Source: Escherichia phage vB_EcoM_Lh1B
Direction: 5' to 3' (one strand)
Length of the DNA stretch: 64,000 nucleotides
Sequence record: OK428535.1
In this document: positions 1 through 64,000 of the stretch, one piece after another
How positions within the stretch are numbered: the first letter of the stretch is position 1
Layout: every line of letters begins with the position of its first letter
Translations under genes and position numbers: made by a program
Notes under the pieces: generated by a model
Database searches by the model: none
Seen by the model: the letters and a program-made list of their open reading frames with translations, nothing else
Told to the model about the DNA's origin: nothing

Positions 1-1
1 G

Positions 2-634
2 CCTGATTGGAGTAAACCGCCGTCAATCACCTCTATCCTGTCACTGACCAGCAAATTGGGGTCGGTGAACGTATATGGGGAGTGGGGAACTCTTAGCACG
101 ACTGATGCTAACTTCCTGGATTACGTGTGGTTACGACACCAGTTCGGTGCCGACCAAGCGTATTACCAGTCTATCAGTGGGAGCTATCGTTCATACACCT
201 ACATCTACACCTCTTCTGGCTTTTGGCCAATCCTGGAGATGTTTGATGTTGCCAATGAACCTGTGCCGTTGATTGACGAAGGTGCAGAATTAACATGGGC
301 ACCGTCCGTGGTTACTCTGACGGACATCGACCAAAATGAATCGCTTCGTGTGGTGCCTATTACGGAAACCTCCGCTGCAGCGAATCCACGTCCGTTAGTT
401 TTCAACACCGACAACACCGAAACTGCCACCCCTGCCTGGGTGCGGGAAACGTCATCAGACTCACCACGTCCTCTGCTTGCCACGACGGACAATGATGAAC
501 GTGCATATTCCGTCGCGGTAACAGGCATGGCTAGCGTTAAGATTAGACCGATTATTCTCACGACTGACCAAATCGCCCAACCTTCAAAAATTACTCTGGG
601 CGATACTAACGGTGAGTTGGATGGATTCCAATAA
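2..634 (+). CDS. 3' portion of a virion-module protein; 5' end lies upstream of the window
   Basis: Frame is open from position 2 with no stop (the track start at 56 is only the first TTG); C-terminal motif TNGELDGF is shared with CDS 9033-9581. Confidence 0.5.
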   Translation, partial: PDWSKPPSITSILSLTSKLGSVNVYGEWGTLSTTDANFLDYVWLRHQFGADQAYYQSISGSYRSYTYIYTSSGFWPILEMFDVANEPVPLIDEGAELTWAPSVVTLTDIDQNESLRVVPITETSAAANPRPLVFNTDNTETATPAWVRETSSDSPRPLLATTDNDERAYSVAVTGMASVKIRPIILTTDQIAQPSKITLGDTNGELDGFQ

Positions 635-646
635 GAGGTAACGACA

Positions 647-1636
647 ATGGCTTTTACAATTCGTTGGNCGAACAATAACCCTGGGGCTTCGACCGTGAAG
701 CTGTACCGCGACACCAAACCTCTGGTGCGTACGGCATTACCTGAACCCCTGGCAACGTTCACTAACGGGGAAACTGAGTATACTGACCGAACAGCGATAC
801 TGGGGACAACGTATTACTACATGACCACTGTGACAGTGGGAAGCCGAACACTGTTCAGTCCGCAGAAATCAATTCTAATTCAGAACCGTCGCGGTATCGG
901 CATCGTGGCTCCACAGTACGGTGATGACCGCTTTGCGTATTACGGGTACGTGGCGTACGGNGAATTACCTAGNGCGGGNGATTTTCCGCCAGGGTTTGNG
1001 GCCCTTTCTGGATACGACCCAACTGTTAAGCCGGGCTTGATGAAGTTCCAGCTAGACGGTAAAATTCTGTATCTGTTTAGTGGTCTTCGTGTGAACGGCA
1101 ACACGCTGTATAGCCGTGATGCGATTTATAACGCGGGTTTGCTGTACGGTGTGGCGGGACCTGGTCCGGAAGGCGGTCATGGCGATTTACCTGACGTTGA
1201 CCAGGCTGGGGAGTTTACGTGGTTGGGTGACCGCTATCGGATGCGCCTGCTGCGCGGTTTAACACTCGACAGTGAAAGCCCGGTCATGACACTCGATGCA
1301 CAGTGGGACGGTAAACTCCATGACGCGTCACCGTATACTGCCGATAGCGAATACAACCGACTCATCTATGGGATAAGTAGCTGGTTCCCAGAAAAGAAAA
1401 AAGTGATGTCCCTGATAAAGTGGTCGAACTCCAGCATATTTGGAAATGGATNNNTGGTGGCAGGCCGTGGGGCGCATTGTCAGGAGTTTGACCCAGAACN
1501 TAAGTTGGGGCTGACGCGCGGATTGGCGGCGGTGGATTCCACTGATACCGTGGATAACCTCCAGCGTATACAACATGTCCCTGGTGCGACCGTGGGCGGT
1601 ATTTGGATTCCAGTAATCGAGCTTATCGAGGATTAA
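647..1636 (+). CDS. hypothetical virion-associated protein with FN3/Ig-like N-terminal domain
   Basis: 329-aa ORF with GAGG-type RBS; N-terminal 80 aa are paralogous to the N-terminus of CDS 1639-2538. Confidence 0.6.
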   Translation: MAFTIRWXNNNPGASTVKLYRDTKPLVRTALPEPLATFTNGETEYTDRTAILGTTYYYMTTVTVGSRTLFSPQKSILIQNRRGIGIVAPQYGDDRFAYYGYVAYXELPXAXDFPPGFXALSGYDPTVKPGLMKFQLDGKILYLFSGLRVNGNTLYSRDAIYNAGLLYGVAGPGPEGGHGDLPDVDQAGEFTWLGDRYRMRLLRGLTLDSESPVMTLDAQWDGKLHDASPYTADSEYNRLIYGISSWFPEKKKVMSLIKWSNSSIFGNGXXVAGRGAHCQEFDPEXKLGLTRGLAAVDSTDTVDNLQRIQHVPGATVGGIWIPVIELIED

Positions 1637-1638
1637 TC

Positions 1639-2538
1639 ATGCCTATTACATTACACTTTGCACAACGGAAGCCACAGGCGCTCGATAACATCGAAATCTA
1701 TCGCAAGACGCCGGGCAACGCCACAATTGATGTTAATGCACCGGGAACGCCTCTGGCAACCCTTCCGGGTGACGCTACATCGTACGAAGACAACGCTGTG
1801 GAAAACAACACCACTTACCGTTATTGGATAGCTGCGGTTAAAGACGGTGAGCGTGTCTTCAANACCCCNNCCNCCCAAGGGTTTTTTTTANACNCCGGGN
1901 CNGGCCCCCANAAANTGTTATACGGNGNCNGGCACNCNGGATACTTTGGAANANNAACNCCAGNAGANTTATTCACTAACACGGAACTGAACGGCCTCGT
2001 GGTGAATATGTTCAGTTCCGCCGTTGGTGCCTGGCATAAATTCATTTACAAAAACCGTATTCTGTTTATGTCCGATAACTCGATAATAAACGCTAGCCCG
2101 CAGTTCATTTATAACCAGGGGATGATGTACGGCCAGGATGGCAATGGATATGTACCGGGCTGGGCTACTGCACGTAACCAACGGCGCACGGTGACGAAAA
2201 ACGGTTACGAATACGTGGTGCGCTTGCCGTATTTGTTCGACTACAAATTCTGGACGTCTTACGTTGGAAGCGGTAACACTGAGTTGTATCTCGACGGTGA
2301 GTGGTTTAACACCTTCGCGCGCCTGTACAACNACAGGGGGCGGTTTCCGCGCTTTTACGAACTTCCGGTCGGTTCAATCGATTCGGTTACTGCCCAACAA
2401 TCTGCATTCTTTGCGGCTATGAATAACACGTCCAGTCAGTGGTACAACCGTCCACCTTACCCTGAGTCGCCGTCGTGGAGTAACTACGGTACCACTACAA
2501 TACGCTCCATTGCGGTACTTGAACTCGTTCTGCCTTAA
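1639..2538 (+). CDS. hypothetical virion-associated protein (paralog of 647-1636)
   Basis: ATG at 1639 preceded by GAGGA and immediately after the upstream TAA; shared N-terminal domain (TYRYWIAAV versus TYYYMTTV region). Confidence 0.6.
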   Translation: MPITLHFAQRKPQALDNIEIYRKTPGNATIDVNAPGTPLATLPGDATSYEDNAVENNTTYRYWIAAVKDGERVFXTXXXQGFFLXXGXGPXKXLYXXXHXGYFGXXXPXXLFTNTELNGLVVNMFSSAVGAWHKFIYKNRILFMSDNSIINASPQFIYNQGMMYGQDGNGYVPGWATARNQRRTVTKNGYEYVVRLPYLFDYKFWTSYVGSGNTELYLDGEWFNTFARLYNXRGRFPRFYELPVGSIDSVTAQQSAFFAAMNNTSSQWYNRPPYPESPSWSNYGTTTIRSIAVLELVLP

Positions 2539-2585
2539 CAGGAGACTTCATGGGATNGNATAGCGNACTTCACCATAACAGCTAA

Positions 2586-2617
2586 AAATAGGCCCTTCAG
2601 GGCCTATTTTCTTTTTT
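2586..2617 (+). terminator. rho-independent terminator
   Basis: Hairpin aaataGGCCC-ttca-GGGCCtattt followed by a T-run; intergenic. Confidence 0.5.
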
Positions 2618-2628
2618 AGGACGTTGCA

Positions 2629-3948
2629 ATGATCAACTATAACAAACCTGTCATGCAGCTGGTTTGGGATCAGATTAATCGTGATAACCCGCAGCTCAAG
2701 AAACCACTCAACGCAACCAACGTGGCGTTATTACAAGGTCCTTTAACCAATGCCTTGCGCGATGGCCGCAACAGCCGTATAGTGGTAAACGGATTACAGG
2801 GTGGCGGTTACAGCGGTAAGATGGACATCTACTACGACCGCTTAAACCTTTCGCAGTATTTTAAAGGCGTCAGCGTACCGGTTAAAGTACCTTATCGGGC
2901 GACGTCCTACCGCGACATCATCGACCGGATTTCCGCAGCTTGTGGGCTGGTGCTTACTGCTGACGATTTAACGTATCCTGACAGCCAGTTTGCAATGATC
3001 ACTGTGGCAACGGGCGATCGGACGGTGGCGATTAAATCGGATAACCCCGCATTCACGGGTCACATTCCTATTAGCTTTATTCGTGAAGAGCCCAGCTTTG
3101 CCGACTTGTACCACACCACCGAAACCGGAGCTTGGGAACCCATGGATGTTTACAGCACGGTCTATCGACTCGACTGGAGCATGTACACCCAACAGATAAT
3201 CAATATCCCGATGGGTACCCCGCTGCGACTAAACAGTAACTCGTACATGACCCAGTTCATCGCGGCGCTGTCGGCATGGTCGGGCATCCCGTTCACTATC
3301 GGTAATGCTGCTACTGATAACCCGTATGACCTCTATGGGTATGTCGCTACACGCAATAACAACCCAGGCTTAGACCCTGATATGCGTGGGGAGTACAATT
3401 ACTGCGTGAAGTTGACGCCACCTGAGGATATGGGTAATCTCCGCCGTCCGTTCTTCTTGCACTTTGGTCCGAAAAATAACGTGGCCNATTTGGCGCAGGA
3501 AAAGGANGNCGAACGTTATGCGCGTTACATGAGGTTCCGGGAAACCAGCCCAAATTCGATGAGCGTCACGTTGTATCAAAACGAGTACGTGTTGACTCGG
3601 GCAGAATCGCCTGAAACTGCGGATGATTTAACGGGTTCCCCGTATGGCACTCGATACTGTACCGGGAGTATTCGACGGCTGATGCAACACGCGTTTCCGA
3701 CCGAAGAGATGTTCCAAGAAAGTATTGCTAACCGGCGTCGGGTACTGTACCACACTGCTTACACCACCACGACATCAGCTATTACTTACCAGGGACTATA
3801 CCGTAACGGATACCAATCCAAACAAATGACGAGCCTCTACTCGAATTACTGTAACTATTTCATCTATTACGACCCAAGCAAAGGCGGCTATATGGTCTAC
3901 AGTCCATATAGCAAAACCGCCCCGGTCCCTTGGTATCCACCGCTATAG
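2629..3948 (+). CDS. putative tail fibre / virion protein
   Basis: 439-aa ORF; C-terminal motif YYD..G.M...PY.K.AP.PW shared with the C-terminus of CDS 3963-6131. Confidence 0.6.
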   Translation: MINYNKPVMQLVWDQINRDNPQLKKPLNATNVALLQGPLTNALRDGRNSRIVVNGLQGGGYSGKMDIYYDRLNLSQYFKGVSVPVKVPYRATSYRDIIDRISAACGLVLTADDLTYPDSQFAMITVATGDRTVAIKSDNPAFTGHIPISFIREEPSFADLYHTTETGAWEPMDVYSTVYRLDWSMYTQQIINIPMGTPLRLNSNSYMTQFIAALSAWSGIPFTIGNAATDNPYDLYGYVATRNNNPGLDPDMRGEYNYCVKLTPPEDMGNLRRPFFLHFGPKNNVAXLAQEKXXERYARYMRFRETSPNSMSVTLYQNEYVLTRAESPETADDLTGSPYGTRYCTGSIRRLMQHAFPTEEMFQESIANRRRVLYHTAYTTTTSAITYQGLYRNGYQSKQMTSLYSNYCNYFIYYDPSKGGYMVYSPYSKTAPVPWYPPL

Positions 3949-3962
3949 ACTAAGGTGTCACC

Positions 3963-6131
3963 ATGTCCTACACTCCTGATTTAGTGGCGACCNTGATTCG
4001 GTCGCTCAACCGTAAAAACGCGGTCGCCAAAGCAGTAGACCCCGCTAACGTTCGCCTGGTGTCCGTGGAGCATCGTGACGAAAAAACCCTAGACGTCACA
4101 CTGACAGGGGGTCCGGGGTATTCAAGTTACGGTCAAATTACGGCCCAAGTGACGAAGCAAAATATTGCTGATTATTTCGCTAAGGTTAAGTTGGATGCCA
4201 TTCCCACCTGTGCATCCATCCACGAGCTGTTGCCGCATTTAGACACTCTACTAGGGATTACCTTTTTAACCGACGACTTTGAAGACCTGCCTATCACTTG
4301 GACAAACAATGCTGCGCGCATCACGTTCCAGGCGAAACAGACAAGTCTTATCTGGTACGGCAGCCAAACGCTAGATGTGATAAACGGTGACGTGGATATC
4401 AACACTGTCTACACTGTTACCAATATCATTCTCACGCTAAAGGCTGCGAATAAACAGCAGTGGATTAACTTCTACTCTAATGCAGCCAAACGGATCGTGG
4501 ATCTTGATAAAGTCGATGTCAGCGCCCCGATGTCCCCGGAGGATATAGGCCAAACCTCTGCGTATAACAGCGTCGTGGCTTTGACCGCTAGACCGGGGAG
4601 CGGGATGTTTGGAACGAAGTATGTGTTCTTCTCACGTAACAAACTCGAGACATATGCAGGCAAAACCACATACGTCCCGGATGATTTCACCGGTAGCCTG
4701 CACGATGCTCTGGCCATCGAGACACTCGGCATTCGGAGCGTTTTTGATGTAAACGAAATTGCTCCTGTAGAGAACCTGGCAGGCGAGTGGCCGAGACAAG
4801 TGCAATTGGCACCCGTAGAGGGTTCGTACAAAGTCATGGGCAGCGCCACGTTGAATGTGGCACGCTATCAAGATAACGAGCAAACCCTTAACCTGAACTA
4901 CACAACTACGTCGCAAGTTTCGGACAGCTACTGGGCCACGACGTTGACCAACCATGCGGCGTGCGGGCGTTTGTTTNTTAACGTGACCGTAGANGNGGGG
5001 GNTTTNGTTTTTCGCNCCAACAACCTAAAACCGACGTTCGTTATCGACGAATTGCCGCAAATTGGCGAGGTGGTTTGGAACTTCGTTAACCGGGGAACCA
5101 TTCTTGGTCGNGGTGGTTCGGGTATGGTCTATTCTCTGCCTGCGAACACATCAGCAGACGGAGCTGACGCAATCCACATTACCGATACCTTCCGCGGCAA
5201 AGTCACCATCGAAAACTACGGCACCATCGCCGGAGGTGGGGGTGGGGGCGACTACTATGCGTTTACCACCNCCAAGNTCGGTGGAGCTGGTGGTGCGCCT
5301 CTCGGGCCAGGCGCGGCGGTACCCAGCGGCACCAATAACCGTAACGGCTTAGCTGGGTCCCGTGACAAAGGCGGTGCTACCCAGTTAGTCGTCGCACAAT
5401 TTACCGGCTACCAGAGTCGCNACTATGGCGGTCCTGGTGGCGATTGGGGCCAGCCGGGACGATATACAGCGTTCGAGCAATGGAACACCCCGGCTACCGG
5501 CTCGCCGGTCTATGTCTACGGTCGTGAAGACGGGATGTCATGGACTCGCCCTGGGATGGCAGGCGAAGCCGTCGGTGGGAATAAAAGTATCGTCAACNGG
5601 GTATCCNTCGNAACGGGGAAACCNAATTTCACCNACGAGTACCAANAGTTCCNCNNCNACCNCNCAGATTTAGATNCCAACCGATTGGCCAGTGCGGATG
5701 GGATAGATAAAGTCACCGACCCAACCAAACCTGTAGTTGTGGAGTTCTTAGGTACGATTATTTCAGGTACGCTNTTCAAAAAGCAAAACATACCCGGCGG
5801 TTTGGTGGGAACACCATACGGCGATGCTGTAGCCAACTTACCGAGCACCACATTGTTTGGTATCATGGCACACTGTGTATCGGAGTTTGATATTGTGCAC
5901 GACACTTGGCGTTACAACCGTGCGGTAATGTTCACCCTAAAACCCNCNCCTACCGGGGCGATTGGCCTCGCTGTGGAACGCAACCGGGTGAAATCGGCTA
6001 CCAGTAGTACACCGGTGGAGAGGTTCTATGTCGATCGCTTCGTGTATTACGATGCGTATCTCGGTAAAATGATGGAATGTAATCCGTATACCAAATCTGC
6101 CCCTAAACCGTGGGTGCGGCCAACGATATGA
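3963..6131 (+). CDS. putative tail fibre protein with Gly-rich repeats
   Basis: 722-aa ORF with poly-Gly/GGxGG stretches (GGGGGGDYY..GGAGGAPLGPGA) typical of fibre shafts; shares its C-terminal module with CDS 2629-3948; contains n-runs. Confidence 0.65.
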   Translation: MSYTPDLVATXIRSLNRKNAVAKAVDPANVRLVSVEHRDEKTLDVTLTGGPGYSSYGQITAQVTKQNIADYFAKVKLDAIPTCASIHELLPHLDTLLGITFLTDDFEDLPITWTNNAARITFQAKQTSLIWYGSQTLDVINGDVDINTVYTVTNIILTLKAANKQQWINFYSNAAKRIVDLDKVDVSAPMSPEDIGQTSAYNSVVALTARPGSGMFGTKYVFFSRNKLETYAGKTTYVPDDFTGSLHDALAIETLGIRSVFDVNEIAPVENLAGEWPRQVQLAPVEGSYKVMGSATLNVARYQDNEQTLNLNYTTTSQVSDSYWATTLTNHAACGRLFXNVTVXXGXXVFRXNNLKPTFVIDELPQIGEVVWNFVNRGTILGXGGSGMVYSLPANTSADGADAIHITDTFRGKVTIENYGTIAGGGGGGDYYAFTTXKXGGAGGAPLGPGAAVPSGTNNRNGLAGSRDKGGATQLVVAQFTGYQSRXYGGPGGDWGQPGRYTAFEQWNTPATGSPVYVYGREDGMSWTRPGMAGEAVGGNKSIVNXVSXXTGKXNFTXEYQXFXXXXXDLDXNRLASADGIDKVTDPTKPVVVEFLGTIISGTXFKKQNIPGGLVGTPYGDAVANLPSTTLFGIMAHCVSEFDIVHDTWRYNRAVMFTLKPXPTGAIGLAVERNRVKSATSSTPVERFYVDRFVYYDAYLGKMMECNPYTKSAPKPWVRPTI

Positions 6132-6190
6132 TTATCGTAATTTAACGNGGAACTTGNCGGGTTTAAANCCNGAANANAACCCNNNCCCNN

Positions 6191-6218
6191 TTCCCCNCGG
6201 GGAAGNGGNTTTNTTTTT
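6191..6218 (+). terminator. probable terminator (low-quality sequence)
   Basis: ttcccc-n-cggggaa hairpin followed by a T-run, inside an n-rich patch. Confidence 0.3.
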
Positions 6219-6836
6219 ATGACCCTATCAACTCAGGAGGTTATCGTGGTCGATCGTTGGAGTAAAGAGGGCATTATTCGTGCCAAAGTAAACATCGAAG
6301 CCGGTTACGTTAATAACCCGAAAGATTTGGGCAAAGCAACGAACCGCGGTGTCACCGAACTCACTGCGCGAGAATATGGCTATAAAGGGGATATGCGTGA
6401 CCTGAGCTTAGAAATCGCGTTAGACATTTACAACAAGCTCTGGTGGCAGCGGATGCGTTTAGACCAGATTATGAAAATGAATGTCCTGCTAGCTGACCGA
6501 ATGTTTGATTTCGGCATCAACGCAGGACGCGGTAACTGTATCAAGTCCCTGCAACGTATTCTGAACGTATTAAACCGCCAGGGTAAACTATACGATGATA
6601 TCGATGCCGATGGTGGTATCGGGCCACGTACGTTAACAGCGTTAGAAGGCTTCATCAAAGCCCGTGGGGAAGAGGGCCTGAATCGACTGATGTTCGCTTT
6701 AACCTGTCATCAGGTTGCGTATTACACGGAAATCAGTGAAGGGCGTGAGGATAACGAAGAGTTTACTTACGGCTGGTATGGCCGCGTCTATCAGGAAATG
6801 CCAGACTACGTGGCTAAGTTGGGGATGTGCAAATGA
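6219..6836 (+). CDS. endolysin: GH108-type N-acetylmuramidase with PG_binding_3 domain
   Basis: N-terminal EAGYVNNPKDLGKATNRGVTE matches the GH108 EGGYvnDP..GG.T..GIT signature; C-terminal DADGGIGPRTLTAL matches the PG_binding_3 DG.iGp.T..AL motif; no signal peptide or TM segment. Confidence 0.8.
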   Translation: MTLSTQEVIVVDRWSKEGIIRAKVNIEAGYVNNPKDLGKATNRGVTELTAREYGYKGDMRDLSLEIALDIYNKLWWQRMRLDQIMKMNVLLADRMFDFGINAGRGNCIKSLQRILNVLNRQGKLYDDIDADGGIGPRTLTALEGFIKARGEEGLNRLMFALTCHQVAYYTEISEGREDNEEFTYGWYGRVYQEMPDYVAKLGMCK

Positions 6837-7024
6837 AACAGAATTGGTTTGCTGCCTTAATGAAAGCTATCTGGCGCGCCCTTGTTTTTGCCNNAAGGAG
6901 AAAACGAAATGACCCACCGTCCAACTCCGCCTAAGTTCCCCGAAGTACAAACCGTTCCGGAAACGTATTACGATTCTGGGTTCTTCAAACTATTACGCGC
7001 GATCTTCTGTCGGAGGGTAAAGCC

Positions 7025-7117
7025 ATGCAATACGACAACGACGACTGGCCGAAAGGCTTAATGCCCATTTTACTGGGATTAATGGTCCTCACGATGCTCG
7101 TGCGTTATATGACGTGA
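7025..7117 (+). CDS. tiny single-TM peptide (30 aa)
   Basis: ATG preceded by GGAGGG; MQYDNDDWPKGLMPILLGLMVLTMLVRYMT has one hydrophobic helix; below the ORF-track length cut-off. Confidence 0.3.
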   Translation: MQYDNDDWPKGLMPILLGLMVLTMLVRYMT

Positions 7118-7124
7118 GGTCAGT

Positions 7125-7766
7125 ATGGAAGCACTTAAGTATAAGTTGTTAGAGAAGCCGTGGTTTATCCTCACGGATGATTTCCATTTCGAGTTTACGT
7201 TGCGCAGCCTCTATCGTGAGCACACCGGAATGGATGCGATGGTAGCATTAACAGGTGTACACCCGGATACTCCGTTATGGGTAACGGTACCGAAAGGATT
7301 TGTAACGGACCTGGCAAGCATTCCAGAAGCGNTNCNNCCTATCCTNCNNCCGGANGGGCCTTGGGCCGCNGCCNCTTGTGTGCATGATTTGTTTTACCAG
7401 AAACGTTCATCGGGGGTCTTGTACCCTGACACTGTCGAAGGTAATCTATCTCGTGCATGTGACAAAACATTCGCTGACCTGATGTTCTTACGTATCATGG
7501 AGGCATTAGGCGTTGACACCTTTATTCGTAAGTCCTTCTACCATGCCGTTCACGAGTTTGGTTGGCCGTCCTATGTAGACGATAACTCTAAGGTGGTTTA
7601 TAGCCGGCCGGTAGAAAAGACGTTGTCCTATAATCGCAACTACCTGTTCTTTAGAACGTCGCGTACGTTAGCGATTCCTGAACACGAACGTGTTGACATT
7701 ACTAATGGGCAACCGGTAAACGTGCAGTATTTGAATATCAAACGTGCGTTCCTGACTACCCCTTAA
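7125..7766 (+). CDS. hypothetical protein (DUF1353-like motif?)
   Basis: 213-aa ORF with GAGG RBS; motif VTDLASIP...CVHDLFY resembles the DUF1353 signature from memory. Confidence 0.55.
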   Translation: MEALKYKLLEKPWFILTDDFHFEFTLRSLYREHTGMDAMVALTGVHPDTPLWVTVPKGFVTDLASIPEAXXPIXXPXGPWAXAXCVHDLFYQKRSSGVLYPDTVEGNLSRACDKTFADLMFLRIMEALGVDTFIRKSFYHAVHEFGWPSYVDDNSKVVYSRPVEKTLSYNRNYLFFRTSRTLAIPEHERVDITNGQPVNVQYLNIKRAFLTTP

Positions 7767-7775
7767 GGAGAGAAA

Positions 7776-8291
7776 ATGTTTCATCCGAATCCTGCCAACT
7801 TCGCGTTAAAAGAGTTGATGCCGCAGGAGTACATCGCGAAATATGGTGAAGGTGCTATTCGTTTCCTTAATCCGTTACTGCTAATCTCGCTCCAACAGAT
7901 TCGTAATCGTTTTGGGCGGATGGTGATTTTAACCAGTTCCCAGCAACAGCGTAGTCTGCGTACCCTGCAGTTCTTTATTAATCAAGAGAAACCAAAGGGT
8001 GGAGATTGGCAAACTCGTGCAAACAAACTGTACGCCGAATCAGGCAGTATGCATAAATTCGGTAATGCGTTTGATGCAACAATGCTTGATACACCGTTGC
8101 AGAAAGTACACGACTATATTGCCGCGAACCCTAACGAGTTTCCGTTTATTCACTTTATCGAGTGCGATATTACCTGGCTGCATGTTGACGTACGCAACCA
8201 GCCTGATATCACCTTCTGGTCACCGACACGTGGTACCGTTAAAGTGGTTAAGCAACAACCCATCGATTGGAGCAAGCTAGTTAAAATCTAA
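7776..8291 (+). CDS. peptidase M15-family (Peptidase_M15_3-like) cell-wall peptidase
   Basis: AAGGAG RBS; motifs SMHKFGNAFDAT and WLHVDVRN match the Zn-binding S.H..G.A.D / HVDVR signature of M15 D-Ala-D-Ala / L-Ala-D-Glu peptidases. Confidence 0.6.
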   Translation: MFHPNPANFALKELMPQEYIAKYGEGAIRFLNPLLLISLQQIRNRFGRMVILTSSQQQRSLRTLQFFINQEKPKGGDWQTRANKLYAESGSMHKFGNAFDATMLDTPLQKVHDYIAANPNEFPFIHFIECDITWLHVDVRNQPDITFWSPTRGTVKVVKQQPIDWSKLVKI

Positions 8292-8383
8292 GCCACTTTA
8301 ATCAAAAGTAATATCATTTATCATTTGATACGTTTAATGCGCTTAGAGAGCGTTACAGAGCGTTTTAGAGGGTAAATAAAGCC

Positions 8384-8414
8384 CTTACCCACTCCCCTTA
8401 CGGGAGTGGGTAAG
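8384..8414. terminator. bidirectional rho-independent terminator
   Basis: Stem CTTACCCACTCCC / GGGAGTGGGTAAG with A-rich 5' and T-rich 3' flanks, between convergent genes. Confidence 0.6.
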
Positions 8415-8416
8415 CA

Positions 8417-8908
8417 TTATTTATTTTCTTCTAACGGAACAATCGTAATCGGAGTAGGAACTTCACCGATAAACCCGCTGCTGCAGCGAAAGAATGTCAT
8501 CCCTTTACCTTCGCCGGTATACGGGTTCACATCCGAAAAAGAATAAGTGGGGCTATCGTTTACGGTTTTATTAATACGGTAATAACGCTCACCTGTGGTG
8601 GTGTTAACATTCCCGTCGATTTTGCCGATCACGTCTTTAAACATCATCGGTGACTCTAGTTTGCCACCGTCCCACGCTGCTACCCAGTTTGCACCCACAT
8701 CCATTACTGTTACTGACCGCGGCATCATTTGTAGGTTGTCCAGTACCGGACGGTAGTCTACAAACTTCTCCTGCGTCCCTGTGCATGTATAAATCACCAA
8801 GTCGTGATTCTTTACTGGTGTGGCGCTAAATTGTCCTATGTTGCTTGGCGACTGAACACAACCGGCCAACAGGTTTATAATCGCGAATACGATAAATAGA
8901 CGTTTCAT
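8417..8908 (-). CDS. lipoprotein (possible superinfection-exclusion or receptor-masking protein)
   Basis: Signal peptide with lipobox MKRLFIVFAIINLLAGC; AGGA RBS. Confidence 0.65.
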   Translation of the reverse strand: MKRLFIVFAIINLLAGCVQSPSNIGQFSATPVKNHDLVIYTCTGTQEKFVDYRPVLDNLQMMPRSVTVMDVGANWVAAWDGGKLESPMMFKDVIGKIDGNVNTTTGERYYRINKTVNDSPTYSFSDVNPYTGEGKGMTFFRCSSGFIGEVPTPITIVPLEENK

Positions 8909-9032
8909 AGAGTATCCTTTCAGTGGTAAAAACTTTCTCGTTTAACAGCCAACTTTACTGTCATATTAAGCCCACTATGTTGTTTTTAGAACGATTTAGT
9001 ATGCACCACAAACCTACTATAAGGAAACAACC

Positions 9033-9581
9033 ATGGCAGTCATCTCTGCAAAAGACCAACTCGTCGCGCTGTTTAATGCTGCAAACAGCGGACTGTCTAG
9101 TCCGTTAACTACTGCTGACGTTACATTCGGCGCTGTTGCTGACTATTCACCAGCAGATTCTGGAGACACTCGCAACTCCAAACTCACCATCACTGCCACC
9201 GCGGAATCCGCTAACTTTACGGGCGAGAAAGAGCTGCACTATACCCGCCTCGATTCATTGAACATCATCGGTGCGAAAGCAGTTACCGCTGACCAGGCAG
9301 AATGGGATACCGATGAAGAAGTGCTTGCTTTTGTCAACGCAGATCTAATTGCCGCCGGTAAAACGGAAGATGCGTTTGCATTGTCTGAACTCACCATTTC
9401 ACGCGAGGACGGCGACAGTGGTGAGAAAATCATCACTGTTATGGTGAAAGAAGGCCACATTAAATACCAGCCTGCCAGCCTTGCAGTTTATACTGTAACG
9501 CAGCCAATCGTTAAAACTGACCTGAGCACCACCAACGGTGAACTAGACGGATTCGTTTCACAAAACAACGTTAGTATGTAA
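9033..9581 (+). CDS. hypothetical protein sharing a C-terminal motif with the first CDS
   Basis: 182-aa ORF; C-terminus DLSTTNGELDGFVSQ is paralogous to the TNGELDGFQ end of CDS 2-634. Confidence 0.55.
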   Translation: MAVISAKDQLVALFNAANSGLSSPLTTADVTFGAVADYSPADSGDTRNSKLTITATAESANFTGEKELHYTRLDSLNIIGAKAVTADQAEWDTDEEVLAFVNADLIAAGKTEDAFALSELTISREDGDSGEKIITVMVKEGHIKYQPASLAVYTVTQPIVKTDLSTTNGELDGFVSQNNVSM

Positions 9582-9620
9582 CTAAGAAATTAGTAGTTTC
9601 TAAGAAATAAATAAAAGGTA

Positions 9621-9644
9621 CCTACCTCCCTTCGGGGAGGTAGG
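9621..9644. terminator. bidirectional rho-independent terminator
   Basis: CCTACCTCCC-ttcg-GGGAGGTAGG hairpin with TTCG tetraloop and A/T-rich flanks, between convergent genes. Confidence 0.6.
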
Positions 9645-9661
9645 GCCTTTATTTTCTTTGC

Positions 9662-10333
9662 TTACATGCCGAGTGACTCGGACAATGTTTTTAATCCGGT
9701 GTAATCGCGCTTTTCAGCTAACTCACGGATTTGGCGTTTGTTATCTGCCATTGCTGAGTGCAACACTTGGTCACGTGCAACAATAGCGGCCAGCAACGCT
9801 TTACATTGGGCTACTGTAAACGGACTGTGCTTAGTATTCAGCGTATCGAGCCAGTATTCTGGTGCGGTATCTGCCTGAATGTATTGACCGAGGATGGTAC
9901 GCGACGATTCATCGGCTTGAAAGTGACTACCTTCAAACTCGATATAACCATGGCGCTCATCTTCGTAGCGGTGGTCGAGTTCCAACAGCATCTTCTGCAC
10001 GTCTTCGTAAATGTAACGTGCGGTAGATTTCAGATTCCCGCGAATTTCGTCGAGGTCAATCTCCAGCACATTAGCAATAAACTCTTTCGTGCGTTTCAAT
10101 GTGAAGTTAGCTTCAATCTCCGACATCTCATACAGCTTCATGCGTGCCAGGGCTTCTTTATCAGACATCCCTTCGATGAGATGGTAATGGAGTAATGCAC
10201 AAAATCCGGTACGACCCTGATCCTGCGCACCGATTCGTTCCATGAAATTACCGTGACGATCAATCGGCAAATCACGCTGGAAATAACNGGCGCGGATCTC
10301 TTCGTTCGTTAAGCTTTTGTCAGTAACAGACAT
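9662..10333 (-). CDS. hypothetical protein, last gene of the rSAM/Cys-peptide operon
   Basis: 223-aa ORF with GAGGAGG RBS; overlaps the upstream gene by 25 nt. Confidence 0.55.
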   Translation of the reverse strand: MSVTDKSLTNEEIRAXYFQRDLPIDRHGNFMERIGAQDQGRTGFCALLHYHLIEGMSDKEALARMKLYEMSEIEANFTLKRTKEFIANVLEIDLDEIRGNLKSTARYIYEDVQKMLLELDHRYEDERHGYIEFEGSHFQADESSRTILGQYIQADTAPEYWLDTLNTKHSPFTVAQCKALLAAIVARDQVLHSAMADNKRQIRELAEKRDYTGLKTLSESLGM

Positions 10334-10875
10334 TCGTCCTCCTCAATCAGGCCAAGTTCTAACAACAAACCGAAGTCCAGCATCTGGAAGTCCTGATCGA
10401 GGTTACCGGCCCACAACAGAGAAATGTTGTGTTGCTCTTCTTCTTCCAACTGCGGGAGCAGGTGTTCTTCGAAGATTTGACGTTCTGTGTAATAAGCGTC
10501 AACCGGGTTATTGGAGCGTAAGTTACGAATACGCATCCGCGGGAATGACAAGCCCAATGCCACTAAACTTTCAGGACTGGCTTCATCAATAGAGTGACGT
10601 AGCAGTTCGATTTTGTGGCGTGGGTATGCAAGCAGTCGCTTCTCAAAGCCAGGGTTGCGCTTTTCGATTTCCGCGACAGACTCGTGTCCTTTCTCAACGC
10701 AGTAGACCGGGATCATCACATTCAGCCCGTATTTAATCAACAGGCTTTGGATTTCATCAGTGAAGTCTTCCCCTGCCACAATTGCGTGCACATTGTACAG
10801 CTTGCTTTTGCGCAGGAAGCGATCGACCAAGTGCAGTTTACGCTTCGTAAAATTGTGAATCAGTATTGACTTCAT
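10309..10875 (-). CDS. hypothetical protein (start uncertain)
   Basis: ORF 10309-10953; most plausible start is the ATG at 10875 (MKSILIHNF...) with GGAG RBS; overlaps the rSAM/SPASM gene. Confidence 0.5.
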   Translation of the reverse strand: MKSILIHNFTKRKLHLVDRFLRKSKLYNVHAIVAGEDFTDEIQSLLIKYGLNVMIPVYCVEKGHESVAEIEKRNPGFEKRLLAYPRHKIELLRHSIDEASPESLVALGLSFPRMRIRNLRSNNPVDAYYTERQIFEEHLLPQLEEEEQHNISLLWAGNLDQDFQMLDFGLLLELGLIEEDECLLLTKA

Positions 10876-12166
10876 TCTGGGCTCCGTTTTGTAATTTTTC
10901 TGCTTCGGCACGTTGGCGTACACAACGTGAACAATAGCACATGGATTTATCATGCAAATCTGATGCGCGAGTCGTACCAGTTTTCTGATACCAATATTCC
11001 GCCGCCATCAGCTTCGCAGTAGTCCAACCACACTGACGACGCTCGGCGTGATACGCTTTACGGTCTTCCAGTGTACCTTCACCGTTTTCGTACGATGCTG
11101 CTGCGCAGCTACCGCAGCTGTGTTTCATCGGACACCCTAAACAAGTTTCTGGGTAGTTGGTGTACTGCGTTTGAATCTCTTCTAACAGCTTACCGCCGTC
11201 CAGGCTCACAAACTCACGACCGACCAGTTCCGCTACAGCAGAGCGGGAAGTTACCGTGGACATGAAACGGTTACAACCGTAAATCTTGCGATCAAAGCCG
11301 AGACAGGTCATGTGCGTCAACGTACCGCAGTACGGTTTCAGGCGTTCTGGGTCGAGACGAACAGAGTCGTCATGTAAGAGTTTGTCACGCCAATCCGGGT
11401 CCCAAGTTGCCATAAAGTTCAGGCCATCCGGGATGATGTGCGTAATCGTGTTACGCGGGTTGGTGTGCAGACCCTTCTCAATCCAGTAGTCCATCACGTC
11501 CATCATCTGGTTCGCGATATCCAACGCCATATGGCGCGGCAGGATATCTTCGTACGTCACGTTACCAGAAATGGTACCACCGCCGGACATGTCAATTAAC
11601 GATTTCATGCTGGCGGCATAGTGCGGCAATGTATCGATCGTAAACGTCGCCTTTACGCCCAGTTCAGCGATGCCAACACTCTTCAGATAATTGTAACCGC
11701 GTACCGCAGCTTCGTACGACCCTTCACGCGTCGTGGTAAAGATACGATATTTGTCATGGACTTCAGGTAAACCATCGATGGAGACCCCAATAGACAGTTT
11801 GTCTTTCCAGCGCTCGATAATTTCTTTGTTCAGCGGACGGTCCAGAAGCGTACCGTTCGTGGAGATACTGAACATATACGGGCGATTGTGTTCTGCGCAT
11901 AACTTCTCTGCGGTTTCAAAGGCCGCCAAAAGAAGTTTAGGCTGCATGAACGGCTCACCACCGATGATATCGATGATGACTTCAACGTTCGGGATATCTT
12001 TATCACGCTCGAAACAAGCGTGGATAAAATCAATCACGTCTGCTACTTTGTTGTTACGCGGATATTTACGCTCGTAGCAGTATTCGCAGTCCAGGTTACA
12101 TGACAAGTTAGTCACAACCTGATACGTGCGTGGTGTGTACTGGATTTGCTGTTCGTTATTACTCAT
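10838..12166 (-). CDS. radical SAM enzyme with SPASM-type C-terminal Cys cluster (anSME/peptide-maturase-like)
   Basis: CNLDCEYC (Cx3Cx2C) at residues 23-30; C-terminal CLGCPMKHSCGSC plus further Cys residues typical of SPASM auxiliary Fe-S domains. Confidence 0.8.
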   Translation of the reverse strand: MSNNEQQIQYTPRTYQVVTNLSCNLDCEYCYERKYPRNNKVADVIDFIHACFERDKDIPNVEVIIDIIGGEPFMQPKLLLAAFETAEKLCAEHNRPYMFSISTNGTLLDRPLNKEIIERWKDKLSIGVSIDGLPEVHDKYRIFTTTREGSYEAAVRGYNYLKSVGIAELGVKATFTIDTLPHYAASMKSLIDMSGGGTISGNVTYEDILPRHMALDIANQMMDVMDYWIEKGLHTNPRNTITHIIPDGLNFMATWDPDWRDKLLHDDSVRLDPERLKPYCGTLTHMTCLGFDRKIYGCNRFMSTVTSRSAVAELVGREFVSLDGGKLLEEIQTQYTNYPETCLGCPMKHSCGSCAAASYENGEGTLEDRKAYHAERRQCGWTTAKLMAAEYWYQKTGTTRASDLHDKSMCYCSRCVRQRAEAEKLQNGAQNEVNTDSQFYEA

Positions 12167-13073
12167 TGTTCGCCGCCCGTTTACGCTTAGCAGAAATTAC
12201 ACGGTTGATGTAGTTATACGCATCAACGCCGATAGAACGCGCCAGGCGATTACAGCCGACTTCCAATATCTCTGGGGCGTTCTGAATTTGCTCCTGCGTA
12301 CCGTCGGCGTTAAGCCACAGCACTTCACTGCACGTGTTGCACTCGGTATCGAACATTTTACTGATCGCAAGCCCACATTCAGAATCGTTCTGCATGTTAA
12401 GGCGTTCGATATTGTCGAGTATTTTCCAATACCCGTACATGAAGTTCATGACGTGGTCTGGCGATAACGGTTTCGGCATCATCGCATCAAACAACAACGA
12501 CACACCACCTGGACGGTAATGATAGATTGCTCGGTGCAGCTCGATGAAATCTTCGTACCAGCGTTTATCGCCTAACTGGTCACGCGTCATCACACCCCAG
12601 GTGTAATAATTGTCCAGCTCGTACAGCACTTCCAGCGCTTCGTGATTACCACCGTTTACAAAGTTCATAAACGGACGTTCCGACTTCTTGTAGCCGTCAA
12701 TGGACACAAAGATAAGGTCGAACTGTTTCAGCAACGGCAGATGTGATTTACGCATCTTTAAACCGTTGGTGTACATGTGATGACGGAGGTTCGGATGAGA
12801 CTCCTTCAACTCGTTCACGAAGTCTTCAATCTTACGCTGCGCTAACAGCGGCTCACCGCCCGTCCAATGAATCTCACCGATATCCGGATTCTTCTCTAAA
12901 ATCGAGAGAATCTCTTCACGTTGAAACTCACGAGAAGTATCTTCTCTATCCATGTAATAAGCCCCTCCACAGAAGCTACAGTCTAAGTTACACTTAGAAG
13001 TTGCGACAACCGACAGAATTGACGGTTTGTCGTACAGTTCAGACGAGATCCTGGATTCTACTTGATCTGTCAT
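12159..13073 (-). CDS. radical SAM enzyme (second, shorter)
   Basis: CNLDCSFC Cx3Cx2C motif near the N-terminus; C-terminal ECNTCSE...GCN partial Cys cluster; stop overlaps the start of the downstream rSAM gene by 8 nt. Confidence 0.75.
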   Translation of the reverse strand: MTDQVESRISSELYDKPSILSVVATSKCNLDCSFCGGAYYMDREDTSREFQREEILSILEKNPDIGEIHWTGGEPLLAQRKIEDFVNELKESHPNLRHHMYTNGLKMRKSHLPLLKQFDLIFVSIDGYKKSERPFMNFVNGGNHEALEVLYELDNYYTWGVMTRDQLGDKRWYEDFIELHRAIYHYRPGGVSLLFDAMMPKPLSPDHVMNFMYGYWKILDNIERLNMQNDSECGLAISKMFDTECNTCSEVLWLNADGTQEQIQNAPEILEVGCNRLARSIGVDAYNYINRVISAKRKRAANNE

Positions 13074-13094
13074 TGCAGGTTGCTCCAGTATTTT

Positions 13095-13982
13095 TTAAAT
13101 ATAATCAATGGCGAATAAAGGATCTTCGTCTACGTTAGCGCCAGGCACCAGTAACATCGGGTCGTGATAGGCAGCTAAAATTTTGTTCAGGTCGGCGTGT
13201 CTTTCGTTCAGACGTTTCAAATCGGCCAACGTTACCGAACGACCACGAATCTCAGAAACAGCTTCTGCTTCTTCTTTCGTTAAATCCACCTTCGTTAAGA
13301 GGAAACTTACCAGCTTACTCAAATCCGCTTCTGTCGCCGGGTAATCCCCATATCGGGTTTGAACCAGGTGTTGCATCCACGGCTTACGAATACGTTTGGT
13401 GATTTCAAAATCGTCAGTCAGCGCATACCAGACAGAACGCTTTTTATCCCACACGAACTTATAGCTATACGCCATCATGTCCGCTAAACGGGTGATGCCG
13501 AGTTCTTTATACCCCTCGATATCGATGTATGGTTCGGTGTCGAAATACGTTTCCGTATCGGCAGGTACCAGTACAAAGTAGTAAGGGAACGAGCCCAGAT
13601 AGTCCGGACTCCACCAACGGCGCGCCATCGGTTTTGCTTCAAGTTCGTCAAACGGTGTAAACATCAGTTCTAAATCGACGCTGTTGTTCAAAATCCCTTC
13701 GCTGAAGAAATACTTACCGTCGACTAACACGCCACGAGAGTTACCATCGCCGTTAAAGATAACGATGGCCTCTGCAACCATATCACGGATCTTAAACGTA
13801 TTTTCTACGGTGTAGTTCTTCTTGTCGGTCAAGAAGCGACCACGAACCTTTGGCCACTCACCAGGAATCTGTGCAATCAGTCTGACTTTGTCAGCAAGGT
13901 GCGCACGCACTGAATCTGGGGAAGATAGATGCAGCGGGTGGTTGAATGTGGTTTTATACGCAAGATGCAAATCGTTTTTCAT
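13095..13982 (-). CDS. hypothetical protein co-operonic with rSAM enzymes
   Basis: 295-aa ORF with GGAG RBS immediately after the peptide genes; no motif recognised. Confidence 0.55.
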   Translation of the reverse strand: MKNDLHLAYKTTFNHPLHLSSPDSVRAHLADKVRLIAQIPGEWPKVRGRFLTDKKNYTVENTFKIRDMVAEAIVIFNGDGNSRGVLVDGKYFFSEGILNNSVDLELMFTPFDELEAKPMARRWWSPDYLGSFPYYFVLVPADTETYFDTEPYIDIEGYKELGITRLADMMAYSYKFVWDKKRSVWYALTDDFEITKRIRKPWMQHLVQTRYGDYPATEADLSKLVSFLLTKVDLTKEEAEAVSEIRGRSVTLADLKRLNERHADLNKILAAYHDPMLLVPGANVDEDPLFAIDYI

Positions 13983-14004
13983 TTAATACTCCGAACGTTT
14001 TCTG

Positions 14005-14211
14005 TTATCGATTCCCCGCTCCACGGCTACAGCTTCCGCTGCAGGACCAGCTACACCCACCATTACAGTTATAGTGAGAAAGCGGTAAGCCAGCCAGGTT
14101 ATTTGTGGTCGACACGGTGCCCTGGTTAGCGATATAGTTGTTTGCCTGTGCGGTTGTAATGTAACCTTCTACCGTAACGAGACGGTTTCGAATAGTCTTG
14201 AGACTGATCAT
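14005..14211 (-). CDS. Cys-rich peptide, short paralog (leader + truncated core)
   Basis: 68 aa; leader MISLKTIRNRL... and core SHYNCNGGCSWSCSGSC are paralogous to the two larger peptides; GGAGG RBS. Confidence 0.55.
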   Translation of the reverse strand: MISLKTIRNRLVTVEGYITTAQANNYIANQGTVSTTNNLAGLPLSHYNCNGGCSWSCSGSCSRGAGNR

Positions 14212-14226
14212 ATAAGCCTCCGTCAG

Positions 14227-14631
14227 TTAGGAGTTAGGACCTGAACAACCACCAGAACACGCGCCGGAGCAGTTTGCGGAACAGGATTTGCCACAGCCGC
14301 CAGAGCAGTTACCAGTACACGTTCCGCTACAACCACCAGAACATGAAGAGCTGCAACCCGTACAGCTGCTGCTACAGCCCGATACACAGTTTGCGGAACA
14401 AGTCGACCCACAACCACCCGTAGCAGACCCAGTACACCCGCCAGAACAACTCGAGCAACTAAAAGAGCATGTGCCACCACAGTCATAGTGCGAACGGCCT
14501 TGACCTGCGAACAAGTCGGCGTTATTCGTAGCTTTATTGCGAATGTAGTTTTGCACATTCGTGGTGTTCTTTAAAGCGTTTGCATCGATCGTGTTTAATC
14601 GGTTATTCAGTTCTTTTAATCCAATTGCCAT
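14227..14631 (-). CDS. Cys/Gly/Ser-rich repeat peptide (candidate rSAM substrate)
   Basis: 134 aa; about 45-aa helical leader (MAIGLKELNNRLNTIDANALKN...) followed by an about 85-aa core of CSGGCSG-type repeats with more than 20 Cys. Confidence 0.65.
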   Translation of the reverse strand: MAIGLKELNNRLNTIDANALKNTTNVQNYIRNKATNNADLFAGQGRSHYDCGGTCSFSCSSCSGGCTGSATGGCGSTCSANCVSGCSSSCTGCSSSCSGGCSGTCTGNCSGGCGKSCSANCSGACSGGCSGPNS

Positions 14632-14641
14632 TTAATCCCCC

Positions 14642-15034
14642 TTAGCGACCTGAACAGCCGCCGGNGCAGGCCCCGGNGCAGTTTGCGGAANAGNAGCCNC
14701 CNCAACCNNCTGAAAAGTTACCGGTACAGCTACTACTGCAACCACCAGAACAACCAGAGCAACCAGAACAGTTACCGCCACACGTCGAAGAACAGCTACC
14801 GATACAAGAAGCAGAACAGCTTCCTGAACAGCTCGAACAGCCATGCGAGCAACCGTTAGAGCANGTCCAAGAACATGTCCCGCCGCAATCTAGCTGTGCT
14901 TTCGTCCAACCCCCAAATCGGTCTGCTGCATTATGGGCTTTAGAGGCCACTTGCGCCTCGATGCGGGGGCCTGTCGCCATGTTAGCTTCGACNATCTGGA
15001 CGCGGTTTCTGACGTCTTTAATAGATATCGCCAT
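14642..15034 (-). CDS. Cys/Gly/Ser-rich repeat peptide (candidate rSAM substrate)
   Basis: 130 aa; same leader/core architecture (..LDCGGTCSW.CSNGCSHGCSSCSGSC..); AAGGAAG RBS. Confidence 0.65.
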   Translation of the reverse strand: MAISIKDVRNRVQXVEANMATGPRIEAQVASKAHNAADRFGGWTKAQLDCGGTCSWXCSNGCSHGCSSCSGSCSASCIGSCSSTCGGNCSGCSGCSGGCSSSCTGNFSXGXXGXXSANCXGACXGGCSGR

Positions 15035-15045
15035 TACGCTTCCTT

Positions 15046-15090
15046 AAAAAGTAGAACGAGCGGACTATGTCCATAAACATAGTCCGGCTC
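15046..15090 (-). terminator. stem-loop / partial terminator between fibre gene and peptide genes
   Basis: Inverted repeat CGGACTATG...CATAGTCCG with T-run on the minus strand, directly upstream of the RBS of the first peptide gene. Confidence 0.4.
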
Positions 15091-15099
15091 GTAAACAAG

Positions 15100-16302
15100 T
15101 TACTTAGTACCCGCTTCAGCTTGAACATCGTCGCGCGAGGTGAGGCTGTTGTTGACGTGAACAGCAGCCTGCACAACACCTCCATACTGTTTATGGAGGT
15201 AATTCGGGTGTGGGTTATCCGCAGCCGCATGGTTCGCCAGATTCTGGTTTGCCTGCGAAATTGCGTTGGTGTTGTTTATAACCTGAGTTTTAAGACTGTT
15301 GATTTGTCCTTGCAGGTTATCAATTTGCTGTTGGAAGTCTTTGCCCTGATTCTCAAGATCCGTGACGCGCTGATTTGTTTCATTCAGTGCAGACTGAAGA
15401 TCGTTAACCATCTTCTGTAATTGCAACACCAGAGAATTAAGGTTAGCTAATGCTAACGACATTTTCTGGTAATTTTGAGCAACCACGTTAAGCTGGTCGT
15501 TCCACGCGGCTAACGAAGCCACAATTGCATCGATGCGTTGCCCCAACGCCGTGTCTGCTNCTCTTAAGTCGCCGATATCGTTGATAGTGGCGTCAATGGC
15601 AGTCTGTACACTTTGAATCAGGGCACGAATCTCCGTCTCCGTCAGGCCATTAACCTGATGAATGTCGAGATTGTGTACGTTACCTTCGGCGTTGATGTGT
15701 GTATTTAAGGCGTCGAGGAAGTCGTTTCTCAGACCGTCCAGAATACCTTTAATTTCTTCCAGCTGTACTGCAGAGCCGGAGTTAATCGCATCTTTAATCC
15801 CCGCGAGTACGGTAATGATATACTCAAAACCGTAGATATCGCCAAGGTCTTTATACGTCGGGGCGGACGGGAACGTATCGGGTACGTTTCGAAGATCCTT
15901 GAAGTCCACCACACGGTCTTCAATTTTCAGCGACGCAATCGCTTGTCGGATGCCTTCGACGTTCGCGGACTGAAAACCACCAACGACTTGCGCAGAGACT
16001 TCGATATCAGTAGGAATGGCCGAGTTAGTTACCACCACACCCATGACCACTTCGCGGTTCTTGGTCATTTTCTGATATGCAGTATGTGCAAAAATCAGTT
16101 CGTAGTCTGTGCCGCGTTTGTACGGGTAGACACCTGGTTTATTCGCAGCTGCCAAGCGGAAGGTATCCGCGTAGAAAGCTCCGTCAGGAAAAGCAAAAGC
16201 CCGGTTAACTTTACCAGAACCTAACGTAATACGCCGTGTAACGGCGTTCGACGTTAATGTCCCGGTAAGGTCGAGCGGGTACTGATGAATGATTTCGGCC
16301 AT
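15100..16302 (-). CDS. short fibre-like protein: N-terminal tail-attachment domain plus coiled coil
   Basis: ATG at 16302 with AAGGAG RBS; N-terminal PxGxFY...RGTDYEL motif shared with the three large fibre proteins; long heptad-like Q/N/L-rich segment. Confidence 0.65.
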   Translation of the reverse strand: MAEIIHQYPLDLTGTLTSNAVTRRITLGSGKVNRAFAFPDGAFYADTFRLAAANKPGVYPYKRGTDYELIFAHTAYQKMTKNREVVMGVVVTNSAIPTDIEVSAQVVGGFQSANVEGIRQAIASLKIEDRVVDFKDLRNVPDTFPSAPTYKDLGDIYGFEYIITVLAGIKDAINSGSAVQLEEIKGILDGLRNDFLDALNTHINAEGNVHNLDIHQVNGLTETEIRALIQSVQTAIDATINDIGDLRXADTALGQRIDAIVASLAAWNDQLNVVAQNYQKMSLALANLNSLVLQLQKMVNDLQSALNETNQRVTDLENQGKDFQQQIDNLQGQINSLKTQVINNTNAISQANQNLANHAAADNPHPNYLHKQYGGVVQAAVHVNNSLTSRDDVQAEAGTK

Positions 16303-16349
16303 TGCCAAACTCCTTTGATTGGGGCTTCCTTGCCCCATAGCGCTATCTG

Positions 16350-19300
16350 TTAGGTACGGAACATAAGATTGACCTGGATAATATCAGGCTGTTGACGTCC
16401 TCTCTCGTTCACCCAATCGTGTGCAATCGTTAACGTAAGATCATCGCCTTCCCACGACACGATCGGTGGTGGGAATAAACCCTGAGCGCCCGTGGTAACA
16501 ACCGGGATTGCACCTGCCACATTCGTAAACGTATAGCTACGACTGTTCAGAACAACCGGTGTGCCGTGGGTCTCTCCCGGCTGTGGTAAGATTTGAATCT
16601 TACTATCCGAAAGATCGGTGGTGATTGGTAGACCCCCAGCGTCCGTGAAAAGCCAAGAGCAAATATNCTGGTTNGCTGTTTCGAGCGCTGAAGAACTCTT
16701 CACAGCCGCGAAAGTAAAGGTGCACGGCACGCCTGCTGGCAGAGAGTGCTGTTTGTGGTGCACGGTATGTGGTGACGGCAATAACACTTCTGGATTTTCG
16801 TCAATGTTAACATCCGTACCTTCCGCCTCGACGTTGTAGAAAAAGCCATCCACCGCCTCCCATGGGGCAACGTGGACATTAAAGGTCGTTTCTACTCCCG
16901 GTGTACCTGGGACGACGAATTTACTTTGCACCACCACCATCATAGTTCTTGAGGTCGGTGAGAAAGCGGGCGTTGGAATACCTACCCACTCCATTCCCAA
17001 CGATGCCGCTTCACCGTTCTCATCAGCCGTTACCGTCGCGATTGTTGTAGGATGTTTCCAAAACGCCCCCGACTTGTTTGCCTGAGTAAACGCCGGCAAA
17101 GTTTTCAAGCCTTCGAAACGTTTGGACACCATCGCTTTACCGCGACGCTGTGCGTCAGATACGGTATAAAGCAACTGACTATCCAGATAGCCTTTCGTAG
17201 CATCGATCGACAAAGGACCCATCGCTTCTTTACGCAATGGTGCCAGTCTGCCCGTTGCTGCATCCCTTCCCACTTCCACATCATGCTTATTCTCAACCGC
17301 CGCATGTTCCAACAGTTGTTTCACCGCCCCCAATCGCTTAGCATGTTCGACGTTAGTCTCGACGACTCGTGACGAGCCCGTTTTAACATACCCGATATAG
17401 AGTTCCGTTTCAGTGTCTGGATGTTGAATCACGTCCATTACGTACTTCGGTGTACCATTTTCTACCTTGGCGTGCAGGTAGAATGTCCGGTTCTGATGGT
17501 TTGTTGGAAATGCTGCGCTGAGGTCAATATACCACGTAGGCAGCTTATAAGTGCTCGAGCCGAAACGCAGGTCAACTTCCTCAGTCACATATACCAGCCA
17601 ACCTTCGGCTGTTTCCACNCCAGCAATGACGACCGATTCAGTCGGGCCACTAAAATTAGGAGCCGCGACAAAATCACTCGACGACATTGCGATACCACCA
17701 CAATAGACGTAGTCGAGAGATGAGTTGTGTAGCATCACCTGATCACGATGAGCCAGATAAGCTGGGCTGACTGGAGTGTGTGATGGTGCCATGCGTCCAA
17801 TGCCGTGTGGAGCAGAAGAACGCGTCCAGGTACCATTAGACAGCGTAAGACCAACACCGTAGTTAAGCGCACCCAAGTCGCCAATTTGGCGCAAGGTTAA
17901 CGTGTGTGGAAGATACAACCCGAACTGCGTACCATCTACTGACACCAGTGTAGGTTGTCCCGGCCGGCGTGTTTTTCCTCCCGTTATCTCACCCAACGTA
18001 GCATAGTTCAAGCCATAGTCGAGGTTGTTATAGAAGTCAAACAATGCCAATATCGCTGCCGGGAATGTTACCTGCCCGTTACTGATTGTTGGTTTCAGTG
18101 TAAAGTAGTAGATATCCAACAAGTTAACATTGTTCACAGTACGCGTACATGCTACTTGTGCTAACGTGAGCGGTGTGGCCGTACCAATGCCGATGAACCA
18201 AATGGAGAACAGTGCCTTTCCGGCGTTATTTGCGGCAAGGATAAATTCCGAAGCATAACCATTCGCAGCGCCAGCCGGTGCGCCGTCGATAATCATCTGC
18301 TTCATCTTATCCCATTCGGCTTGTGACAGCGTCAACCGATCGGCATGAATCGTGAAAGTGCCAGAAACGTTGTGGTAAGGGAATGTTTCTGGTCCTGTGC
18401 AATACCAGCCGTTTAACTCTGTACCAGGCGACGCCGGTGTAACAATGTGGCACATCTGCGACAGATTCTCGTACGTGGTAGAATCTACTACACGACGATT
18501 GTTAGTTGGTCCATACCCCGCTTTACCTGAATAAGTGGTGTTCGGATCAAACTCAACTTCAATTGCCAAACGGGTACGCGGCTGTGACAACCAGATAAGT
18601 CTGGAATTCGCTCCCAGAGTCAGCGGATACGCCATGCCCAGCTCGTAGATAGAACCACGACCTTGGTTTAACATTACCGCACTAAAACTTCTGGCAGTGA
18701 AGTTGTAGTCGCACGACAGGTACTCGTACCAACTCACACCGTCATCTAACGTTGTAATCGTGACATAAGGCATTAGGTCGCGATCGCCTGCATGTCCTTG
18801 CGAAACGATATACTTGTCTTGCGATGTTGCAAAGGTTCGGTTATTAGCTTGACCTTCGCCCCATTTCCGGCTCGGAATCCCAATCTCAGCGCCACCGTTA
18901 TAACGAACCGTGGTAAGATCGGCCACAATAGGGAATCGATCAGCACCTTCCAGCGTTATCGTCATTGAACTACAATCAACAACAAAGCTTGACACCCATT
19001 GTTTAAAGTTAATAGTTTGCCCTGTAGTAGAAGCAAACCAAACCGTTGGAGTTAAACCAACACGAAAGTTCAGCCCATCCACACCAATCGCGTGATTACA
19101 TTCCGGACCATGGACAAATTTCGTCGCACTATTCCACTTCGCCGATGCGTCTGCGTAGATTTGTGTTACTGGCGCTACCAACACATCTGTATCAGAACGN
19201 TTCTGACCCTGACGCAAGTAGATATTATCTCCCGACGTTAACATCCCACCTGTTAACACATCCGCCACAAACGTGTTGCTACCACCCAGATTAAGTTCGT

Positions 19301-21533
19301 CGAGTGCGATGCTACGCATACTCACGAAATAGTCACCGGAGGTAAGCACAGTACGGAGCAGATAAACCCGCTCGTTGCAAACGATCAAATCGTTTGTTGA
19401 TGGATCAACAACCCATGGAGCGGTTGTAACTGACACCGGCCCGTTACCATTTCGGTAATCGCCCAACTGAACTTTAACAACACGATGATGTTTTGCATGG
19501 TCAATGGTGCCGTCAAAGATGACCAGGTAGTACGCACCGTCACTGCCTAAGCAGATCATTGCATCTGTACCGGTAATCACAATAGCAACCAGATTCACCC
19601 CAGGATACGCCGACATTCCAGCGGGTCGATAACGTACGGACGTCTGCTGCATATTTTCCAGCGTATTGCTTGGCGACACATCAGCATAGGCGTAATAGAT
19701 AGCCCAGTCACCTGGTGGATTCCCGTTAGAACCATTACGGAGCGAGTAAACCTTACCAGACTCGTAACGCGCCAAACCTTTCTGCCAGGTTTGGTTTTTG
19801 GTATACCCTTCGTAGTTCCCCTGGACAGGTATAGGCAAGAAGTTATTGTTGCCGTACGATGATCCGCCGACAGTCCATGCGGGCAACAGCGTAGCAATCT
19901 TGTCATTCAGTGTGTCAATCTTTTGTTCAAGCAAGAAGCCCTGACGCGAAGTGACCATCTTATCCGAGGTAGTGTCGATTGCATCCCACAGTTTAGCCAA
20001 ACCTGTAACAGACGTGGATGCGTACGGCACGTTATCGAGATCTGCAATGGTGTGGGTGTGCGTTGTAAGCGCTTTGCCTGATAGCACGGTGCGCAACGCA
20101 TTAGTAACCGGTTTCTCCAGCGGCCCGGTATTGTTCATCTTCTCAATACCGAAATCTGCCGCGGTTAAGGTCAGATGCATCTGCCCGTTTGAATCTAATA
20201 CAAACCCTTTACCATTGACTGTATACGTGTCGTCCACATATCCGTCGAGTTTGTTCTTCAAGTCAGTAACAGCTTTTTGGGAAATCGCTGTGGANGCCGC
20301 AGCGGACGCCGAAAGGTTAGTAATCGCAAACAAACCCTGCACAGTTGTGGTTGCTGCAGGCAGCTCCGCATTCATGTAAACTTTGTTTGTTTCTTTACCA
20401 GAGCCGTAAATCTTCAACGTGTCGCTGGACTTGAAGTAGGCGTTTGCTGGAAGTATCTTCACCGAGGTCAAGTACATCTTAACCATATCCGGTGTAACGA
20501 GATACACGCTGTTATACACAGGTGCAAGCACACCTGCATCATAAGCGCCCCACTTGTCACCTGCTTTACCCGAGTGAACCCAAAGCGTGTTCAGACCAGC
20601 ACTGAACTCCGTAGCGATACCCGGTTCGTTGTTATCCCGGTCAGCTTTTAATACCAGCGGTTTTGTCGAGGTGATAATGAACTTCTCACCCTTCATGCTG
20701 ATAACGTGACCAGACGTTGTTTGGAACGTAATCGCGTCGTTATTCAGAACACGCATACGGCCCAGTAAATCGCCCAGGGTATTATCCAGAAGCATGTCAA
20801 CGTGTTTCTGTTGGATGCCACTGGTAGACATTAACGTCACTAACTCTGCCAGTGTACGTCCAAACGCTTTAGTCGCATCCACGGCCTTACCGAGCACAGG
20901 GAGTGCGCCAATGTCACCGCAGGTGTAACCATGTGCATTTTTAATCAGGTGGTGTTGATACATTTCGTCATCAAACACCTGTTTACCGTTCTGATAAATC
21001 AAATCGGTAACTTCGGCAAATGCCTCATCCAGTTCGTGGGCGCGCTCTAAAATACCCAGACGGATATCTTCCAACGCCTTTACGATTTCATCGCGAAGAA
21101 TCGCTTCTTCGAGATCTTTTGGCGGGTCGATTGGCGAGATAATCGGTGGATATTTCATCAGCTCAGACCAATCGCAGTTGCGCGGGTCTTTCATATCCGT
21201 CTTAACCAGATACTTGCCGATTTCAGAAGCAGGGATGCGGTACTGTCGACCAACCGACAACAACTCGTATTCTACCTCTGTGGCGTTCAGCAGCATTATG
21301 CTGCCGTATATTGCATCGTTCTCAGCCTCGGCTAATTCCTGGAAGTAATGTCCTAAGAAATAATCAAGACCTTCTATTAACTTGCGTTTGGTTCCGGTTA
21401 TTTTATCGGTAACGGTTAACGTTAACCCGATGCGATAGAACGGTGCTTCGACGGGAATGACCGTCGAATAACGGTTCGGGTAAGTAGCGGTACTGAGGGT
21501 ACCGTTAAACTGCGCCGCATCTTCTCTCGGCAT
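16350..21533 (-). CDS. tail fibre protein (about 1727 aa)
   Basis: Giant ORF; ATG at 21533 with AGGAGT RBS; N-terminal anchor motif (PFY...GLDYF) shared with the other fibre genes. Confidence 0.7.
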   Translation of the reverse strand: MPREDAAQFNGTLSTATYPNRYSTVIPVEAPFYRIGLTLTVTDKITGTKRKLIEGLDYFLGHYFQELAEAENDAIYGSIMLLNATEVEYELLSVGRQYRIPASEIGKYLVKTDMKDPRNCDWSELMKYPPIISPIDPPKDLEEAILRDEIVKALEDIRLGILERAHELDEAFAEVTDLIYQNGKQVFDDEMYQHHLIKNAHGYTCGDIGALPVLGKAVDATKAFGRTLAELVTLMSTSGIQQKHVDMLLDNTLGDLLGRMRVLNNDAITFQTTSGHVISMKGEKFIITSTKPLVLKADRDNNEPGIATEFSAGLNTLWVHSGKAGDKWGAYDAGVLAPVYNSVYLVTPDMVKMYLTSVKILPANAYFKSSDTLKIYGSGKETNKVYMNAELPAATTTVQGLFAITNLSASAAXSTAISQKAVTDLKNKLDGYVDDTYTVNGKGFVLDSNGQMHLTLTAADFGIEKMNNTGPLEKPVTNALRTVLSGKALTTHTHTIADLDNVPYASTSVTGLAKLWDAIDTTSDKMVTSRQGFLLEQKIDTLNDKIATLLPAWTVGGSSYGNNNFLPIPVQGNYEGYTKNQTWQKGLARYESGKVYSLRNGSNGNPPGDWAIYYAYADVSPSNTLENMQQTSVRYRPAGMSAYPGVNLVAIVITGTDAMICLGSDGAYYLVIFDGTIDHAKHHRVVKVQLGDYRNGNGPVSVTTAPWVVDPSTNDLIVCNERVYLLRTVLTSGDYFVSMRSIALDELNLGGSNTFVADVLTGGMLTSGDNIYLRQGQXRSDTDVLVAPVTQIYADASAKWNSATKFVHGPECNHAIGVDGLNFRVGLTPTVWFASTTGQTINFKQWVSSFVVDCSSMTITLEGADRFPIVADLTTVRYNGGAEIGIPSRKWGEGQANNRTFATSQDKYIVSQGHAGDRDLMPYVTITTLDDGVSWYEYLSCDYNFTARSFSAVMLNQGRGSIYELGMAYPLTLGANSRLIWLSQPRTRLAIEVEFDPNTTYSGKAGYGPTNNRRVVDSTTYENLSQMCHIVTPASPGTELNGWYCTGPETFPYHNVSGTFTIHADRLTLSQAEWDKMKQMIIDGAPAGAANGYASEFILAANNAGKALFSIWFIGIGTATPLTLAQVACTRTVNNVNLLDIYYFTLKPTISNGQVTFPAAILALFDFYNNLDYGLNYATLGEITGGKTRRPGQPTLVSVDGTQFGLYLPHTLTLRQIGDLGALNYGVGLTLSNGTWTRSSAPHGIGRMAPSHTPVSPAYLAHRDQVMLHNSSLDYVYCGGIAMSSSDFVAAPNFSGPTESVVIAXVETAEGWLVYVTEEVDLRFGSSTYKLPTWYIDLSAAFPTNHQNRTFYLHAKVENGTPKYVMDVIQHPDTETELYIGYVKTGSSRVVETNVEHAKRLGAVKQLLEHAAVENKHDVEVGRDAATGRLAPLRKEAMGPLSIDATKGYLDSQLLYTVSDAQRRGKAMVSKRFEGLKTLPAFTQANKSGAFWKHPTTIATVTADENGEAASLGMEWVGIPTPAFSPTSRTMMVVVQSKFVVPGTPGVETTFNVHVAPWEAVDGFFYNVEAEGTDVNIDENPEVLLPSPHTVHHKQHSLPAGVPCTFTFAAVKSSSALETXNQXICSWLFTDAGGLPITTDLSDSKIQILPQPGETHGTPVVLNSRSYTFTNVAGAIPVVTTGAQGLFPPPIVSWEGDDLTLTIAHDWVNERGRQQPDIIQVNLMFRT

Positions 21534-21546
21534 TGCAAACACTCCT

Positions 21547-21592
21547 AATCTGTAATAAAACGGAGACCGCCCTCCCAATAACGGAAGGGCGG
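21547..21592 (-). terminator. intra-operon terminator/attenuator
   Basis: Hairpin CCGCCCTCC...GGAAGGGCGG followed on the minus strand by TTTTATT, between the 1376-aa and 1727-aa fibre genes. Confidence 0.4.
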
Positions 21593-21628
21593 TTTACCTA
21601 CGGACTACCCGCCCGTAGGCAGTCCGTC

Positions 21629-24600
21629 CTAAGAGGCCCACTCACCCGAGTTGTTGCCTTCGTTTCTACGTTCAGTATCCAACGTTTGTAAAATCCAATC
21701 CCATGTCCTGGTGGGGATGTGGAATGGATTACGCTTCTCAATGAGAATCGTCTCGCCACCCGTGCGAAGTTCCACCGGTGTCGTTTCAGTAATCACGAAC
21801 ATCGGATTACCACTACTACCCACACCGTTAATAGTGAACTTCGCTTGTAGCGGCGGCACAGAACCTTCCGGAGGCACGAACACGATGTGAATTGGCTGCA
21901 TCGGTTTCGTGCGGGCAAGAGTCCCAGATATCTGAACAGCTGTTGTCGATGCACTGAAAGGTATAACATTACCCGGAATTTTCTCACTACCCACGACGAT
22001 ATATCCAGGGTAGTTAGAGAGCATTGTCCCATTTACCGACACAAAACGCTCAGTTTGAGTTGGGCGATAAGCCCGCATAAAGCCGTACTTCCATTCACCA
22101 CCGTTAGACGTATAGTCTGCAGGAGCCGACTCAAGTAGCGGAGCACCACGTTTCTGCAGCCCTTTATAAAACGGCGCTGGGAGTTTACCGTTCGGTGCAA
22201 GTTCCGGATAACCCTCACTTGCAGCAGACATCGTGATGTATTCCGTAACCGGGTGATCAACGTTATCTCCAAATGACGCAAAAGGTACCGTTGTTACTGT
22301 CATCTCCTCGTGGCCGGAAGACTGTCTATCTGGTGTCCTTTCAATATACGACTCAAACAGTGAACGTAAATAATGGAAACGATTTATATCCACATCTGAG
22401 ATGATCGGCTGCATCAAACCGTGGTTAATAGTCACGTTGTCTCCAGTTTCAATACCGGAAACGTGGATGGCTAGCGCCCCACCTTTAAAGTAATCGATCG
22501 CATCAAACGGAATGTCGTATTCCATTTCGTAAACCTGCACCAGCGGATTGGCTATCAACTTAGAAACCATTGAGATGCGCAGTACCTGCGTATCAACAAT
22601 GTATCGATAACGTACAAGCCAACGATCTCCAAGCGGCGCAAGCTCACTATCGGTATGAACCGAAAGAAAATCTAAACACTCGGTAGATTGGCTCGTCAGG
22701 TTTTTAATTACCCTCGGATTTTCAAGCACCTTATTTGTAACACTGCCCTGCGTGGTCGAGATGATGCCTCCAGTTGCTTGGTTATAAGGAGACGTGATGA
22801 AGCCACAATTCAATTCTGGACGATTGCCACTCCATCTCAGTACCCTAGTCTTGCTTTTATCATCTGCAGACGGGGCCATGAAGTTTAATGTGATATCGCG
22901 ATCGCGAACAGTTTGCGCTTCCGACAAATCAACATCGACCACCACAGAACCTTCAAACGTCGCCATCCCTTTTTCTTTCGGGTTGCTTGGTGTAAACCAG
23001 CAGTACGGTGATGCGCTTTCTGTGGAGACAACCGCTCCAACAAACACTAGGCTTGAAATGGTGCTATCAAATTTATAATCGAATAACCCTCGGTCTAATC
23101 GAATATAGTGGTTACCAGAAACTGGACTATTAGGGTACGCATAAAGCCACTGTTTAGGCAACGGATCGACTTTGTTTAGCGGTAACATTTTTGGGTTATC
23201 CGTCAACGACCAGTCGGCATTACTCACTCCGTGTGCCAGACGTGTTTCGAAGTGCCGTTTAAGTTCGGACGCCATGCCAAAATCAAACGTCGTTTCAAAC
23301 TCGTAAGTCGTACCTGCAACCAATCCCGTCTCTGGTACATCAATATGTCCGATATAGCCGCGTTCCAAGTTAATACCTTCCGTGTCCACAATAGGTTCGG
23401 CGCGCGAATATAACGCATCGGTTATCATGTTCACATAGAGGTAATGCCTTAAACCATTCGGCGTCTTAACAAACTCCTGCAGGCGGGCAACTTTGGTGTT
23501 TTTATCCGAGGCCCCAACCGCAAAGTCACCGTCGTAAATTGTGAAACGAATTGCGGCTGCTTTAGCGCTATCGTTACACTCGGCACGGAATGCTAAGCAG
23601 TGTTGCTTCCACCCCTCCTTGACAGTCGCCTCCAGATACCCCGCTTCTGTAATACCCGCACCGATAATTTCACCGTCCAGATAAACAGAAACAGCACCAC
23701 CGCCACGAACCCAAATCCGCAGCTTACCAGAGTCGCAACGAACCCACGTTTTCGCCAAGAGGTTAACGACTGACAAATCACCCATTCCGGTTGTCGTTAA
23801 ACCAATCTGCGCACCGTAGTTCGTTTCCGGGACGGCAACCTCAAACCCACTAAAATCAATACCGGCACCGGTATTAATTACCGCGTTCTGCCACGTTCTT
23901 TCCATACGGTTATCTGGAGAGAACCACTGGAACATCGGTGTGGTTTGCAGGTCTATCGAACCAGATACCGTCCCCTCTTTACGTGCGCCATTTAACAGAT
24001 AGAAATAATTCAAATCCGTTATGGCGAGTGTGGTACGTGCTGACCCCACAGTCCAAGTCTTACCACGCACAGCGGCAAAATCGGTCACGGAATCCTCTTT
24101 CGCGTTTGCTAGCGCAGCTGCAACTACGTCTAAACGTTTTGACAAATCGTTCAGAACGTTCGGGGTAACGCCGCGATTACCCGACAAGCCGTTTAGGTTG
24201 GTAGAATATCGAGCGATACCGGGAACTGTTTGAGAAGCCGTTGGGATCTGTAAATCGGCGAAGTTGTGATGATGGCCTTTATCGCTAAGACCGGTAACTG
24301 CTTCTGCCAACGCATCAGAAAGTGGTTTATCGACGTCAGCTGTGTTATCAGCCAAGTCCAGACCCAAATCCTTTTTCGTTAGCGTTCGGCTACCAGTGTC
24401 CATCGGCTGGTTATTCAGCAGCGTTGTCTTCCTGACGTACGAAGACAGATCACCCTCGTACGGTAAGAGCGAAGCTGGGGTGGCTGCTTGTCCTTTGACT
24501 ACATCGCTCGGCTTATCAGTCAGCGTCACAACGCCGGGTTCAGAGGTCGTGGCGGGTTTGGCTGTAACCTTCCCGGTGACGGGATCGGCTTTTGACCCTT

Positions 24601-25759
24601 TGCCCGTGAAAGTAATACCGTTCACCCCGCTAATGTACAGTTTGTTGTCATCCGGGTCAACGGTACCGCCGCCGGTACCAGGGTCTTGTTGATAGCCCAT
24701 GAGAGCGGTGGTGGTCAGCAACGTTGTTCCGTTAAGTGTCAGCTTATCCATCCCCAAGGCACTGCCGGTTGACTCAATACGTAACGTATTGATGCCTGCT
24801 TTCCACTCCATAAACCGGACGGTTCCAGTAGTGTCAGCATACCCACACGCCAGCACGACAGAGCCATTAGATTTAAGAGTGAATGCCTCAGCAGAGAACA
24901 CAATTTCGGATTCGCCAGCAGGAGAACGGAACAGGGCACGAGTACCAGATATCGTCGCGTTAAACACCCCTTTGGATTCTTTCGATACCCATTTAGAAAT
25001 GTACTTGTCGATATCCGATTGTTGCAGGCCCAGTGCACGGACCTCGCTGGTTAATTGACGCAACGTCTTTCCATACGCCAGGAAAGTATCTGGCGTTTTC
25101 AGGTTGACAGGATGCGCCCCGGCCTGCGCCGCGGTAGTCCCATGAGGGTTAGTGGACGCAATGTGTCCGGGGTAGTTAAATGTGGCGATTTCAGTTCCTA
25201 AGCCCAGAACCGTATCTTTCAGCTCGGTAAGCTTTTCACGAATCTGCTCGTTGGCCGCCCCGGCATCTAACTCCACATCATGCACTGCAGAGGCAACATA
25301 CTTTTTATTCAGCATGTCTGACCAAGCTACCGCTGCGGGGGTGGCTGGGTACAGGGAAGGTCGATTACCTAAAAGCAGCCAATCTGCAGCCGTTGGATTG
25401 TTGAGAGCCTTAATTAACTCATCCAACATCTCAATCAGACCACTGTAAAACGTACCCCCGAGCATCTGGCCTTCAAAGACCACTGCACCACGCAGTTTAG
25501 GGTTAATAAGATGCACCCCACAGAACACCGGGGTCGTCACCGAGTCGTCCAACGGCGTTAAAGCATACTCCAGCTCATAGTCCGTCCCGCGGGTAAGCGG
25601 TATGGTCGAGCCGGCGAGCATTACCACCAATCCTTCGAAAAATGGGCGATGATCTAGCATCACCACCCGATCGTTAGGATTGTCGGAGTCGATGATACGT
25701 TCCTCGATGAAGTGACACTCGGGATTTACACCCCGAGGATCGTAAGGATACGTTTTCAT
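21629..25759 (-). CDS. tail fibre protein (1376 aa)
   Basis: Giant ORF with AAGGAG RBS; N-terminal PFFEGLVV...RGTDYELEY anchor motif. Confidence 0.7.
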   Translation of the reverse strand: MKTYPYDPRGVNPECHFIEERIIDSDNPNDRVVMLDHRPFFEGLVVMLAGSTIPLTRGTDYELEYALTPLDDSVTTPVFCGVHLINPKLRGAVVFEGQMLGGTFYSGLIEMLDELIKALNNPTAADWLLLGNRPSLYPATPAAVAWSDMLNKKYVASAVHDVELDAGAANEQIREKLTELKDTVLGLGTEIATFNYPGHIASTNPHGTTAAQAGAHPVNLKTPDTFLAYGKTLRQLTSEVRALGLQQSDIDKYISKWVSKESKGVFNATISGTRALFRSPAGESEIVFSAEAFTLKSNGSVVLACGYADTTGTVRFMEWKAGINTLRIESTGSALGMDKLTLNGTTLLTTTALMGYQQDPGTGGGTVDPDDNKLYISGVNGITFTGKGSKADPVTGKVTAKPATTSEPGVVTLTDKPSDVVKGQAATPASLLPYEGDLSSYVRKTTLLNNQPMDTGSRTLTKKDLGLDLADNTADVDKPLSDALAEAVTGLSDKGHHHNFADLQIPTASQTVPGIARYSTNLNGLSGNRGVTPNVLNDLSKRLDVVAAALANAKEDSVTDFAAVRGKTWTVGSARTTLAITDLNYFYLLNGARKEGTVSGSIDLQTTPMFQWFSPDNRMERTWQNAVINTGAGIDFSGFEVAVPETNYGAQIGLTTTGMGDLSVVNLLAKTWVRCDSGKLRIWVRGGGAVSVYLDGEIIGAGITEAGYLEATVKEGWKQHCLAFRAECNDSAKAAAIRFTIYDGDFAVGASDKNTKVARLQEFVKTPNGLRHYLYVNMITDALYSRAEPIVDTEGINLERGYIGHIDVPETGLVAGTTYEFETTFDFGMASELKRHFETRLAHGVSNADWSLTDNPKMLPLNKVDPLPKQWLYAYPNSPVSGNHYIRLDRGLFDYKFDSTISSLVFVGAVVSTESASPYCWFTPSNPKEKGMATFEGSVVVDVDLSEAQTVRDRDITLNFMAPSADDKSKTRVLRWSGNRPELNCGFITSPYNQATGGIISTTQGSVTNKVLENPRVIKNLTSQSTECLDFLSVHTDSELAPLGDRWLVRYRYIVDTQVLRISMVSKLIANPLVQVYEMEYDIPFDAIDYFKGGALAIHVSGIETGDNVTINHGLMQPIISDVDINRFHYLRSLFESYIERTPDRQSSGHEEMTVTTVPFASFGDNVDHPVTEYITMSAASEGYPELAPNGKLPAPFYKGLQKRGAPLLESAPADYTSNGGEWKYGFMRAYRPTQTERFVSVNGTMLSNYPGYIVVGSEKIPGNVIPFSASTTAVQISGTLARTKPMQPIHIVFVPPEGSVPPLQAKFTINGVGSSGNPMFVITETTPVELRTGGETILIEKRNPFHIPTRTWDWILQTLDTERRNEGNNSGEWAS

Positions 25760-25771
25760 TCAAAAATCTCC

Positions 25772-28700
25772 TTAATCACGAATAATAAGTGTTCGACCTG
25801 ACGTGTTTTTCGGATTGAACGTCATCATCTTGGATGGGTGCGCCGCCGGTGGAATTTTACCTGTATCCACTGGTCGGAACGAACTGTATGAATAGTTGCA
25901 CATCGCGCTGTTCATCTCATTAATCGTTGAACCTGCATCCACCACGCCAGTAAAGAATCTTGCGCGGTTTAAGCCGGAATAGTTAATCGCATAGTCAAGG
26001 AACGTGGCGTAATAACGATTCTTTGTCGGCATCGTGTTCAGGTTAGCGTAAGTCAAACGCGCTTCTGTGTCGGAACTAAACAAACCACCCACGCCGTGAT
26101 AAATCGGCGTACTCGGATCGGTAATCAGTTTCGTCAAGTCGATATAGTCAGGACGGAGACGGGTAGACAAATCCTCAGTCCACGACTCGCCGGTCGACTG
26201 CAAGGTGTATTTCAGCGTCTTTGTTGTCGCGGTTAGCGTCAGCTCAAAGTTGATCGTTTTGGAATCGATGTTAATCGTTCCCACGAACGAAATACCGTCC
26301 GCTGTTCGCGCGTGGCTGAAACGCACCGATGGATTAAGTGCCGTCCAGTCATGGCCGGAACCAGTGACGCCGTTCAAGCCAATAACAACCTGTGCAGCAC
26401 GTCCGTAGTTAACCGCGATTCCCGCATACGTGCTCACGCCGCCTGGAGTGGTAATACGCCCTGCGGTGCGTGCGACGAGTACAGAAATACGGTGCATGAA
26501 CGTGGCCGAGTGATGGCAACACCCAATTACCGTTTCTAGCACACTGTCCGCTGTTGCGGTTAAAGGTGTCCACGTCGCGGTAATGCCGTTATTCTGGAAC
26601 ATCGGGAATGTGTTGTGGACAAAACGATAATNGGTTACAGATAAACTGGTTGTTTTAAACGTCCATTTATCAGCAGCCGGATCGTAGTCCGCTTTCAACA
26701 TAGGCGTATAGCTGCTAGCCTGCGCGTAACGCCAATCGGCATCTATACGTTTTGTACCCGGTGCACCCGTGGACCACACAGGCCCGCCCGTACCGTAAGT
26801 AAATCCGAAATCAGCTTGCGTCATGCCCCGACGAATATGGGCGTTATCATCCTCGATATGCTCGCCTAATTCACGGAACTCACCTAAACGCGTCACGTTG
26901 CGGATTTCTACAAAAACCACACCGGTTTCACTGGTGACGATGGAACCTATTTTGGTCATCGTCTCAGTTTCTGCCGTGTTTGGATTTTCGTAGATAATGT
27001 ACTTGCCATCATNGCCCGCCGCGTCAACATACACGCCAAACTCGGCATCTTCGTGCGTCGCTGGGAATAGCTCAGCCAAGTTAAATGTGGAGAGAGGTAC
27101 TTTGTACTCGCGACCAACGAAATAATCGTTCGCTTTAATAGTAACCATCCAGTCGGTGTAAGTGATGCCGTTTTCAATGATATCCGTGCCGGGTAAACCG
27201 TAACGAATAATGTTGATTGAAGCACCAGAGTCGACTGTCTTCGCAACCTTCTCTATCTCTGTGATGGCGTCCGCCTGTCGGATGACCTCAGCGCCGTCTA
27301 ATGCCAGCGTGGCATCGTCAACCGCGGTGCCGAACTGTACTAAACCGAACTCCGTCGTTGTTGCACGCTTAATCCCGAGCGCATCAGGAGTGTGTGTGTG
27401 ACCGACGACTGCATACTTGTCCAGCTCAGCTCGTTGGAGCGGGGAAATCGGCAATTGCACATCTGGGATGTTCTGTACGTTCGATAAGCCGAAGTTAGTT
27501 TTATCGATGTAAATGGAACNCGTCAGCGGCATGTCGTTGATGTACGATTTAACGGCAACCAACTTGCCCGTAAACTGCTGATCCAATTTCTTGATGAGTG
27601 CCGGCGTTGCGGCCAAGTCCTCACGATCACCGAATTCAGTAGCCAACAAACGGACAGCCATCAGGCCAAGGTCATCGGACTCCGGTGGAACAAAAGTACA
27701 AATGAACGGAACAGACTGAATACCGTTACCGTTAATGGTTACAGTAGCTGTGGATGTTCCGTAAAACAGTCCATCACCACCCGACTCGTTACCCGGCAGG
27801 TACGGCCCGACCGTAGTAGGGTCCAACAGTTTCTTACCGTTGAACTCCAATCCACGGGAATCCGGATAAAGGATGAGTTGGTTAGCCCCACCTTGCCATG
27901 TAATCGGATTGTTCCCGGCGTTAACGGTTTGCGAATCGCGTCCAATAAAACGNATAACCCTCGGGTCAACCGTAAATTGTGCACCCACGCCTTCAGACTC
28001 ATCGGTACCCACTGCCGACGTTATTGAAGTCAGGCCAGGCTTCATGCCGAACGTGCCGTTGATAGACTGTGCAGCCGTCGGTAAACGTAAAAGCTTATTC
28101 GCCAGCGCTGACAGTTTCGGCAACAGATTGTTAACGTAATCTGTCAGCTGCGGTTGCGTTTTTCCGTATACCAGTGTCGCGTCCGAAGCAATACCGTTAT
28201 TCTCCAAAGCACGGATTGCGCCCCACGAATCGCGATGCGGGTTATCCTTGCGCGGCACGTGTGTGTGTGCCGGTGCATCACGGTACAGTTTATCGACAAT
28301 CTGGTGATATTTTACCAGCAGCTGGTACACGTCATTGTTAACGTCAGGTGACGGTGCGCCTGGTAATGAACGAATCTGGACGTAATCGTTCTCACCCGCC
28401 CACCAGTTTAGGTTGACGCCCGATTTAAACTTCAACCATTTAGCGACATCAGTTTTCTGATACCCTGGTGCAAATTCGCTCGGCGGGTTGTCAACGTTAA
28501 AGCTGTAGTTAACGGTTTGCTTGCTTGTTTTAACGGTGATGTCGTAAATGCCGTTACCTTCGCGTCTGACCACGCTAAACTCAACCTCACCCGCCAACTC
28601 GGCATCGGTCAGGCCAGTCGTCAACGTATAGCTGTAATTAGACGAACCGGAACCAATCGCTGTCGTTAAGGTAAGATAAATCGCGCGTTGCTTCAACTGA

Positions 28701-29485
28701 AGACGCAGGATACTTGCCCCACCGTTTGCGTAACAGAGCATCCAATCGATCAACTCGCCTGGATTCAACGTTGTTTCCGGTGGAATGCTCGGTAAACGGT
28801 ATTTTACCGCTAACGAATACGCACCGAACGTCGTGTTCTGGTAAGATAACGAATAACGACGACGCGACGCGTTATACGTGTAGCCGCCAGTACCGTCGTA
28901 CGTCGCATACTGCTCGGATGTGATAAGCGTGACACCGGCGCGATATTGAAGGTCTAACGTGTTACGAGCAATCGGGTCAACGCGACTGATCGCTTCACCG
29001 AGCTTAGCACCAACCGCAACAATGGCTTCCATCAACTCGGATTCGCCACGCCAGTTTTCCCAGTCGAACTTAATATCGACCGGTGGGAAATATAAGTCCC
29101 CAATGACGTTATCCCATTGGCAGTCTACGGGATAGCGATCTTTATTCGCTTCTCGTTCTGCGGCGATCATTTCTGCAGTGGCTTCACCGATGCCAATTGC
29201 GTGGTAATCGAGTGTAAAGCCACTCTGATATTTCGGGTTGGTAATCCACACGCCGCCGTGACAAACATGGCCAGTGCGTGCCATGCCCGTAACGTACGCA
29301 TGGGTGATGACGTAATCATCACCTAATGTTAATTTCTTGCCGCCACTCTTGACCACCAGGGATGTGGTATAAAAGGGGGCGTGTGCGGGGAACAGCATCC
29401 GGTACTTAGTACCGATCGGCGTTACCGCTTCACCGGTCTGCATATTCCCCGGTTCTTGATAGTGCGGGTCAGGGACGACAGCCAT
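25772..29485 (-). CDS. tail fibre protein (1237 aa)
   Basis: Giant ORF with AAGGAG RBS; N-terminal APFYTTSLVV...LGDDYVITH anchor motif; first gene of the minus-strand block. Confidence 0.7.
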   Translation of the reverse strand: MAVVPDPHYQEPGNMQTGEAVTPIGTKYRMLFPAHAPFYTTSLVVKSGGKKLTLGDDYVITHAYVTGMARTGHVCHGGVWITNPKYQSGFTLDYHAIGIGEATAEMIAAEREANKDRYPVDCQWDNVIGDLYFPPVDIKFDWENWRGESELMEAIVAVGAKLGEAISRVDPIARNTLDLQYRAGVTLITSEQYATYDGTGGYTYNASRRRYSLSYQNTTFGAYSLAVKYRLPSIPPETTLNPGELIDWMLCYANGGASILRLQLKQRAIYLTLTTAIGSGSSNYSYTLTTGLTDAELAGEVEFSVVRREGNGIYDITVKTSKQTVNYSFNVDNPPSEFAPGYQKTDVAKWLKFKSGVNLNWWAGENDYVQIRSLPGAPSPDVNNDVYQLLVKYHQIVDKLYRDAPAHTHVPRKDNPHRDSWGAIRALENNGIASDATLVYGKTQPQLTDYVNNLLPKLSALANKLLRLPTAAQSINGTFGMKPGLTSITSAVGTDESEGVGAQFTVDPRVXRFIGRDSQTVNAGNNPITWQGGANQLILYPDSRGLEFNGKKLLDPTTVGPYLPGNESGGDGLFYGTSTATVTINGNGIQSVPFICTFVPPESDDLGLMAVRLLATEFGDREDLAATPALIKKLDQQFTGKLVAVKSYINDMPLTXSIYIDKTNFGLSNVQNIPDVQLPISPLQRAELDKYAVVGHTHTPDALGIKRATTTEFGLVQFGTAVDDATLALDGAEVIRQADAITEIEKVAKTVDSGASINIIRYGLPGTDIIENGITYTDWMVTIKANDYFVGREYKVPLSTFNLAELFPATHEDAEFGVYVDAAGXDGKYIIYENPNTAETETMTKIGSIVTSETGVVFVEIRNVTRLGEFRELGEHIEDDNAHIRRGMTQADFGFTYGTGGPVWSTGAPGTKRIDADWRYAQASSYTPMLKADYDPAADKWTFKTTSLSVTXYRFVHNTFPMFQNNGITATWTPLTATADSVLETVIGCCHHSATFMHRISVLVARTAGRITTPGGVSTYAGIAVNYGRAAQVVIGLNGVTGSGHDWTALNPSVRFSHARTADGISFVGTINIDSKTINFELTLTATTKTLKYTLQSTGESWTEDLSTRLRPDYIDLTKLITDPSTPIYHGVGGLFSSDTEARLTYANLNTMPTKNRYYATFLDYAINYSGLNRARFFTGVVDAGSTINEMNSAMCNYSYSSFRPVDTGKIPPAAHPSKMMTFNPKNTSGRTLIIRD

Positions 29486-29552
29486 TTTACACTCCTTTTC
29501 TCTGAGGGCGTCGAGTTCATACTATGACCCGAATCCTTAGAGGAAACAGCCA

Positions 29553-30815
29553 ATGACTACTGCTTATCAAGTGCGGGCCGACAGCGCTTTTGGCTTCTCT
29601 CGAGACACCCGAACTTGGGGAACCATCGATGTCACGCAGCCCTTAAATACCCTTTGTGCTAACTACCACTTTTTCGAAGTAGGACTAGAAGCACTAGGTG
29701 CTGAATACACCTTCTATAGCCAGTATCACCTGGCTGATTTACAAAACCGTACGGACACGTTGCAAGATTGGTTAAACACCAANNCAGGAACCCCGATTCC
29801 CACGCTTGGGAAGGGCCTNCCGAANCTCNAATTNNTTGNGGCANATTACCAGTCTATTAATGCAGATGTGCCCGTAGAAACGCACCTGTGCCCTCCTGGG
29901 TACCACTACACTCAGGACTTCAATCCTGATGATGCACACGACGTTGTTGTAGTCTGCGACGATGAGTGGAAAGAGAAATACCGTACTGGGGTACTGTACA
30001 ACATCAACGGTCAATGGGTACCGCACCAATCTGACCCAGTGGGTGTTCGCTTAACCGGCGCTGGTAACATCGTGCGGAGAGCCAACACACCCNACANCGG
30101 CNGTCTAGTGATGGCGAATATTGGTAAAGTGAAGACTTACCCCATATCCGGTTTAACGATGAACAAACTCGATACTACGCGAGATTACTATTCTTCGTTA
30201 ATGTTGACCTTACCCGATTCCATTACAGGGAAAACCGTTGGGTTCGTCATCGGGGGTATTCTGCATTGGTTGCCACCGCAGGGCTATTTCAGCGACCGTG
30301 CGATTATGCTGAGTCTGCCAAACCTTAGCGTGGCGAAGATTGTATTGGAAACCCGTCGCTATTACGATTGGGACGCCATCGGTGTAGGTGATTTAAGTAC
30401 GCCTACGTCCGTTCAACGTATTCGTAACTCAGAAACGTTAAAAGCGTTGCTGACGCACGAATCCTCGTTTATCTTTACGATAGACAACCCGTATCTCGAA
30501 AAAGAGATTCACGGAATAAGCCACAACGCTATCTGGGGCCGGTTCTATTTAAAAGACCCGACTGACCCAGATGGGAAGAAGACGCTAGGTCCTATCTTTA
30601 ACCGTATTGGTAAATGTGTAGGGTACTGGCCGACCTGGGAAGAAGGGGAGTGGGTCTTTAATACCACATTCTTCGACCGGGAAAACTTTTTNTTGGGGAA
30701 CGCACGTTGGTNTAACCAGAATTTGGNAAANGACNCNCAGGNAATNGNNGGGCCTTTCGGGGNTTGGGGTAAGCCGTTTNTTGAAATGCATCGCTACAAA
30801 GNAAGAAAAAAATAA
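29553..30815 (+). CDS. hypothetical protein
   Basis: 420-aa ORF with GAGGAA RBS, divergent from the fibre operon; n-rich at the 3' end. Confidence 0.55.
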   Translation: MTTAYQVRADSAFGFSRDTRTWGTIDVTQPLNTLCANYHFFEVGLEALGAEYTFYSQYHLADLQNRTDTLQDWLNTXXGTPIPTLGKGXPXLXXXXAXYQSINADVPVETHLCPPGYHYTQDFNPDDAHDVVVVCDDEWKEKYRTGVLYNINGQWVPHQSDPVGVRLTGAGNIVRRANTPXXGXLVMANIGKVKTYPISGLTMNKLDTTRDYYSSLMLTLPDSITGKTVGFVIGGILHWLPPQGYFSDRAIMLSLPNLSVAKIVLETRRYYDWDAIGVGDLSTPTSVQRIRNSETLKALLTHESSFIFTIDNPYLEKEIHGISHNAIWGRFYLKDPTDPDGKKTLGPIFNRIGKCVGYWPTWEEGEWVFNTTFFDRENFXLGNARWXNQNLXXDXQXXXGPFGXWGKPFXEMHRYKXRKK

Positions 30816-30823
30816 AAGGTAAA

Positions 30824-30846
30824 CCCTACTCCCAATGGGAGNAGGG
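30824..30846. terminator. bidirectional rho-independent terminator
   Basis: CCCTACTCCC-aat-GGGAGnAGGG hairpin with A-rich and T-rich flanks. Confidence 0.55.
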
Positions 30847-30877
30847 NACCTATATNTTTTTTTTGCCNGNNGGCCGA

Positions 30878-31087
30878 TTACGCGTTTACNTAATANATGG
30901 CGTTGCCGAACATTTTGTTGTTGCCGCCACAAGCGGTAACTTTAAATGCTACGCCGCCTTCAGCTTCGGCTTTCTTAGCCAGCGCTTCGGTAACTTCGGT
31001 AACGGTGCTCAGTCCAGAAACCTGAACGGTGCCTGCTTCTACCAGACCAGAAACGTCGCTGCCTGCGGTGATTTCACGAATGCTCAT
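30878..31087 (-). CDS. small protein with YdgH/BhsA/McbA (DUF1471)-like domain, no signal peptide
   Basis: 69 aa with GGAGA RBS; GTVQVSGLSTVTEVTEALAKKAEAEGGVAFKVTACGGNNKMFGNA.Y fits the DUF1471 pattern as recalled. Confidence 0.45.
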   Translation of the reverse strand: MSIREITAGSDVSGLVEAGTVQVSGLSTVTEVTEALAKKAEAEGGVAFKVTACGGNNKMFGNAXYXVNA

Positions 31088-31295
31088 TTACTTATCTCCA
31101 TTAACAAATGATAGCAGAAGAACCCTATGTTCAACTACTTGTACTTCGAGGCATATTAACTGCCCCGTCTCGTAAATTAGTTGACAATAAACCGGCTTTT
31201 GTGCGAAAAAAGTGGCTAACCGTGTACAAGCGATTTGGGTTATCGTTNCAGTTAGGNGGTTTATTGTCACAATATACAGCTCACACGTAATTAAA

Positions 31296-32228
31296 TTAGT
31301 GCGGTGTGCTAGTGTCGTTGCCCGGACCATGGCCAGTATGCAAGTGAAGACTAAAGGTAATGCCGCCGATAACCGATTCGGTAACTGTGAATGTACCCTT
31401 ACCTTCACCCTTGCCATTATAGAGGAAATCCTTACCTACTTCCAGGTTGCCGGTAAATAGATTCGTTGGACAATCGGTCTTCCAGTCTTCAGTCGTCCAT
31501 GCCATGTTTTTCGACGCTGTAGAGTTGCGAGTTTCGCACTTCTCGTTAATCGTTTTTGTCTCGAGATTAATAGAACGTTTAGCATAAATGAAAGCGTCCT
31601 CTTTATTGATATTAACCTTCGATCGGCAGGCGTTTTCAAACCCTAAGTCATCCTCTGGGGAGTTAAGGTAGAACTTACGCCCTTCGTCATCTACTAACTG
31701 GAAAAACCCATCGCGTGTGTTCAATTGAAATAGATACGCATTTTTCTCACCGTTAGTCATACTGGTACGTAAAGTAACGTGACCATCCATCGGGGAGATA
31801 TTCAGTACGTAGGCGTTAGAGAGGTCATCGGCCATCTGGTTTACTGGGTCAGCAGACCAGGCGTATACCCCATCTTCCAGTCGCTTAACGTTACTGTTGT
31901 TTAAATCTTCCCAGAAGTACATATCAGTTTCACCGATACGCCAGATTCTTACGTAGTCTTCTTTTTTCACATCCGGAGGGTTAACCCGGTTGCTGTTGGA
32001 CTTCATCCATTTTGCAGTGATGGCATTACCTTGCTTTACAGTAAGGTTGTCAGTACCACTTAAACTGTTGTGTTGCTTCTCTACAGGTGTCTCTGTTGCA
32101 TCGACAGCTGTAGGATTAATAAAGTTAACTTCGATAGGGATGACTTTAACTCGAGTGGCACCACGAGGTTTATCTTCCGCGACGATACCTATCGAGAAGA
32201 TGTGCAACCCTGACTTAGATTTATTCAT
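31296..32228 (-). CDS. hypothetical protein
   Basis: 310-aa ORF with GAGGAGGG RBS. Confidence 0.55.
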   Translation of the reverse strand: MNKSKSGLHIFSIGIVAEDKPRGATRVKVIPIEVNFINPTAVDATETPVEKQHNSLSGTDNLTVKQGNAITAKWMKSNSNRVNPPDVKKEDYVRIWRIGETDMYFWEDLNNSNVKRLEDGVYAWSADPVNQMADDLSNAYVLNISPMDGHVTLRTSMTNGEKNAYLFQLNTRDGFFQLVDDEGRKFYLNSPEDDLGFENACRSKVNINKEDAFIYAKRSINLETKTINEKCETRNSTASKNMAWTTEDWKTDCPTNLFTGNLEVGKDFLYNGKGEGKGTFTVTESVIGGITFSLHLHTGHGPGNDTSTPH

Positions 32229-32408
32229 ACCACCCTCCTCTCATACTACACTTTTTTACGTTTCGATCTCATCGTTTGACAATCGAGGAGTGTACGGGGG
32301 TAAGGGGGTTTATGTATTGGATGCGAACATAAACGGAGGTATCCGTAGGATACCGACATCCTTTTTGTAGTTGACCTTGACTTTTAACCTAACGAGGAGT
32401 GCAGTACC

Positions 32409-32726
32409 ATGTCTTTATTTCAAACCATTAAAAGTGCATTAGAGCGTAATGATGCAGACAGTGCCTTTACTGCGTTACAGAAAGCCAGTAACGGGAAGCT
32501 AGACAGCGTCTTTGCTAACAATCAAAGAATGCGCTTTTACAAAGTGGGGGAAGTAGACCAGTTCTACGACGAACTGTTTACGGGGGTAGTGCAAAGCGCG
32601 GTATACGCCATGCCGACTGAACAATTAAGTCAGTTTGAAAAAGGGATGCGTTACCAGCGGTTAAGTAACGACTACGCATTACTGAATCTGGCTATCGATG
32701 ACTGCGTCGTGCTGGTCGTATACTAA
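32409..32726 (+). CDS. hypothetical protein
   Basis: 105-aa ORF with GAGGAG RBS. Confidence 0.5.
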   Translation: MSLFQTIKSALERNDADSAFTALQKASNGKLDSVFANNQRMRFYKVGEVDQFYDELFTGVVQSAVYAMPTEQLSQFEKGMRYQRLSNDYALLNLAIDDCVVLVVY

Positions 32727-32732
32727 GTTTTT

Positions 32733-32751
32733 ACAGATAGATGTCATCTTA
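32733..32751 (+). promoter_or_regulatory. partial copy of the recurring intergenic motif (candidate phage promoter element)
   Basis: ACAGATAGATGTCATCTTA resembles the CTCAGA-YAGATATTATCTA motif seen upstream of other plus-strand genes. Confidence 0.25.
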
Positions 32752-32846
32752 GTGAGCATTGTGTATAAACCCACAGTCGCTTAAACACCAACTGTTCTTT
32801 AGTAACAGTTTTTGGTCGCTTTAGTGTACTTTAAAGGAAATACCAA

Positions 32847-34085
32847 ATGTATAACGAATACGAATTAGTTTACCAGACACCGAAAGAAGCATTCTTTAAT
32901 GCAGTAATTACTAACTCAATTGTACTGTTGGGAATGCAGTTCAGTATTCGGAGTATGGCTTACAGCGACGTAACGTGGCAGGATTGTGCGTACCTGCCAC
33001 AAAAGCTCTCAACCGTTGTCGAAAAGCGGCTGCTTGACAAAGGGGAAGTAAAGTGCCGTTTAGGCCACCACGTCTCTGACTTTGAGCCGTGGGTTGAGTT
33101 AACCATGACATTCGAAGGGGATTCGCGGGTAGCTTACCTATCGGGTAATCAAAACATCGGACGCGCCATTGCTGAGGGTAACACAATGTGGGTGCACTAC
33201 ATTCTTACTCTGCTGACCGGTAAACCGGTGTTCGAGTTAACACCTGACATGCCCGCACTAAGCGATAGCAACTGGTGGACTGGCGGAGAGCTGAATACAG
33301 GGTTTAATGAGAAATTACAAAACTTTAATTCAGAGCGACTCGATGTTGATGCGGAAGTGTTAGTGCAGCAGTTCCCCGAATTCACTGCGTACCAAATTAC
33401 TACCGTATGGAATAGAGCGGTAAGCAAGCGCAGATTCTACACGAAAAACGCACCGCGTGAAGCAGCCAAACCTGTGGAAATTGACGAAGACACCAAAGAA
33501 GCACTGCGTGATCTAGTCACCATAGCCAATGATAGCAATATGATGTTCTGGACATCTGATGAAAACGCTAACCATTATTTCGGTGAGATGTTAGACGCCG
33601 ATGTTTGGTCAGTAATGCCGATAGCAGAGCCCGGAAACCTTAAAGATTACCATAAGGTCGAAAAAGGCGATGTGGTTAATGAGAAGGTCGTCACCCTTCT
33701 TAACGTTTTCCGCGAAGTTATCCAGTCAGAAATACTGTTAAGCATCTATAAACGCAAGACCCCGGCCAGTGAAAATGACACGGCGTGGGTATTTGACTGT
33801 CGACCGACAAATACAATATCGCCTGCGTTCTGGATACAGGTGACAGGAAAGCTGCAGCGTGTGAACAGTTCCGTTGTTTCTCGCCTGCCAGATTCTGAAA
33901 NGCGCTCCGTTGCCGAACCTGCTTATTTGNTGTCGGNGAAGGNGGTANGGGATGCGTGGGGTACCAACGAACTGAAACAGTGGCATTACGATGCCATCAT
34001 CAAATGGGGTGTTAACAATGGCTGGAAAGAAGTGACTAAGTACGGCCGTCAACTATTGTTTGTCGCTGATTTGCGTTTACTGTAA
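32847..34085 (+). CDS. hypothetical protein
   Basis: 412-aa ORF. Confidence 0.55.
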   Translation: MYNEYELVYQTPKEAFFNAVITNSIVLLGMQFSIRSMAYSDVTWQDCAYLPQKLSTVVEKRLLDKGEVKCRLGHHVSDFEPWVELTMTFEGDSRVAYLSGNQNIGRAIAEGNTMWVHYILTLLTGKPVFELTPDMPALSDSNWWTGGELNTGFNEKLQNFNSERLDVDAEVLVQQFPEFTAYQITTVWNRAVSKRRFYTKNAPREAAKPVEIDEDTKEALRDLVTIANDSNMMFWTSDENANHYFGEMLDADVWSVMPIAEPGNLKDYHKVEKGDVVNEKVVTLLNVFREVIQSEILLSIYKRKTPASENDTAWVFDCRPTNTISPAFWIQVTGKLQRVNSSVVSRLPDSEXRSVAEPAYLXSXKXVXDAWGTNELKQWHYDAIIKWGVNNGWKEVTKYGRQLLFVADLRLL

Positions 34086-34095
34086 TCTCGTCATC

Positions 34096-34126
34096 GGGGG
34101 TCTTGTACCCCCTTCTTATTTTTTAA
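34096..34126 (+). terminator. rho-independent terminator
   Basis: GGGGGT-cttg-TACCCCC hairpin followed by TTCTTATTTTTT. Confidence 0.5.
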
Positions 34127-34145
34127 CCGTAAAGAGTATTTAACC

Positions 34146-34727
34146 ATGCCACAACCAATTATTGAACAACATGAAATGAACTACGAAGAACTGACCCGCC
34201 GCTATCGCGTGAAAGCCCCACGGGTAGTAGAAGGTTGCGAGAAATACAAAGAAGCAGACTTCGTGGTATTCCAACGCGAAGGTGTTCCGATGCTGGTGTT
34301 CGTAAAACACGTCACCACCGATAACGACGACCGTCTAGTGATGCTGTATAACGTGATGGCTACCGTACTAGATACTGATATTGGGTTGTTACGTCGTTAT
34401 AAATCATCCTACGAACAGAAAGCGAAGGTGGTTGCTTTTGACTTACCACGCACGGTACTAGTAGATGGTTCCCGTCCGGCTATTCTTCGTTTTACGAAAA
34501 GCGAAGACGACAGTAACCCAGCGCATATTGTTCAGCCACTAACGCTGTCGCAAGATACGTTACAGCAGAACGGTGGGATGGATTGGCTAAACGTCATGTT
34601 ACCGGGCCTAGCTGAAGGTCAGGAACTGCATCTGGTTTGCTACACCCCATCCGTCGAGCACACCTATGCGCGTTACCTTACCGAAGAACACGGTTTCCGT
34701 AACCACCGTGGTATTTACATTGCGTAA
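34146..34727 (+). CDS. hypothetical protein
   Basis: 193-aa ORF. Confidence 0.55.
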   Translation: MPQPIIEQHEMNYEELTRRYRVKAPRVVEGCEKYKEADFVVFQREGVPMLVFVKHVTTDNDDRLVMLYNVMATVLDTDIGLLRRYKSSYEQKAKVVAFDLPRTVLVDGSRPAILRFTKSEDDSNPAHIVQPLTLSQDTLQQNGGMDWLNVMLPGLAEGQELHLVCYTPSVEHTYARYLTEEHGFRNHRGIYIA

Positions 34728-34736
34728 GGTGAGTGT

Positions 34737-35300
34737 ATGTTCCGTTTACTAGAAATTCGAAACGATATCTGGCAAGAGCACATCCGCAACGATCCGGAGT
34801 GGGAAGGGGTTGAAAGTGATTTACCGGATAACCCCGACCAGCTGTTGGTGTTCCTTTATAGCGATAAAGCCAAACAGATCAAGGGGATATTTGAACGTAA
34901 AACGACAAGCTTGTCGACCTTACTGAGCTGCATTTGCTGTGGCGTCAGTGAGCTTGATCCCAATCTATTCACCAACTATCTTGCGCGTAAAGTCCGTACA
35001 CCGCTACTGGAGGTTACACTCCCGCCAGATATTCGTATCAGTAAAACTGTACCGACTGTTTTGCGTTTACAGGATGTCTCTGGCAGCAGCGACGACGGGG
35101 AAACAACGATTACCCTTTCCTCGTCAGAGAGTGAACTCGCAACCGAATCGTTTCTTAGCGAAGTCGAGGCCGGATTAAAGCAGGACGTAATCGTCTATAA
35201 TCTCGGCGGTGTGCCCATTGAGCCCATTTTACACTTCTTTGAAAGCCAAACCTGCCATCTCGTAGAGAGCTTAACATATCACTTTAAAGGAGCCTTATAA
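34737..35300 (+). CDS. hypothetical protein
   Basis: 187-aa ORF. Confidence 0.55.
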   Translation: MFRLLEIRNDIWQEHIRNDPEWEGVESDLPDNPDQLLVFLYSDKAKQIKGIFERKTTSLSTLLSCICCGVSELDPNLFTNYLARKVRTPLLEVTLPPDIRISKTVPTVLRLQDVSGSSDDGETTITLSSSESELATESFLSEVEAGLKQDVIVYNLGGVPIEPILHFFESQTCHLVESLTYHFKGAL

Positions 35301-35584
35301 TGAAACTCGAAGGTTATATTGTTACTGATAAGCCGTTTGTTGAGGCTAACCTTTCACGTTCTCAAGTTGTCTATAAAGACATCGATGTCCCTGCTGAAAT
35401 TGTTAAAGCGAANCCCAGCTGGCNAATCAACCNCGTTTCTTTGGAAATCACNAANCCGTTTATCAACGANCCAACCGNCCCATTTGTCGACATGGGTAAT
35501 TTCCGCGAGATTCTTTCCCCGCATCAATACCAGACAGTTGCACAGAAGAAAGGGAAGCTGCTCATTGAAACGTTGAGTGTGTAG
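35300..35584 (+). CDS. hypothetical protein
   Basis: 94-aa ORF; start overlaps the upstream stop; n-rich. Confidence 0.45.
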   Translation: MKLEGYIVTDKPFVEANLSRSQVVYKDIDVPAEIVKAXPSWXINXVSLEIXXPFINXPTXPFVDMGNFREILSPHQYQTVAQKKGKLLIETLSV

Positions 35585-35589
35585 TTTAT

Positions 35590-35630
35590 CTCCAGTAACC
35601 ACGAGGGTTACTGGAGTCCTCTTATTTTTT
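35590..35630 (+). terminator. rho-independent terminator
   Basis: CTCCAGTAACC-acgag-GGTTACTGGAG hairpin followed by a T-run. Confidence 0.6.
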
Positions 35631-35663
35631 ACACTTAACTCAAATTAATTTGAGGTGTGGTAT

Positions 35664-36251
35664 ATGACAGAACGTATTTTACGACTGCAAGAGAACAAGT
35701 TAGAAGACCTGCACGTAATGCGTAGTCGTGGCTTGTTTCCGGTGGGGCTTGATGTGAGTGGATTATTAACTGCCGCAGAGCACGGGGATAGGGTCATTAC
35801 AATGCATTCGCGTGGGAGCGAAGTGGTCTCTGCGATTTTCATCGATAAGGTTATTCCAGACTCGGAAAGCGGTAGGGAGGCAGGACACATCATTTACGAA
35901 TACTTTCGCAGCATTCTATACGAGGAAAAGATAAATGTCAAAACTTTTATGGAGTACGCTAAGCGAAATAACTACATCGATGCGCGACTGATGGTCACGG
36001 AAGGCACCCCAACTATAAACGGTAAAGTCCATCATCGTTTACTTGGGGCGCAGTTGCCGAGACTGGGTGAGTTACCGACGNNGNTAGAGCTANACCAAAA
36101 AACAGATTGGCGACACAAAATCGAAGTGCTTCACAAGCTTTACGATTTATCGATCGTTCAAATCAAACTGGTGGACTTCACGCCTGCAAATATGCAAATC
36201 GCTAAGCGAGCATTGGGTTTTCGTATTCTTAACACAACCTTCACATTGTAA
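35664..36251 (+). CDS. hypothetical protein
   Basis: ATG at 35664 with GAGGTG RBS. Confidence 0.55.
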   Translation: MTERILRLQENKLEDLHVMRSRGLFPVGLDVSGLLTAAEHGDRVITMHSRGSEVVSAIFIDKVIPDSESGREAGHIIYEYFRSILYEEKINVKTFMEYAKRNNYIDARLMVTEGTPTINGKVHHRLLGAQLPRLGELPTXXELXQKTDWRHKIEVLHKLYDLSIVQIKLVDFTPANMQIAKRALGFRILNTTFTL

Positions 36252-36255
36252 AATA

Positions 36256-36277
36256 TCTCAGATATATATTACCTAGG
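36256..36277 (+). promoter_or_regulatory. recurring intergenic motif (candidate phage promoter element)
   Basis: TCTCAGATATATATTACCTAGG upstream of the secreted-protein gene cluster. Confidence 0.3.
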
Positions 36278-36302
36278 TGAGAGTTAAGAGATTAACTCAA
36301 CT

Positions 36303-36331
36303 GGCTACCCTCGGGTAGCCTATTCTTTTTT
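36303..36331 (+). terminator. rho-independent terminator
   Basis: GGCTACC-ctcg-GGTAGCC hairpin followed by TATTCTTTTTT. Confidence 0.5.
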
Positions 36332-36356
36332 AAACCAATCGACTATAGAGTAAAAC

Positions 36357-36758
36357 ATGACTATCAAGAAGTTCTTACAAGCAGTAGTAGTTCTGGCCGC
36401 ATGTGGTATTGCAGCAACTTATGCTTTCGATAAGCCAGACGTGACTGAATACACATCAGCTGATTCGGATTATGGCATTGCACCGAATGAAAAACCGGAA
36501 CTGATGCGTGAGGTCGAACAGTTACAAATCTACAGACTGACGGACGGTAAGAACTGCACAGGGCTGGTTATCGCTGATAAGAAATTGAAAATGTATCAGC
36601 GGTTAATCGACATATCGTGCAATCAACCAAAAGTCACCTCGGTCAGTGTATCGCCACTGGAATTACCGAATTTGGTTGCTGTGAGCTTTTATCACAACGA
36701 TGTGCTCGTCGGTCGCATCACCCTCAATCGTGGAGATATCAAAAATGAAATGCAATAA
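36357..36758 (+). CDS. putative lipoprotein / secreted protein
   Basis: Signal peptide MTIKKFLQAVVVLAACG with lipobox-like LAAC. Confidence 0.55.
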   Translation: MTIKKFLQAVVVLAACGIAATYAFDKPDVTEYTSADSDYGIAPNEKPELMREVEQLQIYRLTDGKNCTGLVIADKKLKMYQRLIDISCNQPKVTSVSVSPLELPNLVAVSFYHNDVLVGRITLNRGDIKNEMQ

Positions 36759-37236
36759 CGTCAATCGCCNCTTGGCCAAAGTGGTGCTTTTTACTGTGCT
36801 GTTGATGGCAGTTGTTGTTGGGCTACGGATTTCTAAGGCACGCGCTGACGAATTCAGCGGGTTCCAGGGCAGTATTAACGGCAGCATTCCAGCATATACC
36901 CGCACCATCAATCTTAATGATAAGCCGTTCTGGTGCAATGCGCGTAAGCTGCTTAAGAAACAGTGTCGTGTAGTTGACATATCCTTCAACGGTCGTGTCG
37001 CTATCGTACACCGTCCTGGCGATAAAGATTGCCCAGGTGGTTGGTGGGGTGCAGTCGACCGTCACAATGGTGACGCGTTATGGCTTATCCCTAATCGTGA
37101 TGAACTATCAGTGGAGAAAATTTGCAGCAAAGATTTCAGGGCCGGTTTTGTACAGCGACCGGATACCAAAACTCTGGCCTCCATCGCTATGTACTACGGT
37201 ATGGAAACCATCAAAACAATCGACTATTCAGAATAA
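36745..37236 (+). CDS. secreted Cys-containing protein (paralog family member A)
   Basis: ATG at 36745 with GGAGA RBS; signal peptide; PFWC-x-C motif shared with 37259-37669. Confidence 0.55.
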   Translation: MKCNNVNRXLAKVVLFTVLLMAVVVGLRISKARADEFSGFQGSINGSIPAYTRTINLNDKPFWCNARKLLKKQCRVVDISFNGRVAIVHRPGDKDCPGGWWGAVDRHNGDALWLIPNRDELSVEKICSKDFRAGFVQRPDTKTLASIAMYYGMETIKTIDYSE

Positions 37237-37258
37237 CTCAAAAAATTGAGGTACTATT

Positions 37259-37669
37259 ATGAAACATTTTTTATTACCAGTTTTACTTGCTACTCTGGCC
37301 ATTAGCTTCTTCGCTCGCGCTGGAAGTATCGAGTTACCAAAAGTTGTTAACGATCACGAATACGGCGGGCCGTTCTGGTGCCAGAACTCTGACGTACAAG
37401 GCGGTAGCTGTCAGATCGTTGCGATGTCCGATAACAACCGTTACCTGTTAGTGAAAACGATGGGCGGTGTCGCATGTGGCGACCCTGAATACGGGGTTAT
37501 TAACATGGCAACAGGTCAGGCCGAATCCATGAACTACAATGATAACCAAGCCTGCAGTGGTGAAGCCGTTGCTGAGTTTACTCGCGACCCAGGTGATAAT
37601 GCCCTGACGGTTATCATGTACGACCCTACGATTAAGAAAAACGTGGGCATCAATAAACTCGACTTTTAA
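37259..37669 (+). CDS. secreted Cys-containing protein (paralog family member B)
   Basis: Signal peptide MKHFLLPVLLATLAISFFARA; GGPFWCQNSDVQGGSC motif. Confidence 0.6.
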   Translation: MKHFLLPVLLATLAISFFARAGSIELPKVVNDHEYGGPFWCQNSDVQGGSCQIVAMSDNNRYLLVKTMGGVACGDPEYGVINMATGQAESMNYNDNQACSGEAVAEFTRDPGDNALTVIMYDPTIKKNVGINKLDF

Positions 37670-37682
37670 GTAAGGAAACAAC

Positions 37683-38066
37683 ATGCGTGGACTTATGGGT
37701 ATTATCGCGGCGGTGTTCTTGACCGCTTCTGCTTCAGCTACAACCAGCGTAGAAGATTTACTGCCAGGCACACCGTATCAGTACAACCCGCCTTCATTCG
37801 AAGTCTGTACTGGCGACAATGGCAGATGTGAAGAAGTCAGCCGTCACGACGAGTATATCCTGGTCCACGCAAAGGGCGAGGAAACTTGTCCGGCTGGTTA
37901 CTACTTCTTGTTGAACTCAAAGGCACAAGAGATTGTGCCGGTAGAGACAATAACGTGCGACCCGACGCTTCGCGCGTCGCTCGCTTACAATACGAAAACC
38001 AAACAACGCCTCCTGGTTATTGAACAGCAAGGGGTGGTGCGTGGTTCAGTAGCGCTCGACCAGTAA
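37683..38066 (+). CDS. secreted Cys-containing protein (paralog family member C)
   Basis: Signal peptide MRGLMGIIAAVFLTASASA; similar Cys spacing (C.GDNGRC...C). Confidence 0.6.
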   Translation: MRGLMGIIAAVFLTASASATTSVEDLLPGTPYQYNPPSFEVCTGDNGRCEEVSRHDEYILVHAKGEETCPAGYYFLLNSKAQEIVPVETITCDPTLRASLAYNTKTKQRLLVIEQQGVVRGSVALDQ

Positions 38067-38076
38067 CCGAAAAGTT

Positions 38077-38100
38077 TTCAGACAGATGTTATAACGTGAG
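38077..38100 (+). promoter_or_regulatory. recurring intergenic motif (candidate promoter element)
   Basis: TTCAGACAGATGTTATAACGTGAG; variant of the CTCAGA-YAGATATTATCTA motif. Confidence 0.25.
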
Positions 38101-38120
38101 ATGACGACCCATCTCACTTT

Positions 38121-38166
38121 GGCCCTGCGGTGATTTCCCCAACACTTAGCCGCAGGGTCCTTTTTA
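38121..38166 (+). terminator. stem-loop / terminator
   Basis: GGCCCTGCGG ... CCGCAGGGTCC inverted repeat with 19-nt loop followed by TTTTT. Confidence 0.45.
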
Positions 38167-38195
38167 ATCGACTATTACTCGTAAGGATTAAGCAA

Positions 38196-38696
38196 ATGAA
38201 CATGAACATTCTCGACGATACCCGTTCTTCTTTCTTTACTCAGATGAACGTCAATCCCGAACGTACCCNTGCCATTCTTTCCACTGGCTGGAAGTTAAAG
38301 CTGTTAGGCGAGTTAACCCTAAACCGCACCGACTGGCCAGAAGAAGCGACCGTATTGATTAACAGCATTCACAGCGAGTGGCTAGATGCTGCGTTGAATG
38401 CCCCACAACTACGTCCGTACTATCGGATGCTTCATGCGGGTTATGAAGTATACCGCAAAGGTTGGTACGCTGCAGCCACTTATTGCAAAACCCCTGAAGG
38501 TCGTGAAGACAACACTGTCGACCACGTATTAGTAAACAATTTCTGGGGCGACCAAATCGAAGTCTTACAACTTTCCACCGGNGACCGTATTCCGGCCTGT
38601 GAGTTATTCGAAACTAACGCACAAATGTACGAACCATATGCAATGATTCGTGGCCGTAAGGTCCCAATCATTTCCCTTATGCATATGGGGCTGTAA
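38196..38696 (+). CDS. hypothetical protein
   Basis: ATG at 38196 with AAGGA RBS (track start 38130 lies inside the upstream stem-loop). Confidence 0.5.
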   Translation: MNMNILDDTRSSFFTQMNVNPERTXAILSTGWKLKLLGELTLNRTDWPEEATVLINSIHSEWLDAALNAPQLRPYYRMLHAGYEVYRKGWYAAATYCKTPEGREDNTVDHVLVNNFWGDQIEVLQLSTXDRIPACELFETNAQMYEPYAMIRGRKVPIISLMHMGL

Positions 38697-38704
38697 ATAC
38701 GAGA

Positions 38705-38733
38705 GGTAGCCCGTAGGCTACCTTCTTTTTTTG
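38705..38733 (+). terminator. rho-independent terminator
   Basis: GGTAGCC-cgta-GGCTACC hairpin followed by TTCTTTTTTT. Confidence 0.55.
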
Positions 38734-38750
38734 TTGAAGAAGGATTAAAC

Positions 38751-39377
38751 ATGAACGAGATTACCCTGATTCGTTTCATCGACGACATGGTGACGTGTCA
38801 GAAAGCGAATCGTCAGGATACCAAACTGCGTATCAATCTGATGGAAGAAGAGGTAGAAGGGTTTCTGGAATACCCGCGATTGGTGAAGTGGTTTAAAGAA
38901 GCGCTGCCGCGTAGCTGGGAACAGCTAGAAGCGTGGTTTGCTCTACCTATTGCAGAACGTAATCCCAATAATACGATCTTCACCGGAACTACTGCATTAG
39001 ATTTGGCTGGTTCGGTGGAGCAACCTAAACGTTTAGTTTTCTTCTACGTCAATGGCGATTCAATAATGGCTGATACAGTTAACTGGATTTCCGATGAGTT
39101 AACTGTAAACACCACTTTGGTCGGTAGCGCTGCTGATGCCTGGGTTGTTGGTCAGCACCAATCGCAACCGTACGAAGAAATCAAAACCGGTTATTTAATC
39201 CCGATATATCTCGACGGCGTGGCACCGGGTCGCAGCGCAGAACTGTTCAAATTCCTGCTTACTGAAACGTTAAAGGTTGTCGATTCTGATGCCGGGCGTG
39301 CGTGGTATGAATTAACCAAAGAGCGCACCGATAGTTTTTGGGAATCACTCGGACACCGTAAGTTTATTCCGCAATAA
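38751..39377 (+). CDS. hypothetical protein
   Basis: 208-aa ORF with AAGGA RBS. Confidence 0.55.
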   Translation: MNEITLIRFIDDMVTCQKANRQDTKLRINLMEEEVEGFLEYPRLVKWFKEALPRSWEQLEAWFALPIAERNPNNTIFTGTTALDLAGSVEQPKRLVFFYVNGDSIMADTVNWISDELTVNTTLVGSAADAWVVGQHQSQPYEEIKTGYLIPIYLDGVAPGRSAELFKFLLTETLKVVDSDAGRAWYELTKERTDSFWESLGHRKFIPQ

Positions 39378-39387
39378 CTCTCCTCTC

Positions 39388-39420
39388 TGGAACCCTTCGG
39401 GGTTCCATTTNTTCTTTTTT
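39388..39420 (+). terminator. rho-independent terminator
   Basis: TGGAACCC-ttcg-GGGTTCCA hairpin followed by a T-run. Confidence 0.55.
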
Positions 39421-39473
39421 ACGCATGACCTTTTGGATATGAACNNCTAATNCTTTCTCATTANAAGGCAAAC

Positions 39474-41984
39474 ATGCACAAGGTCGAACGTATCATTTTN
39501 AAAGNNTTTACCGGCATGGGGTTACATGAAANNNAAANNTTTGATTTCACCCTTAANTCAACCGTTACCANCATCCTCGGTGGCAACGGCTGCGGTAAAA
39601 CAAGCCTCCTGTCTGTTTTTCTCCCCTTAGCTCCAGCAAAATCAGAATTCCGTGAAGGTGGTTCCTACACTAACTACGCGTTAGTTGGGGACGACCGTCT
39701 TAAGTTTGAAGTCCTGCGTCGTGGCTCTTCTCTGTCTTGTAGTATTTTCAATATCACTAAAGGTGTCTCCATCGTAGACTCGGTAAACGCCAAAGTTTAC
39801 AACTCCATGGTGGAGCAATTAACCGGAATCACCAAAGAAATCAAAGAGTTAATTAATGGTGAGACCTTATTAACTGACGCCACTACCGAAGTTCGTCGTA
39901 AATGGTTTACGTTAATGTCAGAATCTGATCTGACGTACGTTGTTGGTTGCTATCGACGTTTGCGTAAACTCGCTTCCAGTTTAAGTGGGGCCATTGAGCA
40001 CACCGGCCGTAAAATCGGTGAGGCAAAAATGCGCGTGGTGGACGATGAAGAAGATCGTGCACGTTTAGAAGTTCGTTTGAAAGAACTCGATGCTGAGCTT
40101 CAGGAATTAAACCGCACAATTGAAGCGAGACCCGGTTTAGATAACGCCGTTTCGGTTGATAGTATCCGGAAACGCATTGCTTCGTTGCAACCGGCTGTAA
40201 AACTCATTATGGAACGTTATGGCGTTCTGCCTTCTGACGAACTGATTAACGAGTTTCAAAGTCGTGTGGTTGCCTGGCGTGAGCAAGCTGCCTCTGCTGA
40301 AACTGAATGCAACATGTACAATAAAGAGTTGTCACAGCTACTGGATGAGGAGTCGCGTCAAGCGTATCTGATGCGCAACCATACCGGTCTAAAACAAACA
40401 ATCGACAGCTTAAAACAGGAACTGGCAACGTTCCAACAGAACTGGATGTTCCCGGCTCTGTTTGAAGGTACCCGCATTGATGTGGATAGCATTCAGAACG
40501 CGTTAAACGATGCCTGTAACTGGAATTTACCGTTGTCCATGCATCTGGACCAGTTAAAGACAACAGATCGCCTGGGAGCGTTAGAGAAGCGTTTACAGGG
40601 TATGGATTTAACCTCTGCGGGTCTATCTGAAAAGCTGCAACGTTGTGAGAATGTGCTACACGGTTTATACCACGACCGTCAACACTTCTTAGAAACTGCA
40701 GAAGTTGATTGTCCACAGTGTAACCACCGTTTCCGTCCTGGGATTCGTAAGTCGTTACCTGAAATTGAAAAGGCCATCAACGATAATGAAGGTTGGAAGA
40801 AGCAGCTGAAAGACGAAATGGATAGTCTTTTGCGTGACCGCAAAGAGATTGAAGAGGACGTCCGTAGCTTACGTACGATTCGCGAAATCGTCATGTCGTA
40901 TTCCAACCATCCTGTTGTCGGTTTGTTTTTCCGTAAACTGCAGGAGCTGGATATCTTCACCACGGCGCGGGATCGTTACGGTGCCATTGCACGTGCCTTT
41001 ACTGAAGAGCTAGATTCGGCCATGATGTATCTGCGTCAATCGGCGAAGCTTGCAACAGCGGAACGGGAATGGCAAGAGGCTGTTGCCGCAGTAGGTAACG
41101 TTGATGGTGCGCTGAGCCAGAAAATTGAACATATCCGTTCACAACTGGACGGGGCTAACCGTCGACTGATAGAATACCGCAGACAAGCCAATGAGCTGGA
41201 ACGCGAAACCACCCAACTGCAACAAACCAAAGAAGCAATCGAACGTTTCCAAAAAGGCTACGAACATCTGGTATCGGAAATGAACATCTCCGTTAACAAC
41301 GTCGTGGTTCGTGAGTTGTTAAACCGACGCGAAGCGAAGCTCGATGCGTATACTTCAGCTCGTGAACGGTTTCGTCAAATGGAAGGGGCTATTGCACGTT
41401 TAGCGGAATTGGAAAAAGAGCAAGCTGAGTTGCTCAAAGAACACCATCNNGNCNGATTGATTATCAATGCCGTCTCACCCGAAAAAGGATTATTGCGTCG
41501 TTACTTTTATGCTGCGATTACCCGCATCATGGATTTAATGAATCGGTATATCGAAATGGTGTGGGCATATCCGATGCAGGTTATTCCATGCGATCTAACC
41601 GACGGGGATTTGGATTATACTTTCCCGGTGCGATTAAAAGACCATGAAGAACTGGTGCCGGATGTGAAGAAAGGTTCGAAGGCACAGCGTATTATCTTTA
41701 ACATGATGTTTCGTTTAACGGCGTATAAAGCGCTTGGTTTACAAAACTATCCTTTGTTNTTNGATNAANCCNCNNAAGGCATGGATGAANAACANAAAAA
41801 NCGCCTGGTCAACTTCTTTAAATCGTTGGNGTTGTTGGGGGAGTTTTCTNAANTGCTGGTCGTTTCGCATGAAGCGGAAGTTCATTCTAAACTTAACGAA
41901 GCCACCTACTGTGTCGTGGAGCCAGAAGGTGTAACGCTTCCACCGGTTTATAACGAAGGGGTAATAATCAAATATGCATCATAA
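39474..41984 (+). CDS. SbcC/Rad50-like recombination ATPase
   Basis: N-terminal Walker A ILGGNGCGKTSLL; very long central coiled coil with central CPQC zinc-hook-like motif; C-terminal Walker B/D-loop (..GMDE..) and LVVSHEAEV H-loop. Confidence 0.75.
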   Translation: MHKVERIIXKXFTGMGLHEXXXFDFTLXSTVTXILGGNGCGKTSLLSVFLPLAPAKSEFREGGSYTNYALVGDDRLKFEVLRRGSSLSCSIFNITKGVSIVDSVNAKVYNSMVEQLTGITKEIKELINGETLLTDATTEVRRKWFTLMSESDLTYVVGCYRRLRKLASSLSGAIEHTGRKIGEAKMRVVDDEEDRARLEVRLKELDAELQELNRTIEARPGLDNAVSVDSIRKRIASLQPAVKLIMERYGVLPSDELINEFQSRVVAWREQAASAETECNMYNKELSQLLDEESRQAYLMRNHTGLKQTIDSLKQELATFQQNWMFPALFEGTRIDVDSIQNALNDACNWNLPLSMHLDQLKTTDRLGALEKRLQGMDLTSAGLSEKLQRCENVLHGLYHDRQHFLETAEVDCPQCNHRFRPGIRKSLPEIEKAINDNEGWKKQLKDEMDSLLRDRKEIEEDVRSLRTIREIVMSYSNHPVVGLFFRKLQELDIFTTARDRYGAIARAFTEELDSAMMYLRQSAKLATAEREWQEAVAAVGNVDGALSQKIEHIRSQLDGANRRLIEYRRQANELERETTQLQQTKEAIERFQKGYEHLVSEMNISVNNVVVRELLNRREAKLDAYTSARERFRQMEGAIARLAELEKEQAELLKEHHXXXLIINAVSPEKGLLRRYFYAAITRIMDLMNRYIEMVWAYPMQVIPCDLTDGDLDYTFPVRLKDHEELVPDVKKGSKAQRIIFNMMFRLTAYKALGLQNYPLXXDXXXXGMDEXXKXRLVNFFKSLXLLGEFSXXLVVSHEAEVHSKLNEATYCVVEPEGVTLPPVYNEGVIIKYAS

Positions 41985-42165
41985 AGGTTGGCGCTTATGG
42001 GCTTGGTGGGGTTTCCAGTTCCTTCAGTTTGTTGTGATGGTACTGTACCTCTCCTTTTGTGCAACCGTAGTGGTTATCGCTGCGGTCGTTTATTTAGCTG
42101 CTGCTCTTAAAGAACGTCTGTTCGACACGCGTTGTGAGTGGCGAGATATGGGGGAACGGACATGA
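41974..42165 (+). CDS. small membrane protein (63 aa)
   Basis: One long hydrophobic segment FVVMVLYLSFCATVVVIAAVVYLAAAL; overlaps the SbcC-like stop. Confidence 0.4.
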   Translation: MHHKGWRLWAWWGFQFLQFVVMVLYLSFCATVVVIAAVVYLAAALKERLFDTRCEWRDMGERT

Positions 42166-42266
42166 TTGAAGGTATCGTATTAACCGGTATTGCACTGTGG
42201 TTGATTCGTGGTGCCTGGGGTTGGATTATCCGCACGAAAGGATGGGCGTTCCATGGCAACACGTAA
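42162..42266 (+). CDS. tiny TM peptide (34 aa)
   Basis: ATGA overlap with the upstream stop; MIEGIVLTGIALWLIRGAWGWIIRTKGWAFHGNT. Confidence 0.3.
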   Translation: MIEGIVLTGIALWLIRGAWGWIIRTKGWAFHGNT

Positions 42267-42444
42267 ACCACGTCGCTTAAAATCTTGGGNGGTTGTGGTA
42301 ATGCACACTGTAGTGTTGCTGGGTNTTTTCTTGTCTCGTGCCACNCCTGCCTTTTGGGGCTTAGTTGTTTTGGTGTTCTTAGAAGGGGTTTACTTCGGTA
42401 ATCTGTGGAGCAAGCCCCCCGNGTTTAAGGGACCCGGCTTATGA
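42253..42444 (+). CDS. small membrane protein (about 63 aa)
   Basis: ATG at 42253; two hydrophobic stretches (VVVMHTVVLLG, FWGLVVLVFLEGV); contains n. Confidence 0.35.
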   Translation: MATRKPRRLKSWXVVVMHTVVLLGXFLSRAXPAFWGLVVLVFLEGVYFGNLWSKPPXFKGPGL

Positions 42445-42572
42445 CAGTCGTGAATAGTGTCAACGCGGCGATGATTGNAACGGGTGCGTATGACGGTGCC
42501 ACATGGACAGATGTTGGTATCACGCTTATCATTTGCGCAATCGGAGCGTTTGTAGCAACATGGTTATTTTAG
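42441..42572 (+). CDS. tiny TM peptide (43 aa)
   Basis: ATGA overlap; C-terminal hydrophobic helix VGITLIICAIGAFVATWLF. Confidence 0.3.
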   Translation: MTVVNSVNAAMIXTGAYDGATWTDVGITLIICAIGAFVATWLF

Positions 42573-43018
42573 TGAAATGGGTTGGGTGTATCGTCTGTAG
42601 CCTGATACTAGGAGCGGGCGCATACGCCCTAGGCGCAATCCTTGCATTGACGCAAGGTTGGTTTTAACAGGAGGGTAATTACGAAGTGGGAGAAGTATCA
42701 TGTAACAGTGAAACAGTCTCTGATCCCGTGGTCGTGGGTTCAGGGGCGGCCGAGCCAACCCGGCGTATCGTTCTTTCGAGCGCGGGGATGGCTATAGGGT
42801 CTTCAAAGAACCTTCTAGCAGACATCGCGGAAGTCTGCGGGCCGGATGATTTTGCAGTTTCACGTACAGTCGGGGAAGACTGGCGTGGTAATCAGAAGCG
42901 CCATGAGCGAATGTGGCGACGGAAGGTTACCTCAGCATCGCGACGTTTTCAACGTCGTTGCTGATTATAGACACGGTTCCGATAGAGAACTGGTCTTCAC
43001 CTCTGGCGGTATACACCG

Positions 43019-43042
43019 CTTAAGTTTACCGGTAAACTTAAG
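43019..43042. promoter_or_regulatory. perfect 24-bp palindrome (candidate operator / protein-binding site)
   Basis: CTTAAGTTTACCGGTAAACTTAAG equals its own reverse complement; adjacent smaller inverted repeat GCGGT-ata-ACCGC at 43005-43018. Confidence 0.35.
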
Positions 43043-43110
43043 AAAACACAAACCCAATTCTTCGTTACTCNCTTTCATCGCAGGTGAAAGCTCACTTAGG
43101 AATTCAGCTC

Positions 43111-43599
43111 ATGGCCGAAATTGTCATTCTTTCCTCATCCTCAGATTTAACGGAAGCACAAAATAAACAGCTGTTGGGGCTGCATTATAAATTTCTGAAC
43201 CACCAACGTACCATACTCCATATCGAAAAAGGTGAGATTCCGAACCTCACTCTGGAGAAACTGTTGGCGGGGAACCGTGCTTGTGTTGCTCTGGAAGGGG
43301 GTACCCCTGTTGGTTACTGTTTGTATCGCGTAATCGCTGGGGTTCTGAAGATTCGTACGATGTTCGTGTCTGAAATGGCACGCCGTCGTAAAACGATGAC
43401 GCAGATTTTTGATGCGCTTGATGTGAATGNGCAGTTCACCAGTGCGCATGGGGGAATATACGCTTGCCAGGAAGCTGGTATTGCGTTCTTTACCNCTCGC
43501 GGTTTTGACAAGACCGTCTCTACAGACGGACAATGGCTTGAATTTAAGAAGCAGGTTCTTGCGGAAGCAGATGAACCTTTAAGGACTGCGGTAGCATAG
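43111..43599 (+). CDS. hypothetical protein
   Basis: ATG at 43111 with AGGAA RBS; 162 aa. Confidence 0.5.
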   Translation: MAEIVILSSSSDLTEAQNKQLLGLHYKFLNHQRTILHIEKGEIPNLTLEKLLAGNRACVALEGGTPVGYCLYRVIAGVLKIRTMFVSEMARRRKTMTQIFDALDVNXQFTSAHGGIYACQEAGIAFFTXRGFDKTVSTDGQWLEFKKQVLAEADEPLRTAVA

Positions 43600-43634
43600 T
43601 CCTGTTTTAGCACTCCTTACGATTATGCCTCACT

Positions 43635-43880
43635 ATGAGTGGGGTATTTTTTACGCGAGGAGTGCTATTTATGTTTCACCGTCCCGGGTTTTCAGCTTTA
43701 AACACCGATGTCTGTTGGGCTGAGTACGAGCGGGTGAAGGAGTTCTTACCCGTAAATCCTAAACACATCAACGTGGGTACTATCGGGCGTGTTGCGTTCG
43801 ATGACACTCCGCTGAGTACGTGTATTAAAGCTGCGCTTGGTACGCTGCCGGCGTCTATAGTGTTTGAGGAATTAAAATGA
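43635..43880 (+). CDS. hypothetical small protein
   Basis: 81-aa ORF ending with an ATGA overlap into the next gene. Confidence 0.4.
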   Translation: MSGVFFTRGVLFMFHRPGFSALNTDVCWAEYERVKEFLPVNPKHINVGTIGRVAFDDTPLSTCIKAALGTLPASIVFEELK

Positions 43881-44395
43881 CGGACATTCGTGTTGACATA
43901 TATGGGGAAATTCATACCACGGCCGATCGTAATCGTGTTGAATGGGCTATCATCGATAACCATCGGAAAAAACCATACGATTTTTTACTGTGTGAAGAAC
44001 TGGGGCCGTATGAACATCACACTGCAAAAGCGCAAGATAAGGCATTAAAGGAGAAGATGTACTCTATTGGACCCATGGGGCTGGAGTTGGCTAAGAAACT
44101 CGGCATCCCTGCTATTGGGATCGATGACTGGAGCGACGCAACCTACGCTAAAGATATCAAGGATAAAAAGGGAATGGCTGTAAACTTTAGCCGTTCTTTT
44201 TATATTNGTGAAACTAAAATGGTTGCAAAAATTAAAAAGTATATGGCAAAAGGGCGTTGTGCTGTTATGCTTGGCGACTCACACTTGCGCACCACGAAAA
44301 CTAAAGAGCTTGGTGATGCGTCCCTTATCTGGGAAACGTTTAAGGATAATCCTGAAGTGAAGTTTCACAGGAGCCCTAAACGCGAGATTGATTAA
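43877..44395 (+). CDS. hypothetical protein
   Basis: 172-aa ORF. Confidence 0.55.
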   Translation: MTDIRVDIYGEIHTTADRNRVEWAIIDNHRKKPYDFLLCEELGPYEHHTAKAQDKALKEKMYSIGPMGLELAKKLGIPAIGIDDWSDATYAKDIKDKKGMAVNFSRSFYIXETKMVAKIKKYMAKGRCAVMLGDSHLRTTKTKELGDASLIWETFKDNPEVKFHRSPKREID

Positions 44396-44413
44396 ATCTA
44401 AAGGAGCATTAAA

Positions 44414-44836
44414 ATGGTTACCGCTATTCGCGAAACAAAATCACTATACGATCATTTATCAGAAGAAGAAACAGCCTTATTCTACGACCTGTTACCTGAA
44501 ACCAAAGCAAATGTTCAGTGGTGGTTACGTTTAGCGCTACGTGATAAAGTTGGGGAAACGCCGGTTAGTATTCTCGCACACACGTTGGACATGACACCCA
44601 TGATTGAAATCGCGATTACCCGCCCTAAATTCTGGCGACCTGGTATGGTGCGTGAGGCGTATCTACTCCAACGCTTAGGTGTTGACCCGGAGAAGTGTTG
44701 GCGTAAGATGGACGACCATCGCTACCGTGAAGAAATTACGAATAGCCTCAACACTATGTTGGCAATGAAACGACTCGGTATCGAANACGAAGGTTTCGAG
44801 TCTGCGGTGCAAGCGTGGGTGAGAAGGAATAGCTAA
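44414..44836 (+). CDS. hypothetical protein
   Basis: 140-aa ORF with AAGGAG RBS. Confidence 0.55.
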   Translation: MVTAIRETKSLYDHLSEEETALFYDLLPETKANVQWWLRLALRDKVGETPVSILAHTLDMTPMIEIAITRPKFWRPGMVREAYLLQRLGVDPEKCWRKMDDHRYREEITNSLNTMLAMKRLGIEXEGFESAVQAWVRRNS

Positions 44837-45085
44837 ATGCAAAAAACAATCATCGGAATAATGGTTAGTTCTTTCTGTGGTTTCCCTACCCCGCAGACAG
44901 AACCCCAATATTTGGGCGCAGGCAAACCTGATCCGGAAGTCCGTAAGTTGCGCGAAGAAGCAAAAGCCAGAGTTCTTACTGAGCTGGAATCGTTGCTTCA
45001 GTCTCCGGTTATTTCACAATGGGGTATGGCAATAGATGTCACTCGAACTGATCGACGAGGCTATTATCTCCCACGACCTGTTTAA
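44837..45085 (+). CDS. hypothetical small protein (overlaps next gene by 50 nt)
   Basis: 82-aa ORF with AGGAA RBS. Confidence 0.35.
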   Translation: MQKTIIGIMVSSFCGFPTPQTEPQYLGAGKPDPEVRKLREEAKARVLTELESLLQSPVISQWGMAIDVTRTDRRGYYLPRPV

Positions 45086-45536
45086 CGCGCCTGAGCGCTT
45101 CAAGGTCGTTACAGTTAACTGTGTTGGTGCAATGGGAAGGGGCATTGCCTTGGCGTGCCGAGAACGCTTCCCATCGCTTTATAATGACTATCGCCAGAAA
45201 TGTCGTAAAGAGCAAATCGTTATCGGTGAGGTCTATTGTTATCCTGAGGAAGGGGTAATACTCCTTCCTACTAAAACCCATTTTCGCTATAAATCGCAGA
45301 TTTACTATGTCACGTCCGGCATTGATGCGCTGGCGCGACTAGGGGAAGACTTAGAAGGAGGGATTGCGATACCNCCCCTAGGGATGGCTAACGGTTGGTT
45401 ACGTTACCATGAGCGATTGGAAATCTTTATACACTTACAGAAACGACTACAGCACACGGAGCAGACTTATCGATTCTATTTACCAGACACCCTGCTGAGG
45501 GAAGCAGAGAAAATCATCCCAAAAAGTTTCAAATAG
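45036..45536 (+). CDS. macrodomain protein, Macro_2/TARG1 (OARD1)-like; probable ADP-ribosyl hydrolase
   Basis: HDLFNAPE...VNCVGAMGRGIALACRERFP...IGEVYCY...LLPTK...PLGMANGW follows the TARG1 pattern GDLF.CP...C.....MGAGIA..F...F...GEV..L...K...IGCGLD (recalled from memory). Confidence 0.55.
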   Translation: MSLELIDEAIISHDLFNAPERFKVVTVNCVGAMGRGIALACRERFPSLYNDYRQKCRKEQIVIGEVYCYPEEGVILLPTKTHFRYKSQIYYVTSGIDALARLGEDLEGGIAIXPLGMANGWLRYHERLEIFIHLQKRLQHTEQTYRFYLPDTLLREAEKIIPKSFK

Positions 45537-45551
45537 ATATTATTATCAGGG
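45530..45551 (+). promoter_or_regulatory. recurring intergenic motif (candidate promoter element)
   Basis: CAAATAGATATTATTATCAGGG, overlapping the stop of the macrodomain gene. Confidence 0.25.
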
Positions 45552-45635
45552 CACATTACAAAGGAGCACAATGCCGTCCGCGCCGTCTTCCCGGATTGGG
45601 AACGGAAAAGTATAAATCCGTTTGGAGATACATCC

Positions 45636-46358
45636 ATGTTTCNCACCATTTTATTTCTTCTGGTAGCAGTGACCACATTCAACAGCAACGCTTCTTACCA
45701 GACCACCAGTAACAAACACCAAAAAGAATTCGTCCTTATCCAGGACCAGTTCAATGAGATTAAACCTCTCATCGTCACCGCATCTCGAAAACAAGGCGTA
45801 CATGCCGGGATGCTCGCGACCACCATTTATCGTGAATCCCGTTTTAATAAAAACGTGGGTAAGAATAAATCGAGCAGTGCTAGTAGTGTTGTCCAAATGA
45901 CGACAGGCACTAAACGCTCCATGATACGTCTGTATGGGAAACAACTTAACATCCCAAAGAATGCGGACCTTAATAAACCGAAGTATGCTGTACAGCTTGC
46001 TGCCGTTTACATGAAACACATCGAGGATCATCTGACAAAACAACTCAAACGCAAGCCGAGCACAGCCGAAATCGCTTTAGGCTATCGCTTCGGTGAGGGT
46101 GCCGCTGTTGCGATGATTAAAAAGAAATCACCGGTCGGGAAACGCTGGATGGCNNGCNACNGAAAAGACGCAGCATTCTACGGTGCGAAAATGACACCAC
46201 CGAAAGNTGAAANACNNCNGNTTNNNTTTGNGNAGGNAGNCCANGNCCAACGNGTCGCCGAACTTCAGAAAATCTGGGATACGCTGTACACCAAAATATC
46301 ACCTGCGGCCGGTACATTACTGGCAAATAACACTATCATGAAAGGAGCATTGCTATGA
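45636..46358 (+). CDS. SLT-domain lytic transglycosylase-like protein with N-terminal signal peptide
   Basis: Hydrophobic N-terminus; YRESRFNKNVG...SSASSVVQMTTGT...YAVQLAAVYMKH...ALGYRFGEG matches the ES / Q-M / AYN-G motif order of SLT domains; n-rich C-terminal part. Confidence 0.5.
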   Translation: MFXTILFLLVAVTTFNSNASYQTTSNKHQKEFVLIQDQFNEIKPLIVTASRKQGVHAGMLATTIYRESRFNKNVGKNKSSSASSVVQMTTGTKRSMIRLYGKQLNIPKNADLNKPKYAVQLAAVYMKHIEDHLTKQLKRKPSTAEIALGYRFGEGAAVAMIKKKSPVGKRWMXXXXKDAAFYGAKMTPPKXEXXXXXFXXXXXXQXVAELQKIWDTLYTKISPAAGTLLANNTIMKGALL

Positions 46359-46948
46359 CACTCGTAACACGCCCCTGGTATCCAGGTCTTAAAACAGCCG
46401 NACAAATCACCGCCAAAGACGTTTACGAACTGATTCGCGCGGGTGCGGAACACGTTCAAACCAATCCGAACTACGTTGAGCGTCCTATCGGTGAAGTCGA
46501 TGGGGAAGCTGTCGAAGCACCTGTCTACGTTGAGTACGGCGAATGGTTCGCAGAGAACCACGGTTTCTACGACGCGTTAAACGCGGCGTTTGGTGATGAC
46601 GAAGACGAAGGTATCGAATTCGACTGGAACGTTAATCTGGCGCTGATGTGGATTTGTGGTTTACGTCCAGCAATTAACGAAACCGAAGCAGGCTTCGTGC
46701 TGACGTGGCGACAGTCGGCGGGTTACGATAAAGAACTCGACTTCAAACAGGCGTATATGGATGTGTCGATTGCACTGCAGAAACTGTTCTTCGGCGATCG
46801 TGCTTTCTGCCAGCTCAGCTGGTTGACCATCCTGGAAAAACTGGCAACGTGCCACAAACTGTGGCGAGCAGAAGATGCCCCAGAACATCTTTTCGTGCTC
46901 GAATATGCAGTGGTACCGAACCAGCCGTTCTTTGAGGCCGAAGCGTAA
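46355..46948 (+). CDS. hypothetical protein
   Basis: 197-aa ORF, ATGA overlap with the upstream gene. Confidence 0.55.
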   Translation: MTLVTRPWYPGLKTAXQITAKDVYELIRAGAEHVQTNPNYVERPIGEVDGEAVEAPVYVEYGEWFAENHGFYDALNAAFGDDEDEGIEFDWNVNLALMWICGLRPAINETEAGFVLTWRQSAGYDKELDFKQAYMDVSIALQKLFFGDRAFCQLSWLTILEKLATCHKLWRAEDAPEHLFVLEYAVVPNQPFFEAEA

Positions 46949-46953
46949 TTAAC

Positions 46954-46986
46954 GGTCAGACCTTCGGGTCTGACCNCCTTTTATTT
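46954..46986 (+). terminator. rho-independent terminator
   Basis: GGTCAGACC-ttcg-GGTCTGACC hairpin followed by CTTTTATTT. Confidence 0.6.
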
Positions 46987-46999
46987 AATTCTTGGGTGT

Positions 47000-47266
47000 G
47001 TGTTCGTGAAACGTTTAATAAATATTCTCTACTGGATGGAGAAACGCTATAGCCACAACATTCCGATGATGTATAGTTTGTTATTCTCTACGGTAATGTT
47101 GGTGATCGGTGCGATTGTCGCGCATCTGATGGAACTCACGTCTCCATGGGCGCAACTCTTTCTTACCATCTGGATGTTGTTCTCAGGCTACCACATACGT
47201 GGTTTCATAACCCGATTCTTTCGCTGGCGTAGTACCTGGCACGTCTTTAATTCCGACCGTAACTAG
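47000..47266 (+). CDS. small membrane protein (GTG start)
   Basis: 88 aa with two hydrophobic segments; start codon GTG. Confidence 0.45.
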   Translation: MFVKRLINILYWMEKRYSHNIPMMYSLLFSTVMLVIGAIVAHLMELTSPWAQLFLTIWMLFSGYHIRGFITRFFRWRSTWHVFNSDRN

Positions 47267-47326
47267 TTTTTTACAGCAGTAACTAATCATCTGAAAATAC
47301 CATTGACTTTTATAAGGACTATTAAC

Positions 47327-48460
47327 ATGCAATTTCCAATTTCCGTAATCGAAGATATGGCTCGTGTAGTACGTGACCGTGCGTATGTGCTTAGCTACGA
47401 AGGTATTCGTGCATATTCAGAAGCTCTGATTGCACAACACGTCACTGGCACCGGTGTTATCAACCCGGATCTTTACAATGCGCTGGTCGATAACAATGTG
47501 GAGGCTTATCTGCCGCTGCCGCACCTGCGTAATAAGTTGTGCCTTTCTTCTCAAACTCTTCAGTTTGATAACCTGCCGCCACTGAAATATTCGCCAGATG
47601 ACCGTTGGGGAAGTATGCTGGGCGTAGCTTTCCAAAATTGCCACGCGCCTTATAACTGGTCTATTCTCGTTGAAGGTGTTGATGGTGTCTGGTATGCCAT
47701 TGCACATTCTGACGGATTCTTCTTCGAACCAGGTGAGTTGATTAAACCAGTAAGTGCCCCACAAGGTCGTGCTAAGGTTGGGCATTGTTACATTGAATTG
47801 ACTCATGTCCAGTGGACTATCGAAGACTGGCGTGCTGCCTCCGTTATCTTCGGTGACGGTAAACCACACTCAGTTACTTTCGAGCGTTGTGAAGCAGAGC
47901 ATGTTGAAGAGACTGACAATGACGAAGTGGGAGATCGTTACGCGCCGCTGGAAGAGTGTCGTAACATCGNNAACANCNACTGGGTGAAAGTCTTTACGGC
48001 CAACCCCGGTTTCCGTGGCCANACNATCAACCCCGGNGAAGNAACCTGGGAAGGTTTCGTACAACTCGCAGATAAACTCGGTTATGACGTGTGGGATTAT
48101 ACCTACAAACGTCCATACCCGAATGCGTCGGAAGATGAAGACCACGATGAAATCATTCTGGAAAACCTGGCTGATATCGAAAACGTGTTCATCGATGATG
48201 AAATCTTCATCACCCTCGGCATTGAGCGTCCGAAATCAACCGCATATCCGGTATCGGTTGCCAGCGTTATTCAGGAACTGGGCAAGATGCAGGAGCAGAC
48301 CGTCGAAGTGAAAATCGACGAAGAGCAAATGCATATCGTTGCACAGGTACAGAAAACTCTGAACCTGGATAAACTGTACGCGGAAATCCGCAAGCAGCCG
48401 AAAAAGAAACGTACTGCTGCCACAATCAAAGCAATGATGCGTGAAATTATCGGCAAGTAA
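47327..48460 (+). CDS. hypothetical protein
   Basis: ATG at 47327 with AAGGA RBS. Confidence 0.55.
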   Translation: MQFPISVIEDMARVVRDRAYVLSYEGIRAYSEALIAQHVTGTGVINPDLYNALVDNNVEAYLPLPHLRNKLCLSSQTLQFDNLPPLKYSPDDRWGSMLGVAFQNCHAPYNWSILVEGVDGVWYAIAHSDGFFFEPGELIKPVSAPQGRAKVGHCYIELTHVQWTIEDWRAASVIFGDGKPHSVTFERCEAEHVEETDNDEVGDRYAPLEECRNIXNXXWVKVFTANPGFRGXXINPXEXTWEGFVQLADKLGYDVWDYTYKRPYPNASEDEDHDEIILENLADIENVFIDDEIFITLGIERPKSTAYPVSVASVIQELGKMQEQTVEVKIDEEQMHIVAQVQKTLNLDKLYAEIRKQPKKKRTAATIKAMMREIIGK

Positions 48461-48479
48461 TGCGATAAAAAATAAAAGC

Positions 48480-48505
48480 CTACCTACTCCCAAGGGAGTA
48501 GGTAG
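48480..48505. terminator. bidirectional rho-independent terminator
   Basis: CTACCTACTCCC / GGGAGTAGGTAG stem with A-rich and T-rich flanks between convergent genes. Confidence 0.6.
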
Positions 48506-48517
48506 TTCTTTTTTTCT

Positions 48518-49141
48518 TTAATTTGTTAACCCGTTATCTTTCAGGATTTTCAACATCGCATCATTCAACGCCTGCAGTTCTTGATTCTGCTTAGTGAGTG
48601 TTGCAACTTGTTCTGTCAGAGGAACCTGCTCACGGATTTTGGCTTTACGCACCGCTTCCATTTGCAAGTGTTCTTCTTCCGTCACCGTCCCTTCGTAATC
48701 CATCGATGTGATGTCCACACGTGCATCGATTCCTAAACCGCGTTCTAAGATGCTTTTCAGGTCGTTCGTTAGCAGTGTGACATCGACGTATTCGGGTATT
48801 AATGCCAGGTCAATAACCACCACATTGCGTCTATAATTTAACCCGTTCAGTCCAGGATACGTCTCAATGTACGTATCAGGCAACTCGTAGACTTGACCGT
48901 CCCTCGACTTTAATGTTACAATCGAGGCTTCGACATTAGCGTCGCTGATATAGTCGTCACGAGTTAGGCCGACAGGTTTATAATACTTGTTATAAACGTC
49001 AATATTATTACGTTGGAGTTTCGGAAAGTTCTGTACCGCGTCAACACGGTAAATCACTTTATCTGGCAACGTATAAGGTGCCTTAACCTTGAACAACCCC
49101 TCAAGGTTAACCTGAGGCGTGTTAGGCAACAGTTGTGCCAT
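48518..49141 (-). CDS. hypothetical protein (possibly structural)
   Basis: 207-aa ORF downstream of the 459-aa ORF. Confidence 0.55.
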   Translation of the reverse strand: MAQLLPNTPQVNLEGLFKVKAPYTLPDKVIYRVDAVQNFPKLQRNNIDVYNKYYKPVGLTRDDYISDANVEASIVTLKSRDGQVYELPDTYIETYPGLNGLNYRRNVVVIDLALIPEYVDVTLLTNDLKSILERGLGIDARVDITSMDYEGTVTEEEHLQMEAVRKAKIREQVPLTEQVATLTKQNQELQALNDAMLKILKDNGLTN

Positions 49142-49151
49142 TTAACCCTCC

Positions 49152-50531
49152 TTAGGCTTCTGGCTCTGCCNCAGGGACATCCCAAACAGCTTTGCGGGCC
49201 AAGACACGATACTCCACGTTATCGAATTCGAAGACGTAGAAGTAAACGTTAGGATCGACGTCGTCTACGAGCTTCACGATATCCAGCGGGGTGGAATGTG
49301 GGTGATACTCTTCCGCTGCGATTAACGCCTGGAAGAACAAGTCCAGCCACTCGGTGGTTTTCTTCGACATTCTCGCAATATCTGCATTGTTAGTGCCGAT
49401 TAATGCGTAGTCGGGAATCGTATCATGCAGGGTCGTTTTGCGTGAATCGTTTTCAGGGCCCGCGATAACTACAGCGTTTAGTGATTTATAGATGGACGGT
49501 AAATCCGTTACATCGGTAGTTGGAGTTGAGATTGCTCCACTATTTTTTTCCGTAATGGTTTGAACAGTCCACTCCCCAAATCGGGAGATTGCTTTGACCC
49601 AGAAATCATATGGGAGAATCGGCGAGTATAATGCCGCAACGTCTTCCTCATTTGGAANCCCACNAATTGACCAACCGGGAACAATTGTGAANTTGGNGGT
49701 CGTAAANATTTCTGGGAACACCTTGACACCCAACGCCACAGNAAAACTGGNGTTTNCCAAAATGTAATCACNNAACNCTTGTTTAATCCTGNTCGGGTTA
49801 CGACCCGCGCGTCCGTAGATGATAGCCGACATCGGTATCGGTAAGGTGGAATCAAAGTCTTCCTGGTCGTGCCAAGTATAGATGTTAGTAATCAGGCTAG
49901 TGTACGGATAACCGTCAGCTAATTCGTTAATCTTATTATGGTGATCCGGAAGGTTGAACCCTTCCATTGCCTTTTCGACTACAGATTTCACAGCCAAGAA
50001 AGTATCAACCGGTAATATCGGCATTTGGACTTCAATTTCAAATCCGGTATAGTCCTGATTGAAATCTTCATCAGCAAACCAGAGAATAATCTGGTTATTC
50101 ACATCAGATGGGTCTTCGACTTTATCTGCTGTGGTTTCAAGTTTCCAACTGACCCAACGTGGGAACCAGTTACTGTTAGTCTGAATCATCGCGCCAGACT
50201 GAACACCGCTGATGACACTATTAAATTGCCCCAACAGCAAACGCTGGAATTCAACTTCGTCGTTTCTTAAGTTGCCCAGGATAGACTGTTGGTAGATCCA
50301 TTGGGAAACAGTAAGAACGTGGTCGCTAAAGACGGCCGGGGTCTTAATAGGCAACTCGTCACGTTTAGAAGTAAAAGCAACCAGTTCCACCTGCAGATTT
50401 TCTTTAGTAAAATACTGCTTGCTTTTAGCGAACGAATATGACAGCTCAGACAACTCACCTACCGGAGCGGTGTTGCCAGGGCCATTATCAATCAGAGCCG
50501 CTATTTGAATAAAGCCTTGTAAATCATACAT
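49152..50531 (-). CDS. hypothetical protein (possibly structural)
   Basis: 459-aa ORF; contains n-run. Confidence 0.6.
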   Translation of the reverse strand: MYDLQGFIQIAALIDNGPGNTAPVGELSELSYSFAKSKQYFTKENLQVELVAFTSKRDELPIKTPAVFSDHVLTVSQWIYQQSILGNLRNDEVEFQRLLLGQFNSVISGVQSGAMIQTNSNWFPRWVSWKLETTADKVEDPSDVNNQIILWFADEDFNQDYTGFEIEVQMPILPVDTFLAVKSVVEKAMEGFNLPDHHNKINELADGYPYTSLITNIYTWHDQEDFDSTLPIPMSAIIYGRAGRNPXRIKQXXXDYILXNXSFXVALGVKVFPEXFTTXXFTIVPGWSIXGXPNEEDVAALYSPILPYDFWVKAISRFGEWTVQTITEKNSGAISTPTTDVTDLPSIYKSLNAVVIAGPENDSRKTTLHDTIPDYALIGTNNADIARMSKKTTEWLDLFFQALIAAEEYHPHSTPLDIVKLVDDVDPNVYFYVFEFDNVEYRVLARKAVWDVPXAEPEA

Positions 50532-50549
50532 AATTAAAAACTCTCCGAG

Positions 50550-51065
50550 GTGAGCATGATAGCATCAGTTTTCAAACTGCTTCCATTCTTACAAATGCTG
50601 TGGGAAGCATTTAAACCGGGCGAGGGGGAGAAAGTAACACGAGCCGGGAAAATAGTGACACTAGTGATAGTGGCACTGATCGCGTTCTCTGCATTTGTCT
50701 CATACGCCTACATTGTTCAATACCACACACTGGTTAGCGTTCAATCGCGTACTCAGTATCTGGAGATATCCTATAAGGAGCTAAAAGAGAAGTCCGATCA
50801 TGGCGAAGTGGAGAACAATAAGTTGTACGATCGTCTCTTCACGTGCCTGGGTTCTCGACCGCCATATGATGGTACCAAATCTCCAACAGGAACAGGCACT
50901 GAGGCCGCGGTTCCGCCTGTANAAANCAANCCNGTAANNCCNCCGGCNCCGTTNAATCCNTCTANCCCNCCNNCCAAGAAATACCNGGCCNCTTCTCNCC
51001 CGGTAGGGTCGCAGGAGGCAAATGATTTCCGACAGGAGATTATCAGTACGCTTAATAATCCATGA
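50550..51065 (+). CDS. membrane protein with periplasmic coiled coil (i-spanin candidate)
   Basis: TM segment IVTLVIVALIAFSAFVSYAYIV followed by charged helical region (ISYKELKEKSDHGEVENNKLYDRL); n-rich C-terminus. Confidence 0.4.
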   Translation: MSMIASVFKLLPFLQMLWEAFKPGEGEKVTRAGKIVTLVIVALIAFSAFVSYAYIVQYHTLVSVQSRTQYLEISYKELKEKSDHGEVENNKLYDRLFTCLGSRPPYDGTKSPTGTGTEAAVPPVXXXXVXXPXPXNXSXXXXKKYXAXSXPVGSQEANDFRQEIISTLNNP

Positions 51066-51074
51066 GGAGCATAC

Positions 51075-51554
51075 ATGAAGTTATTTTTGGTGGCGATACT
51101 GGTGCTATTGTTGACAGGATGCCCTGGAGCCATCCGTCACGTAGACCCAGATTACTCCTCAACCGGAGATTGGCCTTTTCGTCCTTTAGAACACCCACCA
51201 GTTTATGCTGGTGGGAACAGTCCTGAGGCGAAAAAGCTGGCAGGGAAAATGTTTGTTGCGGATGTGAACGCTTATGCTTATTACGTTTATCTGTACGCTA
51301 AGTCGTTGAACAATTACGCAGAAGCTAAGGGGTGGCGCACCCCGATGGCCGCACCGCTTTGTGAAGAGTTTATTCGCCCCACTCTTCATGATATACCCTC
51401 CGGGATATATCTCGACCCTGGTTCTCGTAGCCCTCAAGACATTAGTCGTGATTTGTCACGACAGATTAAGTCNCTCATTCGCAGCTATCGCGAAGACAGA
51501 GAGTCTTTTAATCATGCCTACGAACGGCACAAAAGTAGTTGCCTTGTGCAATGA
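51075..51554 (+). CDS. lipoprotein (o-spanin candidate)
   Basis: MKLFLVAILVLLLTGC lipobox immediately downstream of the membrane protein. Confidence 0.55.
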   Translation: MKLFLVAILVLLLTGCPGAIRHVDPDYSSTGDWPFRPLEHPPVYAGGNSPEAKKLAGKMFVADVNAYAYYVYLYAKSLNNYAEAKGWRTPMAAPLCEEFIRPTLHDIPSGIYLDPGSRSPQDISRDLSRQIKXLIRSYREDRESFNHAYERHKSSCLVQ

Positions 51555-51560
51555 AAACTC

Positions 51561-51597
51561 CCTCTTACCTTCGGGTAAGAGGGGATTTCCTTTTTTA
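51561..51597 (+). terminator. rho-independent terminator
   Basis: CCTCTTACC-ttcg-GGTAAGAGG hairpin followed by a T-run. Confidence 0.6.
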
Positions 51598-51614
51598 NNT
51601 TAATANTCAATANT

Positions 51615-51629
51615 GTGATATATAATCTC
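51615..51629 (+). promoter_or_regulatory. recurring intergenic motif (candidate promoter element)
   Basis: GTGATATATAATCTC upstream of the exonuclease gene. Confidence 0.25.
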
Positions 51630-51642
51630 NTGGNGAGTTGAA

Positions 51643-52362
51643 ATGACATATCCTAAAATTCTGCCTGTTTTAACGCCCACCGTTGTTGTTGGGACGGACT
51701 TAGAGACCCTGGCTTTACGTCCAGATGCCTACATCTTAACGTTGGCAAACGTGGCATTCGATGTTCCGACAATGAAAATGATCGGTTCATGTTACCACAA
51801 AATCGACCCCAATGATGCAAAAGCAAAAGAAATCTTCTACATCGATCCACAAACGGTCGGTTATTGGGAAGGTAAAGGCGACCCCGAATACGCACCGAGC
51901 GAGAAAGCACGTATTGAAGCGTTTTCTGGGACCACTCCACTGCCAGAAGCACTGTGGGCGGCCAAAAAATGGTTGGATGATCTGGGCAACGTGAAAATGG
52001 TTATCACCATGCGCGGTCCCGATTTCGATGCTCCAATTCTGATGAACGCATTCGCGCAGTGCGATATCCCGCCGGGCAAGTACCGCAAGTTTTCTATATT
52101 GGACTCTGACCGGACTGCAGAACGTATTGCATATGCGTTTGGCCTGGAACCGAACTGGCACGCAGAAGCGCACCATTGGACCCGTGGCAAAGAAGCGTAC
52201 GAGCATAACGCTAGCTTCGATGCTGCGAAGGAAGCGTATTCTACGGCACGCATCTATCATTTGGCCCTGGTCGCGCGTACGTACGGCTTCGAACGCATGT
52301 TAGAAGCCCACCGCGAAATGTGCACAGGTGAATACATTCCACCGCAGTTGCGAGGAGAATAA
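51643..52362 (+). CDS. DEDD-family (DnaQ-like) 3'-5' exonuclease
   Basis: Exo I motif VVGTDLETLALRP (DxE) near the N-terminus; Exo III-like H..S.DA (HNASFDA) near the C-terminus. Confidence 0.5.
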   Translation: MTYPKILPVLTPTVVVGTDLETLALRPDAYILTLANVAFDVPTMKMIGSCYHKIDPNDAKAKEIFYIDPQTVGYWEGKGDPEYAPSEKARIEAFSGTTPLPEALWAAKKWLDDLGNVKMVITMRGPDFDAPILMNAFAQCDIPPGKYRKFSILDSDRTAERIAYAFGLEPNWHAEAHHWTRGKEAYEHNASFDAAKEAYSTARIYHLALVARTYGFERMLEAHREMCTGEYIPPQLRGE

Positions 52363-53876
52363 TGAAAGACGTCGACGTAGCGGTTATTTATACCGATGGT
52401 AGTCATACTGAGTCCCCGAAAGGTTCGGGGGCTGGTATTCATGGTTATTTATTCAACAACGGAGATTTGGAAGACAGTCAGGCTTATAGCCATCCGGGTG
52501 TTTCANAANGGATTACCACTGTTGGATANAAAAAAGNGCCGCAGGNTGNGAAGTGTCCGGNGTTGCCGGACACCGTTNAATTTNTNGACGCCGTTNTTCC
52601 CGTTCCNAAANAGTTNTNCNCAGATGTGGGNGNGTTAATCNCCTTCATCACGTTNTTTGAGAACGCGCCCTTCCGCGCGAAGAACTATATCATCTACGTG
52701 GATGCCAGTTACGTTGTAAACACTTTTAACGAGTGGATAGACGGCTGGCATAAACGTGGTTGGGTTCGTGCTGACGGTACTCCGCTGGCGAACAAAGAAC
52801 TTATTGTTCGTATCTGGGAAATCAAACAGCAGATGAAAAAAGAAGGACGGGGTGTTAAGGTTATCAAAATCAAAGGACACTCCGGCCACTACGGTAACGA
52901 CCGGGCGGACGAATTGGCTAGAAAAGGTTCAGCCATCACAGCGACCAACGACGGCGTTCCATATCAGCCGTACTGGTCGAAGGATGAGTTGCCTGCATCC
53001 GCGGAACCCGAGCCCATCGCCGCTGGGATGAACCTTGCGGCATATCCGCCTATTTGTACGGTTAAATATTGCTATCCGTTGGTGAACGAGGACCATCCTA
53101 CTGTAAAAGTGAAAGATGAAACTTTCTATTACATGTTTGGTGGCAACCATGCAAAGAACAAGGACGACTTGGTGTTTATTGGGAAAATGATTCCTGATGC
53201 ACACTTTTCCGTAATGTTCACTAAACAACCGTGGGATAACATCTACACGATTGTAAATACCCACGCCGCCCTGGCATGGAAAGATACACCGAAGATGCGG
53301 CAGTATGATCCAATCGGTGTTGTTAACAATGAGTTCGTTAAACGTAAGAAGTTCGTTGATGTGGCAGGTGATGGATTACCGGCAGACAAGATGCATTTCA
53401 GTGGAGAAGATTCCAATGTCTGGTTCTTTGAAGACCTGGCCATCTCCAGAATGCTTCGCCCGCCCTTATTGTCGTACCGTGCGCTGGATATTCGTGATGA
53501 ACTCGCTACAACGTTGCGAGATGTTCTGCATCAGGAAAAGGGTTACGTCTTAAACGACATTACCGACTTGCTATTCGACGACAAAGGTAAACCTGTCAAG
53601 GAATACTACCGTAGCGTCGATAAGTCAATAACGTTAAAGATTGACTTTCCGATGGGTAAACGACCTGTCTCGGTTATTTTGACTCGCGGTATCGATATTC
53701 CATCACGTACGGAAATCAACCGTATTAAAGAACCCGAAGGCCGTTATTACATCGCGGTGTGTCGTCCTGAAAAATACTACATCCGTTACTTCTTAATCTA
53801 TATCGGTAAAGAGTATCATGGGTTGTGGTGTGCGTATTACGCAAACCGTCGCATACTGCGAGAAGAAGAGGTGTAA
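52362..53876 (+). CDS. RNase H-domain protein with about 300-aa C-terminal extension
   Basis: IYTDGS ... NEWIDGWHKRGW ... KGHSGHYGNDRADELARKG match the RNase HI catalytic signature; ATGA overlap with the exonuclease stop; n-run inside the domain. Confidence 0.6.
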   Translation: MKDVDVAVIYTDGSHTESPKGSGAGIHGYLFNNGDLEDSQAYSHPGVSXXITTVGXKKXPQXXKCPXLPDTVXFXDAVXPVXKXXXXDVXXLIXFITXFENAPFRAKNYIIYVDASYVVNTFNEWIDGWHKRGWVRADGTPLANKELIVRIWEIKQQMKKEGRGVKVIKIKGHSGHYGNDRADELARKGSAITATNDGVPYQPYWSKDELPASAEPEPIAAGMNLAAYPPICTVKYCYPLVNEDHPTVKVKDETFYYMFGGNHAKNKDDLVFIGKMIPDAHFSVMFTKQPWDNIYTIVNTHAALAWKDTPKMRQYDPIGVVNNEFVKRKKFVDVAGDGLPADKMHFSGEDSNVWFFEDLAISRMLRPPLLSYRALDIRDELATTLRDVLHQEKGYVLNDITDLLFDDKGKPVKEYYRSVDKSITLKIDFPMGKRPVSVILTRGIDIPSRTEINRIKEPEGRYYIAVCRPEKYYIRYFLIYIGKEYHGLWCAYYANRRILREEEV

Positions 53877-53877
53877 C

Positions 53878-54618
53878 ATGTTGCGAGTCGTGAGTGAATC
53901 GCTCACGCTCCACACACAAAGTCTGATTAACTGTGTGGAGCAATACGGATGGATGTCGTGGATGGCAACGAACCGTGAGTTTGGTGCTGCGCCCATGGAA
54001 GATTACGACGTGTTGTACAAGTGGGGATTTGAAGCGGCTTGTGATGTTGTGGCAGAGCTGGTTACCGAAACAATTGCGCGTTACAACGCAAGATGTGATG
54101 AACCGATGCCTAAACAAGTCCCGCCGCAAATACCTCCGCTACCGACAATCGATCGTGAGCATTGTCGAATCTGGACAATGGAAGAGTTGTACGACGAACA
54201 CGTTAGAATGCTGAAACCGAACGAGCTAATAACCGGTGCGTTGAACTGGTTCTTACATCGTTTCTGGACAGAGTTGGTCGATGTGGCGGGTGACGAAGAT
54301 AATTGTTCTCAGGTTATTTGGTACGATCGAGCGATGTTTCATCGCAGTCTTAAAGATCGTAGTCTCTGCAACCTGTATATTGTTGACCCGTGTGAAGACA
54401 TTGTAAAGGTTGCAGAAGGTAACTCTTATTCCGACTTGGTGATGCCCGTGGTAGAAAAACCGATGGGTATTTTCCTGCAGGGNGACGNTTGGGTTTTAAC
54501 GGATGATATCTCGGGCTACCTGCTGGACCCGGATGACATTCACTCGGACGAACCTGATACCATCGAGTATTTTCACTTTACAGAACAGGCAGCACGCTTC
54601 TTGCATCTCTTAAAGTAA
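53878..54618 (+). CDS. hypothetical protein
   Basis: ATG at 53878; N-terminus MLRVVSESL is paralogous to that of CDS 55802-56209. Confidence 0.5.
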   Translation: MLRVVSESLTLHTQSLINCVEQYGWMSWMATNREFGAAPMEDYDVLYKWGFEAACDVVAELVTETIARYNARCDEPMPKQVPPQIPPLPTIDREHCRIWTMEELYDEHVRMLKPNELITGALNWFLHRFWTELVDVAGDEDNCSQVIWYDRAMFHRSLKDRSLCNLYIVDPCEDIVKVAEGNSYSDLVMPVVEKPMGIFLQXDXWVLTDDISGYLLDPDDIHSDEPDTIEYFHFTEQAARFLHLLK

Positions 54619-54619
54619 T

Positions 54620-54640
54620 CTGAGATAGATATTATCTACA
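54620..54640 (+). promoter_or_regulatory. recurring intergenic motif (candidate promoter element)
   Basis: CTGAGATAGATATTATCTACA, preceded by TTGCAT at 54601. Confidence 0.3.
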
Positions 54641-54671
54641 GGGACGTAACCTTAAGGAGAATTTATTCACG

Positions 54672-55406
54672 ATGCTTAAAGTCGAAGTGCCAGTGCTTTT
54701 AAACCTCACGCCCCAGTTCTTTGAAGCGTTGTTCGAAAAGCATTGGCCCGCGTTCGCGAAGAACGAACTAAAGGATAACCCACAGTGGTATCCACTGCGC
54801 GATGAATTCAAGTACACAGCCATCAACGTCTGTATAGAAGTCTTCACTGCGTGGTTACAAGAGATGTACGACTGCATCAACACCGAACGGTTGTTCACGC
54901 TAGAACATGTAGAGATTAATGTTGTTGACGTCTACGAAGGTTACACCTACGAAGAAGGCATTACTGCCACGGGGTTAAGCCAACAAGACGTTGAAGAACA
55001 AATCTTTGCGTGGATCGAGTGGTTCACGGAAAAGTTGATGCTGGCTGATTTTGTCACGCAGGTGGAAGATGTATTCATCCCAATGTACGAGCGGTTAGCT
55101 GAGATACGTCGTAACCATCGTCTGCTCGGTTACTGGTATGACACTTATACCACCTCCTCAACATTGTGGTCTTCCGCTACTGCCGCATTTGGCATAACTG
55201 AAGGCGATTACGATGTCATTCATTCCGGCCCTTGGCAGTATGGTTTCGGCACCCTGTGGCACGAGCTGACCGATGCCATGTGCCTGGACTTTTATCTGTG
55301 TGGAGGTAAGTTTTACACGGATAACTGCGTGAGCCAAATTCCGAATGGTGCGATGGTGGTGATGTGTCGCATCCGTAAAGAAGTCGCTGAGAAACTAAAC
55401 TACTGA
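54672..55406 (+). CDS. hypothetical protein
   Basis: 244-aa ORF with AAGGAG RBS. Confidence 0.55.
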   Translation: MLKVEVPVLLNLTPQFFEALFEKHWPAFAKNELKDNPQWYPLRDEFKYTAINVCIEVFTAWLQEMYDCINTERLFTLEHVEINVVDVYEGYTYEEGITATGLSQQDVEEQIFAWIEWFTEKLMLADFVTQVEDVFIPMYERLAEIRRNHRLLGYWYDTYTTSSTLWSSATAAFGITEGDYDVIHSGPWQYGFGTLWHELTDAMCLDFYLCGGKFYTDNCVSQIPNGAMVVMCRIRKEVAEKLNY

Positions 55407-55419
55407 AGGAGTATTTAAA

Positions 55420-55791
55420 ATGACGCAAGACGAATTTGAAACGATGGTAAAACAGTATTACAAAGAAGGGACTATTCTGTACATAGTCGCACCCGAGAGC
55501 GAAAACTGGTTGACGTTATCGTCGCGGGTAACCACCCTACGCGGCCCAGTTTCTCAAGAAATAAGACAGATGGCTCGTATAGTTCGAGATACCGCCATCC
55601 AGGGCGGTAAAGTCGTCAGCTTCTCCCACCTCTCTCCGATCGGCCACTCTAACTTAGAAACCGAAGTTGATGTCGTTGCTACTGTTGGTTTTGATTTAGA
55701 TGGCTCTCCAGGCTCGAACCTTGTCGTGATTAAGAAATGGCGTGGATACGATGCAATCCCATCGCCAGGGGTGTGGCCGGCAACCAACTAG
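55420..55791 (+). CDS. hypothetical protein
   Basis: 123-aa ORF with AAGGAG RBS. Confidence 0.5.
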   Translation: MTQDEFETMVKQYYKEGTILYIVAPESENWLTLSSRVTTLRGPVSQEIRQMARIVRDTAIQGGKVVSFSHLSPIGHSNLETEVDVVATVGFDLDGSPGSNLVVIKKWRGYDAIPSPGVWPATN

Positions 55792-55801
55792 AGGGGTCGC
55801 T

Positions 55802-56209
55802 ATGTTAAAGGTGTATAGCGAGTCATTGATGGACTTGCAAGAGTATCTAAAGCATGTGGAAATTAACGGCAACCGTGGAATGATATACTCCATGGTTGTC
55901 GAGATTTTAATTAAAATCGTGCTTGTTTCATTCCACGTAGCAGAAAATGGCACTGCTGTACCAGGAGATGTTTATAAAGGCGTTATTAAGCATCTTAGCG
56001 AGCGCTACAGTTGTTTACGTGAACCGGATATCTTTAATGAGGTGCAGCGTGTTGTGTTGCTTATCCTCGACAACCGTGAAGACTTGGCGTACAAGCTTGC
56101 GCATGAATTGGCAGACACGTCACAGCACGGTGGACAACTGAAATATAACGTTGTGGATCTCGTAGCGTGCAGATACTGGTATACGCAGCCCGAGGTAAGT
56201 AACTTTTAA
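55802..56209 (+). CDS. hypothetical protein
   Basis: ATG at 55802 with GAGGGG RBS; N-terminus MLKVYSESL. Confidence 0.5.
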   Translation: MLKVYSESLMDLQEYLKHVEINGNRGMIYSMVVEILIKIVLVSFHVAENGTAVPGDVYKGVIKHLSERYSCLREPDIFNEVQRVVLLILDNREDLAYKLAHELADTSQHGGQLKYNVVDLVACRYWYTQPEVSNF

Positions 56210-56219
56210 GGAGCATTAG

Positions 56220-56759
56220 ATGCAAATCGTAATTGACTTCGCTCTGTCGGAGTCGAGACGTCAGCTAGATGAAATTCTGTTAGGATTAAAACGTGACGTG
56301 GAATTTGAACTTCACGATGCGTTGGCCGTCCACGAAAATCGTTTGTCTGACGAAATAGGTTCGGGTGTAGATGTGGCTATCTGTGACACTGGGGATATGG
56401 TAAATCAGCTTATTGAACGTATGTTCACGCGGCTGCGTAACATTCTGAACTATCCCCATCGTTTTGAACTGGTAGAAGGGACGGACCAAATCACCGACTT
56501 ATTGAGTGAAGCCTTTGATAAGGTTGGTGAATCTCTGGCGGGGTTACATCAAGAGAACCTGGGCGAGACATATGTTGCTGTGGTCATTAACGGGCAAACG
56601 TCGAACGTTACGGATACGGTAACATGGTCCGATATCGTTGACCAGCCAATCATTGACAAAATCACCAAGCTGTATCNTGAGGCGGAGATGAAGGTGCTGG
56701 CTATCTGTCGTCGCGAACTGCTCTATCTCGGCGAGAAATATGGGAAACCTGTTGAATGA
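56220..56759 (+). CDS. hypothetical protein
   Basis: 179-aa ORF with AAGGAG RBS. Confidence 0.55.
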   Translation: MQIVIDFALSESRRQLDEILLGLKRDVEFELHDALAVHENRLSDEIGSGVDVAICDTGDMVNQLIERMFTRLRNILNYPHRFELVEGTDQITDLLSEAFDKVGESLAGLHQENLGETYVAVVINGQTSNVTDTVTWSDIVDQPIIDKITKLYXEAEMKVLAICRRELLYLGEKYGKPVE

Positions 56760-57298
56760 AAATATTCATTGATTTACTCGATGACGAATTTCGTGAAATA
56801 TTTCCAGCGGCGTTGTTCGAGTTTAAGCGTAAGTGTGAAGACTATCTGATACCGAAGAATATCGATCGTCAACACCTCGCTGGACTTATCTCTGCGGCGT
56901 ACGTCAATATCGCGGTAAATGAAGTTCATCAACTCGCGCAACGTATTGCGTGTTTCGAATACAACGACGAAGACATTGAAGACGGCTTCCTGCAGTCTAA
57001 GATGGGTCGCTTCTCACTCGAACTCAAGACCGATGAGGTTATTGATAAGGTCGGTAAAGCCTTTGATGAAATGAAGGACATCGAAATGATGATTAAGATG
57101 TCTGGACCGGAAGCAGGCCCATTGAAAGAAGCGTGGGAACATCTCAACCGCGACGAGTATAAAGAGATGTACATGGGTGAGTTCACCACCATGCTACGTC
57201 ACCTCGAAGCACAGGTCTGGGAGCATATCGTTTCACGTCTGAAAGAAATACTGATTGTGATTGAGCCAATGCAGCCACTCGCTATTAGTAAATTCTAG
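56756..57298 (+). CDS. hypothetical protein
   Basis: 180-aa ORF, ATGA overlap. Confidence 0.55.
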   Translation: MKIFIDLLDDEFREIFPAALFEFKRKCEDYLIPKNIDRQHLAGLISAAYVNIAVNEVHQLAQRIACFEYNDEDIEDGFLQSKMGRFSLELKTDEVIDKVGKAFDEMKDIEMMIKMSGPEAGPLKEAWEHLNRDEYKEMYMGEFTTMLRHLEAQVWEHIVSRLKEILIVIEPMQPLAISKF

Positions 57299-57302
57299 TT
57301 AA

Positions 57303-57337
57303 ACGGACACTCTTCGGGGTGTCCGTAGTTTTATTTT
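57303..57337 (+). terminator. rho-independent terminator
   Basis: ACGGACAC ... GTGTCCGT hairpin followed by AGTTTTATTTT. Confidence 0.55.
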
Positions 57338-57366
57338 AATCGACCATTAATCTAAAGGAGTATTAA

Positions 57367-58290
57367 ATGGACAGCTTTCTTTTTGATTTGGCAGAATCGG
57401 TAAATGTAGATGTAATCGGTATGCGCGAATCCCCGAGTAATTTCTTAAACGGTCTTACTAAAATCGACGAACGTGTGAAATCCAGAAGTGGAGATCCCGC
57501 CATCATCGAGCAATACGCAATAGCCCATTGTGGCGAGATAGGCCAGCACTTTATACCGATTGAGGCGTTCCTAAAGAACTGCTTCGCCGAAGAATGCACC
57601 GCAGACTTCCTGTCTCTTGCCTACGGCTGGCGATACGGGGGTATCCAAATGGAATTTGATCTTAATATTTTTGAACAAGTTCTACTTGGCGACGTTCTCA
57701 CTGAGATACCACGCAGCTGGATAGACAAGATTCCCGGTTGGGCCGTCTCCTTTTCAGTGTGCTATCGCGCTAAAGATATCGGTATCCAAGAAAAGACTTA
57801 CGTTTTCGGTCGGCGAATGTTTAAAGGGAAAGATTGTTTAACAATGATGATTTTTGGAAAACGTATCGAGGGGGAAACCTTTGAAATCGTGGACGTGGGT
57901 GACGGCTTTGTATCCTTGCGTGTGGCGGAAACTGGTACGCCGGCCAATGAGAAAACGTTACGCATTGTCGGCGCTACCATGTTTACATTCTCACTGATCC
58001 CGCACAACCCTACACCCGTCAAACTGAGACAATTAACTGGAAAGAAACGTATCGCCAATTACCACATTGAACCAAAATCTAAACCGACTGTCCTCTCCAC
58101 CGTAAAAGCACAAAGCGAGTATCTTGAAGAATTTGATACTGATACGGAGAAAAGAACACAAGGTAGCAGATGTGCGCATATGCGTCGTGCACACTGGTGT
58201 ACTTACTGGCTCGGTCCACGTGACGGGAATCGGACAAAGATTTTGAAATGGATACCGCCGACATTTGTCAACGGTTCTAAATGCAAATAA
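57367..58290 (+). CDS. hypothetical protein
   Basis: 307-aa ORF with AAGGAG RBS. Confidence 0.55.
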   Translation: MDSFLFDLAESVNVDVIGMRESPSNFLNGLTKIDERVKSRSGDPAIIEQYAIAHCGEIGQHFIPIEAFLKNCFAEECTADFLSLAYGWRYGGIQMEFDLNIFEQVLLGDVLTEIPRSWIDKIPGWAVSFSVCYRAKDIGIQEKTYVFGRRMFKGKDCLTMMIFGKRIEGETFEIVDVGDGFVSLRVAETGTPANEKTLRIVGATMFTFSLIPHNPTPVKLRQLTGKKRIANYHIEPKSKPTVLSTVKAQSEYLEEFDTDTEKRTQGSRCAHMRRAHWCTYWLGPRDGNRTKILKWIPPTFVNGSKCK

Positions 58291-58299
58291 AATAAAGCC

Positions 58300-58326
58300 T
58301 ACCCACTCCCGTAAGGGGAGTGGGTA
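58300..58326. terminator. bidirectional rho-independent terminator
   Basis: TACCCACTCCC-gtaa-GGGGAGTGGGTA; same stem sequence as the terminator at 8384. Confidence 0.6.
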
Positions 58327-58341
58327 CTGCTTACTTNNTNT

Positions 58342-59097
58342 TTATTTTTTGTTTGCTTTCAGGGTCTTGAGGCGATCACCGGTTACGTTCAGACATTCTG
58401 TCAGTTCATTAATCTGTTTCATAAACAGTCCGAACAGCTCAACCCAGTCAGCACCCATGTCAGCCATTTTCACTAACTCTGCCGCCACATTAGGATGGAC
58501 TTGTGAATTAGAGATAATGTCTACAGAGACGTTGATGCTTTCAACTGTACGGTCAATACCTTTCTGGAGTTTCTTAGTCACTTCCAGGTTCAGCGCTTTG
58601 GCACGATTAAACGCAACGTCAATCTCACCTGCACTGTGGTAGGTCTTTTCAATCGCACGCTGGTCGATCACATTGTTGGTGTACGACTTCGCCAGTTTTT
58701 CAACCAGGTCTTTCGGATTGATGTTTTTCAGTGGATAGTTCAGGTCTTTGAACTTAAACCNAATCGNNNGAGTTAACATGCCCNGGTCGTGTGTCATCGC
58801 GCCGAAACGTTTGTCGATGGGACTTAAAACCCCTTCCTGAATCTTCTGGAGCACAGCCCATACAGATTCCAACCGTTCTATGTGGTCCATCACATACGTG
58901 TTGAAGCCCGGTGGTACGGGTACAAGCATTCCGGTAAAGTTTAAAAACTTCTCTTGCTGCATCCACTTGGACACATCAGACATGTCGTCATAGGTGGTCA
59001 GCGCGAGTTCCTGTTGAGAGCCGCTGAAGGCTTTAGGCAGAATCGTGGATGCTTTGGCAACAAAGCCCGACAACGCTGCAAGTGGATTAACATTCAT
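58342..59097 (-). CDS. hypothetical protein
   Basis: 251-aa ORF on the minus strand, flanked by terminator. Confidence 0.55.
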   Translation of the reverse strand: MNVNPLAALSGFVAKASTILPKAFSGSQQELALTTYDDMSDVSKWMQQEKFLNFTGMLVPVPPGFNTYVMDHIERLESVWAVLQKIQEGVLSPIDKRFGAMTHDXGMLTXXIXFKFKDLNYPLKNINPKDLVEKLAKSYTNNVIDQRAIEKTYHSAGEIDVAFNRAKALNLEVTKKLQKGIDRTVESINVSVDIISNSQVHPNVAAELVKMADMGADWVELFGLFMKQINELTECLNVTGDRLKTLKANKK

Positions 59098-59195
59098 TCT
59101 ATCAACCTCGAATATATAAGGGATTGGGCTACATAGTAAGTCTTTTACGTATCACCCAAACCTTATGTACGAGAACTGCAAAAAGGTAACACCTG

Positions 59196-59495
59196 ATGAA
59201 AATCAAATTACTGACTCGTGCTTTAACCTCTCGTATCGAACCTGAGATTTACACCACCCCGACGAAGAAGAATACCGATGGTAGTCCGATCGTGGTTGGT
59301 AAAATCCTGAACGTGACCACACGTGCTGATGGTCAACGCGTTCTGGAAATCGAAATCGACGAACGTAACCGTAACCGCTTCAAAAGCATTTCTAACATCA
59401 ATCCTAAGGATGACAACCAAGTCACCGAGTGGGCAGAAGTGCATTTCGAAGTTTGGCATAAACGTCGTCTGTTACTCCCACTGAAAAAACGCTAA
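59196..59495 (+). CDS. hypothetical protein
   Basis: 99-aa ORF. Confidence 0.5.
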   Translation: MKIKLLTRALTSRIEPEIYTTPTKKNTDGSPIVVGKILNVTTRADGQRVLEIEIDERNRNRFKSISNINPKDDNQVTEWAEVHFEVWHKRRLLLPLKKR

Positions 59496-59510
59496 TTGAC
59501 GGNGCGNTAA

Positions 59511-61004
59511 ATGGCAGGTCCAGCTAAACAAGTCATGGGTGAAGTGATTCGCCCTCGTTTTAACGTATATACCATCATGGACCACGCTCTCGGTAACTAC
59601 GAGCGCGGGGAAGATGGTTTGTACTACCTCAACGGTGGTTTTGCCCACATCATGGGCTTCGCAGGTCGTGGGAATACCTTTAAGTCTACCTTATTGGACT
59701 TCTGTATTTTCATGATTCTGCAACGTTATAATGCAGCCTGGGGATCGAAATACGATACCGAAGTTACGGCAGCATTAAGTCGTCTGGAAACGGGGTACAT
59801 TTCCGCAGCGAAAGCAAACGGATTAGAAGTATCGCCAACAGGCGGCGTGCTGGACCTGATCCACGAAGGTCGTTACAACATGGTTGGCTCGGATATCATG
59901 GCGGGTGAGGAGTATTACTCTGCTTATATCCGTGACGAAGTCGAAAAACGTTTCAAAGAGTATATGGCTGGTAAGGCACGTGAAACACCGTTCCCGGACC
60001 CAATCCGTCGCTCTGCGAAAAAGATTCTCGACCCGTGGTTGTACTCGATTGACTCCCTGTCCGAATGGCACACCTCTTCCCTGGAAGAGAAACACGCCAA
60101 ATCAGAAGTCGGTGATTCTGAACAGAACATCCTGAACGCCCACGATGCGCTGCAGAAATCGAACATGATGAGCCGTTGGCCGTCTGCGTTTGCGCGTGGT
60201 GGTTTCTATATGGGCTTCGTTGCTCAGTTGGCCGACGATGCGGGNAAAGCAATGGCGGCAGGTGGCCGGGGTGGACCGAAGGCGAACGGTAAACTGTTGG
60301 ACGATGCAGGCGATGATCTGAAGTTTGCGGGTATCCCGCGCCGTCAGTTGTCGTTCTTAACTAACTCCCTGCTGGTTGCAACCAAGTCTGGTGAGTTGAA
60401 GCAGGATCAGACTTACAACGCGAAGACCGGTGTAAACGAAGAGAAATACCCGACTGCGCGTTCGAAAGCAATGAATGCTTCGGTGAACGACCTGAAAGAA
60501 ATTGTTTTCACGCAGTACCGTGCGAAGGGTGGTCACACAGGCGTTAAGTTCAAAATGGTCTTCTCGCAGGAGATGGGTCTGCTTTATCACCTCTCTCTGT
60601 GGCATTACCTGAGCGACACACTGAAAGATGAATGGGGCTACAAACGTAGTGGTGCTAACTATACCCTCGATTTGCTACCTGGTACATCTTTCATGCGTAC
60701 CACGATTCGCGACATGTGTGACAGCAACCCGCGTTTGCGCCGTGCGTTGGAAATCACCGCCGCACTAGCGTACATGCAGAATAACTACCACCGACTGGAA
60801 ATGAAGTACCATCTCTCACCGGCGGAGCTTTATAAAGTTATCGACGAAAAGTGGGACTGGAATGAAATTCTGGACAATACAGTGGAATACTGGATGTTCA
60901 AGGATCAGGAAGTCAAAGGTGGTAAGCGTTGCTTAACAGCAATGTCATTACTGGCGATGGCCGTGGATGGTCTGGAACCTAAGTTCTTGACTAAGAAGAA
61001 ATAA
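59511..61004 (+). CDS. hypothetical protein
   Basis: 497-aa ORF followed by a strong terminator. Confidence 0.6.
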   Translation: MAGPAKQVMGEVIRPRFNVYTIMDHALGNYERGEDGLYYLNGGFAHIMGFAGRGNTFKSTLLDFCIFMILQRYNAAWGSKYDTEVTAALSRLETGYISAAKANGLEVSPTGGVLDLIHEGRYNMVGSDIMAGEEYYSAYIRDEVEKRFKEYMAGKARETPFPDPIRRSAKKILDPWLYSIDSLSEWHTSSLEEKHAKSEVGDSEQNILNAHDALQKSNMMSRWPSAFARGGFYMGFVAQLADDAXKAMAAGGRGGPKANGKLLDDAGDDLKFAGIPRRQLSFLTNSLLVATKSGELKQDQTYNAKTGVNEEKYPTARSKAMNASVNDLKEIVFTQYRAKGGHTGVKFKMVFSQEMGLLYHLSLWHYLSDTLKDEWGYKRSGANYTLDLLPGTSFMRTTIRDMCDSNPRLRRALEITAALAYMQNNYHRLEMKYHLSPAELYKVIDEKWDWNEILDNTVEYWMFKDQEVKGGKRCLTAMSLLAMAVDGLEPKFLTKKK

Positions 61005-61009
61005 GCATG

Positions 61010-61034
61010 GGCGGGGCAACCCGCCTGTTTTTTC
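61010..61034 (+). terminator. rho-independent terminator
   Basis: GGCGGG-gcaa-CCCGCC hairpin (GNRA loop) followed by TGTTTTTT. Confidence 0.5.
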
Positions 61035-61049
61035 CCCTNAGGATTAGCG

Positions 61050-61325
61050 ATGCGTTATCAGAAAGATATTGTAGAGCGTCTGTGTCTGGGTCTCGCTGGT
61101 ATTAGCCAGGAACTTAGCACCGCGTTCCATAACGAGTTCTCAGCACCGCGACATGCACTGTCTGAATTTAGTCATCAGGTAAATGCCCATTACGGCAACC
61201 TGATTAATGATAAACCGAAGGTTGATGCGGTCGGTGTGCCTGAACACAATGAAGATATCCCGTACTGGATTGAAGACCTGGAACGTGTGGTTCTTCCAGT
61301 GCTCCGTGAGAGGATGAAAAAATGA
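61050..61325 (+). CDS. hypothetical protein
   Basis: 91-aa ORF. Confidence 0.5.
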   Translation: MRYQKDIVERLCLGLAGISQELSTAFHNEFSAPRHALSEFSHQVNAHYGNLINDKPKVDAVGVPEHNEDIPYWIEDLERVVLPVLRERMKK

Positions 61326-61990
61326 GATTAGACCCGGCACGGCGAAAAAAAGCAGAAGCTTATGCTTTACAGTTACTGAACTTAGTTGACCCGACCGGGA
61401 TTAACGCGGAAGCTGCCAAGCGCGCTTTCTCACGAATGTCTGACGAAGAGTTCAATCGTCTGCGCGAAGGGTTGCCTGTTTACAACCCAACTGGTGNCAA
61501 GGTCAAAATTGACCATATGCGCAATATTAAAATTTGCGAAGCGATGGGACTGAACTTGTGTCAGCGCCTGTGGCTCACGGAACCGAAAACCGGTATCCTG
61601 CAGCGTACCCGTTACCCCCATTTAGTCTTCCGCCTGCCTGCACGTCGCCAGACGCAGATGCAAGAGAAGAAAATGGCGGTGGCGAAGAACGATAAAGTCC
61701 GCGATAAACTCTCAGGTCAGGTAGTAGGGCCTTCCAAAGCTTCGGGTGTTTCGTTTCCAGAAGCGTACATCATGTACTCGGATGGACACGACTCAACGCT
61801 CCAGGAGTTCCTGTGGGCGCGTGGTGGTAACGATACGTTACAACGTGCGTTCTATCAATCGCTACGGCAAACCGGTAAAGGTCGCATCAACCTGGAAGGG
61901 GCTGAGCGTACCAGTTCAAAAGCGCCGCGTACATGGTCTTCGTACTTTAAAGCAATGCACATCGGTAACAACTTAGGACGCCCGGAATGA
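61322..61990 (+). CDS. hypothetical protein
   Basis: 222-aa ORF, ATGA overlap. Confidence 0.55.
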   Translation: MRLDPARRKKAEAYALQLLNLVDPTGINAEAAKRAFSRMSDEEFNRLREGLPVYNPTGXKVKIDHMRNIKICEAMGLNLCQRLWLTEPKTGILQRTRYPHLVFRLPARRQTQMQEKKMAVAKNDKVRDKLSGQVVGPSKASGVSFPEAYIMYSDGHDSTLQEFLWARGGNDTLQRAFYQSLRQTGKGRINLEGAERTSSKAPRTWSSYFKAMHIGNNLGRPE

Positions 61991-62715
61991 GATTAGGACG
62001 CCGTTTCTTAGTCGATATCGACACAATCTTCGATACACGAATTGGTTGGGCGAAAGTGTTGCAGCCTGATGTATTAGAGAAGCTTGATTTAGAAGTGTAT
62101 CGGATGCGGTTCACGGATGCGTGGGCCGAAGTGGTAGGAATTCAGGACTGGAATAAAAAGTTCGCGGAGCGTGATAAACGCGCGTTGCAGAACGCGCAGC
62201 CAACAGAAATGTTGCTTACGCTAAAGAACGAAGTACAGGCAATGTTAATGACGATACAGATGCACGCTCCTATCGAGCGACCAGTCTTAACGTTTAACCT
62301 GTGGCCGTACGCCGATCTCGATGATGAAGAACGTCATGCGTTTTTGGAAGAACTGCGTTACTACTATAACGAAGTGCAAGTAGACGTCGTTGTTATTCCT
62401 CACAGCGATCTTACACCAGGACGACTTGCTTCGGCGTGGGACGGTTGGATAATGTACGACTGGTACCCGTGGATAGAACAACACGCGGGCCATTTCCAGA
62501 AACCGATTCCGGACTTCACTATTACCCGACCGAGTATGCTGACCAGCGAATTAACGGAAGAAGCCATCGCGCAAATAAAAAGAGATAAGGTGAACCCCTT
62601 TAAGGAGTCCACCCGTTTTCTTGCTCAGTACGTCGGTACTGACGTAAAGGACACTGCGCTGTTTAGTCTTCGTCGTCATCAGCAGGACGACGACTCGCAA
62701 ACGCAGACGCCATGA
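61987..62715 (+). CDS. hypothetical protein
   Basis: 242-aa ORF, ATGA overlap. Confidence 0.55.
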   Translation: MRLGRRFLVDIDTIFDTRIGWAKVLQPDVLEKLDLEVYRMRFTDAWAEVVGIQDWNKKFAERDKRALQNAQPTEMLLTLKNEVQAMLMTIQMHAPIERPVLTFNLWPYADLDDEERHAFLEELRYYYNEVQVDVVVIPHSDLTPGRLASAWDGWIMYDWYPWIEQHAGHFQKPIPDFTITRPSMLTSELTEEAIAQIKRDKVNPFKESTRFLAQYVGTDVKDTALFSLRRHQQDDDSQTQTP

Positions 62716-63133
62716 TCTGGTCAACGTCAATCTTTTCGCCTACTGGTGCCAACTCACCTTCTTTCGGAGGCCGTACTGCGGCAATCTGTGGGACGGTGGG
62801 TTGGTATCCGTTATTTAAATCTTCTTCATCGTCGTGACGTTTGATACCAACGCCAGCACGGGTCATTAAGAAGCCGTTTAAACTGTTGGCCAAATNTTGA
62901 GTCGCCTCAGCGCCTTTCNCAGCAGCTTTAATTTTCCGCTTCGTCATGACCTGTTTGTCGATGCCGTTGATTAGGCGTTCGATTCGGTCGACGGCTTTTA
63001 AGTCTTTGTGTACTTCACCGTCGTTCACCATATCCGTGACGAGCTTAACGCGTAGCTGTTGTGTTTGGCGGAGAAGCGAATCTTCGTTGTCCACATCTCC
63101 GTCGAACGCTTGGTATTTCACTTCTTCGCTCAT
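62663..63133 (-). CDS. hypothetical acidic protein (convergent, 3' ends overlap by about 50 nt)
   Basis: 156-aa ORF with GAGGT RBS on the minus strand. Confidence 0.45.
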   Translation of the reverse strand: MSEEVKYQAFDGDVDNEDSLLRQTQQLRVKLVTDMVNDGEVHKDLKAVDRIERLINGIDKQVMTKRKIKAAXKGAEATQXLANSLNGFLMTRAGVGIKRHDDEEDLNNGYQPTVPQIAAVRPPKEGELAPVGEKIDVDQIMASAFASRRPADDDED

Positions 63134-63157
63134 GGGATAACCTCATCTCAAAAAGAA

Positions 63158-63179
63158 CTCAGACAGATATTATCTATCC
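63158..63179 (+). promoter_or_regulatory. recurring intergenic motif (candidate promoter element)
   Basis: CTCAGACAGATATTATCTATCC upstream of CDS 63210. Confidence 0.3.
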
Positions 63180-63209
63180 GAGACAACATCTCATAATAGG
63201 ATAACACCT

Positions 63210-63740
63210 ATGCTTTTTAAATGGCTTTCAACACTCCTGCGTCGTAAGGCTGTAGAAGCTCGCAGACGCTCTTTGGAGGCTGAGTTTCATAAGAATACCC
63301 ATAACACCCTACACAGAGTGATGGTGGGCTTAGAACTCATTACAGAGCCTCTGGAATATAATGGGAAAGAATACCTTCCTTTTTCATTGCGTGGACAACT
63401 CGAATTACGTATTCGAGATTTTGACACGTTGGTGGAGCGATTGGAATTCTTCATTTCTGAGTATAACCGTGTATCCAGTAGCAACATTCCCAATCAACGT
63501 TGGTTAGAGTTGCCTGAGGCAATCGATAGAAAAGGAGAGAGTTCAGAACCACGATGGCTTGATCATTATTTCGGTGCATCCGATCCTGAAGTCGCGCGCG
63601 AAAAACTGCGCACAGTCTTCGCTATGTTAGAACTGTATCAGCGTGCATTTGATAAACAAACACCCGAACAGGATACGCTGTTTAATCAAACCGCACATAT
63701 CTTCCGCGAGTTAGAAGTGATAGTGGAACACTATCTCTAA
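63210..63740 (+). CDS. hypothetical protein
   Basis: 176-aa ORF. Confidence 0.55.
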   Translation: MLFKWLSTLLRRKAVEARRRSLEAEFHKNTHNTLHRVMVGLELITEPLEYNGKEYLPFSLRGQLELRIRDFDTLVERLEFFISEYNRVSSSNIPNQRWLELPEAIDRKGESSEPRWLDHYFGASDPEVAREKLRTVFAMLELYQRAFDKQTPEQDTLFNQTAHIFRELEVIVEHYL

Positions 63741-63773
63741 CTTTTAATCTATTCCCTTGTAACAAGGTGATGT

Positions 63774-64000
63774 ATGGATGATGAGAAAAAGCCGCCGCTG
63801 AATAGCACACGCGAGCAAATTTGGCACGGTACGCCACCGGCGTCAGATTCCAGCTACCCGTTAAGGAAAGCTTATTGGAATCTGGTTAAGTTGATGGGTA
63901 TTAGCGACGGGATATGGAAAGACCTTATCCGTCAACATGTCAACGACCCGGAGTATCTGAAACAGTTTCGCGACAGCAAACTGACCACGATGACCGACCG
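63774..64000 (+). CDS. hypothetical protein, 3'-truncated by window end
   Basis: ATG at 63774 with AAGGTG RBS; frame open to the end of the window. Confidence 0.45.
   Translation, partial: MDDEKKPPLNSTREQIWHGTPPASDSSYPLRKAYWNLVKLMGISDGIWKDLIRQHVNDPEYLKQFRDSKLTTMTD

Follow-up and report, generated by a model that had tools for sequence, protein, structure and literature searches.

Positions 6187–8414 of the sequence analyzed here (the 64,000-nt stretch of Escherichia phage vB_EcoM_Lh1B, record OK428535.1, hereafter the window) form a single terminator-bounded operon with six products, and on balance we favor the reading that this one operon would target every layer of the Gram-negative envelope by means of a muramidase (gp156), a peptidase (gp158), a phospholipase A2 (PLA2; gp157), and three micro-peptides (table 1). 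A preliminary description of the region had proposed two muralytic activities, which we can assign to gp156 and gp158; that account is incomplete because the DUF1353 gene between them, taken there as a passive spacer, belongs to the TtaP phospholipase A2 family. For the same reason this gene is probably the most informative of the cluster, and the possibility that a phospholipase helps to burst the host may be more interesting than the "missing holin."

Table 1. Features discussed in the text, with their positions in the window.
Feature	Positions	Strand	Description	Basis
Upstream hairpin	6187..6208	+	intrinsic-terminator-like, between gp155 and gp156	found in clean relative L002 (4088-4109)
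gp156	6219..6836	+	predicted GH108 N-acetylmuramidase with PG_binding_3	Pfam, PHROG, and PDB matches
Micro-ORF a	6833..6934	+	33 aa, MKQNWFAALMKAIWRALVFAARRKRNDPPSNSA	phrog_25143 at 3.4e-12
Micro-ORF b	6909..7061	+	50 aa (27-31 aa in relatives)	conserved amphipathic core GFFKLLRAIFxRRV
Micro-ORF c	7025..7117	+	30 aa, MQYDNDDWPKGLMPILLGLMVLTMLVRYMT	acidic N-terminus and one TM helix
gp157	7125..7766	+	DUF1353 protein, 213 aa	Pfam DUF1353 at 1.1e-15, 57.4 bits (cut-off 22.5)
gp158	7776..8291	+	divergent M15/LAS-fold zinc peptidase	fold, motif, and relatives' Pfam matches
Downstream hairpin	8384..8414	.	strong bidirectional terminator, 13-bp stem	L002 6285-6315; visible in window sequence
gp159	8417..8908	-	predicted lipoprotein, 163 aa, lipobox LLAGC	phrog_9559 at 1.6e-81
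gp198	45636..46358	+	SLT lytic transglycosylase	Pfam SLT at 2.3e-6; phrog_4067
gp200	47000..47266	+	88 aa, two TM helices, basic C-terminal tail	TM scan
gp204	50550..51065	+	i-spanin-like	TM residues 35-53, then charged, helical, and Pro-rich regions
gp205	51075..51554	+	o-spanin-like lipoprotein, 159 aa	lipobox LLLTGC

Operon limits and the three enzymes

The window is part of an SPN3US-like jumbo phage genome (Seoulvirus, about 240 kb), of which it covers only ~27%. Its 315 scattered N bases give rise to X residues in the translations; a reading of these residues as hypervariable (DGR-like) positions was rejected, the Ns being window-wide and absent from near-identical genomes. On the 5' side the operon is delimited by a hairpin that in L002 has a 9-bp stem with 6 GC pairs and a T-run, and that was mapped onto the window by an offset of +2099, the window being N-rich at that stretch; the GAGG in its 3' arm would be the gp156 ribosome-binding site. 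The downstream hairpin ends both the gp156–gp158 operon and the convergent gp159, which is syntenic with the module in every related genus as judged by tblastn and obtained no match in an NCBIfam search. The surrounding genes are virion genes (gp147–155 and gp160), with the virion proteins gp155 and gp160 as direct flanks, and the adhesin-like gp155 is separated from gp157 by gp156 and the three micro-ORFs. No account of the lysis genes of SPN3US turned up in searches of open-access papers.

All three enzyme assignments of the preliminary description, a GH108 muramidase with a PG-binding domain and no signal peptide, a DUF1353-like gene, and an M15-type peptidase downstream, are borne out. gp156 scores above the Pfam gathering cut-offs for both Glyco_hydro_108 (7.8e-18, 65.2 bits, cut-off 21.2) and PG_binding_3 (5.3e-19, 68.6 bits, cut-off 24.6), and it matches the PDB entries 6v3z (1.7e-41) and 6v40 (4.5e-39) as well as the endolysin family phrog_315 (4e-39). 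Its E27-A-G-Y (residues 27–30) aligns with the EGGY of both structures, with Ala for Gly as the second residue. Judged by these matches gp156 is a close relative of the TtsA/Sen1395 family. None of gp156, gp157, and gp158 contains a hydrophobic 19-mer, so no signal or SAR sequence is present. Signal-less GH108 enzymes are typically holin-dependent endolysins (as in the name of NF040573 and in phrog_315), and gp156 is probably a cytoplasmic endolysin; it is not among the SPN3US virion proteins (Thomas 2016, Table S4).

gp157 is probably a TtaP-type (group XIV-like) PLA2. DUF1353 is the TtaP family, and TtaP, its sole characterized member, has been shown experimentally to be a PLA2 (PMC11525133). 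Residues H87, D88, and D118 of gp157 are invariant across 25 relatives and, as inferred from the motif rather than from a direct alignment with TtaP, would match the TtaP catalytic residues H70, D71, and D85. The best match of the gp157 structural model is a fungal PLA2, and structure comparison shows that the core resembles group XIV secreted PLA2.

The own Pfam M15 score of gp158 (16.8 bits) lies under the gathering cut-off of 23.2; among its close relatives M15_3 is matched by 8 of 14 (best 6.8e-8) and M15_4 by 4. The H-x6-D…H zinc motif (H93-x6-D100, H136), together with D138, E129, and D131, is invariant in 14 sequences, and fold comparison yields a Hedgehog/DD-peptidase fold; gp158 is a divergent M15/LAS zinc peptidase and probably acts on peptidoglycan. 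For gp157 and gp158 alike, PDB searches with the single sequence and with a profile gave no meaningful match, fold comparison alone being successful, and NCBIfam gave none either. An hhalign comparison of the gp158 family with the M15 peptidase of phage DMCA, which recovered only an S-x-H-x2-G-x-A-x-D motif at 5% probability, was not used.

DUF1353 neighborhoods and the chaperone annotation

Across relatives the DUF1353 gene is constant and its peptidoglycan hydrolase partner is variable, being a GH108 enzyme in Erskinevirus and Machinavirus and an M15-like enzyme in Derbicusvirus and a metagenomic relative. Unrelated phages often carry DUF1353 beside endolysins or holins: the order is holin…endolysin–DUF1353 followed by terS in Pseudomonas phage AH02, lysozyme–DUF1353 in Bjorn, M15–lipoprotein–DUF1353 in DMCA, and DUF1353–holin in JD-Fnp2, all four with DUF1353 far from the fiber genes, while lysis genes adjoin DUF1353 in NrS-3 and an amidase lies two genes away in FNU1. 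In AH02 the DUF1353 gene occupies the spanin position, and a regex scan of the whole AH02 genome with overlapping matches found no credible lipobox ORF or lipoprotein spanin. Among the immediate neighbors in 25 IMG/VR DUF1353 clusters, lysis is the largest annotated class (two lysozymes, one SLT, one amidase, and one holin). In the same clusters small TM proteins are found within two genes of DUF1353 in 16/58 cases (28%) versus 34/198 (17%), an enrichment (p = 0.06) that is only suggestive and whose background is inflated by crude ORF calling. Tail-fiber genes and DUF4376 (tail-fiber-assembly-like) genes are also frequent neighbors, one relative has a His-x-His fiber-like gene directly 5' of DUF1353, and several contexts are uninformative.

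These fiber-associated contexts bear on the conventional annotation, under which gp156 would be an ordinary endolysin, gp157 a fiber-assembly chaperone, gp158 an entry hydrolase, the holin and spanins would lie elsewhere (gp200 and gp204/205, described later), and the micro-ORFs would be incidental. Public records name gp157 "tail assembly chaperone," the label that PHROG 1158 also bears, and gp157 is absent from SPN3US virions (Thomas 2016, Table S4), as expected of a chaperone; virion proteins flank the cluster, and a classical-looking two-TM protein and a spanin-like pair are indeed present elsewhere in the window. However, we looked for an experimental basis for the chaperone label and found none, the one characterized family member is a PLA2, and a chaperone role leaves both the invariant H-D/D residues and the PLA2-like core unexplained; to this are added the lysis-gene contexts of AH02, Bjorn, DMCA, and JD-Fnp2 and the purifying selection on the micro-ORFs. 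As for gp158, it is a trace SPN3US virion component (spectra 3/0/2/0) that was detected in tailed particles only, as an entry hydrolase might be, and was missing from a tailed vRNAP mutant (Thomas 2016, Table 5); because the assignment comes from two to three spectra and fails in that mutant, it is weak. We therefore regard the conventional annotation as rather unlikely. Searches of open-access papers found no lysis role for DUF1353.

Candidate holins, spanins, and the micro-ORFs

The preliminary description had found no classical holin near the enzymes, and a Kyte-Doolittle scan agrees: within about 5 kb no ORF of at least 60 aa has two to three TM segments, and the only TM matches are the 30-aa ORF at 7025–7117 and the gp159 lipoprotein signal. 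It had also placed a candidate spanin pair 44 kb off, and the gp204/gp205 pair, 44.3 kb away, holds up as a candidate. Of its two explanations, a non-canonical small holin gains from three conserved micro-ORFs in the cluster, one of them a 30-aa single-TM peptide, and dispersal of the lysis genes gains from a signal-bearing SLT, a two-TM protein, and the spanin-like pair in the same window.

The latter genes constitute a second, more classical-looking candidate lysis set at 45.6–51.5 kb. gp198, a candidate second endolysin, carries a Sec-type signal at its N-terminus (MFRTILFLLVAMTTFNSNA|S) and was named "putative endolysin" in JN641803, the original record of SPN3US. Beside it, 40 kb from the gp156 operon, gp200 is by its topology the best classical-looking holin or pinholin candidate of the window; it matches no holin family in Pfam, PHROG, or NCBIfam, the one hit being a sub-threshold DUF4231 at 4.7e-4. 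gp204 and gp205 are adjacent (9 nt apart), match no spanin family in Pfam or NCBIfam, and are the first genes of a unit that also includes exonuclease and RNase H genes rather than standing in a lysis cassette.

A second alternative would make this set (gp198, gp200 as pinholin, and gp204/205) the real lysis system and give gp156–gp158 some other envelope purpose, possibly wall or membrane remodeling during infection, lysis from without, or the killing of competitors after release. The signal and SLT domain of gp198 and its naming by the original authors are in keeping with such a division of labor, as are the holin-like topology of gp200 and the fact that TtsA and TtaP work without lysing Salmonella. 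We nevertheless consider it improbable, given the missing holin and spanin family matches of gp200, gp204, and gp205, the nuclease genes in the unit led by gp204/205, the holin-dependent endolysins that signal-less GH108 enzymes typically are, and the lack of any positive sign of a non-lytic role.

The interval between gp156 and gp157 holds three conserved micro-ORFs (33, 50, and 30 aa) that the preliminary description had not listed. Micro-ORF a, whose start overlaps the gp156 stop (ATGA) and whose counterpart is listed among the annotated genes of phiEaH2 and Asesino, encodes a cationic (+6) amphipathic helix with a hydrophobic moment of about 0.7, and its substitutions by codon position fall mostly on the third (e.g., [8,0,14]). 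The idea that it is a frameshift extension of the endolysin was rejected, the slippery site being absent and the ATGA overlap being typical of coupling. Micro-ORF b, likewise a cationic amphipathic peptide, is preceded at 8 nt by an AAGGAG ribosome-binding site, and Seoulvirus and Erskinevirus both retain its core, the substitutions falling at third positions (e.g., [1,1,9] and [3,0,9]). Micro-ORF c has a GGAGG ribosome-binding site, a TM helix with KD values of 1.68–2.58, and a stop 7 nt before the gp157 start; it is annotated in SPLA1a, and in Machinavirus the DUF1353 start is overlapped by the stop of an analogous 38–44-aa DDPP+TM peptide. Micro-ORFs b and c belong to no PHROG or Pfam family, and none of the three has a holin match in Pfam, PHROG, or NCBIfam. 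Micro-ORFs a and b are too little hydrophobic to span a membrane; micro-ORF c is an operon member with a single TM helix, as a holin might be, but has only 30 aa.

All three micro-ORFs show a frame-specific third-position bias with position 2 nearly invariant, and their amino-acid motifs persist at ~70% DNA identity; judged by these substitution patterns they are under purifying selection. That they are very short, that b and c lack a family match, and that several public annotations leave them out would fit a cluster of three enzymes in which RNA or regulatory constraint on an intergenic leader accounts for the conservation, an explanation we think very improbable in view of the in-frame bias and motif retention, the strong SD sequences and ATGA coupling, the analogous Machinavirus peptide, and the phrog_25143 match of micro-ORF a.

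Proposed mechanism and comparison with known systems

In the mechanism that we infer for a lytic role of the operon, gp156, gp157, and gp158 would build up harmlessly in the cytoplasm because none has an export signal, until a membrane lesion made by the micro-peptides, by the separate two-TM protein gp200, or by both gives access to the periplasm. There the wall would be degraded jointly by gp156, cutting glycan strands, and gp158, cutting peptide stems or cross-links, and gp157, cutting membrane phospholipids, would together with the AMP-like peptides destabilize the outer membrane (and/or the inner membrane). gp157 would act alongside spanins here and instead of spanins in other phages. The ATGA-type coupling overlaps and strong ribosome-binding sites at the micro-ORFs speak for the favored reading of the operon. 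Several points count against that reading: DUF1353 neighborhoods are mixed, small TM proteins are only weakly enriched beside DUF1353, the cluster lies among virion genes, micro-ORFs a and b lack the hydrophobicity to cross a membrane and micro-ORF c a holin-family match, the trace of gp158 in virions would fit a role in entry, deletion of ttaP in S. Typhi has no envelope or secretion phenotype, and spanin-like genes are also present, so that a phospholipase is not obviously needed.

We put forward a broader reading more tentatively, as one that may well prove wrong: DUF1353 proteins would be widespread phage lysis-effector PLA2s that are set free together with the endolysin to break down the outer (or inner) membrane, with or in place of spanins; the 30–50-aa peptides of the SPN3US group would be a minimal holin/AMP system; and the orphan gene ttaP, now domesticated, would encode the partner that breaches the membrane for TtsA. 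Should gp157 be a true lysis factor, a lipid-cleaving step would be added to the Gram-negative holin-endolysin-spanin scheme, phages that manage without spanins, such as AH02, would be explained, and the widespread "tail assembly chaperone" annotation would be corrected. The operon also provides testable hypotheses for endolysin release in jumbo phiKZ-like phages, where no holin is annotated, and for the role of TtaP in typhoid-toxin export, which requires an outer-membrane-perturbing activity, and its natural mix of muramidase, peptidase, PLA2, and AMP-like peptides could be a template for Gram-negative enzybiotic cocktails.

By domain content, gp156–gp157 corresponds to the ttsA-ttaP pair of the Salmonella typhoid-toxin islet (PMC11525133). 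In each case a GH108 + PG_binding_3 muramidase accompanies a DUF1353 protein, neither of them with a signal sequence; the H-D/D catalytic residues are conserved, and TtsA-family structures match gp156 at about 1e-41. In contrast to TtaP (125 aa), gp157 (213 aa) carries an additional C-terminal region; the phage operon further contains an M15-like peptidase and three micro-peptides, and in a lytic jumbo phage the outcome is presumably full lysis, whereas ttsA-ttaP serves toxin release. The islet genes would represent this muramidase-phospholipase module in domesticated form.

The operon resembles the lambda S-R-Rz/Rz1 cassette in having a probable soluble cytoplasmic endolysin that would gain access to the wall only through a membrane lesion, small and putatively membrane-active genes translationally coupled to the endolysin, and an outer-membrane-disrupting function (here a predicted one) 3' of it. 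Unlike the lambda cassette, it has no recognizable 60–220-aa holin, its candidate membrane components being 30–50-aa peptides; its downstream slot holds a predicted phospholipase instead of a spanin, it includes a second probable peptidoglycan hydrolase, and spanin-like and holin-like candidates lie 39–44 kb away. gp158 shares the LAS/Hedgehog-type fold and the H-x6-D…H zinc site with M15 endolysins such as the T5 L-alanoyl-D-glutamate peptidase, Ply500, LysB4, and LysECD7. phiKT gp28, a "disruptin," is a cationic AMP-like lysis protein and a non-spanin outer-membrane disruptor, and micro-ORFs a and b resemble disruptin and AMPs as cationic amphipathic helices but are shorter (27–50 aa) and have no sequence relationship to them. 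Mycobacteriophage LysB is a lipid esterase with mycolyl-arabinogalactan esterase activity, and in its predicted role gp157 would parallel LysB, cleaving lipids during lysis as that enzyme does at the mycobacterial outer layer, although the two share no sequence relationship and PLA2 chemistry on glycerophospholipids differs from that of the LysB esterase.

Composition and limits of the enzyme cluster

Segment 6100-8400 shares 95–98% identity with some 33 Seoulvirus genomes, all of Salmonella jumbo phages (SPN3US, SPFM, SPLA, and MET_P1_082_240), and 68–72% with Erwinia jumbo phages; the 64-kb window therefore covers roughly one quarter of a genome of 240 kb. Over its whole length it carries 315 single N bases in about 60 small groups, which yield X in translations and fall in the gp157 catalytic region and in the terminator upstream of gp156, among other places. 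Because near-identical genomes lack them, these bases look more like consensus-calling ambiguity, as in SPFM assemblies, than biology. Clean sequence was taken from SPLA1a (L002; window = L002 + 2099 at the gp156–gp158 locus) and SPN3US (L001/L003), whose numbering (gp155 to gp160 for the locus genes) is used here.

The preliminary description had proposed a GH108 muramidase with a peptidoglycan-binding domain but no signal peptide, accompanied by a DUF1353-like gene, and both assignments were borne out. The muramidase gp156 matches two Pfam models well over threshold, phrog_315 ("endolysin"), and two solved structures of Salmonella TtsA-family muramidases, 6v3z (Sen1395; 1e-41) and 6v40 (1e-39). 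A hydrophobic N-terminus is absent from all three enzymes: gp156, gp157 (DUF1353, a probable TtaP-type phospholipase A2), and gp158 (a divergent M15/LAS peptidase). Public sequences already label them endolysin, tail assembly chaperone, and endolysin. In the SPN3US proteome gp156 and gp157 were not detected, and tailed particles yielded 3 and 2 spectra for gp158, against 0 for tailless particles and for a vRNAP mutant (PMC5105663); gp158 is perhaps an enzyme present in virions in trace amounts, but these counts are too low to rely on.

Features of the window and of related phages
Feature	Coordinates	Description
gp155	3963-6131	DUF7941 N-terminal domain, T4 Gp38-adhesin-like Gly-rich domain
Hairpin region	6187-6218	GAGG in 3' arm
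gp156	6219-6836	Pfam Glyco_hydro_108, PG_binding_3
ORF a	6833-6934	33 aa; start in ATGA overlap with gp156 stop codon
ORF b	6909-7061	50 aa; ribosome-binding site AAGGAG
ORF c	7025-7117	30 aa; GGAGG site; ends 7 nt before gp157
gp157	7125-7766	Pfam DUF1353
gp158	7776-8291	M15-like
gp159	8417-8908 (-)	Predicted lipoprotein
gp160	9033-9581	DUF7941
DUF4376/radical-SAM block	9662-13000 (-)	DUF4376 protein, small protein, two radical-SAM proteins
Small exported proteins	36357-38100	Four successive genes, several Cys-rich
Small TM ORFs	41974-42667	Four overlapping (63, 78-82, 43, 35-54 aa), directly after SbcC-like gene
gp198	45636-46358	SLT transglycosylase, Sec-type signal peptide
gp200	47000-47266	88 aa, two TM helices, basic tail
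gp204/gp205	50550-51554	Spanin-like pair
N groups (examples)	4977-5948, 6148-6213, 7332-7374, 30692-30896, 46154-46401, 50922-50998
Small TM ORFs, SPLA1a	7229-7471, 77455, 115445
Fibre-like gene, L018	4560-4991	143 aa
Lysis cassette, AH02 (L031)	36941-39080	P22-like

A terminator hairpin lies directly upstream of gp156 and holds its Shine-Dalgarno sequence in the 3' arm, a 13-bp bidirectional terminator follows gp158, and no strong terminator was found inside the gp156–gp158 operon. The hairpin GAGG is the only Shine-Dalgarno-like sequence for gp156, and endolysin translation could be coupled to read-through or unfolding of the hairpin. Across related jumbo phages DUF1353 is constant and the peptidoglycan hydrolase partner varies: Seoulvirus has GH108, peptides, DUF1353, and M15-like genes; Erskinevirus and Machinavirus have GH108, peptide(s), and DUF1353; and Derbicusvirus and a metagenomic relative have DUF1353 and M15-like genes. 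In relatives, too, the convergent lipoprotein gene gp159 accompanies the DUF1353 module. The DUF4376/radical-SAM block likewise remains linked to it in all related genera, despite a change of orientation in Machinavirus, Derbicusvirus, and metagenomic L018. Relatives carry two to three tandem paralogs of gp160. Both gp155 and gp160 are abundant in the SPN3US proteome and retained in tailless particles (PMC5105663), so an adhesin-like protein may belong to the head or neck and not to the tail.

Micro-ORFs and candidate membrane proteins

No ORF of at least 60 aa with two to three TM segments occurs within about 5 kb of the cluster, in agreement with the earlier claim that a classical holin is missing nearby, and a scan of the assembled SPLA1a genome found no annotated holin anywhere. 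The 288 bases separating gp156 from gp157 nevertheless hold three micro-genes that had been overlooked. Erskinevirus phages keep the ORF a and b peptides at ~70% DNA identity, the divergent Seoulvirus STsAS keeps ORF c, and Machinavirus phages encode a single 38-44-aa peptide with a basic N-terminus, a DDPP motif, and one TM helix; the stop codon of this ORF overlaps the start of DUF1353. All three ORFs appear to be translated, because substitutions among relatives fall mostly at codon position 3 and least at position 2 (e.g., [8,0,14], [1,1,9], and [13,5,18]). The peptides of ORFs a and b are amphipathic helices that carry a charge of +2 to +7 and have hydrophobic moments near 0.6-0.7, whereas that of ORF c contains a genuine TM segment; ORF a matches phrog_25143, and ORFs b and c match no family. 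That these peptides are the holin equivalent is a tentative and rather doubtful proposal.

The whole-genome scan of SPLA1a also turned up a few small membrane proteins, the most classical being gp200, encoded 650 bp downstream of gp198, which was called a "putative endolysin" in the original SPN3US record. Together with gp204/gp205, the distant candidate spanin pair that the preliminary description had rightly located far from the cluster, they are candidates for a second, dispersed lysis set; nuclease genes follow gp204/gp205, and no member of this set hits any known family of holins or spanins. There is a sub-threshold match of gp200 to DUF4231 (E 4.7e-4; 21 bits vs 24.7), which belongs to the SLATT group of two-TM pore-forming effectors; were this match real, it would make gp200 a candidate holin with relatives among the effectors of defence systems. 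Separately, the small exported proteins at 36357-38100, which comprise one with a VLAAC lipobox, one with an N-terminal TM anchor, and two with signal peptides, possibly form a periplasmic or superinfection-exclusion cluster.

DUF1353 as lysis gene or fibre chaperone

We found no experimental basis for the public label of DUF1353 (PHROG 1158, "tail assembly chaperone"). In the lysis cassette of Pseudomonas phage AH02, an unrelated phage, a holin, two membrane proteins, and an endolysin precede DUF1353, which is followed directly by terS. In lambdoid gene order the slot after the endolysin is normally that of Rz/Rz1, and this order therefore places AH02 DUF1353 in the Rz/Rz1 slot. The whole AH02 genome has no credible lipobox ORF for an o- or u-spanin lipoprotein, so that this phage lends itself to testing whether a phospholipase can take the place of spanins. 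Among other unrelated phages, lysis genes are also near DUF1353 in Bjorn (lysozyme-DUF1353-terminase), Caulobacter phage DMCA (M15 peptidase, lipoprotein, DUF1353), JD-Fnp2 (adjoining holin), NrS-3 (DUF1353, two small genes, then lysozyme), and FNU1 (amidase two genes away), and lysis proteins lead the Pfam-matched immediate neighbours in 25 non-redundant IMG/VR clusters (two lysozymes, one SLT, one amidase, and one holin).

These contexts favour a lysis role for DUF1353. The less well supported reading as a tail-fibre assembly chaperone nonetheless has recurrent neighbours in its favour: the fibre-assembly-type domain DUF4376 is the commonest single neighbour family (three hits in unrelated IMG/VR viral contigs), tail-fibre genes often lie no more than three genes away from DUF1353 in the IMG/VR clusters, and in Francisella phage KIRK DUF1353 adjoins DUF4376 and a fibre gene. 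The strongest single hint of a fibre link is the gene immediately upstream of DUF1353 in L018, whose product repeats NHTHT(L/S)QSLG, a pattern reminiscent of the iron-binding His-x-His repeats found at tail-fibre tips. Several DUF1353 contexts are uninformative, and enrichment of small TM neighbours reaches only p = 0.06. Overall, the lysis association is better supported than the chaperone reading, though not proven.

Proposed lysis module and its relation to known systems

On balance we slightly favour a reading of the operon as a lysis module, with DUF1353 taking part. Late in infection, the operon would produce three signal-less enzymes, latent in the cytoplasm until a membrane lesion, made by the operon's TM or amphipathic peptides and/or gp200, admits them to the periplasm. 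There, gp156 and gp158 would cut glycan and peptide bonds, and gp157, helped by the cationic peptides, would hydrolyse phospholipids in the inner leaflet of the outer membrane and/or in the inner membrane. This step would complete envelope rupture, either jointly with the spanin-like pair or as a function redundant to it.

A recent review of phiKZ-like jumbo phages names no holin, so a missing annotated holin appears usual among them; given this and the existing public annotations, the missing holin as first stated is a modest finding. On our re-reading, what is new and readily testable is the conserved muramidase-micropeptide-phospholipase(-peptidase) module together with the placement of DUF1353 where spanins would normally be encoded in a phage that lacks them, a combination that we did not find described in the searchable open-access literature. 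The phage module mirrors ttsA-ttaP of the Salmonella typhoid-toxin islet, which pairs the GH108 muramidase TtsA with the DUF1353 phospholipase A2 TtaP.

Follow-up and report, generated by a model that had tools for sequence, protein, structure and literature searches.

The locus raises the question of why a jumbo phage should encode two radical SAM (rSAM) enzymes and three Cys-rich proteins beside its tail-fiber genes, and which proteins these enzymes would modify. The window, i.e., the whole 64,000-nucleotide stretch analyzed (Escherichia phage vB_EcoM_Lh1B, OK428535.1), belongs to an SPN3US-like jumbo phage. All cassette elements named in the first-pass annotation were found, on the minus strand, and are given below with the neighboring fiber genes.

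16350..29485, minus strand: gp168, gp169 and gp170, three giant paralogous baseplate/tail-fiber candidates (1742, 1376 and 1237 aa)
15100..16338, minus strand: gp167, 412 aa, an N-terminal domain common with the giant fiber paralogues plus a coiled coil
15056..15092, minus strand: stem-loop in the gp167-pepA intergenic region (-24.3 kcal/mol, z -3.7), leading into a T-rich stretch
14642..15034, minus strand: pepA, 130 aa, 21 Cys mostly in CXXX register (phrog_6085, 2.6e-35)
14227..14631, minus strand: pepB, 134 aa, 20 Cys, C-terminal CSGPNS (phrog_6085, 1.8e-41)
14005..14211, minus strand: pepC, 68 aa (phrog_6085, 2.8e-25)
13095..13982, minus strand: gp165-like accessory protein, 295 aa (phrog_8030), conserved as the third part of the module
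12159..13073, minus strand: rSAM2 (gp164), 304 aa, with CX3CX2C at C28/C32/C35 in its radical SAM core
10838..12166, minus strand: rSAM1 (gp163), 442 aa, radical SAM/SPASM enzyme, overlapping rSAM2 by 8 nt
10309..10875, minus strand: gp162-like protein, 188 aa (phrog_7988), conserved in the SPN3US-like clade only
9662..10333, minus strand: gp161, 223-aa DUF4376 protein that weakly matches a tail-protein PHROG
9621..9644, no strand assigned: intrinsic-terminator-like hairpin at the end of the cassette, bidirectional, with T runs on both strands and 7 GC pairs in a 10-bp stem

The gene order (three Cys-repeat paralogues, the 295-aa protein, two radical SAM enzymes, two clade-specific proteins, bidirectional terminator) agrees with the first-pass annotation, as do the single SPASM enzyme, the 8-nt overlap and the claim of good ribosome binding sites, a Shine-Dalgarno-like sequence being present before every cassette gene. 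Two details were corrected. The four giant upstream genes described earlier are three giants and the 412-aa gp167, and the supposed runs of N's at 14660-14710 are isolated single N's; the 279 runs in the window (315 N in total) are nearly all single, are spread throughout, and shift no frame. Compensatory changes preserve the stem at 15056..15092 in four other phages, and it is a possible attenuator or transcript boundary. Since this conserved hairpin separates gp167 from pepA, a single uninterrupted operon is not certain. At the other end, the gp162-like frame extends to 10953, with the PHROG match beginning at M27, and gp161 lies outside the widely conserved core, yet a DUF4376 gene is also found 3' of the module in one distant locus (L037).

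The Cys-rich reading frames are real and under purifying selection. The pepA, pepB and pepC ORFs, each having a start and a stop of its own, are retained in N-free SPN3US, Asesino, CR5 and Kwan, representing four genera, and their substitutions relative to these relatives fall mostly at codon position 3 (e.g., 27/17/77, 31/27/76 and 15/8/27). On these two grounds, the proposal that they are frame artefacts of one fiber gene was rejected. Public annotation omits or misframes these peptides, and pepB is overlaid by the wrong-frame ORF gp166 in both the RefSeq and GenBank records of SPN3US. Each protein consists of an N-terminal part of ~50 aa followed by a (C-[S/T]-G-x)n core. The N-terminal part of pepA carries the junction motif NAADRFGG...LD followed by CGGTCSW, and its C-terminal end is CSGR in the N-free SPN3US sequence. 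In pepC the N-terminal part is as in the paralogues and the CNGGCSWSC motif is present, but the Cys count is just 4, and 2-3 in CR5 and Kwan. The Cys-Cys intervals were CXXX in 176/209 cases and CXX in 32/209, and G, C, S and T made up 87% of the core, compared to 0.8% D and 0.2% E. pepB matched TIGR04114/TIGR04117 weakly in the NCBIfam profile search, and its AlphaFold model (pLDDT 42.6) gave no confident structure.

For both enzymes, the first-pass assignment as peptide maturases was upheld by profile searches, which favored maturases over QueE or NrdG. rSAM1 has the radical SAM motif CX3CX2C at C23/C27/C30 and a complete SPASM set of eight conserved Cys (C280, C288, C298, C342, C345, C351, C354 and C379). 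Its top NCBIfam matches were TIGR04115, the CXXX-repeat target maturase (3e-36, 125.6 bits, cutoff 350), and PapB (113.6 bits, cutoff 340); it scores under every family cutoff, far under these two, which counts against the fiber-modification reading set out below. The same two families were recovered for eight distant rSAM1 homologues, TIGR04115 ranking first or second and PapB also being among the top matches. Among solved structures, the rSAM1 profile matched CteB (PDB 5WGG) over nearly its whole length (residues 10-346, E 3.8e-36). These profile matches identify rSAM1 as a peptide-maturase-type radical SAM protein, closest to the CXXX-repeat target family and to the thioether-forming maturases PapB and CteB. 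The nearest relatives of rSAM2 are SkfB, YydG and CteB-type enzymes. Its three conserved C-terminal Cys (C245, C248 and C274) possibly form one auxiliary cluster, and the start chosen in the deposited SPN3US record (M41) removes its cluster motif.

The comparison with other phages, which the first-pass annotation had called for, showed that the Cys-rich genes co-occur with the enzymes across very distant lineages. A four-gene module recurs, composed of a Cys-repeat protein, a gp165-like protein, a short rSAM and a SPASM rSAM. Outside the SPN3US clade, 13 independent loci with an rSAM1-like gene were found, with a Cys-repeat ORF just upstream in 12/13, a gp165-like gene in 12/13, and an rSAM2-like gene in all 13. 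Tail, fiber or baseplate regions of λ-, T7-, P2- and T4-like phages accounted for 10/13, as judged from an adjoining GpJ, T7 tail fiber, Baseplate_J or T4 gp13 gene or from a tail-collar domain on the Cys-repeat protein. In seven loci (L035 closely resembling L011), the Cys repeat makes up the very C-terminal end of a fiber-like protein of 206-568 aa, and the fiber-like Cys-repeat proteins (L006, L008, L009, L011, L027, L030, L034 and L035) match phrog_6085, the SPN3US peptide family. In these homologues the Cys domain remains joined to 200-480 aa of shaft, and the ~50 N-terminal residues of pepA, pepB and pepC are homologous to the segment preceding the repeat. The two rSAMs are fused (668 aa, order as in the window) on the T7-like contig L034. 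Cys-repeat homologues carry Pfam PF27846 (tSAM_targ_Cxxx_rpt). A bacterial locus (L033) encodes TatC, a single rSAM and a peptide bearing a Tat signal; neither a second rSAM nor a gp165-like gene was found there.

Since the Cys repeat is C-terminal on fiber-like proteins elsewhere, the supposed leader is better read as a fiber junction segment, and this homology infers a modified fiber component rather than a released RiPP. The cassette is therefore probably a phage-encoded posttranslational modification module for tail-fiber components, a reading that we favor with some reservation. The presence of this fiber-adjacent kit in many unrelated phages points to enzymatic modification of the fiber tip, most likely covalent cross-linking; no description of such chemistry was found in the literature searched. 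The substrates would be proteins whose C-terminal domain consists of roughly 10-28 C-[S/T]-G-x repeats, preceded by the conserved junction N-A-x-x-L-x-G-...-Y-x-C-x-G-x-C-S-W-[T/S]-C. Such a domain forms the distal end of a full fiber protein in most lineages, while in SPN3US-like jumbo phages it resides on the three separate small paralogues. The SPASM-type gp163 and the shorter gp164 may act jointly on the repeat in the reducing host cytoplasm, assisted by the gp165-like protein, whose likely task is to hold or present the substrate. The fold of this protein was confidently predicted and matched no known fold, and no NCBIfam model matched it; it is a candidate substrate-presenting or fiber-chaperone factor. 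The most likely product would be thioether cross-links arranged like a ladder (-2 Da per link), which, if correct, would provide a covalent stand-in for disulfides that is proof against reduction and proteases.

The modified product would then be built into the fiber apparatus, plausibly on gp167, a coiled-coil fiber in which no distal domain was found and which is the candidate carrier of the Cys-repeat proteins. gp167 was detected in the SPN3US virion, as were all of gp167-173, while gp163, gp164 and gp165 were not (PMC5694885), which fits enzymes or assembly factors rather than structural parts. The database searched in that proteome did not contain pepA, pepB or pepC, and these peptides have few tryptic sites.

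Evidence against the fiber-modification reading includes the hairpin parting the cassette from gp167, the low-confidence AlphaFold model of pepB, the modules with short peptides outside tail regions (L029 and L037), the short peptides without a fiber junction motif (L012 and L013), and a substrate core lacking the Asp/Glu acceptors that PapB uses. The same short substrates (75-110 aa, with no recognizable fiber part in any of these four loci) would suit a classical RiPP, in which a ~50-aa leader is removed from a modified Cys core and a bacteriocin-like, signaling or host-manipulating peptide is released at lysis. Small precursors beside rSAM/SPASM enzymes are the hallmark of RiPPs, and in bacterial CXXX systems the peptides carry a Tat signal, are exported and have TatC linked to them. 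We consider this quite unlikely, however, as the cassette encodes neither a protease nor an exporter and shows no double-Gly-type cleavage motif, the putative leader corresponds to a segment of bona fide fiber proteins with the Cys domain still attached, tail modules host most of the loci, and the cassette lies within a structural gene block with its proteins conserved across four jumbo-phage genera. Fiber-tip components modified after translation, an alternative raised in the first-pass annotation itself, are a better fit than the release of a bacteriocin-like RiPP; the genuine Cys-rich genes and maturase-type enzymes of the first-pass annotation stand, and its wording of leader-plus-core RiPP precursors does not.

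The same targets could undergo another chemistry, such as formylglycine formation from Cys or Ser as carried out by anSME, epimerization as carried out by YydG, or C-C or other links. Among solved relatives of rSAM1, anSME ranks second (E 1.3e-17), the best rSAM2 matches include YydG and SkfB, the substrate lacks an Asp/Glu acceptor, and two rSAMs per module (three different ones each in L011 and L035) suggest more than one reaction. We consider this improbable, given that Cys-thioether synthases and the CXXX-repeat family are closest by a wide margin, that the anSME recognition motif C/S-x-P/A-x-R does not occur in the repeats, and that the spacing of one Cys per 3-4 residues is consistent with reaction at Cys. 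Very improbable is a role of the rSAMs in host or phage metabolism, with the Cys-rich proteins unmodified and metal binding or disulfide bonded. Radical SAM genes were viewed as boosting host metabolism in the SPFM genome paper (PMC6614189), and the first ~110 residues resemble the generic rSAM core of MoaA, QueE, NrdG and viperin. The metabolic-family matches are confined to this common core and are far weaker than the maturase matches, and a QueE or NrdG identity was rejected on this basis. Nor would a metabolic role account for the fused rSAMs or for the strict co-occurrence of the four module genes in λ-, T7-, P2-, T4-like and jumbo phages.

Among known systems, the CXXX-repeat target system (TIGR04115; TIGR04114/TIGR04117, PF27846) likewise encodes a protein with Cys at every fourth residue beside an rSAM/SPASM enzyme; to our knowledge it has been defined bioinformatically and its chemistry is uncharacterized. 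The phage enzymes score 115-163 bits against the TIGR04115 cutoff of 350 and are therefore placed in a sister clade. In contrast to that system, the phage module has an additional rSAM as well as a gp165-like protein, and its substrate has a fiber-type junction or a whole fiber shaft instead of a Tat signal. The ranthipeptide synthases PapB/PapA (freyrasin) and CteB/CteA (SCIFF, thermocellin) share with rSAM1 an rSAM core and a full SPASM domain, and the PapB family HMM matches the phage enzymes at 1e-32 to 1e-47 (scores of 113-163 versus a cutoff of 340). Their chemistry is Cys-to-carbon thioether formation (PMC9413430, PMC12373016), and the CX3D spacing of PapA (PMC9413430) resembles the CX3-type phage repeats. 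However, no N-terminal RRE was found in rSAM1, where the corresponding ~100-aa region of CteB is missing, Asp/Glu acceptors are nearly absent from the phage core, and the phage substrates are 68-568 aa and lie in tail modules, whereas those of PapB and CteB are short secreted peptides.

The His-Xaa-Ser (Hxs) system, made up of the rSAM pair HxsB and HxsC, HxsA and the repeat peptide HxsD, also combines a short-period repeat substrate, an extra protein, and two different rSAMs, one SPASM and one shorter. rSAM1 matches HxsB (4e-21; 75 versus a cutoff of 370) and rSAM2 matches HxsC (6e-12; 45 versus 268), although the repeat is HXS rather than CXXX, and we know of no phage or fiber context for Hxs. 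Phage fibers also have C-terminal folding and registration devices (the T4 fibritin foldon, intramolecular chaperone domains, Tfa/gp38-type chaperones). These work without radical chemistry and are not rich in Cys, and no sequence or fold similarity to them was found. The likeness would be one of functional analogy only: the same extreme C-terminal position, and a dedicated accessory gene directly after the Cys-repeat fiber gene, as in the usual layout of fiber gene and assembly factor.

The cassette was assigned to a module whose most likely function is to modify the Cys-repeat domain at the C terminus of tail-fibre proteins. This was deduced from the genes and their surroundings in related genomes, and comparative genomics is regarded as the decisive line of evidence for a fibre-linked module. 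All coding starts are preceded by Shine-Dalgarno-like sequences, and the features are as follows.

15034-14642, minus strand: pepA, Cys-repeat protein, 130 aa
14631-14227, minus strand: pepB, paralogous Cys-repeat protein, 134 aa
14211-14005, minus strand: pepC, paralogous Cys-repeat protein, 68 aa
13982-13095, minus strand: gp165-like protein, 295 aa
13073-12159, minus strand: rSAM2 (gp164), radical SAM enzyme, 304 aa
12166-10838, minus strand: rSAM1 (gp163), radical SAM enzyme with a SPASM domain, 442 aa, 8-nt overlap with rSAM2
10875-10309, minus strand: gp162-like protein, 188 aa
10333-9662, minus strand: DUF4376 protein (gp161)
9621-9644, both strands: bidirectional terminator at the cassette end, 10-bp stem

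The rSAM2/rSAM1 overlap (12166-12159) and the closing bidirectional terminator, both claimed in the first-pass annotation, were found to be present. The window was placed in the SPN3US group of Salmonella jumbo phages (Seoulvirus); across 9600-15100 it shares 99% identity with SPFM and MET_P1 phages and 97.8% with SPN3US. The window contains 315 N characters in 279 runs, almost all single, which are spread over its whole length and do not represent gaps; their density is highest at 1-8 kb, 28-32 kb, and 36-56 kb. This pattern resembles that of low-quality SPFM assemblies, whose proteins in the public databases are likewise corrupted (e.g., P0081-P0084).

The three Cys-rich reading frames had been proposed as genuine genes, the alternative being that they are frame artefacts of a single broken fibre gene. 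This alternative was ruled out by the clean genomes of four genera and by the third-position bias. pepA, pepB, and pepC are intact in the N-free SPN3US sequence, and the three separate ORFs are kept in unchanged order in Asesino, CR5, and Kwan, which represent three further genera. Substitutions relative to related phages concentrate at codon position 3 (e.g., 27/17/77, 31/27/76, and 15/8/27 for positions 1/2/3). A slippage-prone DNA repeat was also rejected, as no significant tandem repeat was found at the DNA level. The sole PHROG match of all three proteins was phrog_6085, of unknown function (E values of 1e-25 to 1e-41). The frames are poorly represented in annotation: SPN3US RefSeq and GenBank carry a wrong-frame 111-aa ORF (gp166) over pepB (window 14223-14558, minus strand; L001, NC_027402, 22624-22959), pepA and pepC are missing, and several related records have no feature there at all. 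A protein search with pepB gave only 18 hits, since such ORFs are rarely predicted by gene callers. The deposited SPN3US gp164 is similarly affected; it begins at M41, so that the CX3CX2C motif is lost (window 12954-13073, minus strand; L001, 21355-21474), while the complete 304-aa ORF is intact in both SPN3US and the window.

The cores of the Cys-repeat proteins have the consensus C-[S/T]-G-[G/S/T], with G, C, S, and T together making up 87% of residues. The Cys-Cys interval was 4 residues in 176 of 209 cases and 3 residues in 32. The core invariably starts with C-x-G-x-C-S-W-[T/S]-C, and the C termini of pepA and pepB in SPN3US-like phages usually read ...CSGP. Asp (0.8%) and Glu (0.2%) are scarce, and the CX3D/E acidic acceptors of PapB systems were not found. 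Weak family matches were obtained for pepB to TIGR04114 (16.3 bits; cutoff, 20) and for pepC to TIGR04117 (15.6 bits; cutoff, 50), and a precomputed match to PF27846 exists on the fibre protein of the distant locus L008. The ~50-aa N termini showed no similarity to other ORFs of the window outside the three paralogues.

The assignment of both enzymes as radical SAM proteins was supported by PF04055 scores of 55.6 bits for rSAM1 (cutoff, 29.5) and 58.8 bits for rSAM2. The rSAM1 CX3CX2C motif (C23/C27/C30) and G69-G70-E71 are invariant or nearly so in 19 sequences. Eight further Cys residues (C280, C288, C298, C342, C345, C351, C354, and C379) are conserved in 19 homologues, down to 31% identity; they align with the SPASM domain of CteB and agree with the 7 to 8 Cys expected for two auxiliary [4Fe-4S] clusters. 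The top NCBIfam match of rSAM1 was TIGR04115, "radical SAM peptide maturase, CXXX-repeat target family" (3e-36, 125.6 bits against a cutoff of 350), and the PapB family HMM gave 1e-32 and 113.6 bits, under its 340-bit cutoff. Eight distant homologues were likewise sub-threshold (115-157 bits for TIGR04115 and 120-163 bits for PapB), and since they score alike, the rSAM1 group was deduced to be a sister clade of the TIGR04115/PapB families. The family profile matched CteB, the SCIFF thioether synthase, over almost its full length without the CteB N-terminal region (3.8e-36), the next solved relative being anSME (1e-17). In the SPN3US-like clade, rSAM1 has an extra C-terminal tail past SPASM (residues ~400-442; window 10838-10960) with a C-x-C-x-x-C motif (KSMCYCSRC); this tail is missing in the distant homologues.

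rSAM2 contains CX3CX2C at C28/C32/C35 and GGEPLL, and its closest matches were the peptide-modifying enzymes 8VPO, ChlB, CteB, SkfB, and YydG. It is not regarded as a full SPASM enzyme because only three C-terminal Cys are conserved. An RRE was found neither as an N-terminal PqqD-like domain nor as a discrete protein. Nucleotide-metabolism enzymes of the QueE or NrdG type, named beforehand as the assignment that would overturn the maturase proposal, were ruled out together with MoaA and viperin because the matches to all four span only the common ~110-residue core; the maturase-type identity of both enzymes was thus upheld.

The gp165-like protein had no match in Pfam or NCBIfam, and its fold was predicted with confidence (pLDDT 90, pTM 0.85). 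When its profile was run against 1.84 billion representative proteins, only 50 clusters were recovered, the distant ones matching the C-terminal half; judged from this distribution, gp165 is a rare, dedicated accessory protein. tblastn of one distant gp165-like protein against cultured phages gave no match, and among isolates the module has so far been found only in the SPN3US/Erwinia/Cronobacter jumbo clade. Conservation of gp161, gp162, and gp167 is confined to the SPN3US-like clade.

Distant loci were collected by inspecting the gene neighbourhoods of rSAM1 homologues with 31-39% identity and by scanning genome and viral collections; 13 independent loci from beyond the SPN3US clade were obtained. 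A Cys-repeat ORF lies directly upstream in 12 of the 13, the thirteenth (L036) ending at a contig edge; 12/13 contain a gp165-like gene, and all contain an rSAM2-like gene. Ten of the loci lie in a tail, fibre, or baseplate region, as follows.

L006, L011, L027, and L035: following GpJ-type tip proteins, in prophages of Deferribacter and Desulfoluna as well as two further contigs (L035 is closely similar to L011)
L012, L013, and L034: after T7-type tail-fibre genes
L030: after Baseplate_J
L008: adjoining a T4 gp13-like neck gene
L009: N-terminal tail-collar fibre domain on the Cys-repeat protein itself

In L006, L008, L009, L011, L027, L030, L034, and L035, the Cys repeat forms the extreme C terminus of a 206- to 568-aa protein with fibre repeats or coiled coil. 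The junction before the repeat in most of these eight loci reads N-A-x-x-L-x-G-Q-x-x-x-Y-Y-R, followed directly by C-x-(G)-C-S-W-T-C, and is the same as in pepA, pepB, and pepC. From this junction onward the fibre-like proteins match phrog_6085, and the fusion partners of the Cys domain include proteins with Phage_tail_fib (24.2 bits; cutoff, 23) and proteins matching tail-fibre PHROGs. In L034, a T7-like metagenomic contig, rSAM2 and rSAM1 are fused, in that order, in one 668-aa protein (8330-10336), upstream of which lie a gp165-like gene and the gene for a fibre-like Cys-repeat protein of 206 aa; the fusion is strong evidence that the two enzymes work together. Three consecutive radical SAM genes rather than two were observed in L011 (5291-8119; GpJ-type prophage of Desulfoluna butyratoxydans) and L035 (5306-8134; metagenomic contig). 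In L029 and L037 the module occurs with short peptides outside tail regions, and therefore it can also serve non-fibre substrates. L037 is a 104-kb phage contig (2269-4537 and 9248-9919) in which two genes for S-AdoMet lyases lie several kilobases upstream of the SAM-dependent enzymes and, like gp161 in the window, a DUF4376 gene comes after the module.

In the window itself, the cassette lies in a tail/fibre/baseplate gene block, directly after gp170-gp167. Four giant fibre genes had been claimed upstream; three are indeed giants (1742, 1376, and 1237 aa), and the fourth, gp167, is only 412 aa. A phrog_2163 match is common to gp167 (15100-16338, minus strand) and the N-terminal ~600 aa of gp168 (16350-21578, minus strand). 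gp167 contains a long coiled coil and, close to the C terminus, an NPHPNYL motif, and it appears to be a fourth, shortened fibre paralogue. SPN3US virion MS lists gp167-173; gp167-gp170 were all found in virions, with gp168-170 called baseplate/tail-fibre candidates, and gp163-165 were not in the proteome, as expected for enzymes or assembly factors (PMC5694885). pepA, pepB, and pepC were undetectable in that analysis because they are missing from the annotation, gp166 being a wrong-frame ORF. The stop codon of gp167 is separated from the start of pepA by a strong stem-loop (15056-15092, minus strand; -24.3 kcal/mol, z -3.7), after which comes a T-rich stretch. In Asesino, CR5, Kwan, and L015, the stem is preserved by compensatory substitutions, and the loop has an invariant TATG. 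The stem-loop may be a terminator, an attenuator, or promoter-related, and gp167 and the cassette may be separate transcription units.

In SPN3US-like phages, the Cys-repeat domain is borne by three small stand-alone proteins. The predicted product is a thioether ladder on the Cys repeat. This is the most economical prediction because the nearest characterised relatives of the enzymes form Cys-to-carbon thioethers, with 2 Da lost each (PMC9413430, PMC12373016), and because the reducing cytoplasm in which virions are assembled bars disulfides. Ser and Thr next to Cys, in near 1:1 pairing, are possible acceptors. gp165 probably presents the substrate, as it is encoded at the usual position of a fibre chaperone, and gp167 is a plausible carrier of the Cys-repeat proteins, as it has a fibre N-terminal domain and coiled coil without a distal domain. 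The full proposal is a covalently cross-linked cysteine-ladder domain, built by radical SAM enzymes at the distal end of fibres in at least five tail architectures, with a jumbo-phage version divided among three small proteins, which would come together on the gp167 coiled-coil fibre, perhaps in heterotrimeric form; it is advanced tentatively, at a little below an even chance. The weak points of the reading as a fibre-modifying module are the sub-threshold family scores, the absent acidic acceptors, L029 and L037, the hairpin at 15056-15092, and an uninformative AlphaFold model of pepB (pLDDT 42.6).

If true, the proposal would introduce the first virion protein modified by radical SAM chemistry and, with it, a new class of fibre tip or "covalent foldon." Radical SAM peptide chemistry, which has so far been investigated nearly exclusively in secreted natural products, would also build virus particles, with covalent links made in a reducing cytoplasm on a phage part that has to survive outside the cell and touch the host surface. 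It would provide a new element of tail-fibre assembly and stability, relevant to host-range engineering, and a first biological context for the orphan CXXX-repeat radical SAM family. It would also explain a conserved gene set that has been misread in a well-studied jumbo phage, with unannotated or mis-framed peptides, a truncated enzyme start, and a "metabolic" label. The only statement on these genes found in the literature was "metabolic" (PMC6614189). The literature search found no description of the tail-fibre link, of an enzyme pair accompanied by a gp165-like third component, or of split jumbo-phage substrates, and no paper in which phage fibres or the pepA/B/C peptides are tied to radical SAM enzymes. 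The SPN3US system is tractable, with amber-mutant genetics, published virion proteomics, and enzymes and substrates small enough for coexpression and MS.

A radical SAM/SPASM enzyme with a CXXX-repeat target is already a curated family of uncharacterised chemistry, the CXXX family having reportedly been defined by Haft & Basu in 2011. As in the TIGR04115 system, a CXXX-repeat protein gene adjoins the window enzyme, with all three peptide genes on the same strand 0.9-2.9 kb upstream of rSAM1; unlike in that system, the score is 125.6 against 350. The bacterial CXXX locus L033 (788-4638) differs in having a Tat-signal peptide, one radical SAM enzyme, and TatC, without a gp165-like gene or rSAM2. 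Among bacterial CXXX-repeat peptides, twin-arginine signals were seen in P0178 and P0180, with a comparable N-terminal region in P0168, and the dedicated TatC at the P0178 locus (L033) suggests export of a product already modified or folded. The PapB ranthipeptide system is set apart by its HMM cutoff and its acidic acceptors. The matches to the His-Xaa-Ser paired system lie far below its cutoffs (HxsB, 75.2 versus 370; HxsC, 45 versus 267.9), and no HXS repeat is present. The cassette also differs from a classical RiPP cluster: no peptidase or transporter family that could act as leader peptidase or dedicated exporter was found in its eight proteins (Pfam, NCBIfam, and PHROGs), and the "leader plus core" precursor of the first-pass annotation was not sustained, as the counterpart of its "leader" in homologues is a fibre shaft of 150-480 aa.

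Follow-up and report, generated by a model that had tools for sequence, protein, structure and literature searches.

Two radical SAM (rSAM) enzymes encoded by Escherichia phage vB_EcoM_Lh1B are accompanied by three accessory genes, and the locus raises the question of what such accessory proteins do beside rSAM enzymes in a phage. The window, i.e., the whole stretch of 64,000 nucleotides analysed here (sequence record OK428535.1), shares 97-99% identity with the SPN3US-like group of Salmonella jumbo phages (genus Seoulvirus), and the gene numbers used below follow SPN3US. The original prediction assigned the accessory genes to a RiPP cluster, found no recognisable motif in them, and proposed them as candidate leader-recognition proteins, proteases or exporters. 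All three open reading frames are present on the minus strand and encode proteins of 223, 188 and 295 aa (gp161, gp162, and gp165, respectively); the second had been given as about 189 aa, and its length is 188 aa. Their assignment to the rSAM operon also holds, as gp162 follows gp163, gp161 is the last gene before a terminator, and members of the gp165 family lie by an rSAM gene in 16 of 16 loci outside the clade. The minus-strand order is gp168, gp167, pepA, pepB, pepC, gp165, gp164, gp163, gp162, and gp161, and the module comprises the following features:

9621..9644, no strand: bidirectional intrinsic terminator with a 10-bp stem (7 GC pairs) and T-runs on both strands
9662..10333, minus strand: gp161-like gene, 223 aa (phrog_8169, 7e-101; Pfam DUF4376, 1.4e-9)
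10309..10875, minus strand: gp162-like gene, 188 aa, predicted partial TIM barrel (phrog_7988, 8e-87)
10838..12166, minus strand: gp163, radical SAM/SPASM-type enzyme, 442 aa (Pfam Radical_SAM, 9.6e-15)
12159..13073, minus strand: gp164, second and shorter radical SAM enzyme, 304 aa (Pfam Radical_SAM, 9.8e-16)
13095..13982, minus strand: gp165-like gene, 295 aa, zero cysteines (phrog_8030, 3e-150)
14005..14211, minus strand: pepC, short Cys-X3 array protein, 68 aa, 4 Cys (phrog_6085, 2.8e-25)
14227..14631, minus strand: pepB, Cys-X3 array protein, 134 aa, 20 Cys (phrog_6085, 1.8e-41)
14642..15034, minus strand: pepA, Cys-X3 array protein, 130 aa, 18 Cys (phrog_6085, 2.6e-35)
15100..16338, minus strand: gp167, coiled-coil protein, 412 aa, present in the virion (phrog_2163, 8.8e-109)

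The gp168 product, also encoded on the minus strand, is a baseplate/fibre paralogue of 1742 aa.

The three accessory genes are genuine and conserved rather than chance reading frames, since each has its own PHROG match, each occurs in 72 phage records (with the same genus breakdown), and the frames remain undisrupted in homologues down to 32-40% identity. The mechanical reading frame of gp162 extends to position 10953 (214 aa); both the homologues and phrog_7988 begin instead at the ATG at 10875, with GGAG ahead of it, and this is taken as the start. The start of gp161, with a GAGGAG Shine-Dalgarno sequence ahead of it, lies within gp162 (overlap of 25 nt), while gp162 overlaps gp163 by 38 nt, and both overlaps are retained in 17 related jumbo-phage loci. 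The entire block gp167-pepA-pepB-pepC-gp165-gp164-gp163-gp162-gp161 is invariant in all 17 jumbo-phage loci of this clade. The terminator at 9621-9644, located directly after gp161 and between the convergent genes gp160 (plus strand) and gp161 (minus strand), is the 3' end of the module. Among the same 17 loci, neither the position nor the strand of the downstream gp160 paralogues is constant.

The products of the three genes are all acidic (pI 5.3-5.6). None of the proposed recognition, protease or exporter functions left a signal in Pfam, NCBIfam, PHROG or PDB sequence searches: peptidase and transporter domains were not found in gp161, gp162 or gp165, and all three lack transmembrane-like segments (maximum 19-residue hydropathy of 1.35 or below). 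Likewise, neither an RRE/PqqD profile nor the winged-helix fold of three strands and three helices is present in any of them, and PDB sequence searches with single sequences or profiles returned no significant match. Pairwise profile comparisons detected no relationships among the accessory proteins, and PADLOC indicated no kinship with defence systems apart from a generic similarity of rSAM enzymes to viperin.

The enzymes themselves are related to known peptide maturases. The best NCBIfam match of gp163 is TIGR04115, the radical SAM peptide maturase of the CXXX-repeat target family (3e-36; 125.6 bits against a curated cutoff of 350 bits), and the second is PapB, a ranthipeptide maturase (1e-32). 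TIGR04115 is also the top NCBIfam match for six of seven distant gp163-like enzymes (in L025, PapB is slightly ahead), and their scores against it, 118-188 bits, are all under the cutoff. Because the scores remain below 350 bits, the phage enzymes are best described as a sister group of TIGR04115 and not as its members. On the substrate side, pepB gives weak NCBIfam matches to TIGR04114 and TIGR04117, and its 16.3 bits against a target repeat cutoff of 20 bits leave the operon below the TIGR04114 threshold as well as that of TIGR04115. The second enzyme, gp164, is related to the N-terminal half of gp163 (hhalign probability of 96%), and in two loci (L027 and L029) a single fused protein comprises both the gp164-like and the gp163-like enzyme. 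Both gp163 and gp164 match maturase profiles from about residue 20, which leaves no space for an N-terminal RRE.

The closest known arrangement is the CXXX-repeat system (TIGR04115, TIGR04114, and TIGR04117), in which a SPASM-type rSAM enzyme is likewise encoded beside proteins with long Cys-X3 arrays; the phage module differs in having a second rSAM enzyme and the gp165 family, and in that its targets are tail-fibre-like. To our knowledge, the chemistry of TIGR04115 enzymes is uncharacterised. Cysteine-rich repetitive substrates are shared also with the maturation of PapB/freyrasin ranthipeptides, SCIFF, and sactipeptides, and PapB is usually the second-best NCBIfam match of the phage enzymes. 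gp163 is the likely cross-linking maturase of the array proteins, and the phage product is, by analogy with these systems, likely a series of thioether cross-links. In contrast to PapB/freyrasin, the phage arrays lack the Asp acceptor repeat and are built of the unit C-[S/T]-G-[G/S/T]; in contrast to PapB, SCIFF, and sactipeptide systems, the substrates are proteins of 60-480 aa instead of short peptides.

The likely substrates are pepA and pepB. Across 46 arrays of related loci, the spacing between cysteines is four residues in 601 intervals and three in 97, and the repeat unit is C-[S/T]-G-[G/S/T]. pepA is conserved in all 17 loci of the clade, and the N-terminal regions of the array proteins (about 50 residues) are conserved across it, often in unannotated DNA. 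In the PHROG database, the stand-alone array proteins of the window match phrog_6085 only. The same profile is matched by the C-termini of six of nine scanned carrier proteins from other phages, in which the array is fused to a longer polypeptide (221-482 aa). Tail-fibre PHROGs are matched by the N-terminal portions of the L024, L028, L029, L030, and L031 carriers (E-values of 2e-10 to 2e-40), and weakly by that of L027 (2e-4). The phrog_6085 match in L027 spans profile positions 5-121 of 129; therefore, the small array proteins of the window are homologous to the whole C-terminal module of such fibres, beyond the repeat itself. This homology of the presumed precursor peptides to the C-terminal arrays of tail-fibre-PHROG proteins speaks against the RiPP-cluster framing under which the operon had been introduced.

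The boundary between the N-terminal region and the array is marked by recurrent motifs. NAxxLxGxxxS[Y/F]xxC..CSW precedes the array of the stand-alone proteins as well as that of the L026 and L027 fibres (LAGLPLSHYNC...CSWSC in pepC), while FDGSGNxxIxxGC is found at the corresponding position in other fused fibres; we take both to resemble common tail-fibre sequence motifs. An endolysin-type gene is located downstream of the module in L026, L028, and L031, directly after it in L028. Small phages usually keep their fibre and fibre-assembly genes in this position.

The published virion proteome bears on the accessory proteins. Mass spectrometry of SPN3US virions detected gp160, gp167, and gp168-170, and none of gp161-gp166 (PMC5694885, Supplementary Table 1). 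gp161, gp162, and gp165 are thus regarded as non-structural. A "gp161" that appears within head paralogue family B in the text of the same study (PMC5694885) was considered and discarded as a typographical error for gp160, as the paper's own table has gp160 only. The proteome is uninformative with respect to the array proteins, since Cys-X3 arrays are nearly devoid of tryptic sites; in SPN3US records, their reading frames are mis-annotated or unannotated, and the name gp166 is given to another frame. We infer that the array proteins form part of the virion. Their candidate partner is gp167, the first gene of the conserved block, which always lies upstream of them in the 17 clade loci.

With gp165 as its founding member, a previously undescribed protein family is found beside rSAM enzymes at every locus examined. 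A profile search recovered only 49 relatives among 1.84 billion representative proteins. Sixteen independent loci outside the SPN3US clade were compared (L020, L023-L032, L034, L036-L038, and L040): the gp165-like gene adjoins a radical SAM gene in every one, usually sitting beside the substrate gene and a gp164-type enzyme, and a Cys-X3 array protein is encoded within a few genes upstream in 14 (the other two contigs being too short to judge). The distant relatives (230-390 aa) match phrog_8030 alone; they share the C-terminal half with the motif RIADYGRLIxFLLSKVxLTxEE, and the N-terminal half of the family diverges among them. Invariant residues comprise R47, R49, K90, Y91, D168, Y174, K175, W178, R197, R199, K200, and W202. 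Modelling from 37 aligned homologues predicts with confidence (pLDDT of 89.5) a fold that is rich in beta strands towards the N-terminus and helical towards the C-terminus. No structural match to this fold was found, and Pfam, NCBIfam, and PDB sequence searches were empty; comparison with the Tfa/Caudo_TAP chaperones revealed neither a PF02413 profile match nor structural similarity to Mu Tfa.

A role of gp165 as a substrate chaperone or adaptor is proposed on the grounds of its invariable position, the absence of a catalytic signature and of cysteines, and the conserved C-terminal half set against a variable N-terminal half; it could equally be an enzyme of an unrecognised type. A C-terminal half that is retained while the N-terminal half diverges in the way the substrates do suits an adaptor better than an active site. 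The proposed role resembles that of RRE/PqqD, in that a small protein, itself non-catalytic, would bring the substrate to the rSAM enzyme encoded next to it, but neither sequence nor fold similarity between them was found, and the analogy is a functional one only.

The second accessory protein, gp162, is predicted to adopt a parallel beta/alpha fold, a partial TIM barrel (pLDDT of 90.5), which in the model resembles the radical-SAM core. The likeness is in fold only: the protein has no CxxxCxxC motif (two cysteines in all, of which only C182 is invariant) and matches neither the Radical_SAM profile nor any other Pfam family, and so lies outside the radical SAM superfamily as defined by that motif and profile. 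Descent of gp162 from gp163 or gp164 as a degenerate paralogue was also considered and rejected, the hhalign profile-profile probability being below 1%. Proteins of a comparable kind are the pseudo-radical-SAM proteins (TIGR04347, pseudo-SAM/SPASM), which similarly combine an rSAM-core-like fold without cluster cysteines with a position beside an active rSAM enzyme; unlike TIGR04347, gp162 has no detectable sequence relationship to rSAM families, no SPASM part, and a length of 188 aa.

Outside the SPN3US clade, gp162 homologues occur in L032, L034, and L037 (HMM E-values of 2e-15 to 2e-19; hhalign probability of 98.5%) and immediately follow the gp163-like gene in all three. A 158-aa reading frame in the gp162 position of L038 bears no detectable relationship to gp162. 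The gene order of L037 is rearranged (gp163-like, gp162-like, array proteins, gp165-like, gp164-like), and this rearrangement points to two possible pairs, gp163/gp162 and gp165/gp164. Homologues of gp162 and gp161 were not detected in any locus whose array is part of a long fibre protein; hence, neither is a core component of the module, and gp162 may be needed only when the substrates are stand-alone proteins. gp162 most likely acts as a non-catalytic partner of gp163.

The absence of any recognisable motif, as originally claimed, needs correcting for gp161: its residues 121-205 correspond to Pfam DUF4376 (PF14301), with 38.8 bits against a cutoff of 25. The domain scores above the Pfam threshold in all 13 gp161 orthologues (best E-value of 8.2e-12). 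The fibres of Alteromonas phage V22 and of a Campylobacter prophage have been shown to depend on DUF4376 proteins for their function, and V22 gp27, which contains the domain, is needed for functional receptor-binding fibres while being absent from the final fibre complex (PMC7289586, PMC7882524). The architecture reported for these proteins is a variable N-terminus followed by a conserved C-terminus (PMC7289586, PMC7882524). The same organization is seen in gp161, which shares the C-terminal DUF4376 with the chaperones V22 gp27, A5 gp9, and the downstream gene of Campylobacter CJIE1, and has a different N-terminal domain; moreover, just as V22 gp27 lies outside the mature fibre complex, gp161 is undetected in the SPN3US virion. 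Unlike those chaperone genes, gp161 does not directly follow a conventional fibre gene; it closes the rSAM operon, at the end of a block begun by gp167 and the array proteins, and lies five genes from the nearest fibre-like gene. A role as a fibre assembly chaperone is proposed. The original prediction had named homology to unrelated phage structural proteins as grounds for abandoning it, and what was found answers that description by half: the homology is to fibre chaperones, which are related to the operon's apparent job.

The N-terminal domain of gp161 (about 100 aa, ahead of DUF4376) is probably specific to the operon. In L034, the gp162-like gene is directly followed by a 93-aa reading frame that aligns with the N-terminal 90 or so residues of gp161, includes the gp161 motif HY-x-[LV]-IEGMS, and lacks DUF4376. 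The match is weak to moderate (hmmsearch E-value of 1.2e-5 against a small set of reading frames; hhalign probability of 37%, E-value of 3.5e-4). Judging from this alignment, the gp161 N-terminal domain probably occurs alone in L034, and the resemblance of the L034 frame to that domain without DUF4376 suggests that gp161 may combine, as a fusion, a domain tied to the rSAM operon and one of general fibre-chaperone type. A 70-aa frame that follows the gp162-like gene in L032 was also compared and shows no detectable relationship to gp161.

Taken as a whole, the operon looks like a module for the maturation of virion fibres rather than a natural-product cluster, since its supposed precursors are homologous to the C-terminal arrays of tail-fibre-like proteins and gp161 carries a fibre-chaperone domain. 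The two radical SAM enzymes appear to modify cysteine-repeat tail-fibre-like proteins. With a probability of somewhat over one half (about 0.55), gp161, gp162, and gp165 are non-virion chaperone or adaptor factors for the rSAM cross-linking and the assembly of cysteine-repeat fibre proteins. From gene reality, synteny, co-occurrence, folds, and domain matches obtained here, together with virion absence taken from the published proteome, we infer all molecular roles and the cross-link chemistry of the following scheme.

The array proteins would be translated together with their helpers. In SPN3US-like phages, the putative substrates would be the three small stand-alone proteins, while in several other phages the array forms the C-terminus of proteins matching tail-fibre families. 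gp165 would most likely bind the junction or the array and present the latter to gp164 and gp163, thereby performing with an unrelated fold the task that the RRE has in RiPP pathways. gp164 and the SPASM-type gp163 would then modify the long Cys-X3 arrays, most likely by installing multiple cross-links; thioethers are probable by analogy with the nearest characterised relatives. gp162 would support gp163 as a non-catalytic subunit. The finished mini-fibres would most likely be oligomerised or attached, perhaps onto gp167, with the aid of gp161, and the helpers would be left behind after maturation. A broader version of this scheme can be put forward only tentatively: in many phages, fibre tips or small accessory fibres might be Cys-X3 arrays turned by dedicated radical SAM enzymes into covalently cross-linked rods, with gp165 replacing the RRE as a substrate chaperone of a fold not seen before and gp162 being a pseudo-rSAM subunit. 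Such cross-linking would amount to an undescribed type of post-translational modification of virion proteins.

The features that connect the operon with natural products could also be read as a classical RiPP cluster, in which the Cys-X3 proteins, as precursors made of leader and core, give rise to a peptide product that is either diffusible or intracellular, and gp165, gp162, and gp161 serve in recognition, processing, or export and immunity. The stand-alone substrates do consist of a conserved N-terminal stretch (about 50 aa) followed by a repetitive core, gp163 is nearest to RiPP maturases, a separate recognition protein is plausible given that the gp163 and gp164 profile matches start at about residue 20, and gp162 is found solely with stand-alone substrates. 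Nevertheless, such a cluster is very improbable here. The same array and junction motif are found at the C-terminus of longer proteins (221-482 aa), several of them with matches to tail-fibre PHROGs; the module either has fibre and baseplate genes around it or precedes lysis genes; gp161 includes a fibre-chaperone domain; and no search gave an RRE, peptidase, or ABC-transporter signal, nor are there transmembrane segments.

Two further alternatives concern single components of the proposed maturation module. gp165 might be a third catalytic enzyme that performs a further modification step instead of a chaperone or adaptor. Its co-occurrence with the rSAM enzymes in every locus examined, its several invariant charged or aromatic residues, and its confident globular fold prediction would all fit an enzyme; this is nonetheless unlikely, as no known catalytic fold or cofactor-binding motif is matched, cysteines are lacking altogether, and distant members keep the C-terminal half only, with an N-terminal half that diverges like the substrates. 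Alternatively, gp162 and gp161 could be unrelated to the rSAM chemistry, being ordinary assembly factors for gp167-gp170 that share the transcript. DUF4376 proteins do serve conventional fibres, homologues of gp162 and gp161 are undetected in the fibre-fused loci, and within the SPN3US clade co-occurrence is inseparable from shared ancestry. However, gp162 stays after the gp163-like gene in three other lineages without a detectable gp167, even where the order is rearranged, the overlaps among gp163, gp162, and gp161 are conserved, and a probable homologue of the gp161 N-terminal domain follows the gp162-like gene in L034, which together make a merely shared transcript quite unlikely.

Parts of the proposed fibre-maturation module belong to kinds already known, namely the DUF4376 chaperones and the radical SAM maturases of CXXX-repeat targets. 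Three elements are new: the joining of these two kinds in one such module that recurs in widely differing phages, the gp165 family, and the cofactor-less barrel of gp162; no description of such a module was encountered in the literature searched. If the reading is true, radical-SAM peptide chemistry, so far associated with bacterial natural products, would be tied to the building of phage host-recognition organelles, and cross-linked, reduction-resistant fibre tips would bear on the engineering of phage stability and host range. gp165 represents a new family and fold whose role is testable in the genetically tractable SPN3US. Array genes are mis-called or omitted in SPN3US annotations, and standard tryptic proteomics is likely to miss their products. 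The array protein, the gp165-type partner, and one or more rSAM enzymes make up a compact, testable gene set, which occurs in sequences as different as 40-kb prophage-like contigs, bacterial MAG contigs, and nucleus-forming jumbo phages of 240 kb.

The three open reading frames that encode the Cys-X3 array proteins (window 14005-15034, minus strand) are incorrectly annotated in the SPN3US records: the gene called there as gp166 (14204-14539 in L001/L002) lies in another frame, rich in Val/Ala, and many related records carry no annotation at all in this region. As SPN3US-type annotations thus mis-call or omit the array frames, proteomic analyses built on them are unable to detect the array proteins. 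The naming of gp161, one of the accessory proteins of the module, is affected by a different problem. The main text of the published SPN3US virion proteome (PMC5694885) names gp161 as a head paralogue-B protein; this assignment was rejected, since Supplementary Table 1 of the same paper lists gp160 (18.5 kDa) in that role. The mention of gp161 is probably a typographical error, which could lead annotation of this protein astray.

Scattered ambiguous bases occur in the window at about 4900-5700 and 14650-14850. They introduce X residues into gp155 and the array protein pepA, and residue 16 of gp161 is likewise an X; none of the examined reading frames is broken by them. In the Salmonella phage records SPFM1, 6-10, 12, 14, 15, and 20, the gp161-gp165 region was matched only as several short pieces, and its annotated proteins are truncated or frame-shifted; a problem of assembly quality is a more likely cause than gene loss.

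Two jumbo-phage contigs harbor an extra gp164-like radical SAM gene, inserted after the first array protein and ahead of the second (L007 6393-7295 and L008 6392-7294). Two independent loci outside the SPN3US clade each encode the gp164-like and the gp163-like enzyme as a single fused protein:

L027, 7554-9572: fused gp164-like and gp163-like enzyme, 672 aa
L029, 7423-9483: fused gp164-like and gp163-like enzyme, 686 aa

A "Rosetta stone" arrangement of this kind is suggestive of joint action by the two enzymes. The module of a human-gut phage contig (L020) includes a third radical SAM gene, followed by a Cys-rich protein with matches to thrombospondin type 1 repeats; a fibre-like protein of 235 aa, ending C-terminally in CNCNCNCNN, is encoded nearby:

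L020, 5715-6890, 6997-7818 and 1113-1820 (minus strand): third radical SAM gene, Cys-rich protein and fibre-like protein

A Synergistaceae MAG contig encodes two gp165-family paralogs in tandem (L026 5773-6669 and 6635-7399). In one intermediate lineage, a gene matching Acb2/Tad1-hairpin, an anti-defence sponge family, lies immediately upstream of the array proteins (L032 7633-7854).

Between the module on one side and head and lysis genes on the other lies SPN3US gp159, a 163-aa frame (window 8417-8908, minus strand) whose N-terminus, MKRLFIVFAIINLLAGC, resembles the signal peptide of a lipoprotein, lipobox cysteine included. Downstream of gp161 in 17 related jumbo-phage loci (L003-L019), the copies of gp160, an abundant head protein of paralogue family B, vary in number (one to three), distance, and strand; the module beside them is otherwise invariant.
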